NCBI GenBank assembly: GCA_035627155.1
Contig: DASPMF010000173.1
Coordinates: forward strand, 1-45,704
Source of the DNA: Burkholderiales bacterium
Lineage (GTDB): Bacteria > Pseudomonadota > Gammaproteobacteria > Burkholderiales > SG8-39
Reading direction: 5' to 3'
Length of the DNA: 45,704 nt
Positions within the stretch are counted from its first letter, which is position 1, and the number at the start of each line of letters is the position of its first letter. The notes under the pieces were generated by a model that saw only the letters and a program-made list of their open reading frames with translations, did not search any database and had not been told where the DNA came from. The translations under genes and the position numbers were made by a program. Below, one piece after another: positions 1-45,704 of the stretch.

Positions 1-825
1 GAGCGCCTGAAGCGGGAGAGCGTCACCGGCCTGCCGCTCGTGCCTACGATCGCGGCCGTCCTGCTGCAGCTCAAGGACCTCGCGCCCGGCACGTTTCCGA
101 AGCTGCGCTACATCACGAACACGGCGGCCGCGCTGCCGCCCGCGCACATCGCGCGGCTGCAGGAGCTCTTCCCGGCCACGCGCATCTTCTCGATGTACGG
201 CCTCACGGAATGCAAGCGCTGCACCTATCTTCCGCCCGAGCAGCTCGCGGCGCGGCCGGGCTCCGTCGGCATTGCGATCCCGGGCACCGAAGCCTACGTG
301 GTGGACGAGAGCGGTCGCAAGGCCGCGCCCGGCGTGGTCGGCGAGCTCGTGATCCGCGGTGCGCACGTGATGAAGGGCTACTGGGGCGACCCGCAGGCGA
401 CGGACAGGGCGTTGCGTCCGGGGCCGTTCCCCTGGGAGAAGGTGCTGTACACCGGCGATCTCTTCCGTGCGGACGACGAGGGCTATCTCTACTTCGTCGC
501 GCGCAAGGACGACATCATCAAGAGCCGCGGCGAGAAAGTCAGCCCGAAGGAAGTGGAAAGCGTCCTGTACGAGATGCCGGGGATCCGCGAGGCGGCGGTC
601 ATCGGCGTGCCCGACCCGATCCTCGGCATGGCGATCCGCGCGGTCGTCGCCGCCGACCCGCAGGCCAACCTGACCGAGCGCGACGTGATCCGCCATTGCG
701 CGCAGCGACTGGAGGACTTCATGGTGCCGAAGAGCGTGGTATTCCGCGAAGCGCTGCCGAAATCGCCTAACGGCAAGATCAGCCGCAGCAGGGTCGCCGA
801 GGAAGTCCGCGAGGAGGCCTCGTGA
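1..825 (+). CDS. AMP-dependent acyl-CoA ligase/synthetase, C-terminal ~275 aa (5' end outside window)
   Basis: Frame 1 is open from base 1 and continuous with ORF-track 40..825. Adenylate-forming enzyme motifs are visible (YGLTE, YTGDL, KSRGEKVSPKEVE, PKSPNGKI). GC3 is high. Stop TGA 823-825 overlaps the next start (GTGA). Confidence 0.85.
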   Translation, partial: ERLKRESVTGLPLVPTIAAVLLQLKDLAPGTFPKLRYITNTAAALPPAHIARLQELFPATRIFSMYGLTECKRCTYLPPEQLAARPGSVGIAIPGTEAYVVDESGRKAAPGVVGELVIRGAHVMKGYWGDPQATDRALRPGPFPWEKVLYTGDLFRADDEGYLYFVARKDDIIKSRGEKVSPKEVESVLYEMPGIREAAVIGVPDPILGMAIRAVVAADPQANLTERDVIRHCAQRLEDFMVPKSVVFREALPKSPNGKISRSRVAEEVREEAS

Positions 826-1787
826 GCGCCGCCTTCGACCTGGCGGCCCTGCAGATCGATGCGGCGCGGGTCACGGCGCAGATCGCCGAAGCCCTGCGCC
901 GCCAGGTGCTGAAGGACCTGCGCCGCCGCGGCATCGTGGTGGGCCTTTCCGGGGGCGTGGACAGCAGCGTCGTCGCCGCGCTCGCGGTGCGCGCGCTCGG
1001 GCCGAAGAAGGTGCTCGGGGTGATGATGCCGGAGCAGGACAACGATCCCGACAGCCTGCGCCTGGGTCGCCTCGTCGCCGCGCAGCTTCGCATCGAGAGC
1101 GTGGTCGAGGACATCACCCCCATCCTCGCCGGGGCGGGGTGCTACCGGCGCCGCGACGAGTACATCCGCCGCATCTTCCCGGAGTACGGCCCGGGCTACC
1201 GGTGCAAGATCGCCGTGCGCAAGGCCGGCAACTACAACGTCTCCTACCTCGTCATCCGGTCCCCGGACGGCGTGCAGAAGGAAGCGCGCATGCCGATCGA
1301 CGCGTACCTGGGCATCGTCGCGGCGACGAGCATGAAGCAGCGCACCCGCAAGCAGATCGAGTACTACCACGCCGACCGCCTCAACTATGCGGTGGCCGGC
1401 ACGCCGAACCGCCTCGAATACGACCAGGGCTTTTTCGTCAAGAACGGCGACGGCTCGGCGGACGTGAAGCCGATCGCGCACCTCTACAAGTCGCAGGTCT
1501 ACCAGCTCGCCGACCACCTCGGCGTACCGGAAGAGATCCGCAGCCGCCCGCCCACCACGGACACGTACTCGCTCGCGCAGACGCAGGAGGAGTTCTACTT
1601 CGGCATTCCGCTGCGCCAGCTCGACCTTTGCGTCTATGCGCTCGACCACGGCGTTCCCGCCGCGGAGCTTGCAGCGGTCGTGGGGTTGACCGTGGAACAG
1701 GTGGAGGAGGTTTATCGCGACATCGCGGGCAAGCGCCTGTCCACGCGCTACCAGCACGAGCCCCCGATGCTGGTGGAAAGCCTGTGA
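822..1787 (+). CDS. NAD+ synthetase-like PP-loop ATP pyrophosphatase (NadE family)
   Basis: PP-loop GLSGGVDSSVVAAL, followed by GDGSADVKPIAHLYKSQVYQLADHLGVP, which is typical of NH3-dependent NAD synthetases. The GTG start overlaps the upstream stop. Confidence 0.8.
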   Translation: MSAAFDLAALQIDAARVTAQIAEALRRQVLKDLRRRGIVVGLSGGVDSSVVAALAVRALGPKKVLGVMMPEQDNDPDSLRLGRLVAAQLRIESVVEDITPILAGAGCYRRRDEYIRRIFPEYGPGYRCKIAVRKAGNYNVSYLVIRSPDGVQKEARMPIDAYLGIVAATSMKQRTRKQIEYYHADRLNYAVAGTPNRLEYDQGFFVKNGDGSADVKPIAHLYKSQVYQLADHLGVPEEIRSRPPTTDTYSLAQTQEEFYFGIPLRQLDLCVYALDHGVPAAELAAVVGLTVEQVEEVYRDIAGKRLSTRYQHEPPMLVESL

Positions 1788-2512
1788 GCGAGCACGCCGC
1801 CGCGGCGCGCGCGCGGGCCGCCTGGCAGCCCGCGCAAGATGTGCGGGCGGATGCGCAGCCGCAGGCCCTCCACATGCACCATACCCCGTGGTGGCGCCAC
1901 ATCCGGCGGGACTTTGAGCGCTACCGCGCAACCGGCGATTCGTTCGGCACCATCCTGCTCTCGCAGGGGTTCTGGGCGAGCAGCGTGTACCGCATCTCCC
2001 GCGCCGCGGTGAACGGAGCGCGCCCGCGTTTCCTGCGCCGGCCCCTGCGCGTGCTCGCGGTGCTCGCGCAGAAGATCATGGAGATCGTCACCGGGATCTG
2101 CATTCCGGCGCAGTGCGAGATCGGCGAGGCGCTCTACATCGGGCACTACGGCGGCATCATCCTTCCGCGCCACGGGCGCATCGGCCACAACTGCAGCTTC
2201 GCCCAGAACTCGACCATCGGCGTCGCCGGGACCGGCGAGAACCGTGGTGCGCCGACCATCGGCAACCGCGTGTTCGTCGGCGCGCATTCCGTCGTCGTGG
2301 GCAAGATCACCATCGGCGAGGACGCGATGATCTGCGCCGGCTCCGTGGTGACGCGCTCGGTGCCGCCCCGCGCGGTGGTGATGGGCAACCCGGCCCGCGT
2401 GGTCTCGTACGAGGGCAGCTTCGACCACGTCTGCTATCCGGGCAGGGAGCTCGACCTGGACCGCCTCGCGTCCCTGGAGCTCGCCCGCGCGGCCGGCCGC
2501 CGCAGCCCCTGA
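1784..2512 (+). CDS. Hexapeptide-repeat acyltransferase, serine O-acetyltransferase (CysE/EpsC)-like
   Basis: Left-handed beta-helix repeats (IGHNCSFAQNSTIG, IGNRVFVGAHSVVVGKITIGEDAMICAGSVV). An in-frame GTG at 1784 overlaps the nadE-like stop (GTGA). The part of ORF-track 1139..2512 upstream of 1784 is a shadow over the previous gene. The alternative ATG near 1874 cannot be excluded. Confidence 0.75.
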   Translation: MSEHAAAARARAAWQPAQDVRADAQPQALHMHHTPWWRHIRRDFERYRATGDSFGTILLSQGFWASSVYRISRAAVNGARPRFLRRPLRVLAVLAQKIMEIVTGICIPAQCEIGEALYIGHYGGIILPRHGRIGHNCSFAQNSTIGVAGTGENRGAPTIGNRVFVGAHSVVVGKITIGEDAMICAGSVVTRSVPPRAVVMGNPARVVSYEGSFDHVCYPGRELDLDRLASLELARAAGRRSP

Positions 2513-2622
2513 TCGCCTGCCCTGGTCCGGACGGCGCAGGCCGCCCGGCGCCACCGGACTAGCCCCAACGGCCCGGCGCGTCACGCGCGCGCGGGAACAT
2601 CGCCTGCAACGGGTGCGAATGG

Positions 2623-3021
2623 ATGAGCAGGCTGGCAAGCGGTGTAGTGACCTTCCTTAGCACGGTGGTGCTCGGATGGCCGTCGCTCTCTGGCGCGCAG
2701 ATGTACCGCCCCGAGCACGCCATCGTCGACGGACCCCTCGCGAACCTGCCGCTGTCGCGCGATGCGGTGGAGGCCGTGAACGCCGAGCTCAACGAGGACT
2801 TGCGCGCGCTCGGCGCGTTCGGCGGCGGCAAGCGCGGCATCGACCGCTTTCCGCGCCATGGGGAGGCGGCGAGCGGCTGGAAGGTCTACGGGCGGTTCTA
2901 CCTCTTCAACTTTAAGAACGAAATCGAGGACGAGGGCGGCACGAGCATCAGCTGGCGCAAGTTCGGGCCGAAGATCGGCGGCGCGCGCATCTACGTCGGA
3001 TTCCACCGTCAGCTCGACTAG
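2623..3021 (+). CDS. Hypothetical secreted protein (132 aa)
   Basis: N-terminal hydrophobic signal-like segment (VVTFLSTVVLGWPSLSGAQ). GC3 is strongly biased throughout. I recognise no family. Confidence 0.55.
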   Translation: MSRLASGVVTFLSTVVLGWPSLSGAQMYRPEHAIVDGPLANLPLSRDAVEAVNAELNEDLRALGAFGGGKRGIDRFPRHGEAASGWKVYGRFYLFNFKNEIEDEGGTSISWRKFGPKIGGARIYVGFHRQLD

Positions 3022-3752
3022 CGGCGGCGGTACTTTTGCAGGAACTCCGCGGCCCAGGGGCGCGCGGCAAGCAGCAGCGTGACGGGGGTTCGCTCGGATG
3101 CGGGCAACGCCGCATCCTCGCTGCGCAGTGCCGAGAACTCGGCCGCGGCCTTGCGCAGCCGCGCGAGAAGCGCGGCGAGCGAGGCCCGCGAAAGCGCGCC
3201 GTTCGCCAGCACCATGAGCTCGCTCTCCTTCTCGAAGCGCGAGCGGAAGAAATCCGCCGCGAAATGCTCCTTGAACAGGCGCTGGATCGGCCCGTCGGGG
3301 ATCCACGAGAACGCCCGGCTGACGAGCAGGCGGATGCGGTTTCCCGGCAGCAGCTCGATGAACTTCAGCCGGTCGAGGCGGGCGAGGAGCGTGACGCACT
3401 CGGCCTCGGAGAGGGCGTAGCGGCGCACGATGTCCTCGAAGCGCCAGTGGTTCAGCGTGCACAGCGCGACCAGCATGAGCTTCGGGTTGTCCACGAGCTC
3501 CTTCTCCTGCTCGTAGGTCAGGCGCGACAGGACCGCCTCGCGCGGCGCGCTTGCGCGCACGAGCTCGGGAAGCTCCATGCCCGCCAGGGCGCAGATCGCA
3601 TCGAGCCGCGAAAGCGTGAAGTCGCGCCGCGCGAACATGCGCTTCACGCTCGCCTCGCTCATCTTCAGTGCGCTCGCCACCGCCGCGTAGGTGATGCCGC
3701 GGCCCTTCAGCTCCCGCTTGAGCGCCTCGACCAGCTCCGAGCTGCCTCCCAT
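3018..3752 (-). CDS. XRE-family helix-turn-helix transcriptional regulator with an uncharacterised C-terminal domain
   Basis: N-terminal Cro/C1-type HTH (ITYAAVASALKMSEASVKRMFARRDFTLSRLDAI). A purine-rich RBS (GAAGGGGGG) lies upstream of the ATG at 3752. The gene starts 25 nt downstream of the EAL gene on the same strand. Confidence 0.75.
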   Translation of the reverse strand: MGGSSELVEALKRELKGRGITYAAVASALKMSEASVKRMFARRDFTLSRLDAICALAGMELPELVRASAPREAVLSRLTYEQEKELVDNPKLMLVALCTLNHWRFEDIVRRYALSEAECVTLLARLDRLKFIELLPGNRIRLLVSRAFSWIPDGPIQRLFKEHFAADFFRSRFEKESELMVLANGALSRASLAALLARLRKAAAEFSALRSEDAALPASERTPVTLLLAARPWAAEFLQKYRRR

Positions 3753-3777
3753 GCGCTGCCCCCCTTCGTCATCTTCG

Positions 3778-4563
3778 CTACCCGGCGACCGAATCGATCG
3801 GATGCGGCCGGTAGACGCCGAACCCCTGCACGTAACCGACGCCGAGCGCCTTCAGGCGCAGGAGGATGTCCTGTTCCTCGACGCATTCGGCGATCACCTC
3901 CACGCCGAGGGCTTCGGCGACCTTCACGACCGCCTGCAGCTTCCTCGCGGCCGTTTCGCTCGCCAGCACGCGCCGGGTGATCGACCCGTCCACCTTGATG
4001 AAGCGCGGCACGAGCGCCTTCAGCGGCGCGAAGGACGCGGCGCGGCGGCCGAAGCCGTCGGCCATGGTCTGGACGCCGATAGTGCGCAGCGCGGTGGAAA
4101 AGTCCCGCACCACGTCGGGCTTGGCGAGGAGGTCCGACTCGTCCACCTCGAAGAGCAGGGACTTGGGCGGCACGCGCGCGTCCATGAGCTCGCCCGCGAC
4201 GAACTTGGGAAACGCCGCATCGGCGAGCGTCTGGCCCGACAGGTTGACGGAGAACCCGGGCACTTTCGAGCCGCGCGCCAGGCGCTTCACGACCGACCGG
4301 ACGACCCACCGGTCTAGCTCGGGCATCATGCCGTAGTGCTCGAAGACCGGCAGGAATTCGCCCGGTGGCAGCATCGCGGATTCTTCCTCGCGCAGGCGCA
4401 CCAGCACCTCGGCGATCGGGTGCGTGGCCGGTCCCTGAAGCGCCCGGATGGGCTGGCAGTAGAGGACCAGCTCGTCCTTGGAGAGGGCATTGCGCAACCT
4501 CGCCTGCGGGTCGTCCCAGCCGGCGAGCACGTTGCCCAGTTCATCGAGAAGCTCGTCATTCAT
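3778..4563 (-). CDS. EAL-domain protein (putative c-di-GMP phosphodiesterase), stand-alone
   Basis: EAL-family landmarks are present: EVLVR (EAL variant), SVNLS, FEVDE, ADGFG, KVDGS, ECVE and QGF. Confidence 0.85.
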   Translation of the reverse strand: MNDELLDELGNVLAGWDDPQARLRNALSKDELVLYCQPIRALQGPATHPIAEVLVRLREEESAMLPPGEFLPVFEHYGMMPELDRWVVRSVVKRLARGSKVPGFSVNLSGQTLADAAFPKFVAGELMDARVPPKSLLFEVDESDLLAKPDVVRDFSTALRTIGVQTMADGFGRRAASFAPLKALVPRFIKVDGSITRRVLASETAARKLQAVVKVAEALGVEVIAECVEEQDILLRLKALGVGYVQGFGVYRPHPIDSVAG

Positions 4564-4599
4564 CGGTGCGTGCGAATCTTCGCACGGACCGCGGGGCGC

Positions 4600-4962
4600 T
4601 TACCGAACCAGGGCGTGCAGGACGTCCTGCAGGCTGTCGAGGCTGAAGGGCTTGCGCAGGACGGCGTCGGCGCCGATGTCCGGCGCGACTTTGAGATAAT
4701 CGCGCGTCGCGACCGCGCCGCCGCCCGACATCGCGACGATCTTCATCGCCGGCCACTCGCGCCGGAACGCCTCGATGGTCTCGATGCCGTCCGTGCCAGG
4801 CATGAAGATGTCCGTAATCAGGATTTGCGCCGGCCGGGTGCGCTGGATGCCCAGCGCCTGCTGCCCGTCGCGTGCGCCCTCTGCGTCGAAGCCGATCTGG
4901 GCGAGCAGCATGCGCAGCGAGTCGCGCATGTCCGCGTTGTCGTCGACGACGAGGACTCTCAT
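4600..4962 (-). CDS. Single-domain response regulator (CheY-like receiver)
   Basis: MRVLVVDDNADMR...ILITDIFMPGTDG...LRKPF carries the receiver acidic pocket, the phospho-Asp context and the conserved Lys. The start overlaps the upstream stop (ATGA). Confidence 0.85.
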   Translation of the reverse strand: MRVLVVDDNADMRDSLRMLLAQIGFDAEGARDGQQALGIQRTRPAQILITDIFMPGTDGIETIEAFRREWPAMKIVAMSGGGAVATRDYLKVAPDIGADAVLRKPFSLDSLQDVLHALVR

Positions 4963-5258
4963 TGCGCCGGCGCGGCGGCGTGCTCTGCGGCGCGGTCCAG
5001 ATCGGCTAGCACCTCGGCCTGCCGCGCCCGCGGGTTGGCGCAGATCTCCCAGCTGTAGTGGGTCGGCGCGGCGCCGCAGCCCCCGGGACCCTGCTCGAGA
5101 TGCCCGGTGAGCCGGGCGCGCAGCGTGTCATCGCCGCCGCTCGCATGGCCGACGTGCAGCAGCGTATCGCCGTCCCAGAGGGCGTACACGCCCGCGGTGT
5201 CCGGGGCATCCGCCACCATGGAGGGCTTGAAGGCCCACTTGCGGCCCAGCTTCTTCAT
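4959..5258 (-). CDS. Hypothetical 99-aa protein with a GIY-YIG-like N-terminal motif
   Basis: GVYALWDGDTLLHVGHASGGDDTLRARLTGHL resembles the GIY..YIG..R half of GIY-YIG domains. GC3 is high. The gene is translationally coupled to the receiver gene. Confidence 0.5.
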   Translation of the reverse strand: MKKLGRKWAFKPSMVADAPDTAGVYALWDGDTLLHVGHASGGDDTLRARLTGHLEQGPGGCGAAPTHYSWEICANPRARQAEVLADLDRAAEHAAAPAQ

Positions 5259-5348
5259 CTGCGCCTTGCTATGGTTCCGACGTGCCGAATTCTGCGCTGC
5301 CGTCCACCGGCGGAAAATCGCCGTACCTCGATTCTGTAGTGGTCCGCT

Positions 5349-5365
5349 TTCGACATTTTGTCGAA
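5349..5365. promoter_or_regulatory. Perfect 7-3-7 palindrome TTCGACA-TTT-TGTCGAA (candidate operator)
   Basis: Read directly in the 152-bp divergent intergenic region between 5258 (minus-strand operon start) and 5411 (M48 start). A partial third half-site, CCGACAG, lies just downstream. Confidence 0.3.
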
Positions 5366-5410
5366 CGCTTCCGACAGCCTGTCCCCGTTTCCCCGTAGAA
5401 GGAATCCGAC

Positions 5411-6193
5411 ATGCTCCGGCTCATCATCGCGGCAGTCATCGCCCTCGTCGCGCTCTTCGGCTATTTCAGCCGGACGAGCGTCAACCCCCTGACCGGCGAG
5501 ACGCAGCGCGTCGCGCTCAGTCCGGAGCAGGAGATCGCCCTCGGCGCCAGGAGCGCTCCCGAAATGGCGGCACAGATGGGCGGGCTGTCGCGCGACGCGC
5601 GCGCCGCGGCTCTGGTGCAGCGCGTGGGCCGGCGGCTCGTCTCGCAGAGCATCGCGGCAAAGAGCCCGTACCAGTACAGCTTCCACCTGCTTGCGGATCA
5701 ACGGACGGTCAACGCCTTCGCGCTGCCGGGGGGGCCGATCTTCATTACCGAAGGGCTCCTGCGCCTGCTGAAGACCGAAGGCGAGCTCGCGGCGGTGCTC
5801 GGCCACGAGATCGGCCACGTCATCGCGCGCCATTCCTCCGAGCGCCTCGCGAAGCAGCAGCTCACGCAGGGCCTGGTGGGCGCGCTCGTCGTCGGCAGCG
5901 GCGACTATACGGCCGCGCAGGTCGGCCAGATGGTCGGTGGCATGATCAACATGCGCTACGGCCGCGAGGACGAGATCGAGTCGGATGCGCTCGGCATCCG
6001 CATCGCCGCGGAAGCCGGCTACGACCCGCGCGCGATGGTGCGCGTGATGGAAGTGCTCGCGAAGGCTTCCGGCGGCTCACGCCAGCCGGAGTTCTTCTCC
6101 ACGCATCCGGCGCCCGAGAACCGCGCGCAGCGCATCCGGGAGGAAATCGAGAAGCGCTTTCCCGGCGGCCCGGGCCCCGCGGCGACGCCGTGA
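5411..6193 (+). CDS. M48-family zinc metallopeptidase with N-terminal membrane anchor
   Basis: HEIGH zinc motif (LGHEIGHVIARH), N-terminal TM segment (LRLIIAAVIALVALFGYF), RBS GAAGGAA. Confidence 0.85.
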   Translation: MLRLIIAAVIALVALFGYFSRTSVNPLTGETQRVALSPEQEIALGARSAPEMAAQMGGLSRDARAAALVQRVGRRLVSQSIAAKSPYQYSFHLLADQRTVNAFALPGGPIFITEGLLRLLKTEGELAAVLGHEIGHVIARHSSERLAKQQLTQGLVGALVVGSGDYTAAQVGQMVGGMINMRYGREDEIESDALGIRIAAEAGYDPRAMVRVMEVLAKASGGSRQPEFFSTHPAPENRAQRIREEIEKRFPGGPGPAATP

Positions 6194-6211
6194 AGCTACC
6201 GGCCTTGAGCG

Positions 6212-7087
6212 CTACCGGCCCGAGTGGTCGATCTCGATCGGCTGCTCGAACGCGGCGTAGCGACCCTTGCCGACCTCCTGCAGGAAATTCGACCCGTACT
6301 TCATGTCTTGGCGGAACACCTTGTTTGCGGAGGCGCTGTCGGCGCGCGCGCGCTGGTCCGCGACGCGCAGGACGAGCTGCTCCCGCCCGGTGTTTCCGGT
6401 GAACTGGAAGAACTGATCGGGCGCGAAGGGGAGGAGGACCTCCTTCGACTTCGGCACGAGCGCCACGAGGTCGGCCCGCGGCGGATAGATCTGGCGGCGC
6501 TCGCCCCGGGGGTTGATGTTGTCGATGCTCATCGCGCCGCCGAAGGTGGACACCAGCCGCAGCTTGAAGCGCTCGCCGGTGCGAAAGCCTTCGCTCACCG
6601 GCCGGAACCGGACCGTCCCGTCGCCCTGGTCCACCATGATCGCGACGTGGATGCCCTCGTAGTTCGCCTGGTCGCCGTCGACCTGGAGCGGCTTGTCCGG
6701 GGCGCCCACGACCACCTCCGCGGGCGGGCCCTGGCGCACGGAGACCGGCTCGGTGCCCGCGTCGCGCGATGCGAATTCGACGCCCGCGTCCCGCGGCATC
6801 AGCACGCTGATGCGTTCGGCAAGCCCGAGGGCGCCGCCGCTCAGCTTGGGCGTGAGCCACTTGATGAAGATGTCGAAGACCTGCGAGGAGAGTTTCGACA
6901 CCGCGTACTGGATGAGGAGGCCCCAGATGAACTTCTCCTGGACTTCCTCATCGCCCTCCTTGGCCGCTGCGGAGGGTGCAAGCTGCTTCGCAGGCTGCGC
7001 CCATCCGGCGCCGGGGAGCGAAGGCACCAGCGTAGCGGCGAGGACGAGGGTGATCCGGCGGGCGATCCAGCTGCTGGGGCGGATCAT
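6212..7087 (-). CDS. Secreted hypothetical protein with a DUF4384-like C-terminal domain
   Basis: Signal peptide (ITLVLAATLVPSLPGAGWA). An amphipathic hydrophobic stretch follows (FIWGLLIQYAVSKLSSQVFDIFIKWL). The C-terminal beta-rich region (ERFKLRLVSTFGGAMSIDNINPRGERRQIYPP...LLPF...FQFTGNTGREQLVLRV) resembles the C-terminus of the adjacent caspase protein. ATG 7087 overlaps the caspase stop (ATGA). The upstream part of ORF-track 6212..8533 is a shadow. Confidence 0.65.
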   Translation of the reverse strand: MIRPSSWIARRITLVLAATLVPSLPGAGWAQPAKQLAPSAAAKEGDEEVQEKFIWGLLIQYAVSKLSSQVFDIFIKWLTPKLSGGALGLAERISVLMPRDAGVEFASRDAGTEPVSVRQGPPAEVVVGAPDKPLQVDGDQANYEGIHVAIMVDQGDGTVRFRPVSEGFRTGERFKLRLVSTFGGAMSIDNINPRGERRQIYPPRADLVALVPKSKEVLLPFAPDQFFQFTGNTGREQLVLRVADQRARADSASANKVFRQDMKYGSNFLQEVGKGRYAAFEQPIEIDHSGR

Positions 7088-8547
7088 TCGACCTCCTCGA
7101 GGACCATCATGGCCGCGCCGTATGCGCTGGAGCAGCGTTGCTGCACGACCAGCGCGCGCTTTCCCGGCGCGGATGCGCACTCGGGCGTCGCGGCTGCGGG
7201 CGCGGACGTGGTGACGAGCTGGATGTCCTTGGAGCTTGCCGGGCTGGCGCTCACCATGGAGAAGGGCCCTGCGGGCTGCATGCCGAGCCGGGTGAAGTCG
7301 CGCGGCGAGTCGGTCACGATGGCGAGCACGTGGTTCTTGCCCGCCGGACCTGCTGCGCGCACCTCCCAGGAAGGACGCGGCAGACGCAGCGTCTCGCCGG
7401 CCGCGATGCTGTTCGCGGCGTCGAGCTTGTTCGGGAACAGCATGTCGAAGCTCTTGCCGTCGCTGCCGACCATGAGGATGTAAACATGGCCCGCATGGGT
7501 GGACGTGAGCGTGAATTCGACGAAATCCTTGTTGATCCGGAACGCCGGCAGCGAGCCTTGCAGCGTCACCACGCGCCGGTCGTCGCGGTTGCTGTAGATG
7601 TCCTGCAGGGTGTAGTAGGCCGGCGGCTGGGAGGCGACCTTGACCGGGGCGGGCTTCGCGGCTTGCGGCGGCGCTGCGCGCTCGGCGAAGGCCAGCACGG
7701 CGTTGCGGTTGCCCGAAACGGAAACGTGGTGCGGCGTGAAGCCCTTCACGTTCTTCAGGGTCGCGTTGATCCGCGCCTGCGCGCACGAGGCGATCTCCTC
7801 GGCTGAAAGGCCGCCGCTGCCGTCGGCATCGCGCGCAGTGCCCATGCAGTCCCGCCACGCCTGGGTGGCCACGCCGCCCTTGGCAGGCTGGTCGAGGGAA
7901 ACCTCGTTGTCGCGCGCGGCGGCGATGTAGACGTAGTTGTCGACGCCGCGCCCGATGGACCGGGTGCGCAGGCTGCGCGTGAGCACGTTGCTCGGCTTCG
8001 AGCAGGCATCGCCGCCCGCGCGGGAGGCGAACTTCGGCCGGAACAGGGCGCCCGGCGCGTCGGCGCTGCGCGTCGCCACGCCGCCGGAATGGCACGCGTC
8101 GAGGAACACGACCAGCTTCTGCGCCTTGGTGGAAAGGCGCTTCAGTTGCGCCTCGAGCTCCGCGTCGGTGAAGCCGCGGTTGTCGATGGTGACGAGCGCT
8201 TCGGCGCAGCGCTCCTCCGGCTCGCGCACCCGCTGCCGGCTGCCATGGCCGGAGTAGTAAACGAACACCTGGTCGTTTTCGGCCACGCGCTCGTAGAGCT
8301 CGTCGAACGCCCGCACCATGCCTTCGTGCGTCAGCTGGTCGTTCGAGAGGTGGCGAATGTTGGCGTCCTTGACGCCCATGCGCCGGGCGATGGTCCGGGC
8401 GCTTTCCGCGTCGTGCCGCACGCCCAGGAGCGGCGGCACGCCGTCCCGGTACTCCCCGATCGTCATGATCAGGGCGTGCGTCTCCGCCAGCGCGCTCGCA
8501 CAGAGCAGCGCGCCCGCCACGCACGCCGCCCACCTGAGTTTCCCCAT
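7084..8547 (-). CDS. Caspase-family (peptidase C14) protein with signal peptide and DUF4384-like C-terminal domain
   Basis: Signal peptide MGKLRWAACVAGALLCASALA. Catalytic His context VFVYYSGHGS and catalytic Cys context VVFLDACHSGG. C-terminal region VEFTLTSTHAGHVYILMVGSDGKSFDMLFPN...LRLP. ATG at 8547 is preceded by a G-rich RBS. The rest of ORF-track 7084..10413 is an antisense shadow. Confidence 0.85.
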   Translation of the reverse strand: MGKLRWAACVAGALLCASALAETHALIMTIGEYRDGVPPLLGVRHDAESARTIARRMGVKDANIRHLSNDQLTHEGMVRAFDELYERVAENDQVFVYYSGHGSRQRVREPEERCAEALVTIDNRGFTDAELEAQLKRLSTKAQKLVVFLDACHSGGVATRSADAPGALFRPKFASRAGGDACSKPSNVLTRSLRTRSIGRGVDNYVYIAAARDNEVSLDQPAKGGVATQAWRDCMGTARDADGSGGLSAEEIASCAQARINATLKNVKGFTPHHVSVSGNRNAVLAFAERAAPPQAAKPAPVKVASQPPAYYTLQDIYSNRDDRRVVTLQGSLPAFRINKDFVEFTLTSTHAGHVYILMVGSDGKSFDMLFPNKLDAANSIAAGETLRLPRPSWEVRAAGPAGKNHVLAIVTDSPRDFTRLGMQPAGPFSMVSASPASSKDIQLVTTSAPAAATPECASAPGKRALVVQQRCSSAYGAAMMVLEEVE

Positions 8548-8622
8548 GTTTTTCGCCCCCCAGTGGCTACGGCGGCGATTATAGGGGCGCAGGACGGTCC
8601 GGGCGGGGGCTTGCGCAAAGGC

Positions 8623-9255
8623 ATGACGCTTGCCTACGCTTCGGTCGTGCACATCGAAGCGGCCCGAGAGGCCTACCGGCGCTACGCCGGCTTCTACGAC
8701 GCGCTTTTCGGACCCGTTCTCCAGCCCGGCCGCCGCGCGGTGATGAAGGCGCTCGGCTGCCGGCCCGGCGAGCGCATCCTCGAAGTGGGCGTCGGCACGG
8801 GCCTTTCGCTGCCCATGTACCCGCCGTGGGTGCGCATCACCGGCATCGACGTCTCGAGGGAGATGCTCGAGAAGGCGCGCCAGCGCGTGACGCGCGAGAC
8901 GCTCGACAACGTGGACGAGCTGCTCGAGATGGATGCCGAGCACCTGAGCTTCGGCGACGGCAGCTTCGATCGCGTGGTCGCCATGTATGTCGTCTCCGTG
9001 GTGCAGCATCCCGAGCGCGTGATGGCGGAGCTGCGCCGCGTGTGCCGGCCGGGCGGCGAAATCCTCGTGGTGAACCACGTCCGCTCGTCGAACCCGCTTC
9101 TCGGCGCGGTGGAGAAGAGCCTCGCGCCGCTGTCCGCGAAGCTCGGCTGGCATCCGGACTTCGAGCTGGAGAAGATCACCGCCACCGGCGGCACGCTGCT
9201 CGAGATGCGGACCGTCGGCGTGCTCTGGAAGGTCCTGCGGTTTCGAAACGCCTAG
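8623..9255 (+). CDS. Class I SAM-dependent methyltransferase, PmtA (phospholipid N-methyltransferase)-like
   Basis: SAM motif ILEVGVGTGLSL plus acidic loop ITGIDVS. The N-terminus AYRRYAGFYDALFGPVLQPGRRAV resembles rhizobial-type PmtA. In-frame ATG at 8623 within ORF-track 8089..9255. Confidence 0.75.
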   Translation: MTLAYASVVHIEAAREAYRRYAGFYDALFGPVLQPGRRAVMKALGCRPGERILEVGVGTGLSLPMYPPWVRITGIDVSREMLEKARQRVTRETLDNVDELLEMDAEHLSFGDGSFDRVVAMYVVSVVQHPERVMAELRRVCRPGGEILVVNHVRSSNPLLGAVEKSLAPLSAKLGWHPDFELEKITATGGTLLEMRTVGVLWKVLRFRNA

Positions 9256-9279
9256 GCGCCGTCGCGGTATAACGGCGGC

Positions 9280-10089
9280 ATGAACCTGCCAACTGTCCGC
9301 AAGGCCGCCGGGATCGCCTACCGCGAATCCGGCTCCAGTACCTCGCCCGCCGTCGTCCTTCTTCACGGCATCGGCTCCACCTCCGCCGGCTGGCGCGACC
9401 AGTACGGCCCTTTGGGCGAGCGGTACCGCGTCCTCGCCTGGAGCGCCCCCGGCTACCACGACAGCGCGCCGCTCGCTCCCGAAAGCCCGTCCGCGCAGGA
9501 CTACGCGCGCGCACTCGCGGCGTGGCTCGACGCCGTGGGCGCCCGGGAAGCCCACCTCGTGACGAACTCTTGGGGAACGCTCGTCGCGCTCGCGTTCGCC
9601 AGCGCCTTTCCCGGACGCGCGCGTAGCCTGGCCCTGGGCGGGCCGACGGCCGGATCCCACGGCCTGAGCGAAGCGCAGCGCGCCAAGCTCGCCGCGGATC
9701 GCATCGCGCGCGTGCACGGCGTGGGCCTGCAGGCGATGCGCGAGCAGGATGCGCCGCGCCTCGTCGCGCCGGGCGCCCCGGCGCATGTCGTGCAATGGGT
9801 CATCCACGCGGTGCCCGGCGAAGGGCCCACCGCGGAGGGTTACTGCCAGGCCGCGCGAATGCTGTACTCGGTCGACGGGGTGGCGCTGGTCGGTGGCCTC
9901 GACCAGCGCATCCTGGTCGTCTCGGGGGCGCAGGACGTCGTCACGCCGCCGGAGCGCAACGCCCGGCCGCTCGCCGCGGCGGCCCGCAATGCGCAGTTCG
10001 TCTCCATCGATGCGTGCGGGCACCTGCCCCATCTGGAGAAGCCCGAGCGCTTCAACGCGCTCGTCCTCGACTTCCTCGGCGCATCGTGA
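9280..10089 (+). CDS. Alpha/beta-fold hydrolase
   Basis: VVLLHGIGSTS oxyanion region, a nucleophile elbow variant NSWGT, and a C-terminal CGHLPHLEKPE His motif. Confidence 0.85.
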   Translation: MNLPTVRKAAGIAYRESGSSTSPAVVLLHGIGSTSAGWRDQYGPLGERYRVLAWSAPGYHDSAPLAPESPSAQDYARALAAWLDAVGAREAHLVTNSWGTLVALAFASAFPGRARSLALGGPTAGSHGLSEAQRAKLAADRIARVHGVGLQAMREQDAPRLVAPGAPAHVVQWVIHAVPGEGPTAEGYCQAARMLYSVDGVALVGGLDQRILVVSGAQDVVTPPERNARPLAAAARNAQFVSIDACGHLPHLEKPERFNALVLDFLGAS

Positions 10090-10814
10090 AGCACGACCCG
10101 AGCAAGGGCGCGCTGCCGCTCGCGCCCGGCAAGCGCGCCGAAACGATCGAGGAAGCGCTCCTCTCGCGCCGGTCGCTGCGCGCCTTCCGTCCCGACCCTG
10201 TGCCGCGCGAGACCATCGAGCGCATCCTCGCGCTCGCGAGCCGCGCCCCTTCCGGGACGAACGTGCAACCTTGGAAGGTGCACGTCGTCGCCGGGGGCGT
10301 GCGCGACCGCCTTGCGCAGGAGATGCACGCCGGCTTCCTCGAGCATGGCGAGGAGGGCTGGCAGCGCACCTACGCCTACTACCCGACCAAGTGGCGCGAT
10401 CCGTATCTCGCACGCCGGCGCAAGCTCGGCTGGGACCTGTACGGGCTGCTCGGCATCGGCAAGGGCGAGCGCGAGAAGACCAAGCTGCAGCACGCGCGCA
10501 ACTTCAAGTTCTTCGACGCGCCGGTCGCGCTGGTATTCGTCATCGACGACGACCTCGAGACCGGGTCCTGGCTCGACTACGGCATGTTCATCCAGAGCGT
10601 GATGCTCGCCGCACGCGCGTTCGGCCTCGACACCTGCCCGCAGGCCGCGATCGCCTCGGCGCACGAGGTGCTGCGCCGGCACCTGCCCATCGCGCCGAAC
10701 GAGGTCGTGGTCTGCGGGATGTCGCTCGGCTTTGCGCGCGGCGACGCGGTGGAGAACGCCCTCGTCACCGAGCGCGAGCCGGTCGGGGGCTTCGCGCGGT
10801 TCCACGGCTTCTAG
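10086..10814 (+). CDS. Nitroreductase-family FMN oxidoreductase
   Basis: LSRRSLRAFRPDPVP...APSGTNVQPWKV is a typical nitroreductase N-terminus. GTG 10086 overlaps the upstream stop (GTGA). Confidence 0.85.
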   Translation: MKHDPSKGALPLAPGKRAETIEEALLSRRSLRAFRPDPVPRETIERILALASRAPSGTNVQPWKVHVVAGGVRDRLAQEMHAGFLEHGEEGWQRTYAYYPTKWRDPYLARRRKLGWDLYGLLGIGKGEREKTKLQHARNFKFFDAPVALVFVIDDDLETGSWLDYGMFIQSVMLAARAFGLDTCPQAAIASAHEVLRRHLPIAPNEVVVCGMSLGFARGDAVENALVTEREPVGGFARFHGF

Positions 10815-11908
10815 CCGATGATGTTCCGTTCGACCAGCGGCTCTGCGGCAAGGATCCTTTCCCAGCCGAGCGGCGAGAGGTCGAGGCTGCGGAACTCGCC
10901 GTAGAGCATCTTCTCGGCCAGCGCCCGTCCGGCAGCCGGCGCGTGCTGCATGCCGTGGCCCGAGAAGCCGTTGATGAACCACAGCCCCGGCCGCGCGGGA
11001 TGGCTGCCGATGATCGCGTTTTGATCGAAGAGGTTCATCTCGTAGTACCCCGCCCACGCGCGCTCCACGCGCAGCGCCTCGAACGCGGGCACGCGGTGCG
11101 CCATGCGCTCCCAGAGGCCGTCGTCGAATTCCGCATAGTCCGGCTCGAGGGGCAGGTCGTCCGCATCGTCCTTCGGCTCGTCGCCCGCGATGAAGACTTC
11201 GCCGTCCGGCCGGAACCAGAACCCGCCCGGGTCGATCACGAGGGGACAGCCCGGCAGCTTCGCCGGGCAGCTGAGGACGAAGACCGTGCGGCGCCGGGCG
11301 TGCACCGGCAGGTCGATGCCCGCGCTCGCCGCGAGGGCGCGCGCCCACGGTCCCGCGGCATTGACGATGGCGCGGCACTGTAGGACGTCGTTCTTCAGCT
11401 TCACGCCCCCCGGCGCGAGGGCGAGCGCCTCGTCGTGCAGCAGCCGCGCGCCTTGTTGCCGCGCGCTCGCGAGGAAGAAGCTGTGCAGCCCCTGGCCGTC
11501 GAACCAGCCTTCGCCGGAAACGCCGAGCGAGCCCTGCTCGATGCCGGCGGCGTTCAGCCACGGGAAACGCTTCTCGAGGGACGCCTTGTCCAGCAGAACG
11601 ATGTCGGCGCCGCATTCGCGCTGCACGGCATGGACGGCGCGGAAGTCGCAACCGAGATACAGGTAGCCGCTTTCGTTGAAGGCGATGGCGTGCTCGCGCA
11701 GGAACTGCGCGCCGAAGAGCGACATGCGCACGTTGACCGCGCTCGAGAACTGCTGGCGGATGGAGCTTGCCGAGAGCGCGGAGGAAGCGTGCGCGAAGCT
11801 GCGGTCGCGCTCGACGAGGACCACGGAGATGCCGGGCTGGAGGCGCGTCAGCCAGTAGGCGACCGATGCGCCCATGACGCCCGCGCCGACGATCGCGACG
11901 TCGATCAC
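10811..11908 (-). CDS. FAD-dependent oxidoreductase (DAO family)
   Basis: N-terminal dinucleotide fold VAIVGAGVMGASVAYWL. The GTG start overlaps the upstream stop (GTGA). Confidence 0.85.
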   Translation of the reverse strand: MIDVAIVGAGVMGASVAYWLTRLQPGISVVLVERDRSFAHASSALSASSIRQQFSSAVNVRMSLFGAQFLREHAIAFNESGYLYLGCDFRAVHAVQRECGADIVLLDKASLEKRFPWLNAAGIEQGSLGVSGEGWFDGQGLHSFFLASARQQGARLLHDEALALAPGGVKLKNDVLQCRAIVNAAGPWARALAASAGIDLPVHARRRTVFVLSCPAKLPGCPLVIDPGGFWFRPDGEVFIAGDEPKDDADDLPLEPDYAEFDDGLWERMAHRVPAFEALRVERAWAGYYEMNLFDQNAIIGSHPARPGLWFINGFSGHGMQHAPAAGRALAEKMLYGEFRSLDLSPLGWERILAAEPLVERNIIG

Positions 11909-12809
11909 TTCTGCTTCGAGAACGCGTGGAAGACCAGCCGGGCGGCGACGGCGTCCTCGACTGCCTGGCCGAGGGCCTTGAAGACGATGGTGCTGCCGGC
12001 ACGGGGAGGGGGCTTCGTGCCGGCGAGGAGCTCGCCGATCTCGGCGTAGACCTGCGCCTTGCCGAGGATGACGTCGCCCGCCTCCTGGAGCGCGGATTCG
12101 CGGCTGTCGGCGATGACCACGTTTCGCATGGCGTCGTCATCCAGCTCTCGCCACGTCGGGCGAGGCGCGCCCACGGCGCAGACGAAGGCGCCCGGCTTGA
12201 GCCAGGCACCCTTAAGGACCGGCTCCGAGGCGCTCGTGACCGTGCACACGATGTCGGCGCCGCGCACCGCTTCCTCGGCGCTCGCGCACGCCCGGCCGCC
12301 GACCTCCCCGGCGCAGCGGCGCACGTTGTCCGGGTTGCGGCTCCAGATGCGAAGCTCCGCGACCGCACGCACCGCGCGCAGGGCGAGCGCGTGGCTGCGG
12401 GCGAGGGCGCCGCTGCCCAGCATCGCGACGACCTTGGGTCCGGGCGACGTCAGGGCGTCCACGCCAACTGCCGACACGGCCGCGGTGCGCAGCTCGGTGA
12501 TCCATGTGCCATCCAGCACCGCAAGCGTGCGGCCGGTGGAAGGCTCGGTGAGCACGATCGTCGCGAGCAACGTGGGCAGGCCGCGCTCCGCGTTGCGCGG
12601 GATCAGCGTGATGAGCTTCGTCGCGAGCGTGTCGCCGGTGAGCGCGGGCTTCACGAACAACAGCCCTCGCTCCGACGGGATATCCATTACGAGGCGCAGC
12701 GGCTGGACCACCTCGCCGGCGGAAAGGTCGACCAGCGCCTGGCGGATCGCCGTCAGCAGCGCCTCGAGCCGCAGGTGACGACGCACGGCGGCGTCGTCGA
12801 TCTGTACGG

Positions 12810-12813
<4 letters not shown>
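11905..12813 (-). CDS. Ornithine cyclodeaminase / mu-crystallin family protein
   Basis: Family-typical layout with NAD-binding GSGALARSHALAL and LRTAAVSAV. The start overlaps the selO stop (ATGA). Confidence 0.85.
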
Positions 12814-14330
<1,517 letters not shown>

Positions 14331-14425
14331 GGGCGCGTGCAAGCGTATCCCAATGCGGAGCACGATTCTTGCCCGGGAAACTTCAGCGGGGCCGGGGCCT
14401 CCCAGAAGAGATCACCCTCACGGAG

Positions 14426-14623
14426 ATGCCCATGCCAGGGAAATCGGAATTCGGGCGGGACGCCAGCAATCTGCGCGCCCCGATCACCCATGACGAGCTG
14501 CGCGAAGTGATCGAGGAAGGCGCCTGGCTGCGCGCCCGCAGGGCCGGCCGCGTGCGCTGCAGCGAGGACGACTGGGCCGCGGCCGAGGCGGAGATCCTCA
14601 GGCGCCTCGGCGCCGAAAGCTAG
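14426..14623 (+). CDS. Small DUF2934-like protein
   Basis: AWLRARRAGRVRCSEDDWAAAEAEI matches the W..RG....DW..AE pattern I associate with DUF2934. GGAG lies just upstream. The second ATG at 14432 has better RBS spacing. Confidence 0.5.
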   Translation: MPMPGKSEFGRDASNLRAPITHDELREVIEEGAWLRARRAGRVRCSEDDWAAAEAEILRRLGAES

Positions 14624-14696
14624 CGCGACGTCGAAAGGGCGCCGCAACGCGTGGCGCGCCCGTTACGCGGGTTCAATCGTTGCTTTGGGCTCGGCC

Positions 14697-15707
14697 ATGG
14701 AATTCGGATGGCCGACCATGCTGTGGTCGCTCCTCGCGCTGCCGCTTCTCGTCGCGACCTACGTCGCGCACCTGTCGCGGCGCCGCGAGGTCGCGCGTCG
14801 TTACGCGGCGCTGCTGCCGGCCGCGGAAGCGCGCGGCGCACGTTCCGCTTTGCGCCACCTCCCGGCGGGGCTGCTCTTCGTCGCGATTGCGGCGCTCCTC
14901 GTTTCCGCAGCGCGCCCGACGGTGGTGCTGCCGCTGCCGGCGCACCATGAGACCGTCATCCTCGCCATCGACGTCTCCCACAGCATGCGCGCCGAGGACG
15001 CCCAGCCGAACCGCCTCGCCGCCGCGCAATCCGCGGCGAGAGCGTTCATCCAGGGGCAGCGCCCGACGACGCGCATCGGCCTGGTGGCCTTCTCCGGCGA
15101 GGCCCGGCTGGTCCAGGCGGCGACGGAGGATCGCGAGGCGCTCGGGCGCGCGGTGGATTCGCTGCAGACGCAGGACGCCACCGCCATCGGCGCCGCCATC
15201 CTTGCATCGGTGCAGGCGCTTCTCCCGGAGGCCGCCATCGGGCCGGATGCACCGGGCCCCCGCGACGCGCTCTACGGCAGCGGCCGCGCCGCGCCGAAGG
15301 AGCCGGGCTTGCTCGATTCCGCGGCCGTGATCCTGCTCAGCGACGGACAGAACACCGTGGGCCCCGACGCAATGGATTCGGCGTACCTCGCGGCGGAGCA
15401 TGGCGTGCGCATCTACACGGTGGGCTTCGGAACGTCGAGCGGGACGACGGTCGGCGGTCCCGGCTGGTCGGTGCACGTTTACCTGGACGAGCCGCTCCTG
15501 CGCGACATCGCCGCCACCACGCGGGCGGAGTATTTCCACGCCGAGACGGCCGCGGAGCTGAACGACATCTACCGCAAGCTGACTTCCACCCTCGTGCTGG
15601 AAAGCAAGCCGACCGAGCTCACCGTCGCGTTCTGCATCGCGGCCATGCTCGCCGCGCTGCTCGCCGGCGGGCTCTCGCTCGTTTCGTTCCGGCCGGTGAC
15701 CGCCTAG
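14697..15707 (+). CDS. VWA-domain membrane protein (BatA-like)
   Basis: MIDAS motif DVSHSM, then LVAFSGEA and ILLSDGQNT. N- and C-terminal TM segments. I prefer the ATG at 14697 to the TTG at 14685. Confidence 0.85.
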   Translation: MEFGWPTMLWSLLALPLLVATYVAHLSRRREVARRYAALLPAAEARGARSALRHLPAGLLFVAIAALLVSAARPTVVLPLPAHHETVILAIDVSHSMRAEDAQPNRLAAAQSAARAFIQGQRPTTRIGLVAFSGEARLVQAATEDREALGRAVDSLQTQDATAIGAAILASVQALLPEAAIGPDAPGPRDALYGSGRAAPKEPGLLDSAAVILLSDGQNTVGPDAMDSAYLAAEHGVRIYTVGFGTSSGTTVGGPGWSVHVYLDEPLLRDIAATTRAEYFHAETAAELNDIYRKLTSTLVLESKPTELTVAFCIAAMLAALLAGGLSLVSFRPVTA

Positions 15708-15708
15708 G

Positions 15709-16680
15709 TCACTCCGCGCGGATCTTCGCGTCGCGCACGACGCGGCCCCATTTCTCGAAGTCCGCCTTCAGCTTCTCGACCGTCGCCGCCGGCTGCAGGA
15801 CCTGCGCATCGCACCCGGTCGCGTTGATCTGGTCCATCACTACTCGGTCGCCGGCGACCTTGGCGAGCGCCTGGGTCCAGCGGGTGACGACTTCCTGCGG
15901 CAGGCCGGCCGGGCCGAGCAGCCCGTACCAGGCCGTGGATTCGAAGCCCTTCATGCCGAGCTCGTCCATGGTGGGAACGTCCGGAAAGGCGGCCGAGCGC
16001 TGCAGCGACGTGACGGCCAGCGCGCGGATCTTGCCGCTCTTCACGGCGCCGACGGCGGGGCCGAGCGACGAGAAGAGCATCGGCACCTGGCCGCCCATCA
16101 GGTCCGTCATCGCCGGGCCGCCGCCCTTGTAGGGCACGTGCAGGAGCACCGCGCCGGTGACGCTCTTGAAGTACTCGCCGGAAAGGTGGTGCGGCCCGCC
16201 CACGCCGGAGGTGCCGTAGCTCCATTTCGTCGGCTCGCGCTTCGAGATCTCGATCACGTCGGCCAGGCTGCGAAACGGCGTGGAAGGATGCACCACCAGG
16301 AGGCTGCCGCTGCCGCACACGTGGCCGAGGTGCGTGAACGACTTCATGTTGTCGTAGCTCACCTTGTTGAGGTGCGGCGCGACGGTGAGCGGGCCGCTGT
16401 CGAAGTAGTAGAGGGTGTAGCCGTCCGCCGGGGCCCTGGCGATCGCGTCCATGGCGACGCCGCCGGCGTTACCGGGCCGGTACTCGAACACGAGCGGCTG
16501 GCCCAGGATCGGCTCCAGCGCGCGAGCGAGCGGCCGCGCGCCGGCCTCCGCCGAGCCCCCGGGGGCATAGCCGATCATGAGCCGGATCGGCTTGGCGGGA
16601 TAGCCTTGTGCGAATGCGGATGAAGCGGAAACCGCGAGCAGGGCGGCTGCGGCTACGACGAATGGGCGCTTCCAGGGCAT
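15709..16680 (-). CDS. Bug-family (TctC-like) tripartite tricarboxylate transporter substrate-binding protein
   Basis: The signal peptide followed by YPAKPIRLMIGYAPGGSAE...YRPGNAGGVA is the Bug-family signature region. A strong RBS (GAGGAGG) precedes the ATG at 16680. Confidence 0.85.
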   Translation of the reverse strand: MPWKRPFVVAAAALLAVSASSAFAQGYPAKPIRLMIGYAPGGSAEAGARPLARALEPILGQPLVFEYRPGNAGGVAMDAIARAPADGYTLYYFDSGPLTVAPHLNKVSYDNMKSFTHLGHVCGSGSLLVVHPSTPFRSLADVIEISKREPTKWSYGTSGVGGPHHLSGEYFKSVTGAVLLHVPYKGGGPAMTDLMGGQVPMLFSSLGPAVGAVKSGKIRALAVTSLQRSAAFPDVPTMDELGMKGFESTAWYGLLGPAGLPQEVVTRWTQALAKVAGDRVVMDQINATGCDAQVLQPAATVEKLKADFEKWGRVVRDAKIRAE

Positions 16681-16726
16681 CGGGTGTTCCTCCTCTGCGG
16701 CCATTCTAGGCTGAGGCTAAACTCGT

Positions 16727-17845
16727 TTGGTGCGCTGGATCGAGCAACAGGCCGAAGGCGGGACGTGCGTGCTTTACCTCGGTGGGGTGTGGCGCCTGCC
16801 GAACCTGCGCGGCATCGCGGAGGCGCTGCGCGGGGTGCGCGTGCCGGGCAGCGCGCCGGTGATCCTGGACGGCAGCCGCCTCGAGGCGCTGGACACCGCG
16901 GCGGGCTTCACCCTTTTCCGCTACCTCTCGTCGCACGGCTGCACCGAGGCGACGGTCACGGCGCGCGGCTTCGACCCCGCCCACCGCCGGCTGCTCGCGC
17001 TCGTGCACGAGCGGATGAAGAGCGAGCCTTCGGAGGCCCACGCGCGCCACCTCGGGCTGGTGCATCGCATCGGCCACGCAACGGTGGACCTCGCGCTTCT
17101 GCTTCGCGACCACACCCGCTTCCTGGGCCGCGTGGCGGTCGAGCTCCTCGGCCTGCTGCGCCGGCCGGGACGCTTCCGCGTACGCGAGACGGTTTCGCAA
17201 TTCGAGGACGTGGGGCTCGACGCCATTCCGATCGTGGCGCTCGTGACTTTCCTGATCGGCGTGGTCTTCGCCTACCTGCTCGGCGTGCAGGCGCAGCGCT
17301 ACGGGGCCAATATCTTCGTCGTCGACGGCGTCGGCATGGCGATCTGCCGGGAGCTTTCGCCGATGCTCGCCGCGATCCTGGTCGCCGGGCGCTCAGGCGC
17401 GGCGTTCACCGCGCAGCTCGGCACCATGCGCGTGCAGGAGGAGGTGGACGCGATCTCCACGCTGGGCCTCGCGCCCATCCAGGTGCTCGTCGTGCCGCGC
17501 CTCGCCGCCATCATGGTCGCGCTGCCGCTGCTCGCTTTCGTCGGCGACGTCGCGGGCATCGCCGGCGGCATGGCGGTCACGGCCTGGCAGCTCGACATCT
17601 CGCCCGCCACGTTCATGGACCGGCTGCATGCGACGCTTCCGGTCAGCTACCTCGCGGTCGGCCTCGCTAAGACGCCGGTCTTCGCCGCCTTCATCGCGCT
17701 GATCGCCTGCCGCATGGGGCTTTCGGTGGCGCGCGACGCGCGCAGCGTCGGCATCAACACGACCTCCACCGTGGTGCAGGGCATCGTCGCGGTCATCGTG
17801 CTCGACGCGATCTTCGCGGTGGTGCTGCAGCACCTGGACATCTAG
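16727..17845 (+). CDS. MlaE-family ABC permease with N-terminal STAS/MlaB-like extension
   Basis: The C-terminal ~250 aa is MlaE-like (ELSPMLAAILVAGRSGAAFTAQLGTMRVQEEVDA). The N-terminal ~115 aa (LYLGGVWRL...VILDGSRLEALDTAAGFTLF) looks like an anti-sigma-antagonist/STAS fold. Confidence 0.85.
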   Translation: MVRWIEQQAEGGTCVLYLGGVWRLPNLRGIAEALRGVRVPGSAPVILDGSRLEALDTAAGFTLFRYLSSHGCTEATVTARGFDPAHRRLLALVHERMKSEPSEAHARHLGLVHRIGHATVDLALLLRDHTRFLGRVAVELLGLLRRPGRFRVRETVSQFEDVGLDAIPIVALVTFLIGVVFAYLLGVQAQRYGANIFVVDGVGMAICRELSPMLAAILVAGRSGAAFTAQLGTMRVQEEVDAISTLGLAPIQVLVVPRLAAIMVALPLLAFVGDVAGIAGGMAVTAWQLDISPATFMDRLHATLPVSYLAVGLAKTPVFAAFIALIACRMGLSVARDARSVGINTTSTVVQGIVAVIVLDAIFAVVLQHLDI

Positions 17846-17847
17846 CG

Positions 17848-18585
17848 GTGGAAGCCGTCATCGAGGTCGAGAACGTCGTGACACGCTTCGGCGCCGAGCG
17901 CGTGCACGACGGCGTGAGCTTCCGCGTGCCGCGCGGCGAGGTGGCGGCGCTGATCGGCGGCAGCGGCACCGGCAAGTCCGTGCTGCTGAAGGAAATCATC
18001 GGCCTCCTGCGGCCGGAGTCCGGCACGGTGCGCCTGCTCGGCACCGAAGTGTGGCGCGCCGGCGCGCCGGCGCTGAATGCGCTGCGGCGCCGCTTCGGCA
18101 TGCTGTTCCAGGACGGCGCGCTCTTTTCCTCGCTCACGGTCGCCGAGAACATCGCGGTCCCGTTCCGCGAGAACACCGACCTTCCGATGGACCTCGTGGC
18201 GCCCCTCGTTGGCTTCAAGCTGGCGCTGGTCGGCCTGCCTCCCGACACCGGCACCAAGATGCCGGCCCAGCTTTCGGGCGGCATGCGCAAGCGCGTGGCG
18301 CTCGCCCGGGCGCTGGCGCTGGAGCCGGAGGTCCTGTTCCTCGACGAGCCGACCTCGGGCCTCGACCCCGTCGGCGCGCGGGCGTTCGACAAGCTCGTGC
18401 GCGTGCTCTCCGACAGCCTGGGTCTCACGGTGTTCCTCGTGACGCACGACCTGGATACCCTGCACTCGATCGTCGACCGCGCCATCGTGCTCGGCGGCGG
18501 CAAGGTGATCGCGGACGGGCCGGTCGAGAAGGTGCGCAACAGCAACGACGCGTGGGTGCGCGAATATTTCATGGCGAGGGCCTGA
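17848..18585 (+). CDS. ABC transporter ATP-binding protein, MlaF-like
   Basis: Walker A GGSGTGKS, Q-loop LFQDGALF, signature LSGGMRKR, Walker B VLFLDEPTSGLD, H-loop VTHD. Confidence 0.9.
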   Translation: MEAVIEVENVVTRFGAERVHDGVSFRVPRGEVAALIGGSGTGKSVLLKEIIGLLRPESGTVRLLGTEVWRAGAPALNALRRRFGMLFQDGALFSSLTVAENIAVPFRENTDLPMDLVAPLVGFKLALVGLPPDTGTKMPAQLSGGMRKRVALARALALEPEVLFLDEPTSGLDPVGARAFDKLVRVLSDSLGLTVFLVTHDLDTLHSIVDRAIVLGGGKVIADGPVEKVRNSNDAWVREYFMARA

Positions 18586-19511
18586 TGGATCCCGAAGCGA
18601 AGTACGGCGTCGTCGGCGTCGCGGTCATCGTCCTGATGGGCGCCATCGTCGCCGCCGTGCTGTGGCTGCGTTCCACCGGCGAGGGCGGGGACGACCGCTA
18701 CTACAAGGTCTATTTCGAGCGCCAGTCGCTGGAGGGCCTGGAGATCCGCAGCGACGTGCGGATGCGCGGCATCCGCGTCGGCTCGGTCACCGAGTTCCTG
18801 TTCAGCTCGCGCCGGCCCGGCGCGGTGGAGGTCTTCATCCGCGTCGAAGGCTCCACGCCGGTGCGCGAGAGCACCCAGGCCGTCGTCGAGCGCCACCTGG
18901 TCACCGGCATCGCCAGCATTCGCCTCCTCAACTCCACCGAGGACAGCCCGCGCCTCACGGCGGTGCCCGCCGGCGAGCCATACCCGGTCATCGCCGAGGG
19001 CGAGTCGCGCATCGAGCAGTTCTCCGAGTCGCTTAACCACCTCGCGCAGCGCGCGGAGGAAACGATGCTGCGCATCAACGCCACGCTGTCGCCCGAGAAC
19101 CGCGCCGCGCTCGCCGAGACGCTCGACAGCCTTCGGCAGGCCTCGCGCGGCGCCGAGAAGAGCGTCGCGTCCGTCGGCGCCGCCGCTGAGGAGGTGCGCA
19201 AGCTCGCCGCCTCCATCGGCGCCGATGCGCACAAGCTCGCGCAGCGCTACGACTCGCTCGGCGCCCAGGCGGGCGAGTCGCTGAAGGACGTCGGCGCGAG
19301 CGTGCGCGCGCTCCGCGAGGACGTCGCGCGCCTCACCGAGCGCGCGGACCGGCTGATGGCGAGCGGCGAAGGCGAGCTGCGCTCGACGGCGCGCGCGCTG
19401 CGCGAGGCCGCGGAGTCGCTCGGCGAGGCGGCCGAGGGGCTCCGCGATCCGGGACAGGCGATCTTCGGCCCACCCGAAGGCGCGCTCGGTCCGGGGGAGG
19501 GAAAGAAATGA
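18585..19511 (+). CDS. MlaD/MCE-family substrate-binding protein with long coiled-coil C-terminus
   Basis: N-terminal TM segment, then an MCE core (LEIRSDVRMRGIRVGSVTEF). The ATG overlaps the upstream stop (TGATG). Confidence 0.85.
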   Translation: MDPEAKYGVVGVAVIVLMGAIVAAVLWLRSTGEGGDDRYYKVYFERQSLEGLEIRSDVRMRGIRVGSVTEFLFSSRRPGAVEVFIRVEGSTPVRESTQAVVERHLVTGIASIRLLNSTEDSPRLTAVPAGEPYPVIAEGESRIEQFSESLNHLAQRAEETMLRINATLSPENRAALAETLDSLRQASRGAEKSVASVGAAAEEVRKLAASIGADAHKLAQRYDSLGAQAGESLKDVGASVRALREDVARLTERADRLMASGEGELRSTARALREAAESLGEAAEGLRDPGQAIFGPPEGALGPGEGKK

Positions 19512-20074
19512 TCCGCATCCTTTCGGTCTTGACGGCGCTCGCCCTCGCGGGCTGCTTCTCCGCCGGCGGCACGCGCGAAGCGCAGCGCTTTTTCGTCCTC
19601 GACGTCCCGCCGCCGCAGGGCGCGGCGGCGAGCGCGGCTTCCCTGCAGCTGCAGCAGACGACCGCGACGCGGTTCTACGACTCGCAGGAGATCGTGTACA
19701 GCCGCACGCCGGGGACGCGCGCCTACTACCAGTTCAGCGGCTGGACCGAACGGCCCAGCCGCCGCATCCACAAGCTCCTCGCCGACCGCCTGGACCACGC
19801 TGGCATCGCGCAGCGCGCCGATGGCCGCGCGAGCCTGCACGTCCACATCGACGAGATGTTCCACGACGCAGCGGCGCCGCCGGGCACGGTGGAGATTCGC
19901 CTCACCGCCGAGCTGCTCGATGCGGGCGGCGCACGGCTCGCGCGGCGCGCGTTCAGCGCATCGGCGCCCTCGGCAACCCATGACGCGCAAGGCGCGGTGC
20001 GCGCCTTCGGCGAAGCGCTCGGCCCGCTCCTCGACGACATCGCCGCCTGGAGCGCACGCGCAACGCAGAGGTGA
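19508..20074 (+). CDS. ABC-transport auxiliary lipoprotein (PqiC/DUF330-like)
   Basis: Lipobox LALAGC. Its position directly after the MCE gene and its size are typical. The start overlaps the upstream stop (ATGA). Confidence 0.75.
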   Translation: MIRILSVLTALALAGCFSAGGTREAQRFFVLDVPPPQGAAASAASLQLQQTTATRFYDSQEIVYSRTPGTRAYYQFSGWTERPSRRIHKLLADRLDHAGIAQRADGRASLHVHIDEMFHDAAAPPGTVEIRLTAELLDAGGARLARRAFSASAPSATHDAQGAVRAFGEALGPLLDDIAAWSARATQR

Positions 20075-20233
20075 CCTCCTCATGGAGCATCCGCGAGCCG
20101 CTGGCATGCCGCGCTCGCGCACGGTTTCATGAAACGCCCCTGGAAAAAGCACGGCGACTGCGCACTATTGTGCAGTCGCGTGCCGACGCGCATGCTAGCT
20201 TCGAGCCGTAGCCACCAACCAAGAAACCGCAAC

Positions 20234-21439
20234 ATGAAACCGAATCGCCTGCACGCCTTCCTGGCTTCCTTTGCCGTCGCCGCCTTCTGCGCCGCAGCAC
20301 CCGCCGCCGGGGCGCCGCTCAAGGTCAGCATCTCCGCCGAGCCGCGGGAAGAGATGACCCTCGCCGCCTTCATGGAGCGCTACAAGTCCCTCGCCGACTA
20401 CGTCGGCGCCGCCGCCGGGTCCGGCGCGCGGGTCAGCTTCGGCCGCGATCTCACGCGCGAGCTGCAGCGCAGCCGCTCGCGCGGGCACGACGTGATCGTC
20501 GGCCCGGCGCACATCGTCGGCAGCGCGATCCGGTACGGGTACGAGCCGGTCGCCCGCTTTCCCGGCGAGGAGCGCATCGTTTTCCTCGCCACGGAGGCGA
20601 GCGGGGTGACCACCATGGAGCAGGCGCGCGGCAAGCGGCTCGCGCTCCCGCCGGCGGACTCGCTCGCCATGTACCTCGCGCGCGGCGAGCTCAACGCGCT
20701 CGGCGTGCAGGCGAAGAGCCACTTCAGCGACATCCACGAGTACCGCTACCACGAGGCGGCGCTGCTCGCGCTCGACTTCGGGCAGGCGGACGTCGCGGTC
20801 GCCGACCGGCGCCTCGCCGAGGAATGGCTGGCGAAGCACAAGGGCCGCATCCTGCTCGAGAGCCGTCCCGCGCCCGCGAACGGCGTGGCGGTGCTGAGCA
20901 CCCTCGACAAGGCGACCAAGGAACGCGTGCGCGCGGCGTTCCTCGCGCCGAACGCGAAGCTCGTCGCTTCCGCGGGTCTCGTGGACATGGACGTGCGCGG
21001 CATGCAGCAGTCCTCCCCGGATGAATACGACTATGTATCGACGCTGGGCTATTTCACGCCGCGCGTGCTGGAGGGCGCGAAGATCGTCGGCGCCGAGGAG
21101 GTGATGGCGCTGATGAAAAAGGGCGTCGTCCTCTACGACACGCGCTCGCAGGAGGAGTACCGCGACAAGCACATCGCCGGCGCCAGGTGGCTGCCCTACA
21201 TCGAGAAGAGCGCCAAGGAAGTCGGCTTCGACGCGAAGCGGGATTCCTTCGACGTCGCGCGCGCGGCGGCGGACAAGGCGACGCCGGTGATCTTCGCTTG
21301 CAACGGCGCCGAATGCTGGAAAAGCTACAAGTCGAGCGTCGCTGCCATCCGCGCCGGCTTCACGCAGGTCTACTGGTTCCGCGGCGGTTTCCCGGAATGG
21401 GTGGCGCGCGGCTATCCGGTGGAGGCCGCCGCGAAGTAG
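20234..21439 (+). CDS. Periplasmic substrate-binding (PhnD/family-3-like) domain fused to a C-terminal rhodanese-like domain
   Basis: Signal peptide from MKPNRLHAFLASFAVAAFCAAAPAAGA. C-terminal region LYDTRSQEEYRDKHIAGARWLP...VIFACNGAECWKSYKS...GFTQVYWFRGGFPEWVARGYPV has a rhodanese topology. The 35 codons upstream of 20234 in ORF-track 20129 have low GC3. Confidence 0.7.
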   Translation: MKPNRLHAFLASFAVAAFCAAAPAAGAPLKVSISAEPREEMTLAAFMERYKSLADYVGAAAGSGARVSFGRDLTRELQRSRSRGHDVIVGPAHIVGSAIRYGYEPVARFPGEERIVFLATEASGVTTMEQARGKRLALPPADSLAMYLARGELNALGVQAKSHFSDIHEYRYHEAALLALDFGQADVAVADRRLAEEWLAKHKGRILLESRPAPANGVAVLSTLDKATKERVRAAFLAPNAKLVASAGLVDMDVRGMQQSSPDEYDYVSTLGYFTPRVLEGAKIVGAEEVMALMKKGVVLYDTRSQEEYRDKHIAGARWLPYIEKSAKEVGFDAKRDSFDVARAAADKATPVIFACNGAECWKSYKSSVAAIRAGFTQVYWFRGGFPEWVARGYPVEAAAK

Positions 21440-21509
21440 CGCTTGTCGCGACCCGGGCGATACGCGCACGGGTCTTGCAGCCTCCGCGGGTCCATCCAAG
21501 GAGGCACTC

Positions 21510-21983
21510 ATGGCAAGTACGGCTCCGCCCGCGCAGCCCGGCCGGCAGCAGCAGGGCACTTCTCAGCAGCAGGGCACTTCTTTCTCAGGCAGCGATTCCG
21601 CCGGGAAGCTGAAGGGCGACGCGCGCGGCCTGGTCGACGAGGCGAAGGAAACCGCCCGCGCCAAGCTCGCTGAGCAGCAGCGAGCGGCGGCGACCGGCGT
21701 CGGCGACTTCGCCCGCGCATTGCGCGATGCGGCGCAAAAGTCGGGCGAAGGGGGCCAGGACACCCTTGCGACGCGCGCGGCCCAGGCCGCCGCGCAGCAG
21801 CTCGAGCGCCTTTCCGGGACGCTCGGCAGCAAGGACCTCGACACGGTGGTGCGCCAGACCGAGTCCTTCGCGCGACGCGAGCCTCTGCTTTTCTTCGGCG
21901 CCGCGATCGCCGCTGGCTTCGTCGCCATGCGGCTGCTCAAGGACGCCGCGCCGAAAACGGACGAAATTTCAAGGAGGATGTAA
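21510..21983 (+). CDS. Membrane-anchored hypothetical protein (Q-rich N-terminus, C-terminal TM segment; resembles nutrient-deprivation-induced proteins)
   Basis: Strong RBS (AAGGAGG). Helical Ala/Gln-rich body. C-terminal region REPLLFFGAAIAAGFVAMRLLK. Confidence 0.6.
   Translation: MASTAPPAQPGRQQQGTSQQQGTSFSGSDSAGKLKGDARGLVDEAKETARAKLAEQQRAAATGVGDFARALRDAAQKSGEGGQDTLATRAAQAAAQQLERLSGTLGSKDLDTVVRQTESFARREPLLFFGAAIAAGFVAMRLLKDAAPKTDEISRRM
21546..21581 (+). repeat. Perfect 2 x 18-bp tandem repeat (CAGCAGCAGGGCACTTCT) encoding QQQGTS twice
   Basis: Read directly; in frame within CDS 21510..21983. Confidence 0.9.
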
Positions 21984-22411
21984 TGGCTGCCACCATGCCG
22001 CGCGAAGTGCAGGGCCGCTCGCAGGAGCGCTCGCTTGTCGGCCTGTTCTCGGATCTCTGGCGCGAGACTGCAACGCTCCTACGCGACGAGGCGGAGCTCG
22101 CCAAGGCGGAAATCACGGAGAAGGTGACGCAGGTGCAGACCGCTGCGGTGGAGCTCGCCGCCGGCGCCCTGGTCCTCTATGCAGGGTTCCTCGTGCTCCT
22201 TGCAGCCGCAGCGATGGGCCTCGCGCAAGTGCTTCCGGAAGAGATGGCGCCCTGGCTCGCCCCGCTCATCATCGGCGTCGTCGTCTCGGCGGCCGGCGTC
22301 GTTCTGCTGCTGGTCGGGCGCAACAAGGTGAAGGCGGGCAGCCTCACGCCAGAGCGCACGATGCACTCGCTGCGCAAGGATGCCGCGCTCGCGAAAGGAC
22401 ACGTGCGATGA
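21983..22411 (+). CDS. Phage-holin-family/DUF1469-like membrane protein
   Basis: LFSDLWRETATLLRDEAELAKAEI, followed by two TM helices, is the pattern I associate with the Holin-X/YqjE-like family. The start overlaps the upstream stop (TAATG). Confidence 0.7.
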   Translation: MAATMPREVQGRSQERSLVGLFSDLWRETATLLRDEAELAKAEITEKVTQVQTAAVELAAGALVLYAGFLVLLAAAAMGLAQVLPEEMAPWLAPLIIGVVVSAAGVVLLLVGRNKVKAGSLTPERTMHSLRKDAALAKGHVR

Positions 22412-23211
22412 GAACCAACGGCAACGGCACCCGCCATCCGGACGAGATCCTCGCCGAGATCGAGCGCACGCGCAGCGAGATGGACCGGACCCTCGGGACG
22501 ATCGAGCAGCGCCTCACGCCGGGGCAGCTGCTCGACCAGGGCATGCAGTACCTCAAGGACAGCGGCGCGGCGGACTATGCGCGCAACCTGCGCGGATCGG
22601 TGAGCACGAACCCGCTCCCCGTGGCGCTCGTCGGCATCGGTCTCGCGTGGCTGATGGCCGCGGACCGCATGGACCGGCGCTCCGGCGCGTCCACGTCTTC
22701 CGGCCCTTCGCGGATGGGCGAGATGAAGGAAAGCCTGCACGGCAGCATGGAGCGCATGAAGGAAAGCGCCGGCTCCATGCACGAGCGTGCTTCAGGCGTA
22801 ATGAGCGCGGGCCGGCAGAAGCTGGACGACACGGCGCGCATGGCGCGCGAGCGCGCCGACCAGTTGCGCTCCTCCTACGACCGGATCGTGAACGAGCAGC
22901 CGCTCTCGCTCGGTGCGATCGGCCTCGCCATCGGCGCCGTAATGGCGGCTGCCCTGCCGCGCACGCGCAAGGAGGAAGAGCTCCTGAGCGGCGCGCGCGA
23001 GGCGATCGCCGACAAGGCGTCCGAGCTCGCGAAGCAGGCTTCGGAGAAGGGTCGGGAGACGCTGGAGAAGGGTCGCCAGCACCTCGACGAAGCGAAGAAG
23101 CCGTCGCAGCCGCAGCCACGCACCAGTCCCGCGCAGGAAGAGCGGGCGCAGTTCAAGGCGGGCGTCAACGGCGGACCGAATCCGCCGATCGCGCCGGCGC
23201 CGCGAAGCTGA
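22408..23211 (+). CDS. DUF3618-like protein
   Basis: The N-terminus PDEILAEIERTRSEMDRTLGTIEQRLTP is characteristic. Two short hydrophobic segments. The start overlaps the upstream stop (ATGA). Confidence 0.65.
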   Translation: MRTNGNGTRHPDEILAEIERTRSEMDRTLGTIEQRLTPGQLLDQGMQYLKDSGAADYARNLRGSVSTNPLPVALVGIGLAWLMAADRMDRRSGASTSSGPSRMGEMKESLHGSMERMKESAGSMHERASGVMSAGRQKLDDTARMARERADQLRSSYDRIVNEQPLSLGAIGLAIGAVMAAALPRTRKEEELLSGAREAIADKASELAKQASEKGRETLEKGRQHLDEAKKPSQPQPRTSPAQEERAQFKAGVNGGPNPPIAPAPRS

Positions 23212-24176
23212 TGGCGAGCGCGACGCTCGGTCGCGAGCATCACCACGGGCGCGGCCGCTCCGCGGAGCGGCCGCAGGACATCCCTTCCAGGGGCTGGTGG
23301 GACATCCTGAAGCGGGTGGGCCGCCAGCTTTCGAAGGACCGCATCTCCATCATCGCCGCCGGTGTCGCCTTCTACGCGTTGTTCGCGGTGTTCCCGGGCC
23401 TCGCGGCGCTCGTCTCGATCTACGGCCTGGTGTTCGATCCGCAGCAGGTGGCGGCGCAGATCCAGGCGCTGGAAGCCTTCCTGCCGCCGGAGGCCGCCGA
23501 GATCCTCGTGCAGCAGCTGGGCGACGTGAGCTCGAGCGAGCGCTCGAGCCTCGGGCTTGCCGCCGTCGGCGGGATCCTGGTCGCGCTCTGGAGCGCCTCG
23601 AAGGGCGTGAAGACGCTGATGGAAGCGCTCAACGTCGCGTACCACGAGGAAGAAAAGCGCGGCTTCTTCCGCCTCAACGCGACGGCGCTCGTGCTGACGC
23701 TTGGCGCCGTGCTTTCCGCCATCGTCGCGATCGCGCTGATCGTCGCCTTGCCGGCGATCATCACGTTCCTCGGCCTGGGCCGCGTCGCCGAGATCCTCAT
23801 CGGCCTCGGCCACCTCCTGTTGCTCGGCGCGCTGATGGTCTTCGGCATGGCCGTGGTGTTCCGCTTCGGGCCTAGCCGCAAGGAGGCGAAATGGCGCTGG
23901 GTCTCGCCGGGCGCGCTTTCCGGCACGGTCCTCTGGCTGGCCGGCTCGGCCCTTTTCGCGGTGTATGTGCGCAACTTCGCCAACTACAACGAGACCTACG
24001 GCGCGATGGGCGCCGTCGTGATCCTGCTGACGTGGTTCCTCCTCACGGCCTACGCGATCCTGATCGGCGCCGAGCTGAACGGGGAGATCGAGCGCCAGAC
24101 CGCGAAGGACACCACCGAAAGCGGCAAGCCGCTCGGCGGCCGCGGCGCGTACGCCGCCGATACCGTTGCCGGCTAG
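23211..24176 (+). CDS. YihY/BrkB-family membrane protein
   Basis: WWDILKRVGRQLSKDRISIIAAGVAFYALFAVFP, multiple TM helices, and YGAMGAVVILLTWFLLTAYAILIGAELN are family hallmarks. The start overlaps the upstream stop (TGATG). Confidence 0.85.
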   Translation: MASATLGREHHHGRGRSAERPQDIPSRGWWDILKRVGRQLSKDRISIIAAGVAFYALFAVFPGLAALVSIYGLVFDPQQVAAQIQALEAFLPPEAAEILVQQLGDVSSSERSSLGLAAVGGILVALWSASKGVKTLMEALNVAYHEEEKRGFFRLNATALVLTLGAVLSAIVAIALIVALPAIITFLGLGRVAEILIGLGHLLLLGALMVFGMAVVFRFGPSRKEAKWRWVSPGALSGTVLWLAGSALFAVYVRNFANYNETYGAMGAVVILLTWFLLTAYAILIGAELNGEIERQTAKDTTESGKPLGGRGAYAADTVAG

Positions 24177-24185
24177 GCCCGCGCG

Positions 24186-24554
24186 CTAGAGGGTCGGCTC
24201 GACCCGCTCGGCCCGGTAGTGGTGCACGCGCCGGCGCGCGTCGGCGCGGCGCCGCCTTTCCTCGTAGAAGGCGTAGTTCTGGCGCAGCGCGATCGTGTTC
24301 GCGATGATCATCACCATCACGCCGAGCACCGCCAGCGCCAGCTCTGGCAGGCGCTCGGCCGGAAGCCATGCCAGCTTCTGGGGCAACACCACCTGCTTGC
24401 CGGGGGCCAGCTCCGGCACAAGGTCCGGCACCGCCGCCGCGGAAGCGAGCGGCAGGAGCGACTGCATCACGAAGAGCAGCACCGGGGCGAATCCCACCAG
24501 CGCCAGCACGAACGCGAAGAGCCAGGCGGCCCTCGCTCGATGGACCGAATTCAT
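24186..24554 (-). CDS. Hypothetical two-TM membrane protein
   Basis: Strong RBS (GGAGG) upstream of ATG 24554. Two hydrophobic helices. Arg-rich C-terminus. Confidence 0.55.
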   Translation of the reverse strand: MNSVHRARAAWLFAFVLALVGFAPVLLFVMQSLLPLASAAAVPDLVPELAPGKQVVLPQKLAWLPAERLPELALAVLGVMVMIIANTIALRQNYAFYEERRRRADARRRVHHYRAERVEPTL

Positions 24555-24661
24555 CCGACCTCCTGCAGGCGAAGAGCCCAAAGGATGCCGCGCCGGCGCA
24601 AACCGCCGGTTGCTTCCCGCCTAGTCCCGACGGGCCATTGCGCGTCGCACGGGAGGGGAGA

Positions 24662-25048
24662 ATGGTCGCGGTGGGGCACGTTCCCGCCATGCGGTTCACC
24701 ATCAAACGGTTCGGCAGCTACCTTCGCGGGGACCTGCATGACCGGGTGAGCGGCGAGGAGACCGACGAATTCCTGCAGGCCGTCGCAGCCGCCGCGCTGA
24801 CCAGCGGCCACGACCGGATCCTCCTCTCGGTGCGCACGTCGCGCGCCGTCTTCCGCGTCGAGCAATTTCGCCTCGCGGAGCACATGGAAGTGGTGGCATC
24901 GCGCCCTGGTCACCGCATCGCCCTCGTGGCCGACGACCCGGACGTGCGCCTCGCGCAGCAGTACATCGCCACCTTGGCAAGGTTGCGGGGCCTTTCCGTT
25001 CAGGCGTTCGAAAGCGAAGCGGCGGCGATGGCCTGGCTGCTCGCCTAG
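24662..25048 (+). CDS. Hypothetical protein (possibly STAS/SpoIIAA-like fold)
   Basis: RBS GGGAGGGGAG before ATG 24662. GC3 is high. No recognisable catalytic motif. An alternative ATG lies at 24689. Confidence 0.5.
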   Translation: MVAVGHVPAMRFTIKRFGSYLRGDLHDRVSGEETDEFLQAVAAAALTSGHDRILLSVRTSRAVFRVEQFRLAEHMEVVASRPGHRIALVADDPDVRLAQQYIATLARLRGLSVQAFESEAAAMAWLLA

Positions 25049-25159
25049 CGCCGATCGCCCCCCAGCCGCACCCCCTAGGATCAAACGGGCGCTCGAAGCC
25101 CTTGACCTTCCCATCATGGGAGGCCGGAACCTCCTCTCGTGCCGATCAGAGAGGTGACA

Positions 25160-25477
25160 ATGAAACGAATCACGATCAAGCGGTTGCGTCCCAACAGGGC
25201 GGTGAGCCTCCATGTGCCGGCAGAGGCGACGCTGATGGTGGCTCGCGGTAAGGCATGGTTGACCTCCGACGCGGATTCGGCGGACAGATTCCTGTGCCAC
25301 GGCAGGCGATACACGGCGGTGAAGGCCGAACACCTGGTGCTTCAGGCGATCGACAAGACCGTCGTCTATGCGATTCGCTACCCCGAGCCGCGCAACTTCC
25401 GCGTAGGACTGACCGCATTCTGGAAAGGCCAAATCGCGGCGCCGGCCGCACCACGCAGCGCTTTCGGAGGAGGTTAA
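25160..25477 (+). CDS. DUF2917-like small protein
   Basis: RBS AGAGGTG. The pattern LHVPAEATLMVARGKAWLTSDADSADRFL resembles the family as I recall it. Confidence 0.5.
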   Translation: MKRITIKRLRPNRAVSLHVPAEATLMVARGKAWLTSDADSADRFLCHGRRYTAVKAEHLVLQAIDKTVVYAIRYPEPRNFRVGLTAFWKGQIAAPAAPRSAFGGG

Positions 25478-25479
25478 GG

Positions 25480-25968
25480 ATGGACCACGCGCATGAGCGT
25501 CATTCCCAGCATCACGGGGTTGCCAGGTCATCGGCGTCGCTGAATCGTACGGCATGGTCCGCAACGCTTCACTGCCTGACCGGTTGTGCGATCGGCGAAG
25601 TGCTCGGGATGATCATCGGGACCGCCCTGGGCTGGGGCAATGCGCCGACCATCGCCTTGGCCGTCGTACTGGCCTTCTTCTTCGGCTATCTGCTCACACT
25701 GCGGCCGCTGCTGCGCCAAATGAGCTTCTCCAGCGCGGCCAAGCTGGCGCTTGCGGCCGATACCGCGTCCATCACGGTCATGGAGATCGTCGACAACGGC
25801 ATCATGCTAGTGATCCCCGGGGCAATGGACGCCGGCTTGGGCAGCGTCCTGTTCTGGGGGAGCCTCGCGTTCGCACTCGCCGTGGCCGCCGTGGCTGCCT
25901 TCCCGGTTAATCGCTGGCTGATCTCGCGCGGCAAGGGGCATGCTGTCGTTCACGCGCACCATCACTAG
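25480..25968 (+). CDS. DUF4396-family membrane protein
   Basis: Conserved HCLTGCAIGE motif, His-rich N- and C-termini, four hydrophobic helices. RBS GGAGGAGG. Starts 2 nt after the previous stop. Confidence 0.7.
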   Translation: MDHAHERHSQHHGVARSSASLNRTAWSATLHCLTGCAIGEVLGMIIGTALGWGNAPTIALAVVLAFFFGYLLTLRPLLRQMSFSSAAKLALAADTASITVMEIVDNGIMLVIPGAMDAGLGSVLFWGSLAFALAVAAVAAFPVNRWLISRGKGHAVVHAHHH

Positions 25969-26061
25969 TACCAATGCAATTGCGGCTGATGGAAGGATTC
26001 TGGCAATCCTGCGTTTCGGGGCTAGGTTGACACCCCTCTGCGCCATTGCTACCGTCGCCTC

Positions 26062-26385
26062 ATGTCGTTGATCCGGCGCGCGCTGCTGGCCTTCTTGTGC
26101 ATGACCCTTTCGGTCGGAGCGCCGCTTTCATCCGCCTCCACGGCATCGAACGCGCCCTGCGATTCCGCGATGTCCGCTGACATGACCAACATGCCGGACT
26201 GCGGTGGGTGTGGATCGTCCGGCGACACAACCTGCTCGGCTCATTGCAACGCAATGTCGTTCGCGCAACTTCTGACCGCCGCTGTTCCGGCTCGCGTCGA
26301 AGTTGCGGGTGTTGCGCCACAAGAAGGCTGTCCAGGAGCGTTCTGCTCTATCGCCGGTCCTCCGGGTCGGCAGCCTCCGAAGTAA
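26062..26385 (+). CDS. Small secreted Cys/Met-rich protein (candidate metal-binding)
   Basis: Signal peptide (LLAFLCMTLSVGAPLSSA). The mature part has 8 Cys and several Met (PCDSAMSADMTNMPDCGGCGSSGDTTCSAHCNAM ... GCPGAFC). Located directly upstream of cusC. Confidence 0.55.
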   Translation: MSLIRRALLAFLCMTLSVGAPLSSASTASNAPCDSAMSADMTNMPDCGGCGSSGDTTCSAHCNAMSFAQLLTAAVPARVEVAGVAPQEGCPGAFCSIAGPPGRQPPK

Positions 26386-26480
26386 CCCTCCCTCGGTAGC
26401 ACGGCCTGCAAGCCGGGGCGCATCGCGCCCGTCTGTCCGTTCGCTCGTGCGGACGAGTTCTACTGTATCGAAGGAAGGCT

Positions 26481-27731
26481 ATGAAGCACGTTCTGGTAGC
26501 AATGGCCGTCGCTATGGCGGCTGGCATCGGGGCGCGGGCTAACGCTCAAGCCCTATCTCTGGAAGAGGCCCTGCGCCTCGGCGAGAAGCAGTCCCCGAGA
26601 ATCGAAGCGCAACGCTTTGCTGTGACTTCGGCGCAGGAGCAGGTAGGGCGGGCCGGGGAGCTGCCCGATCCAAAACTCCGGTTCGGCATCGAAAACCTGC
26701 CGGTCACCGGAGCCGATCGCTTTCGGTACGACCGGGATTTCATGACGATGCGGACCGTTGGCATCTCACAGGAGCTACCGAACAGCGCAAAGCGCGCAGC
26801 CCGCGAGCTGCGAGCAGAACGCAGCCGCGATGTCGAGCGCGCGATGTTGGGGTCGCAGCGCGCGATGCTCCATCGGGACATCGCCACAGCATGGTTCGAG
26901 GCCTACTTCGCGGAGCGCGCGCGCGTGGTTTTGGAACGCCTCGTCGAGCAGCTCGCGGCGCAGGCTGATGCGGTGAACACCGGGGTCAGGCGCGGAACGC
27001 AATCAGCTACGGACGCCTTTATGTTGCGTGTAGCGGTCGAGCAAGCCCGAGACAGGGTGCTGGATCAAACCCGTTTGGCGTCGCGCGCCAGGATCGCGCT
27101 GGCTGCGTTCCTTCCGCGGGACGCGGAACGCCCGCTGGCTGATGCGCCGATGATCTCGCGCCTGCCTTATCCACGCGACGAGCTGCTTTCCCGCCTGCAT
27201 CATCATCCGCATCTCCGCGTCTACGACGTGCGGCAGGACCTTGCGCGGGCGGACGTGGAGGTAGCCCGTGCCGGCAGGCGCTCGGACTGGAGCGTCGAGG
27301 TGGGCTACGGGTATCGCCGTCCTGCCTTCGACAACATGCTGACCGTCATGCTCGCGGTTGATCTTCCCTGGCAGGCGGAAAGGCGACAGGACCGCGACAT
27401 TGCCTCGCGAGTGGCCGAAGCGGAAAAAGCTCGTGCCGAACGAGAGGACGCCCGGAGGATGCACGAGGCGGAGCTGCGGAGCTGGCTTGCAGACTATGAC
27501 GCAGCGACGGCCCGCATCGAGCGGTACCGCGCCACCGTCATTCCATTGACCCGTGACCGCACTGAGGCAGCGTTGTCCGCTTATCGGGGTGGGCGCGGTG
27601 AGCTGAACGCTGTACTGGATGCCCACCGTGCTGTCACCGACGCGGAGCTTGCGGTCATTGGATTGGAAGCGGAGCAGGCCAAGGCGTGGGCGAGCCTGAG
27701 TTTTCTCTACCCCCATGAGGGTCACCGATGA
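26481..27731 (+). CDS. cusC: TolC-family outer-membrane efflux protein (CusC/CzcC type)
   Basis: Signal peptide, then LSLEEALRLGEKQSPRIEAQR and a duplicated OEP repeat architecture. RBS GAAGGAAGG. Confidence 0.85.
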   Translation: MKHVLVAMAVAMAAGIGARANAQALSLEEALRLGEKQSPRIEAQRFAVTSAQEQVGRAGELPDPKLRFGIENLPVTGADRFRYDRDFMTMRTVGISQELPNSAKRAARELRAERSRDVERAMLGSQRAMLHRDIATAWFEAYFAERARVVLERLVEQLAAQADAVNTGVRRGTQSATDAFMLRVAVEQARDRVLDQTRLASRARIALAAFLPRDAERPLADAPMISRLPYPRDELLSRLHHHPHLRVYDVRQDLARADVEVARAGRRSDWSVEVGYGYRRPAFDNMLTVMLAVDLPWQAERRQDRDIASRVAEAEKARAEREDARRMHEAELRSWLADYDAATARIERYRATVIPLTRDRTEAALSAYRGGRGELNAVLDAHRAVTDAELAVIGLEAEQAKAWASLSFLYPHEGHR

Positions 27732-29218
27732 AACCCGCGATGGCGTTCACCATGTCGTTGGTGCTTGCTGTCGTGGCGGCGGCGGGCGGGTACTACTACG
27801 CGCGTCACGCTGGTCACCCGTCAGTGGATACAGCTCAAGCGGCCCCCGAGGCGGGTCGCAAGGTCCTCTACTGGTTTGACCCCATGTACCCGCAGCACCG
27901 CTTCGACAAGCCGGGGAAATCGCCCTTCATGGACATGCAGCTCGTCCCGAAGTATGCCGACGAAGCGGCGGAAGCAGGCACCATCACCATCAACCCGCAG
28001 ACAGTGCAGAACCTCGGAGTGCGGATGGCGGAGGGCGTAAGAGGCTCTCTGTCGCTGGCCTTCGATGCCGTTGGATCGGTCGCGTACAACGAGCGCGGTG
28101 TGGTGCAGCTCCAGGCTCGTTCGGCAGGGTTCGTGGAAAGGCTGCACGCCCGCGCGCCGCTCGATCCCGTAGCGAAGGGCGCACCGCTCGTCGAGCTGCT
28201 GTATGCCGACTGGGCGGGCGCCCAGGAGGAGTATCTCTTTCTTCGGCGGCAGCAGTCTCCCGAAATGACGCAGCTCGCCCTGGCCGCCCGGCAGCGCCTG
28301 CTTCTTCTCGGCATGACCGAGCGCGACATCGAGGCGGTCGAGCGGGAAGGTCGGACCAGAACCCGAACCACGATCACGTCGCCCATCTCCGGCGTGATCG
28401 CCGAGCTTGGCGTGCGGGAGGGGATGACGGTGACGCCCGGAGCGAGCCTCTTCCGCATCGTGGACCTCTCGACGGTATGGGTGAACGCGGAGCTGCCGGA
28501 GACGCAAGCAGGCTGGATACGCCCCGAGGCGCCGGTCGAAGCCCGAGTGGCCGCGTACCCCGGTGAAGTCTTCAAGGGAAAAGTGGGGGCGATCCTCCCG
28601 GAGGTGTCAGCGGCCACGCGCACCGTCCGCGCGCGAATCGAGCTTCGGAATCCGGGCGCGCGGCTCAAGCCGGGCATGTTCGCGAACCTGCGCTTTTCCG
28701 ATCAGAAGGGAAGGGACGCGATCCTCGTTCCGAGCGAGGCGGTGATACGTCGGGGGTCGGGCAACGTGGTGATCGTTCCGCTGGAGGAGGGAAAGTTCCG
28801 GGTCGCCGAAGTCCAGACCGGCGCGGAGGCCGCCGGGAAGACGGAGATAACGAAGGGTTTGCAGCCGGGCGACAAGGTCGTCGTCTCCGGGCAGTTCCTC
28901 ATTGACTCGGAGGCAAGCTTGTCCGGTGCTCTCTCTCGGCTCGAGAGTGCGGGCGCAAAGCCGGCGGCGCAATCGGGCCTGCATACGAGTCGCGGGGTGA
29001 TTACGGACATTGATCCGAACGCCGGTGAGGTTGAGCTTGACCATGACCCGATCCCGGCGCTCCAGTGGCCGCGCATGACGATGAGCTTCACCGTCGAGAA
29101 GCCGGAGTCGCTGCGGGGATTGAAGAAGGGCGACGCCGTGGAGTTCGACCTATCGGCGAAGCCTGCGCCCGACGGCAGCTACGTCATTCGCAGGATCGAG
29201 CCGCGAGGTGCGAAGTGA
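27728..29218 (+). CDS. cusB: RND efflux periplasmic adaptor (CusB type) with C-terminal CusF-like domain
   Basis: N-terminal [27 protein letters not shown], followed by an HlyD-type adaptor body. The last ~80 aa ([38 protein letters not shown]) are CusF-like. The start overlaps the cusC stop (ATGA). Confidence 0.85.
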
Positions 29219-32200
29219 TTGCCGCGCTCATACGCTGGTCCATTGCGAACCGATTCCTCGTGCTGTTCGCAGCGGTCGCACTGGCCGCGTGGGGTGTCGT
29301 GTCCGTGTTGCGGACGCCGCTCGACGCCATACCGGACCTCTCCGATACGCAGGTCATCATCCGTACCGCCTACGCCGGGCAGGCTCCACGCATCGTCGAA
29401 GATCAGGTGACTTACCCGCTGGCGACGACGATGATGTCGGTTCCCGGCGCGAAGACGGTACGGGGCTATTCGCTCTTCGGCGATTCGTTCGTATACGTCC
29501 TGTTCGAGGATGGAACGGACCCGTACTGGGCGCGTTCGCGGGTGCTCGAATACCTCAATCAAGTGCAATCCCGTCTGCCACCGGGAACGCAGCCCGCGCT
29601 CGGCCCGGATGCCACGGGCGTGGGTTGGATCTATCAGTACGCACTGGTGGACCGAAGCGGGAAGCAGGACCTCGGTCAGCTTCGCGCTCTCCAGGACTGG
29701 TTCCTCAAGTACGAGCTGAAAGCCGTCCCCGACGTCGCGGAGGTCGCTTCGATCGGCGGCATGGTCAGGCAGTACCAGATCGTCCTTTCGCCTGAACGCC
29801 TGCGCGCATACGGCATACCGCATGGGCGGGTGATCGAAGCTGTCCGGAACGCGAACCGGGAAACGGGCGGTTCCATAGTCGAGCTAGGGGAAGCTGAGTA
29901 CATGGTCCGCGCAAGCGGATACCTGAAGACACTCGACGACTTCGCTGCCATTCCGCTCATGACCACCGATGCGGGCACGCCGGTCATGCTCAAGGACGTG
30001 GCGCGGATACAGATAGGGCCGGAAATGCGGCGCGGCATCGCGGAGTTGAACGGGCAGGGCGAAGTCGTTGGGGCCGTCGTCGTCATGCGCCACGGTAGAA
30101 ACGCGCTCCAGACCATCGACGCCGTAAAGGCCAAGATGCAGACGCTCAAGGGCAGTCTTCCGGCAGGCGTCGAGGTCGTCGAGACGTATGACCGCTCGTC
30201 CTTGATCCAGCGGTCAATCCGGCATCTCGGCGAGAAGCTCGTGGAGGAGTTCGTAGTCGTGGCGCTCGTGTGCCTCGCGTTCCTTTTCCACATGAGGAGC
30301 GCCTTTGTTGCCATCGTCACGCTGCCGCTCGGCGTCCTTGCAGCTTTCATCGTGATGCACTACCAGGGCATCAATGCAAACATCCTGTCGCTCGGCGGTA
30401 TCGCCATCGCCATCGGCGCGATGGTGGATGCCGCGATTGTCATGGTGGAGAACGCTCACAAGAAGCTCGAAGGCGTGCAGGTAACTGCCAGCGAACGATG
30501 GAAGCTCATCGCCGATGCGGCGGTCGAGGTAGGTCCGGCGCTTTTCTTCTCTCTTCTCATCATCACGTTGTCGTTCGCGCCGGTGTTCGCCCTGCAAGCG
30601 CAGGAGGGGCGGCTGTTCTCGCCGCTCGCCTACACCAAGACATACGCGATGGCTGCCGCTGCCGGGCTGTCCGTGACGCTCGTGCCGGTCCTCATGGGCT
30701 ACCTGATCCGGGGGCGAATCCCGGAGGAGCGTCGCAATCCGATCAACAGATTCCTCATCGGGGCGTATCGTCCGCTCCTCGCGGCGGTCCTTCGGGCACC
30801 TTGGACGACATTGGTCGTTGCACTGGTAGTCGCCTCGTCGGCGTTCATCCCGATGCAGCGCCTTGGAACCGAGTTCCTCCCGGCGCTCGATGAAGGTGAT
30901 TTGCTGTACATGCCCTCCGCTCTGCCCGGCCTCTCGCCGGGGAAGGCGGCGCAGGTACTGCAGCAGACGGACAAGCTGATCGCTGCCGTGCCGGAAGTGC
31001 GGACCGTCTTCGGCAAGATCGGGCGCGCGGATAGCGCAACCGACCCGGCGCCGCTGGAGATGGTCGAGACAACCATCCAGCTCAAGCCGCGCAGCGAATG
31101 GCGGCCCGGCATGACGCCGGAAAAGCTCGTCGAGGAACTGGATCGGAATGTCCGACTGCCGGGATTGGCGAACCTCTGGGTTCCGCCGATCCGCAACCGG
31201 ATCGACATGCTCGCCACGGGGATCAAGAGTCCCGTTGGCATCAAGATCGCGGGCAACGATCTGGCCGAGATCGAGCAAGTCGCGCAGGACGTGGAGCGAG
31301 TGGTAAGGGACGTACCTGGCGTGTCCTCCGTGCTGGCCGAGCGCGTCCAAGGAGGGCGCTACATCGACATCAAGGTAGACCGGGCAGCGGCGGCCCGGTA
31401 TGCGATGAGCGTGTCCGAAGTGCAGTCGGTCGTCGCCTCGGCCATCGGCGGGGAAAATATCGGCGAAACCATCGAGGGCAGGCAGCGGTTCCCGATCAAC
31501 GTCCGCTACCCGAGGGACATGCGCGACTCCGTGGAGGACCTTCGCAACGTGCCCATAGTCACGCAGCGCGGAGCGCAGATTCCGCTGTCCGCCGTGGCTT
31601 CGGTGGCAGTCACGGATGGTCCACCGATGATCCGGTCCGAGAACGCGCGGCTCGCCGGATGGGTATACGTGGACATCCGCGGCCGCGACCTTGGATCAGT
31701 CGTGGCGGACGCCCAACATGCCGTAGCGGCGAACGTCAAGCTGCCTCCGGGGACCTCGGTGGGGTGGTCCGGCCAGTTCGAGTACCTGCAGCGGGCGACC
31801 GAAAGGCTGCGTGTCGTCGTGCCCTTCGTCCTGCTGGTGATCTTCCTCCTTCTATACCTGACGTTCCGACGCATGGACGAGGCACTGTTGATCATGGCGT
31901 CCCTGCCGCTCGCGGTTGTAGGGGGTTTCTGGTACGTCTATCTACTCGGACACCAGCTTTCGGTTGCGAGCGCCGTGGGCTTCATCGCCCTTGCCGGTCT
32001 GGCGGCGGAGTTCGGCGTGGTCATGCTGGTCTACCTGAAGCAGGCACTCGCGCGCCATGGGCCTCGTCAGCTCGTGGAGGCCATCGACGATGGCGCGGTG
32101 CGCCGCGTGCGACCGAAGGCAATGACGGTCGCCGTCATCCTGGCCGGTCTTGCACCCATCATGTGGTCCGATGGTGCAGGCAGCGAAGTCATGCAACGAA

Positions 32201-32328
32201 TCGCGGCTCCCATGATCGGAGGAATGGTCACGGCGCCGATCTTGTCGCTCTTTGTTATTCCGGCAGCGTACTACCTCATGGTGCGCCGTCGCGTCCGTCT
32301 GTCATCAACGAAAGGAGAAGTTCAATGA
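29215..32328 (+). CDS. cusA: Heavy-metal efflux RND pump, monovalent-cation (CusA) type
   Basis: [18 protein letters not shown]-terminus. The TM4 motif [19 protein letters not shown] is the CusA-type rather than the CzcA-type (DFG..DGA) motif. GTG 29215 overlaps the cusB stop. Confidence 0.9.
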
Positions 32329-32663
32329 ACCGCTTTGCTCTCGCCGTGGCCCTTGCGTTTGCCGCCAGCATGTCCTTCGCGCAGTCGGGTGGGATGCGGG
32401 GAATGGACATGAAGGGTTCCAAGTCCGACAAGAAGGCGGACGAAAAGGCTCATCAGGCCAAGGGCACGGTGTCCAAGGTAGACCCGCAGGCGGGGACTGT
32501 CACCATCAACCACGAACCCGTGGCGAGCATGAACTGGCCGCGCATGAACATGCGGTTCAAGGTGCAAGACAAATCGTTGCTCGGCAAAGCGAAGCAGGGG
32601 CAGCACATCGAGTTCACGTTCGTGCAGTCTGGAAAAGACTACGTCGTGACCGACATAAAGTAG
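32325..32663 (+). CDS. cusF: Periplasmic copper/silver chaperone CusF-like
   Basis: Signal peptide, then [36 protein letters not shown] with the His/Trp/Met/Met ligand pattern. The ATG overlaps the cusA stop (ATGA). Confidence 0.8.
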
Positions 32664-32681
32664 GGCACTTCAAGTAGAGGC

Positions 32682-32716
32682 CCCCGTACCCGGGCTCCGC
32701 CTATCGGGGCGTTTTC
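32682..32716 (+). terminator. Weak candidate intrinsic terminator after cusF
   Basis: CCCCG ... CGGGG 5-bp stem with a long loop, followed by CGTTTTC. The structure is poor. Confidence 0.3.
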
Positions 32717-32737
32717 GGACCAAGGTCAGCGTGAAGA

Positions 32738-33106
32738 TGGTGGAGGCGGCGGGAATCGAACCCGCGTCCGTAAGCCCTTAACAGTCAGGACTACATGCTT
32801 AGCCTGGTCTTTTGAGCTTCGCCTCGAAAACGCCAACCGGCAGGCTTTTTCTCGGCTAGCCGCTTCGACGGATCTCCGGGCCTAAGCGGCCAAAGCCCGG
32901 AGAGAGGCTGATGTGAATGACGCTGCACTCCTTTTAGGGAGCCTGGCCCATCAGCAGACCAGTGCAGCGTCTAGCCGGTATTAGGCGGCTAGAGCGAAAC
33001 GCTCGTCGTTGGCGTTTGTGTGTTTCCAGACTGGATTTGCGAGGTGATCTGGTCCTCGGCATGCCCTGCGCTGCGTCGATGCCCACGTCGAAACCAGGTC
33101 GCCCCC
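32738..33106 (-). ncRNA. ssrA: tmRNA (SsrA), 369 nt
   Basis: On the minus strand the 5' end reads GGGGGCGACCTGGTTTCGACG and the 3' end reads GGACGCGGGTTCGATTCCCGCCGCCTCCACCA. The tag reading frame 33013..32981 is GCC AAC GAC GAG CGT TTC GCT CTA GCC GCC TAA, giving ANDERFALAA. Confidence 0.92.
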
Positions 33107-33175
33107 GGAGTCGTTGCTTGCGTCGAATGCTGACGCATTTTCTCATATGGGGCGTGCCGCGGGAAGTTCAATACC

Positions 33176-33181
33176 TATAAT
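33176..33181 (+). promoter_or_regulatory. Perfect TATAAT hexamer, candidate -10 for the cyclase operon
   Basis: Read directly, 24 nt upstream of ATG 33205. No convincing -35 element. Confidence 0.3.
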
Positions 33182-33204
33182 GCCCGCGGGGAGAAGCACG
33201 AGCG

Positions 33205-35043
33205 ATGAACAGCGGGGGGCTCGAGAAAGCGGGAATGGTGGCGGCATACGCCGCGCTGCTTGCGCTCGCGCTGGTCGTCGCGCATTTCCGCCTCGCGGCG
33301 CCGCTCGACCGCCTGATCAGCGACGCGCAGGTGCGCCACGCACGCGAGCACCATCCGCGGCCGGTGGCGAACGAAGTGGTCGTTGTCGGCCTCGACGAGG
33401 CCTTCCTGGATTCGGTGCGCGAGCCGATCGCGCTGCTTCATCCGCACATCGCCGCCTTCCTCGGCGCAATGCAGGCGGCGAAGCCGAGCGTCGTCGGCTT
33501 CGACATGATCCTGCCGAACCGCAGCTACCGCTACCTCACGGCCGCCGGCGGGGAGGAGAGCAACTTCGACCTCGTCCTGGTTCGAGCGCTCCTGCAGGCG
33601 AAGCAGCAGTTCCCGATCGTGCTCGGCAAGACGTACGACCCGGCCAACCAGAAGTTCCGCGACATCCTGGTCGACTTCGTGGCGGCGGCGCGGCCGCCGG
33701 CGAAGTTCGCGGCGCTCGACGGCGAGCTCGGCGACGCGCGCGCATCGGTCGTCGTCTGTCCGGATGAAGACGGCGTGGTGCGCCGCTACGCCGACCCGGC
33801 ATGCCAGCCCGGCGCCGAACGCTGGACGCTCCCGGCGAAGATGGCGGCCTTCAAGGGCAACGCGCAGCCGTGGTCGGGCTTCATCGACTATTCCATCGGC
33901 AACCCGTTCACCTACGTGCCGCTGCAGGACGTGCTGCGCTGGGCGCAGGCAAAGGACGAGGCGCGCCTCGCCGCGACGTTCCGCGACCGGCCGGTCCTCG
34001 TGGGCGCGATCCTGCCTTTCGAGGACCGCCACTGGGTGCCGGCAGAGCTCGCGGCGTGGGAACCCGGCGAGCGCTTCCTCCCGGGCGTGCTGATCCACGC
34101 GCAGGCGCTGCGCTCGATCATGGGAACCGGGCTCGCGCAGCCCGCGCCGCACTGGACGCTGCTCGCGGGCGCCGCGCTCTTCACGCTGCTTTTCTGGATC
34201 CGCAGGGGCTGGCTCGGCGTTTCGGTGCTCGGGCTCCTCGCGCTGGGCTTGCTCGCGCTGGGCGTGTTCCTCGTGCTGCATGGCGTGCTGCTCGCGGCCG
34301 GCGCGATGATCGCCGCCGGCGTCGCCGCGGTCGCGGCGCGCTTCGCGCTCGAGGCGCTGAAGGCGGCGCGGGAGAAGAATTTCCTCAAGAGCTCGTTTTC
34401 CGGCTACGTGAGCCCCCAGGTGCTGAAGGAAATCCTCGCCGGGCGGCTGCGGCCGGGACAGCAGGCGGGCCGCGCGCGCGCCTGCGTGCTCTTCGCCGAC
34501 ATCCGCGGGTTCACCGCCCGCAGCGAGTCCATGCCGCCGGAGGCGCTCGTCGGGTTGCTCAACCGTTATTTCGCGGCCATGAGCGAGGTGATCCACAAGC
34601 ATCGCGGCACCGTGGACAAGTTCATCGGCGACGGGATCATGGCGATCTTCGGCGCGCCGGAGCCGCTCGAGCGGCCCGAGAAGAACGCGCTCGAGGCCGC
34701 CCAGGAAATGCTCGAGCGCCTCGCGCAGCTCAACCGGGAGCTGGAATCCCGGCAGGAGACGCCGCTGCGCATCGGCATCGGCCTGCACAGCGGGGAGGTG
34801 GTCGTCGGCCACGTCGGTTCGAGCGAGCGCCACGAGTACACCGCCATCGGCGACGTGGTGAACGTCGCTTCCCGCATCGAGGGGCTGAACAAGGTGCTCG
34901 ACTGCAAGATCGTCGTCTCGGAGGCGGTGGCGAAGGCGCTCGGCTATCCGCAGGTCCTCGTCAACCTCGGGCAGCGGCCCATCGCCGGGCACTCGCAGCA
35001 GGTCGTGTTCGGCTGGAATCCCGCAGTGATCGAACCCGCATAG
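33205..35043 (+). CDS. CHASE2 sensor domain + class III adenylate/guanylate cyclase
   Basis: N-terminal TM segment, a ~300-aa extracytoplasmic region (VVVVGLDEAFLD...), and three TM helices. Cyclase core VLFADIRGFTARSE...GTVDKFIGDGIMAIFGAP...IGIGLHSGEVVVGHVG...YTAIGDVVNVASRIE. Confidence 0.9.
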   Translation: MNSGGLEKAGMVAAYAALLALALVVAHFRLAAPLDRLISDAQVRHAREHHPRPVANEVVVVGLDEAFLDSVREPIALLHPHIAAFLGAMQAAKPSVVGFDMILPNRSYRYLTAAGGEESNFDLVLVRALLQAKQQFPIVLGKTYDPANQKFRDILVDFVAAARPPAKFAALDGELGDARASVVVCPDEDGVVRRYADPACQPGAERWTLPAKMAAFKGNAQPWSGFIDYSIGNPFTYVPLQDVLRWAQAKDEARLAATFRDRPVLVGAILPFEDRHWVPAELAAWEPGERFLPGVLIHAQALRSIMGTGLAQPAPHWTLLAGAALFTLLFWIRRGWLGVSVLGLLALGLLALGVFLVLHGVLLAAGAMIAAGVAAVAARFALEALKAAREKNFLKSSFSGYVSPQVLKEILAGRLRPGQQAGRARACVLFADIRGFTARSESMPPEALVGLLNRYFAAMSEVIHKHRGTVDKFIGDGIMAIFGAPEPLERPEKNALEAAQEMLERLAQLNRELESRQETPLRIGIGLHSGEVVVGHVGSSERHEYTAIGDVVNVASRIEGLNKVLDCKIVVSEAVAKALGYPQVLVNLGQRPIAGHSQQVVFGWNPAVIEPA

Positions 35044-35053
35044 GGAGGTGCAA

Positions 35054-35641
35054 ATGAACCTCAGACGCTTTCTCGTCGTACTCGCGATCGTCGCCCTTCC
35101 CGCGACGGCGCAGGAGCCCCTCGGCATGGTGCTCGACGTGCAGGGCGCGGTCAGCGCCCCGGAAGCCGGCAAGGCAGCCAAGGTCGAGATGCTTTCCTAC
35201 CTGCGCCCGAACATGACCCTCGAGCTTTCGGCGGGGAGCGCGCTGACCGTAACCTGGTACGCGGACTCCCGGGAGCTTCGCTTCGCCGGTCCGGCGAGAT
35301 TGCGCGTGCTGAAGGATCGCATCCAGGTCGTGCAGGGCAGCGGCGCCGCCGAACGCGCGCTCGGCGAAGAGAAGGTCGCGGCGACGAAGTCCCCGCGGCT
35401 CGCGCAGGCGACGATCACGATGCGCTCGATGAGCGTCCCGCCGCCGCCCGGCGCCACGTCCGGACCGGCCCCGAAGGCGGAACGCCCGAAGCCGGCCGAA
35501 AGCGCGCCGCTCTCCGACTGGGTCCTCTACGCCTCGGCGCTGGAGGAAGCGGGCCTCAAGGCGGATGCGAAAGCGGTCTGGAAGAAGCTTGCCGCCGAGC
35601 GGCCGGGCGAGCCGCGCCTGAAGGCCCTCGCGGAGCGCTAG
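35054..35641 (+). CDS. Secreted hypothetical protein, FecR-like N-terminal beta domain plus Pro-rich linker
   Basis: Signal peptide FLVVLAIVALPATAQE. GMVLDVQGAVSAPEAGKAAKVEMLSYLRPNMTLELSAGSALTV resembles FecR-type domains, which often sit next to CHASE2 proteins. RBS GGGAGG. Confidence 0.55.
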   Translation: MNLRRFLVVLAIVALPATAQEPLGMVLDVQGAVSAPEAGKAAKVEMLSYLRPNMTLELSAGSALTVTWYADSRELRFAGPARLRVLKDRIQVVQGSGAAERALGEEKVAATKSPRLAQATITMRSMSVPPPPGATSGPAPKAERPKPAESAPLSDWVLYASALEEAGLKADAKAVWKKLAAERPGEPRLKALAER

Positions 35642-35646
35642 GCGCC

Positions 35647-36396
35647 TTGAGCTACCTCGCGCTCGCCCGCGACGTCTCGCTCAACCTGGGTGCGCTCGCG
35701 CGCCCGCCGGTGCGCGACGTGCTCGTTCGCCAGATCGAGCGCACGGGTGCGGCGACCCTGAGCGCCATGGTCCTGCGCGCAGCCGGCATCGGCACGCTGA
35801 TCATCGCGTACACCACCTACGTGCTTGCCGCCGACGCGGCGCTCGCGGTGCGCATTCTCGTCTGGGCGGTGCTGCGGGAAATCGGGCCGCTGTTCGCAGT
35901 CGTCATGCTCGTGTTGCGCAGCGGCTCTGCGGTCGCGGCGGAGTTCGCCCTGATGCGCGAGCGCGGCGAGCTGCAGCGCCTCGCCATGATGGGCATCGGC
36001 GTGCGCGACTACGTCGTCGTGCCGACGGTCGTGGCCATGGCGCTCTCGAACGTCGTGGTGACGTTCTATTTCCAGTTCCTCGCCGTGGGCGGCGGCATCC
36101 TGCTCAGCGCGCTCATGATGGACGTGTCGCTCGACGAGCTCACGGAGCATTTCTTCGCCTTGGCCAGCCTGTGGGACGTCGTGTACACGCTCGTCAAAAG
36201 CGCCGGGTTCGGCGTCCTGGTCGGGCTGGTCGTCTCCATGCACGGCCTCGGGCTCGGCGCGCGCAAGCCGGTGGCGCTGCCGGAGGCGGTATCGCGCTCC
36301 GTCATGCAGAGCCTGGTGGCGGTGATGGCCTTCAACGCGGTCTTCGCCTACCTCGTCTTCGGGGTGCTCCTCTTCGGCATCGTGAGGGCCCCATGA
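35647..36396 (+). CDS. MlaE-family ABC permease (second copy)
   Basis: REIGPLFAVVMLVLRSGSAVAAEFALMRERGELQRL parallels the MlaE core of 16727..17845. TTG start 5 nt after the previous stop. Confidence 0.8.
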   Translation: MSYLALARDVSLNLGALARPPVRDVLVRQIERTGAATLSAMVLRAAGIGTLIIAYTTYVLAADAALAVRILVWAVLREIGPLFAVVMLVLRSGSAVAAEFALMRERGELQRLAMMGIGVRDYVVVPTVVAMALSNVVVTFYFQFLAVGGGILLSALMMDVSLDELTEHFFALASLWDVVYTLVKSAGFGVLVGLVVSMHGLGLGARKPVALPEAVSRSVMQSLVAVMAFNAVFAYLVFGVLLFGIVRAP

Positions 36397-36989
36397 GCGC
36401 GGCGCTCGGCGGCGCGGTCGTTCCGCTCGGCGCCCGGTACCGGCTGCTCGCGCCCGCGCGGCCCTATCGCGACGCGGTGCTGCGCTATCTCGCCGGCCTC
36501 GACGCCGAACCGCCGCAGGACGGGGCGGCGCCGAAGCTTCGCGAGCTCCGCCAGGCGGCCGGCGGCCGCGTGGCGATCGCGTTCGAGGACGGCGGGCTGC
36601 TGCAGTGGCTGGATGCGTGGCAGAACGCAATCCTGCCGGCCGACTTCCACGCGCTCGAGAAGCTGCGCCCGGCGCGCCGCCGCGCGCGGGGCATTTTCGC
36701 CGCCCTCGGGCATGACCCCGACGTCCTCGCCGGCCGCCCCGTCGGCGGGCTCAGCCTGCTCGAGAGCCGGCTCGTCGGCTTCGTCAAGGCGATGCTCATG
36801 GAAGCGGACCTGCTCGTGCTGGACGGCCTGCACGAGCGCCTGGGGCCCGAAGAGCAGCAGCAGGTGTCCGGCTGGATCCGCCTTTTCCGCGACCGTTATC
36901 CGCTGCGCCGCCTGCTCTACGTCGGCCTGCACGAGGAGCCGGCGGTCGCGGAGTTTGACGACCTGCGCGACGACCTGAGGCGCGCATGA
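36393..36989 (+). CDS. Degenerate ABC ATPase homologue (MlaF-like fold, no Walker A)
   Basis: Aligns by eye to the Q-loop-to-H-loop part of MlaF: VAIAFEDGGLL (Q replaced by E), LSLLESR in place of LSGGxxxR, LLVLDGL in place of LLLLDEP, and GLHEE. No GxxGxGK[ST] is present in this frame, even in the upstream extension to 36171. Confidence 0.65.
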   Translation: MSAALGGAVVPLGARYRLLAPARPYRDAVLRYLAGLDAEPPQDGAAPKLRELRQAAGGRVAIAFEDGGLLQWLDAWQNAILPADFHALEKLRPARRRARGIFAALGHDPDVLAGRPVGGLSLLESRLVGFVKAMLMEADLLVLDGLHERLGPEEQQQVSGWIRLFRDRYPLRRLLYVGLHEEPAVAEFDDLRDDLRRA

Positions 36990-37993
36990 AGATGGACCGC
37001 GACGAAACGCTCGTCAAGCCGCGCGGCCTGCGCGGCGCGCTCCTCTTCGCGCTGCCGGCGCTGATCGGCGTCCTGCTGGTCGCCACCGTGATCGCGTGGA
37101 AGCAGGAGCTCTTCGCGAGCCGCACCCCGATCTACGCCTTCAGCGACAGCGCGCTCGGCATGACGCGCGGGATGCCGGTCAAGGTCTTCGGCATCACCGT
37201 GGGAAGCGTGTCCGGCGTGGAGATCGTGCCGGGCGCCCCGGGCGCCCGGGGCCGGGTGCGCGTGCGCATGGACATCAACAGCGAATTCCTGCAGCACATC
37301 ACCCGTGATTCGCGCGCGCGCCTCATGCGGGAGACGCTGGTAGGGCAGAGCGTCATCGAGATCGTTCCGGGTGCGCTGCAGTCGCGGCCGGTGGCGCGCA
37401 ACGAAGTCATCGCCTTCGAGCGCGGCAAGACGCTCGGCGAGCTGTCCGAGGAGCTCAACAAGGCGCTCGAGCCGGTGCTCGCGCAGGTGAAGGACGCCAT
37501 GGCGGACCTTCGCAACCCGGACGGCCAGGTGCACAAGTCGATGCAGCAGGTGTCGGTGCTGCTGCAGGAGCTGCCCGAGACGAACCGGCGGCTGCAAAGC
37601 GTGATGGACGGCGCGACGCGCACGCTCGGCAAGGCCGAGCACCTGCTCGGCACGGCGGACCGTGCGATGGCGGGCACCGCGGCCAGGGCGGAGTCCGCGC
37701 TGGGCGAGATCGAGAAGACCGCGGGGACCGTCGGCGCCGCCGCCCCGGGCATCCTGCTCAAGATCGACGCGGCGGCGGAGAGCCTCGCGCGCACCTCCGA
37801 CTCGGCGCGCCGGCTCACCGAAGACGCCGCCCGGCGCATGCCGCCGCTCCTCGACGACGGCGCCTCGGTCGTGCGCAATGTCGGCGAGGTGGTGGAGGGG
37901 GCGCGCGGCGCGTGGCCGCTGCGCAACTTCGTCGAGCAGCCGGGCGTGAAGACGCTGCCGATCGACACGCACGAGACGTCCGGCCCGCGCTGA
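36986..37993 (+). CDS. MlaD/MCE-family protein (second copy) with helical C-terminus
   Basis: TM segment ALLFALPALIGVLLVATVIAW, then MCE core GMPVKVFGITVGSVSGVEI. The start overlaps the upstream stop (ATGA). Confidence 0.8.
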   Translation: MKMDRDETLVKPRGLRGALLFALPALIGVLLVATVIAWKQELFASRTPIYAFSDSALGMTRGMPVKVFGITVGSVSGVEIVPGAPGARGRVRVRMDINSEFLQHITRDSRARLMRETLVGQSVIEIVPGALQSRPVARNEVIAFERGKTLGELSEELNKALEPVLAQVKDAMADLRNPDGQVHKSMQQVSVLLQELPETNRRLQSVMDGATRTLGKAEHLLGTADRAMAGTAARAESALGEIEKTAGTVGAAAPGILLKIDAAAESLARTSDSARRLTEDAARRMPPLLDDGASVVRNVGEVVEGARGAWPLRNFVEQPGVKTLPIDTHETSGPR

Positions 37994-38832
37994 TGCGCCT
38001 CGGCCTCGTCCTCTGCGTTCTCCTCGCGGCCGGATGCGCGTCCGGGCCGGTCGCGAAGCTGCCCGCGAAGCGGCAGCAGGCGATCGAGGTCAACAACCGC
38101 GGCACCGCCCTTTTCATGCGCGGCGACTACGCCGGCGCCATCGCGCAGTACCGCGCCGCGCTCGAGCTCGAGCGGTCGGTGGAGAACGAGGATGGCATCG
38201 CGGCGAACCTCATCAACCTGTCCATCGCCTACCAGCGGCAGGGAGACCGCGCCGCGGCCTCGGCGGCGGTCGCCGGGATCCTGGACGAAGGGGTGCTGCG
38301 CTTTTCGCCGCAGCGCGTCGCGGAGGCGGCGTTGCGCGATGCGATCCTGCGCTTCGACGCCGGCGACGCCGACGGCTCGGCCGGCTCGCTTTCGCGCGCC
38401 CGCAGCGCCTGCGCCGCGCCGTGCGTGCTCGCCGGAAAGCTGGACAACATGGAGGCGCAGCTCGCCTATGAACGCGGGGAGCTCGAGGCCGCCCGGGAGG
38501 CCGCGAACCGTGCGCTCGCGGCAAACCGCGCGAGCGGCGACCGCGACGAAGTGGCGAACGCCTTGCGCCTGCTCGGTGCGATCGAAATCGAGCGCAAGGA
38601 CCTTGCCGCCGCGCGGGCGGCGCTTGCCGAAGCCCTGCAGATCGACAAGGCGCTCGCCGTGCCGCCGCGCATCTACCGCGACCTCGTGCTGCTCGGGCGC
38701 GCCGCGGCAGCGGCGTCGGACGCCCAGGCGGCGCGGAGGTACTACGCCCGCGCGCTCGCCGTGGCGCGCGCGGTCCCGGACGAGCGCTCGGTCGCCGAGG
38801 CCACGCGCCTCTCCGCGGCCCTGCCGAGGTAG
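37993..38832 (+). CDS. TPR-repeat lipoprotein
   Basis: Lipobox LLAAGC. Repeated TPR-like helices (NNRGTALFMRGDYAGAIAQYRAALEL ...). The start overlaps the upstream stop (TGATG). Confidence 0.75.
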   Translation: MRLGLVLCVLLAAGCASGPVAKLPAKRQQAIEVNNRGTALFMRGDYAGAIAQYRAALELERSVENEDGIAANLINLSIAYQRQGDRAAASAAVAGILDEGVLRFSPQRVAEAALRDAILRFDAGDADGSAGSLSRARSACAAPCVLAGKLDNMEAQLAYERGELEAAREAANRALAANRASGDRDEVANALRLLGAIEIERKDLAAARAALAEALQIDKALAVPPRIYRDLVLLGRAAAAASDAQAARRYYARALAVARAVPDERSVAEATRLSAALPR

Positions 38833-38835
38833 CGC

Positions 38836-39504
38836 CTACAGGACGCGAAGCAGGTCGAGCGGTTCCCGGATCACCGCGTCGGCGTTCCAGGCATGCGGAC
38901 CGCCGTTGTCCGGGCTCGTGTAGCCCCATTCCACGGCGACGGGCCGCATGCCGGCCGCGCGCCCGGCCTGGATGTCGCGCAGGTCGTCGCCGAGATACCA
39001 GCAGGTCGATGGCGCGAGGGAAAGCTTCTTCGCGGCGAGCAGCATCGGCGCCGGATGCGGCTTGAAATGCGGCGTGTCATCACCGCCCACCACGCACGCG
39101 GGCTCGAGCTTGAGGAACGTCACGATCCGCTCGGCGAAGCGGCGCGCCTTGTTCGTGACGATGCCCCATGCGAGGCCGCGCTCGCCGAGCGCGTGCAGCA
39201 GCTCCCGCATGCCCGGGAAGAGGGTGGTCTCCTCGCACATACGCGCCTCGTAGTGGCGAAGGAACGCTTCCCGCAGCGCAGGGTATTGCGCATCCTCGGG
39301 CTTGAGGGCAAAGCCGACGCGGAGCATGCCGCGCGCGCCCATGGAGGCGTACGGGCGCACGGCCTCGACCGGCAGCGGGGCGAGTCCAGCTTCGCCGCGC
39401 AGACGGTTCAAAGCACCGCCGAGATCCGCCGCTGTGTCTGCGAGGGTGCCGTCGAAGTCGAACAGCACCGCGCCCGGGACGTTACTCACGCGTGCAGCGC
39501 GCAA
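38836..39504 (-). CDS. HAD-IA phosphatase (phosphoglycolate phosphatase Gph / MurNAc-6-P phosphatase MupP-like)
   Basis: DFDGTLADT motif I, IVTNK motif [14 protein letters not shown] motif III/IV. The true start may be the GTG at 39489. Overlaps the ubiG 3' end. Confidence 0.85.
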
Positions 39505-40183
39505 GGTAGTTGACGCTGCAGTCCGCCTCCAGCCGGTAGACCCTGGTGATGGGGTTGTAGGTCATGCCGGTCATCTCGTCCACGCGCAAGCCGGCCGCGC
39601 GGCACCAGCGCGCCAGCTCGGACGGCTTGATGAAGCGCTGGTAATCGTGCGTTCCCTTGGGAAGGAGGCCGAGGACGTACTCCGCGCCGAGCACCGCGAA
39701 GAGGTAGGCCTTCGGATTGCGGTTCAGCGTGGAGAAGAAGAGCGTGCCGCCGGGCTGGACGAGCCGGGCGCACGCGGCAACCATGCTTTCGGGGTCGGGG
39801 ACATGCTCGAGGAGCTCCATGCAGGTGACCACCTCGAACGCGCCGGCATGGCGCGCCGCGTAAGCCTCGACCGACGCGTGCTCGTAGCGGACCGCGGCGC
39901 CGCTTTCCAGGAGGTGCAGCTCGGCGACGCGCAGCGCTTTCTCGGAGAGATCGATGCCGCTCACCGCGGCGCCCCGGGCGGCCATCGCCTCGGCGAGGAT
40001 GCCGCCGCCGCAGCCGACGTCGAGCACCCTCTTGCCGGCAAGGCGCGCATGGCGGTCGATCCACTCCAGGCGCAGCGGGTTGATGTCGTGCAGCGGTCGG
40101 AATTCGCCACCCGGGTCCCACCAACGGTGCGCGAGGTCGCTGAATTTCTGCAGCTCGGCCGGGTCGGCGTTCACGCGGGGCAT
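39482..40183 (-). CDS. ubiG: Ubiquinone biosynthesis O-methyltransferase UbiG
   Basis: [42 protein letters not shown] and [10 protein letters not shown] are characteristic. In-frame ATG at 40183 within ORF-track 39482..41053. Confidence 0.9.
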
Positions 40184-40189
40184 TGTCCC

Positions 40190-40218
40190 AAAAAAAGAGC
40201 CCCGCCTAGGCGGGGCTC
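40190..40218 (-). terminator. Rho-independent terminator downstream of the OmpA-like gene
   Basis: Perfect hairpin GAGCCCCGCC-TA-GGCGGGGCTC, followed on the minus strand by a 7-nt U-run. Confidence 0.75.
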
Positions 40219-40239
40219 CTTTCCGGCGTGCAGCGAACG

Positions 40240-41025
40240 CTAGCGCGTGCCGCTTGCGCCACCGGATGCGGTACCGGAGCCGCTGCCCGAGCCGGTTCCA
40301 GCGCCGCTGCCCGTCCCGGACGGCTCGGAGCCGGTCGCGGCCACCTCGCGGTGGCCGAGGACCTCGATCTCCACGCGCCGGTCCGGTTGCAGGCAGGACA
40401 CGAGCTTCTGGTTGCTGCCGCGCTCCGGCCCCATCTTCCCGCACTGGGCGACCGGCTCGCTCTCGCCCTTGCCTTCGGTCTGCACGCGATCCGGCGCTAC
40501 GCCTTTCTGCGTCAGATACTCCTTCACCGCCTGCGCCCGCCGCTCGGACAGGTCGCGGTTGTAATCCTCGGAAGCGATGCGGTCGGCATGGCCGACCACG
40601 ACCACGCGATCGACCTCGGCCCCCTGCATGGTCTGCGCGAGCTCGTCGAGCTTCTCGTGCGCGCCGGGCCGCAACTGCGCCTTGTTGAACTCGAACAGCA
40701 CGTCGGTTGACAGGTTGATGCGCTGGATCACCGGCGCGGGCGCCTGGACGATCGGCGCGACCGGGGCAGGCGCCGGTGCCTGGGTGACAGGCGGCGGAAC
40801 CGGCGCTGCGGCGGCGCGCGCCACGGCGTGGCAAGGCGCTGCCGCGTTGGCGGGCGTCCAGGCCCCGGTGGTCCAGCAGTTGCCGGACGCATCGGTCACC
40901 GGAACGCTGTCGGCGCCCGACGTGACGTACCCGGGAGCCGCGGCCCAGGCCCCGCCGGCCACCAGCGCCAGCGAGATCGCCACGGCGGTCCGGCTCCAGG
41001 GATTCATGCTCGGTTGCTTCCTCAT
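40240..41025 (-). CDS. OmpA-family peptidoglycan-binding protein with Pro/Ala linker and Gly/Ser/Thr-rich tail
   Basis: Signal peptide. OmpA_C core [20 protein letters not shown]...[39 protein letters not shown] before ATG 41025. Confidence 0.85.
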
Positions 41026-41117
41026 GCTCGTCTCCTTTCGGGAAGGCTTGCAAAAAGTGCTACGCCCGGAGCCCATGCGCCGGACGAATCACCCGAGTAG
41101 AGCAATCGGCATGCCCC

Positions 41118-41149
41118 AAAAAGCAAAAGCCCCGCGGAGCGGGGCTTTT
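41118..41149 (-). terminator. Rho-independent terminator downstream of the OmpA-like lipoprotein gene
   Basis: Hairpin AAAAGCCCCGC-GGA-GCGGGGCTTTT, with a U-run on the minus strand (TTTTGCTTTTT). Confidence 0.75.
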
Positions 41150-41173
41150 GCATGAGCCTTGCGGAAGGGGGAC

Positions 41174-41707
41174 TTAGCTGCGGCGCGTCCCGATGACTTC
41201 GATCTCGACGCGGCGGTTCTTGGCGCGGCCTTCCTTCGTCTTGTTGCTGGCGATCGGCTGGCGCTTGCCCTTGCCTTCGGTGTACACGCGGTTCGGCTCG
41301 ACGCCCTTGGAAACCAGGTACGCCTTCACGGCCTCGGCGCGGCGCACCGACAGCTTGTCGTTGTACTCGTGGGAGCCGATCTCGTCGGCGTGGCCGATGG
41401 CGATCACCACCTCGAGGTTGATGCTCTTCACCTTGTTGGCGAGATCATCGAGCTTGGCGCGGCCTTCCGGCTTCAGGTTCGCCTTGTCGAAGTCGAACGT
41501 CACGTCGGCGGCGAACGTCACCTTCTCGGCGACGGGCTTCGGCGCGGGCTTCGGCTTCGGGGCCGGCGCTGGCGCGGGCTTGGGCGGCGGGGGCGGCGGA
41601 ACCTGACGCGGCTGCTCGGGTTGCGGCGCGGGCTTCGGCTGTTCTTGCGTGGCGCATCCGGCCGCAGCGAACGCAACCGCGACCAACAGAATCCAGGCGT
41701 TCTTCAT
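41174..41707 (-). CDS. OmpA-family lipoprotein (Pal-like) with Pro-rich linker
   Basis: Lipobox AAAGC, PPPPPPKPAPAPAPKPKPAPKP linker, OmpA_C core FDFDKANLKPEGRAKLDDLA...IGHADEIGSHEYNDKLSVRRAEAVKAYL. RBS GGGGGAG. Confidence 0.85.
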   Translation of the reverse strand: MKNAWILLVAVAFAAAGCATQEQPKPAPQPEQPRQVPPPPPPKPAPAPAPKPKPAPKPVAEKVTFAADVTFDFDKANLKPEGRAKLDDLANKVKSINLEVVIAIGHADEIGSHEYNDKLSVRRAEAVKAYLVSKGVEPNRVYTEGKGKRQPIASNKTKEGRAKNRRVEIEVIGTRRS

Positions 41708-41765
41708 TGACTCCCCCTGCTTTGTTTTCGTTGAACTTCTTACCGGGCTCAAAACTTCTTATGCA

Positions 41766-43088
41766 TCAAGAGTCTGCGTGACTCCGCAGGGCATTCTGCC
41801 ATAACTGCACGGGAATTTCCAAGCCGGAAAGCGCTTTGTTCTGCAGAACGCCGCCCCGCAGTTGCCGGACCCCGCCGACCCAGACGTCGCTGACGTGCTC
41901 GCGACCGGCCGCGTAGACGAGCTGGGAGACCGGGTCGTAGCAGGGTTGCAGGTCGAGGCTGCGGAGGTCGACGGCCACCACGTCGCCGGCCTTTCCCCGC
42001 TGCAGCGTTCCGATCCGGTCGCCCAGGCCGAGCGCGCGCGCCCCCCCGAGGGTCGCCGCACGCAGCGCCGCATGAGCCGGCAGCGCCTCGGCGTCGCGCG
42101 CCACGGCCTTCGCAAGCAAGGCGGCGCTGCGCATTTCCTGCAGGATGTCGAGCCGGTTGTTGCTCGCCGCGCCGTCCGTTCCCAGGGCGACGTTCACCCC
42201 GGCGCCGAGAAGCGCATGGACGCTCGCGAAGCCGCTCGCGAGCTTCAGGTTGGACGACGGGCAATGGACCATGGAAGCGCCATGCCGCCCGAGCGTCTGG
42301 ATCTCTTCCGGCAGGAGATGCACCGCGTGCACGGCAATGAGGCCGGGGCCAAGCAGGCCCAGGCGCCCGAGTCGCTCCAGGGGGCGAACGCCGTGTTCGG
42401 CGACGGAGCGCTCGATCTCGTCGGTCGTCTCGTGGAGATGGATGTGCACCGGCAGGTCGAGCTCGGCGGCCAAGGTCGCGATGCGCCGGAAGCTGTCGTC
42501 CGAAACCGTGTAAGGCGCATGCGGCGCCAGGGTGAACGAGGCGAGCGGCTCGTCGGCATAGCGGTCGCGCAACGCGAGGCCCTTGCGCAGGTAGTCGGCC
42601 GGGTCGGACGCATAGGCGGACGGAAACTCGATGACGATGACGCCGTGCGCGGAGCGCATGCCGGCTGCGAGTGCCGCCTCCAAGGAGGCCTCGGGGAAGA
42701 AGTACATGTCGCTGAAGCACGTAATCCCGCCGCGCAGCATCTCGGCGCACGCGAGCAGCGTTCCTTCGCGGACGAACTTCGCCGTGACGTGCTTGGCCTC
42801 GGCCGGCCAGATGTGCTCCTGCAGCCAGCGCATGAGGGGCAGGTCGTCGGCAAGCCCGCGCATGAGCGACATCGCGGCATGCGTATGCGCATTGACGAGC
42901 CCCGGGATCAGGACGTGCGAGTCGAGGCGGACCTCCTCGTAGTCCGCGAAGCGGCCGAGCTCGGCCGGCGGCACGAGCGCTTCGATCGTTCCGTCGCGCA
43001 GTGCGAGCGCGTGGTGCTCGAGAACTGTTCCGGCCGGCTCCACCGGCACGATCCAGCGTGCTCGAAGAAGCGATTTTTCCGCCATCAT
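41766..43088 (-). CDS. mtaD: Amidohydrolase, 5-methylthioadenosine/S-adenosylhomocysteine deaminase (MtaD/TRZ-ATZ family)
   Basis: [30 protein letters not shown] metal-binding start, then HLHET and [11 protein letters not shown]. The position between gyrA and ubiG matches the synteny known in Pseudomonas. Confidence 0.8.
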
Positions 43089-43152
43089 TCTTTCTGCCTT
43101 GTCGAGAGGTTTTCCGAGGGAAAAACCGGGACTTACGTCGGTTCTCGCATGT

Positions 43153-43158
43153 TAAAAT
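43153..43158 (+). promoter_or_regulatory. TAAAAT hexamer in an AT-rich patch upstream of gyrA (candidate -10)
   Basis: Read directly, 15 nt before the gyrA ATG. No good -35 element or SD sequence. Confidence 0.2.
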
Positions 43159-43172
43159 TTTACCCCTTGAAT

Positions 43173-45704
<2,532 letters not shown>

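Follow-up and report, generated by a model that had tools for sequence, protein, structure and literature searches.

Six genes of a Burkholderiales bacterium form one conserved unit, in which a CHASE2 receptor cyclase and a small exported, adaptor-like protein precede a cassette of four genes encoding an MlaE-family permease, an apparently dead ABC nucleotide-binding domain (NBD), an MlaD-type MCE protein and a TPR lipoprotein. The reading that we favour, with a probability of about one half, is that of an MCE complex which spans the envelope, is not energised and is coupled to cAMP signalling, with information passing from the state of the envelope to cAMP. The cassette is unlikely to be an ordinary lipid pump, since the module recurs in three phyla beside genes for cAMP signalling or for exported caspase-like proteases. 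The pairing had been put forward as undescribed, and a literature search found no published account of such a system nor, in the library searched, a paper in which CHASE2 appears together with MlaE.

The six genes lie on the plus strand at 33205-38832 of the window (the whole 45.7 kb stretch of DNA that was analysed), with gaps of 5-10 nt or with overlaps (Table 1), and each boundary of this tight packing proved exact when it was re-checked. The cyclase frame runs from an ATG to a TAG, gene 2 has a GGGAGG just 5' of its ATG and the MlaE gene begins with TTG. ATGA overlaps join the MlaE gene to gene 4 (36393-36396) and gene 4 to the MlaD gene (36986-36989), and a TGATG (37991-37995) joins the latter to the TPR lipoprotein gene, whose ATG shares 1 nt with the MlaD stop. 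In all six frames GC3 is 0.89-0.96 against a GC2 of 0.42-0.53. On its 5' side the cluster borders on a tmRNA gene that runs divergently on the minus strand (32738-33106), and on its 3' side on a convergent HAD hydrolase gene (38836-39504). Separate transcripts had been named as evidence against a single unit; a sequence scan found no terminator-like site inside the cluster and one promoter-like site (34613), which is at chance level (1 observed against 0.3 expected). The perfect TATAAT hexamer ahead of the cyclase may be the -10 box of the operon promoter; no clear -35 goes with it and the consensus promoter scan did not call it.

Table 1. Features of the operon and of its candidate accessory genes, in window positions
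Feature	Position	Strand	Basis
Candidate -10 box TATAAT (perfect hexamer)	33176..33181	+	24 nt 5' of cyclase ATG; read from sequence
Receptor adenylate cyclase (gene 1), 612 aa	33205..35043	+	Pfam CHASE2 3.7e-24, Guanylate_cyc 1e-24
Small exported protein (gene 2), 195 aa	35054..35641	+	signal peptide; AF2 model
MlaE-family inner-membrane permease, 249 aa, TTG start	35647..36396	+	Pfam MlaE 9e-36; TIGR00056 5e-29
Pseudo-MlaF (gene 4), shortened ABC NBD homologue, 198 aa	36393..36989	+	profile and fold match, motifs
MCE/MlaD-family protein, 335 aa	36986..37993	+	Pfam MlaD 2.6e-14; TIGR00996 Mtu_fam_mce 3e-17
TPR lipoprotein, 279 aa	37993..38832	+	TPR_12 4.9e-18; lipobox LLAAG/C (cleavage before C), Ala at +2
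Exported orthocaspase, 487 aa	7084..8547	-	signal peptide, Peptidase_C14, C-terminal DUF4384 (Pfam)
Exported DUF4384-type protein, 291 aa	6212..7087	-	3' of caspase gene, 4-nt overlap

The nature of the product of gene 4 is central to this reading. No Pfam model matched it and its profile reaches the ABC ATPases of the PDB at an E-value of 3e-5 only, while the top Foldseek matches of its AF2 model (pLDDT 84) are MceG (8fed_H) and MlaF (6xbd_I, 7cha_I), with TM 0.63-0.68. Profile and predicted fold thus indicate a true ABC NBD homologue. The reference and control for a motif-by-motif alignment was a canonical MCE ATPase encoded in the window itself, in an MCE ABC operon with intact ATPase 17 kb from the cluster. 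Walker A reads APARPYRDA and has lost the Lys/Ser, the Gln of the Q-loop is replaced by Glu, the signature is LSLLE without SGG, Walker B (LLVLDG) is devoid of the catalytic Glu and the H-loop has no conserved His. Relative to the canonical ATPase, about 30 residues are also missing between Walker A and the Q-loop. The original prediction of a Walker-A-less ATPase homologue was right, and the degeneration extends well beyond Walker A. GxxxxGK[ST] is absent from all of the top 148 family representatives. The family (304 representatives at 50% clustering, E <= 1e-10) has sharply conserved non-catalytic motifs, with peaks in the Q-loop region (GGLxxxLxxWxN) and the signature helix (LSxxExRLxGFVRA). 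Judged by its motifs, gene 4 encodes a catalytically dead NBD. Its relatives are named MlaF or ABC ATPase by the JGI pipelines.

HMM assignment bore out the CHASE2 and class III cyclase domains and the TPR lipoprotein, and placed the permease and MCE genes in the MlaE and MlaD families and in no unrelated one. Residues 24-239 of the permease align with E. coli MlaE (6xbd_G). The MlaD-like protein has an N-terminal TM anchor, a single MCE domain (48-129) and a long C-terminal region; it is matched by P. aeruginosa MlaD (7ch8_A) at 3.7e-5, and the TIGR00996 match spans residues 27-297. Sub-threshold Pfam matches to DUF948 and Snapin (residues 152-206) suggest that the C-terminal region may be helical and resemble that of actinobacterial Mce proteins. 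Across related loci the TPR lipoprotein gene is always directly 3' of the MlaD gene and completes the cassette as its fourth invariable member; of the 103 TPR-profile matches in such loci, a set which includes some CHAT-TPR proteins, 83 have a lipobox.

Gene 2 is confined to operons of the window type (type A). In its AF2 model a beta-sandwich (~23-102) is followed by a Pro-rich disordered linker and C-terminal TPR-like helical hairpins. No Pfam domain was found among 104 homologues, and 17 of the 20 family members that were aligned and scanned match TPR_14. The protein had been called FecR-like, a designation that we drop in favour of an exported beta-sandwich protein with a TPR-like tail: neither the window protein nor any of the 20 members matched FecR by HMM, Foldseek found no FecR-type match to the fold, and only hhalign gave a weak profile-profile hint against FecR+TPR proteins (36% probability).

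The hydrophobic stretches of the translated cyclase point to an N-terminal TM helix, a periplasmic CHASE2 domain, three further TM helices and a cytoplasmic class III (IIIb-type) domain. Among solved structures the closest chains are those of Cya2, CyaC and P. aeruginosa CyaB, in an alignment covering all catalytic motifs. The hexad D432-K472-D476-T546-N553-R557 is intact, and its Lys/Thr pair, as in CyaC and CyaB, marks it by sequence as an adenylate rather than a guanylate cyclase, in agreement with the earlier assignment. In type B relatives (mostly Gallionellaceae) the hexad is mutated in 27 of 28, most often by N to S plus R to K, and some have lost both metal Asp. The N to S and R to K changes may lower the activity of the type B cyclases rather than abolish it. 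Mean identity among type B proteins is nevertheless 67% in the cyclase domain against 60% in CHASE2, and this conservation of a mutated domain suggests a structural partnership with the cassette. Synthesis of cNMP, originally proposed as the link to the transporter, cannot then be a universal link, though it may be one in the window, where the catalytic residues are intact.

The cassette occurs in Betaproteobacteria, Geobacteraceae and Nitrospirota, i.e. in at least three phyla, and its gene order is invariant in 80 metagenome loci. The cyclase is linked to it in 42 betaproteobacterial genome loci with three different gene orders, and in a fourth order in Geobacteraceae (Citrifermentans bremense, Geoanaerobacter pelophilus), where an MBL/PDEase_II-like gene (class-II-like cAMP phosphodiesterase) and the cyclase stand immediately upstream of the cassette and the loci also encode a genuine FecR (PF04773)+TPR protein. 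In Nitrospirota, including Dissulfurispira thermophila, a CRP-like regulator is divergent from MlaE. In a sample biased by fetching the first 48 loci with a betaproteobacterial profile, 33 of the 46 non-identical loci with enough flank have a cAMP-related gene within 9 kb, and 9 of the 46 lack signalling and protease neighbours alike. The arrangement recurs in related and distant genomes far beyond chance. The six-gene unit as first proposed holds for this linkage; the conserved core is the four-gene cassette, with the cyclase as one of several recurrent partners. The cyclase is lost or truncated in four betaproteobacterial loci (L011, L023, L043, L048) and many loci carry the cassette without any cyclase, so the core function does not require it.

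The analogy of MlaFEDB and Mce1 suggests that the cassette encodes a complex spanning the envelope, in which a pair of dead NBDs would grip the coupling helices of an MlaE dimer, together with an MlaD hexamer extended by helices and a TPR lipoprotein in the outer membrane. As an NBD devoid of catalytic motifs could not use ATP, this complex would be a static bridge or sensor binding lipids or other hydrophobes and not a pump. The CHASE2 protein would be its physical partner, a contact suggested by gene linkage and the retention of mutated cyclases. Helped by gene 2, the periplasmic CHASE2 domain would read the complex or the envelope state, and the cytoplasmic domain would convert this reading into cAMP. 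Other lineages may have coupled the cassette to a phosphodiesterase for cAMP, to a CRP-like regulator or to exported proteases of the caspase/CHAT type. There are precedents: in S. meliloti the activation of CHASE2 cyclases passes through an outer-membrane protein and their signal is read by the CRP-like Clr (PMC13001267), and in M. tuberculosis the uptake of fatty acids through Mce1 responds to the level of cAMP (PMC9995111). As originally proposed, cAMP may sense or control the Mla/MCE complex. The divergent CRP-like regulator, for its part, fits cAMP acting on the cassette better than the opposite direction.

Information could also flow from cAMP to the cassette, which would then be the effector: a passive, ATP-independent MCE bridge such as PqiAB or LetAB, through which lipids or other hydrophobic molecules move down their gradient, with the CHASE2 cyclase, the phosphodiesterase and the CRP-like protein as regulators. 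ATPase-free MCE systems are well established in PqiABC and LetAB. The CRP-like gene occupies the typical position of a local regulator, the cyclase and MBL/PDEase_II-like genes of Geobacteraceae are its direct upstream neighbours, and the cassette outlasts loss of the cyclase. In M. tuberculosis, moreover, lower cAMP gives more fatty-acid uptake at unchanged Mce1 abundance (PMC9995111). We nevertheless consider this less likely, though a serious rival: it leaves unexplained why type B operons keep a full-length, conserved CHASE2 protein with mutated catalytic residues, and no cAMP-binding domain was found in the cassette proteins with Pfam and NCBIfam. It also does not explain why the dead NBD is kept rather than lost; to our knowledge MlaE-type permeases are otherwise found solely with active ATPases.

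A role in envelope-directed conflict, defence or programmed death, in which the cassette and the CHASE2 protein would sense attack on the envelope by a phage, predator or toxin and set off exported caspase or CHAT proteases, with cAMP as the alarm, is suggested by the neighbours. The cassette repeatedly adjoins Peptidase_C14 (WD40-, SLH-, PDZ-S41- or DUF4384-fused), TPR-CHAT and DUF4384 proteins, the last immediately upstream of MlaE in many Nitrospirota-type loci, and caspase-CHASE2 fusions are on record (PMC3501461; PMC8195603). The window orthocaspase (motifs YSGHG and DACHSGG) is 53% identical to the caspase inside locus L005, and its orthologue in L004 adjoins the cyclase divergently; directly beside the operon in relatives, it is 25 kb away in the window. 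The adjacent DUF4384-type protein is 37% identical to that of L005, where Pfam identifies the domain, and both genes are candidate accessory genes, which the original proposal had not linked to the cluster. In addition, Pycsar cyclase models hit the cyclase domain at 8e-29, and a PADLOC caspase model hits the caspase. The PycC match, however, reflects generic class III homology, and the specificity residues are of adenylate type. Every one of these proteases has a signal peptide and, being exported, would not act on cytoplasmic targets, unlike known abortive-infection effectors. No cNMP-binding effector gene is adjacent, and a search of the window revealed no gene for a cAMP receptor. Nor does the locus lie in variable defence islands: its core position is constant, with tRNA-Val on one side and thrS on the other in Gallionellaceae and with trmD-rplS beside it in Nitrospirota. 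This role is therefore improbable.

An ordinary ATP-driven Mla-like transporter beside a cyclase by chance, with gene 4 merely divergent or a canonical MlaF acting in trans, agrees with the solid MlaE and MlaD assignments, the JGI labels and the intact ATPase nearby, but the family-wide loss of all catalytic motifs with the shortened Walker A-Q-loop stretch largely refutes it, a heterodimer with canonical MlaF would leave both composite sites defective, and cyclase linkage is kept through four gene orders in two phyla; it is very improbable. A decaying remnant, suggested by the loss of catalytic residues in two enzymes (the NBD everywhere, the cyclase in many relatives), is refuted by intact frames with high GC3, the conserved motifs of the NBD family, the identity of the mutated type B domains and the invariant cassette order, and has a negligible probability.

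Among known systems, MlaFEDB(-MlaC-MlaA) of E. coli, A. baumannii and P. aeruginosa likewise has an MlaE-family permease beside a single-MCE MlaD-type protein, a cytoplasmic NBD-fold subunit and an associated lipoprotein. The present NBD, however, lacks the motifs for ATP binding and hydrolysis and is ~65 residues shorter, there is no STAS protein MlaB, periplasmic MlaC or MlaA, the lipoprotein is a TPR protein, MlaD has a C-terminal extension of ~200 residues and the operon includes a receptor cyclase. With actinobacterial Mce1/Mce4 (YrbE, MceG, long helical needles) it shares the whole-length TIGR00996 match, MceG as best structural match of gene 4 and the reported genetic link of cAMP level to Mce1-dependent uptake in M. 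tuberculosis (PMC9995111). It differs in having one MCE gene instead of six, presumably giving a homohexamer, and no LucA/Mam accessory proteins, whereas MceG is an active ATPase and mycobacteria do not encode the cyclase together with the transporter. PqiABC and LetAB (YebST) work without ATP hydrolysis, as the cassette would, and the outer-membrane lipoprotein PqiC caps its MCE protein, an analogue of the TPR lipoprotein; they have PqiA/LetA-type membrane proteins in place of MlaE, multi-MCE proteins, no NBD-like subunit and no attached signalling genes.

The CHASE2 cyclases P. aeruginosa CyaB and S. meliloti CyaD1, CyaD2 and CyaK have the same order of one TM helix, CHASE2, three TM helices and class III domain, and CyaB and CyaC the same Lys/Thr class IIIb-type active site, but an MCE/Mla partner is described for none of these CyaB, CyaD and CyaK proteins. 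In S. meliloti an envelope partner, outer-membrane NsrA, relays the signal that CRP-family Clr reads (PMC13001267); here the partner would be a four-protein cassette instead of a beta-barrel, and many orthologues lack catalytic residues. Burkholderia BiofilmReg, a CHASE2 histidine kinase with a LysM+FecR periplasmic protein (PMC5192318), also places a small exported protein beside a CHASE2 receptor, and in the Geobacteraceae loci this protein is a genuine FecR+TPR protein, but gene 2 has no FecR match, the output is a cyclase and not a kinase, and there is no response regulator. In concept the nearest cases are BceAB-BceS, FtsEX and PstSCAB-PhoU-PhoR, in which an ABC-type membrane complex informs a signalling protein without nutrient import or export; these need an active ATPase, whereas the present system combines a putatively dead one with a cyclase partner.

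The six genes of the operon encode, in order, a CHASE2 cyclase (gene 1), a small exported protein (gene 2), an MlaE-family permease (gene 3), an NBD protein related to MlaF (gene 4), an MlaD protein (gene 5) and a TPR lipoprotein (gene 6), the last four of which are referred to here as the cassette. The original prediction had these genes following each other closely on the plus strand, and every one of the junctions proved exact (see table). GC3 is 0.89-0.96 in all six frames, and the perfect TATAAT from which the predicted region had been counted lies 24 nt 5' of the first ATG. A consensus scan of the six-gene block found no terminator-like hairpins and a single promoter-like match, at chance level. 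Downstream the block is bordered by a convergent HAD-hydrolase gene, with 3 nt separating its stop from that of the TPR gene. The proposal of one operon is supported by the lack of a terminator inside the block, together with the conservation of the six-gene arrangement in relatives.

Positions of the operon, its borders and other features of the window
Feature	Position	Strand	Remarks
Exported DUF4384 protein gene	6212-7087	minus	4-nt overlap after the orthocaspase gene
Exported orthocaspase-DUF4384 gene	7084-8547	minus	PF00656 at 8e-20; YSGHG and DACHSGG motifs
Canonical MCE ABC operon	16727-20074	plus	372-aa MlaE, ABC ATPase, MlaD protein, ABC_trans_aux lipoprotein
ATPase of the canonical operon	17848-18585		motif control for gene 4
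Lower-GC block	25000-32700		past the tmRNA 3' end
tmRNA gene (upstream border)	32738-33106	minus	divergent from the cyclase gene; tag ANDERFALAA
TATAAT	33176		perfect
Gene 1, cyclase	33205-35043	plus
Gene 2 start (ATG)	35054	plus	preceded by GGGAGG ribosome-binding site
Gene 2 stop	35641	plus
MlaE gene start (TTG)	35647	plus
ATGA overlaps	36393 and 36986	plus
Antisense ORF (rejected)	36348-36932	minus	194 aa
TGATG overlap	37991	plus
TPR gene stop (last gene)	38832	plus

Gene 4 has no match in Pfam; PF00005 matches the canonical paralogue of the same window at 5e-32. The profile of the gene 4 family reaches ABC ATPases of the PDB at E ~3e-5, and the best structural matches of the AF2 model (pLDDT 84) are MceG and MlaF, with TM-scores of 0.63-0.68. 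The protein has the fold of an ABC NBD in which all five motifs of an ABC ATPase are replaced. Walker A, which is GGSGTGKS in the canonical ATPase used as control, reads APARPYRD in gene 4; the Q-loop FQDGALF is represented by FEDGGLL, the signature LSGGMRKR by LSLLESRL and Walker B FLDEPT by VLDGLH, and at the H-loop (VTHD in the control) the conserved His is missing. The interval between Walker A and Q-loop is also shortened relative to the control. The description of this gene as an ATPase homologue without Walker A was therefore right, every catalytic element being replaced, and as judged by its motifs the NBD is shown to be catalytically dead. Conservation within the family is strongest in the Q-loop region and the signature helix. 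A crude GC3-based gene caller preferred an antisense ORF over gene 4, an artefact explained by the plus-strand frame being rich in Ala, Arg and Gly and in GC1; this ORF was ruled out by the GC3 of the plus frame (0.91), by protein homologues to 30% identity and by the conserved NBD-derived motifs.

MCE and Mla systems are regarded as lipid transporters that either run on an ABC ATPase or, like Pqi and Let, have none. Gene 3 belongs to the MlaE-family permeases (PF02405 at 9e-36, TIGR00056 at 5e-29) and aligns with MlaE 6xbd_G (residues 24-239). Gene 5 has a single MCE domain (PF02470 at 2.6e-14, TIGR00996 at 3e-17), matches the actinobacterial Mce model along its whole length and carries a visible N-terminal hydrophobic helix as inner-membrane anchor. 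Gene 6 encodes a TPR protein with the lipobox LLAAG|C and Ala at +2; a lipobox is present in 83 of the 103 matches to the profile of this protein, a set that includes some CHAT-TPR proteins. The operon thus has the same permease and MCE parts as Mla/Mce systems but fails their defining ATPase feature, and HMM searches found no MlaB (STAS), MlaC or MlaA domain in its six proteins. In ATP-independence it may be likened to the Pqi/Let systems, although it uses MlaE instead and keeps a subunit with the NBD fold. The ATPase of the canonical MCE operon elsewhere in the window is intact (GGSGTGKS, LSGG, DEPT), so that the genome has an ordinary energised paralogue beside the one with the dead ATPase.

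The protein encoded by gene 1 comprises CHASE2 (residues 21-332) and Guanylate_cyc (425-592) domains in Pfam, with hydrophobic stretches at about 11-30 and 317-385 read from the translation. This corresponds to the architecture of receptors of the CyaB/CyaD1 type, that is a TM segment, CHASE2, a TM bundle and a cyclase homology domain. The catalytic domain aligns with those of Synechocystis Cya2, Spirulina CyaC (1wc0) and P. aeruginosa CyaB (3r5g), and the hexad of catalytic residues is complete (D432, K472, D476, T546, N553 and R557). The residues that specify the substrate are Lys in DKFIGD and Thr in YTAIGD. CyaC and CyaB, adenylate cyclases of class IIIb, have this same pair, and for this reason the adenylate specificity originally proposed holds. 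Gene 1 is a genuine CHASE2 receptor cyclase of class IIIb, and its residues show the cyclase of the window to be intact and, by the Lys/Thr pair, of the predicted adenylate type. The cyclase domain also matches PycC models at 8e-29 in PADLOC. Membership of Pycsar, in which a cytosolic pyrimidine cyclase has a cNMP-binding effector next to it, was rejected, as gene 1 encodes a receptor in the membrane whose Lys/Thr pair is of adenine type, and the window encodes no cNMP-binding protein that could be its effector. Assignment to a known defence system was likewise rejected, the only PADLOC matches being generic ones to PycC and caspase.

The label "FecR-like" initially given to gene 2 had to be dropped. 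Its product is exported and consists of an N-terminal beta-sandwich (residues 23-102 in the AF2 model), a Pro-rich linker and TPR-like C-terminal helices. There is no match to FecR (PF04773) at E <= 5 in this protein or in 19 relatives, jackhmmer seeded with a true FecR+TPR neighbour did not reach it, and Foldseek with the gene 2 model returned no match of FecR type, the top PDB match being an unrelated 76-residue anchoring domain (E 7e-3). A weak hint came from hhalign against FecR+TPR proteins, in which the signal peptide and the first strands aligned at a probability of 36%. The likeness to the FecR+TPR proteins is one of analogous domain architecture. CHASE2 operons with FecR proteins are known (PMC5192318).

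The family of gene 4 was first found as 68 proteins and then as 232 by a broader profile (5.8 billion clusters). A scan with one genome per species gave 42 loci, all betaproteobacterial, in which three gene orders can be distinguished. Type A, found in the window and in Betaproteobacteria MAGs, has the order cyclase, gene 2, MlaE, dead NBD, MlaD and TPR; one such locus (L001) has quite different flanks. Type B (dead NBD, MlaD, TPR, cyclase, MlaE) comprises about 30 loci of Sideroxydans, Sideroxyarcus, Ferrigenium and other Gallionellaceae, placed between tRNA-Val(GAC) and thrS. Type C, of Gallionella and Ca. Ferrigenium straubiae, runs MlaE, DUF4384 protein, TPR-CHAT, CHAT, one or more caspases, dead NBD, MlaD, TPR and cyclase. 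The linkage of cyclase and cassette is maintained through these three permutations, which at the level of gene order is strong evidence for their functional coupling, and a chance juxtaposition of the two is effectively excluded. Four loci (L011, L023, L043 and L048) keep the cassette but have a truncated cyclase or none.

The catalytic hexad was surveyed in 45 aligned cyclase domains linked to the cassette. It is complete in the window and in three of the four other type A loci, in all four of type C and in all five Geobacteraceae loci with usable sequence; in L001 the last two residues of the hexad are Ser and Gly. Type B loci, mostly of Gallionellaceae, present a full hexad in only one case and a mutated one in 27/28 (L010-L045), most often by a change of N to S together with one of R to K; both metal-binding Asp residues are gone as well in several. 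These CHASE2 proteins are probably pseudo-cyclases. Their genes are full-length, at ~11.2-13.0 kb in each locus, and mean identity is 67% in the cyclase domain compared with 60% in the CHASE2 domain. A mutated domain that is at least as conserved as CHASE2 points to a pseudoenzyme kept for a non-catalytic role, and its retention suggests that the CHASE2 protein would be a physical partner of the cassette, beyond a co-regulated neighbour. The type B pattern is the best available argument for such a partnership.

The cassette extends well beyond the Betaproteobacteria. Across 1.84 billion representatives (50% clustering), a full HMM scan gave 304 matches at E <= 1e-10, and none of the top 148 of these has a Walker A motif. 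The longer family members (~220 aa) retain the whole NBD layout with "SDxEK" at the position of the P-loop. A metagenome scan seeded with a 7-sequence alignment of distant members gave 80 loci, with the order MlaE, dead NBD, MlaD and TPR protein in each one with sufficient sequence. By exact-sequence match the carriers include the Geobacteraceae Citrifermentans bremense, Geoanaerobacter pelophilus, Geotalea uraniireducens and Trichlorobacter lovleyi, as well as Dissulfurispira thermophila and Thermodesulfovibrionales MAGs in the Nitrospirota. The cassette is thus the phylum-spanning core of the system, which goes further than the pairing first described. In one Geobacteraceae lineage it is preceded by an exported WD40-caspase, FecR(PF04773)+TPR, a CHASE2 cyclase and an MBL/PDEase_II-like enzyme; the last of these has the MBL fold and is similar to the atypical cAMP phosphodiesterase that PMC9995111 discusses in M. 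tuberculosis. The Nitrospirota loci have a gene for a CRP-like regulator (cNMP_binding + HTH_Crp_2) running divergently from MlaE, and the flanks of the cassette encode exported DUF4384 proteins, together with TPR-CHAT proteins and caspases fused to WD40 or SLH. Of 46 non-identical loci whose flanks are adequate, 27 encode a CHASE2 cyclase within 9 kb, 33 any cAMP-related gene, 15 caspase, CHAT or DUF4384 genes and nine none of these; since the sample is biased to Betaproteobacteria, these counts are descriptive and not frequencies. They rest on profile hits, as clustering of longest ORFs is unreliable in high-GC loci, where antisense ORFs are picked. A search of the window for further cAMP-related genes found none that is CRP-like or PDE-like, and no CHAT gene either.

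Caspase-like proteases also belong to the neighbourhood of the cassette, another feature beyond the scope of the original prediction. The orthocaspase of the window contains the motifs of the His-Cys dyad expected of a caspase p20 domain, and is 53% identical to its counterpart in the type C locus L005 (37% for the DUF4384 protein). The pair lies 25 kb from the operon, which points to a rearrangement around ssrA; in L004, another relative locus, it is placed directly beside the cyclase and divergent from it, with ssrA at its far side. Signal peptides are present on every protease, DUF4384, FecR and transglutaminase-like protein inspected. Fusions of caspase and CHASE2 domains are already known (PMC3501461; PMC8195603).

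From the structures of MlaFEDB and Mce1 it may be proposed, by analogy, that two dead NBDs are seated on the coupling helices of an MlaE dimer, that an MlaD hexamer extends a helical tube and that the TPR lipoprotein, whose lipobox has Ala at +2, is located at the outer membrane. As the predicted complex would bind no ATP it could not cycle, and would be a static bridge or a ligand-sensing scaffold. In the preferred model the CHASE2 receptor would sense what state this complex or the envelope is in, and would set the output of cAMP; gene 2 would aid the receptor, a role that FecR+TPR would have in Geobacteraceae. To this reading as a whole, its established parts included, we give a probability of about 0.5. 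The main alternative is the reverse direction, in which cAMP controls a passive MCE conduit; it is favoured by the CRP-like regulator divergent from MlaE and by the cAMP-Mce1 genetics of M. tuberculosis (PMC9995111), and we consider it rather unlikely all the same. A conflict or programmed-death system centred on the caspases is a good deal more improbable, because these proteases are exported and the locus occupies fixed positions of the core genome. An active transporter and gene decay are both effectively excluded.

A broader form of the sensor reading can be advanced tentatively, at somewhat less than even odds. The MlaE/MCE complexes, with a CHASE2 subunit and exported caspase/CHAT proteases, might constitute an unrecognised envelope-surveillance pathway and a functionally new class of envelope signalling. 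The family would have given up ATP-driven lipid pumping and, with its NBD as a pseudoenzyme, would serve in trans-envelope sensing or scaffolding. The CHASE2 receptor would be integral to it, with an active cyclase in the window, in Geobacteraceae and in type C Gallionella/Ferrigenium and a pseudo-cyclase in type B. Such a pathway would be built largely from pseudoenzymes that work with the exported caspase/CHAT proteases.

An ABC subunit that is kept but catalytically emptied throughout a large and highly conserved family, and tied to cAMP genes and exported caspase-like proteases, would indicate a different use of MCE proteins. To our knowledge no small-molecule ligand of CHASE2 has been reported, and its one characterised input, in S. 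meliloti, comes via an outer-membrane protein; the cassette is a candidate partner for this domain. The CHASE2 cyclases of S. meliloti receive their input via an envelope partner and their output goes to a CRP-like regulator (PMC13001267). In the open-access literature, subscription journals being outside this scope, no description of the dead-NBD cassette or of its link to a CHASE2 cyclase was found, in agreement with the apparent novelty claimed for the pairing. The carriers identified comprise iron oxidisers (Gallionellaceae), metal reducers (Geobacteraceae) and sediment bacteria of the sulfur cycle, to which envelope biology is central. Several are cultured or enriched, namely Citrifermentans bremense, Geoanaerobacter pelophilus, Geotalea uraniireducens, Dissulfurispira thermophila, Sideroxyarcus emersonii and Ca. 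Ferrigenium straubiae, and therefore the system is directly testable.

Some further observations concern single loci. Orthologues of the caspase/DUF4384 pair of the window lie in or beside the cyclase/MCE locus in L004, L005, L012, L046 and L047. In L012 (Ca. Ferrigenium straubiae KS) an 811-aa exported fusion of Peptidase_C14 (caspase), PDZ and Peptidase_S41 (tail-specific protease) is encoded at 6310-8745, flanked by the genes for the caspase-DUF4384 protein and for the dead NBD. The Nitrospirae MAG locus L052 has, at 1831-7343 and on the far side of a CRP-like gene divergent from the cassette, a string of exported FlgT_N-like, CsgG/LpoB-like, SLH-domain and caspase-SLH fusion proteins, which suggests a surface-layer or outer-membrane-associated protease module. 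Loci of the Geobacteraceae type encode an exported transglutaminase-core protein beside the WD40-caspase (L092 at 6052-8112; L099, L104 and L116 near 1-1100). Second class III cyclase genes are found a few kb from the cassette in L037 (739-2685) and L020 (6046-6540); that of L037 has a canonical active site, and might conceivably form a C1/C2-like heterodimer with the mutated cyclase linked to the cassette.

The type B operon begins at most ~40 nt past the tRNA-Val(GAC) gene in L014, L022, L028, L036 and L044 (at ~8750-8870), and the tmRNA gene adjoins the locus in the window, in L004 (1827-2196) and in L020 (15042-15403). This repeated nearness to tRNA-like genes may be ancestral synteny. The block past the tmRNA 3' end in the window has a GC content of 0.60-0.67, against ~0.70, and encodes DUF4396, an outer-membrane efflux protein, a CusB-CusF fusion, a CusA-type RND pump and a small CusF-like ORF; the whole resembles an island for metal efflux that has inserted at ssrA.
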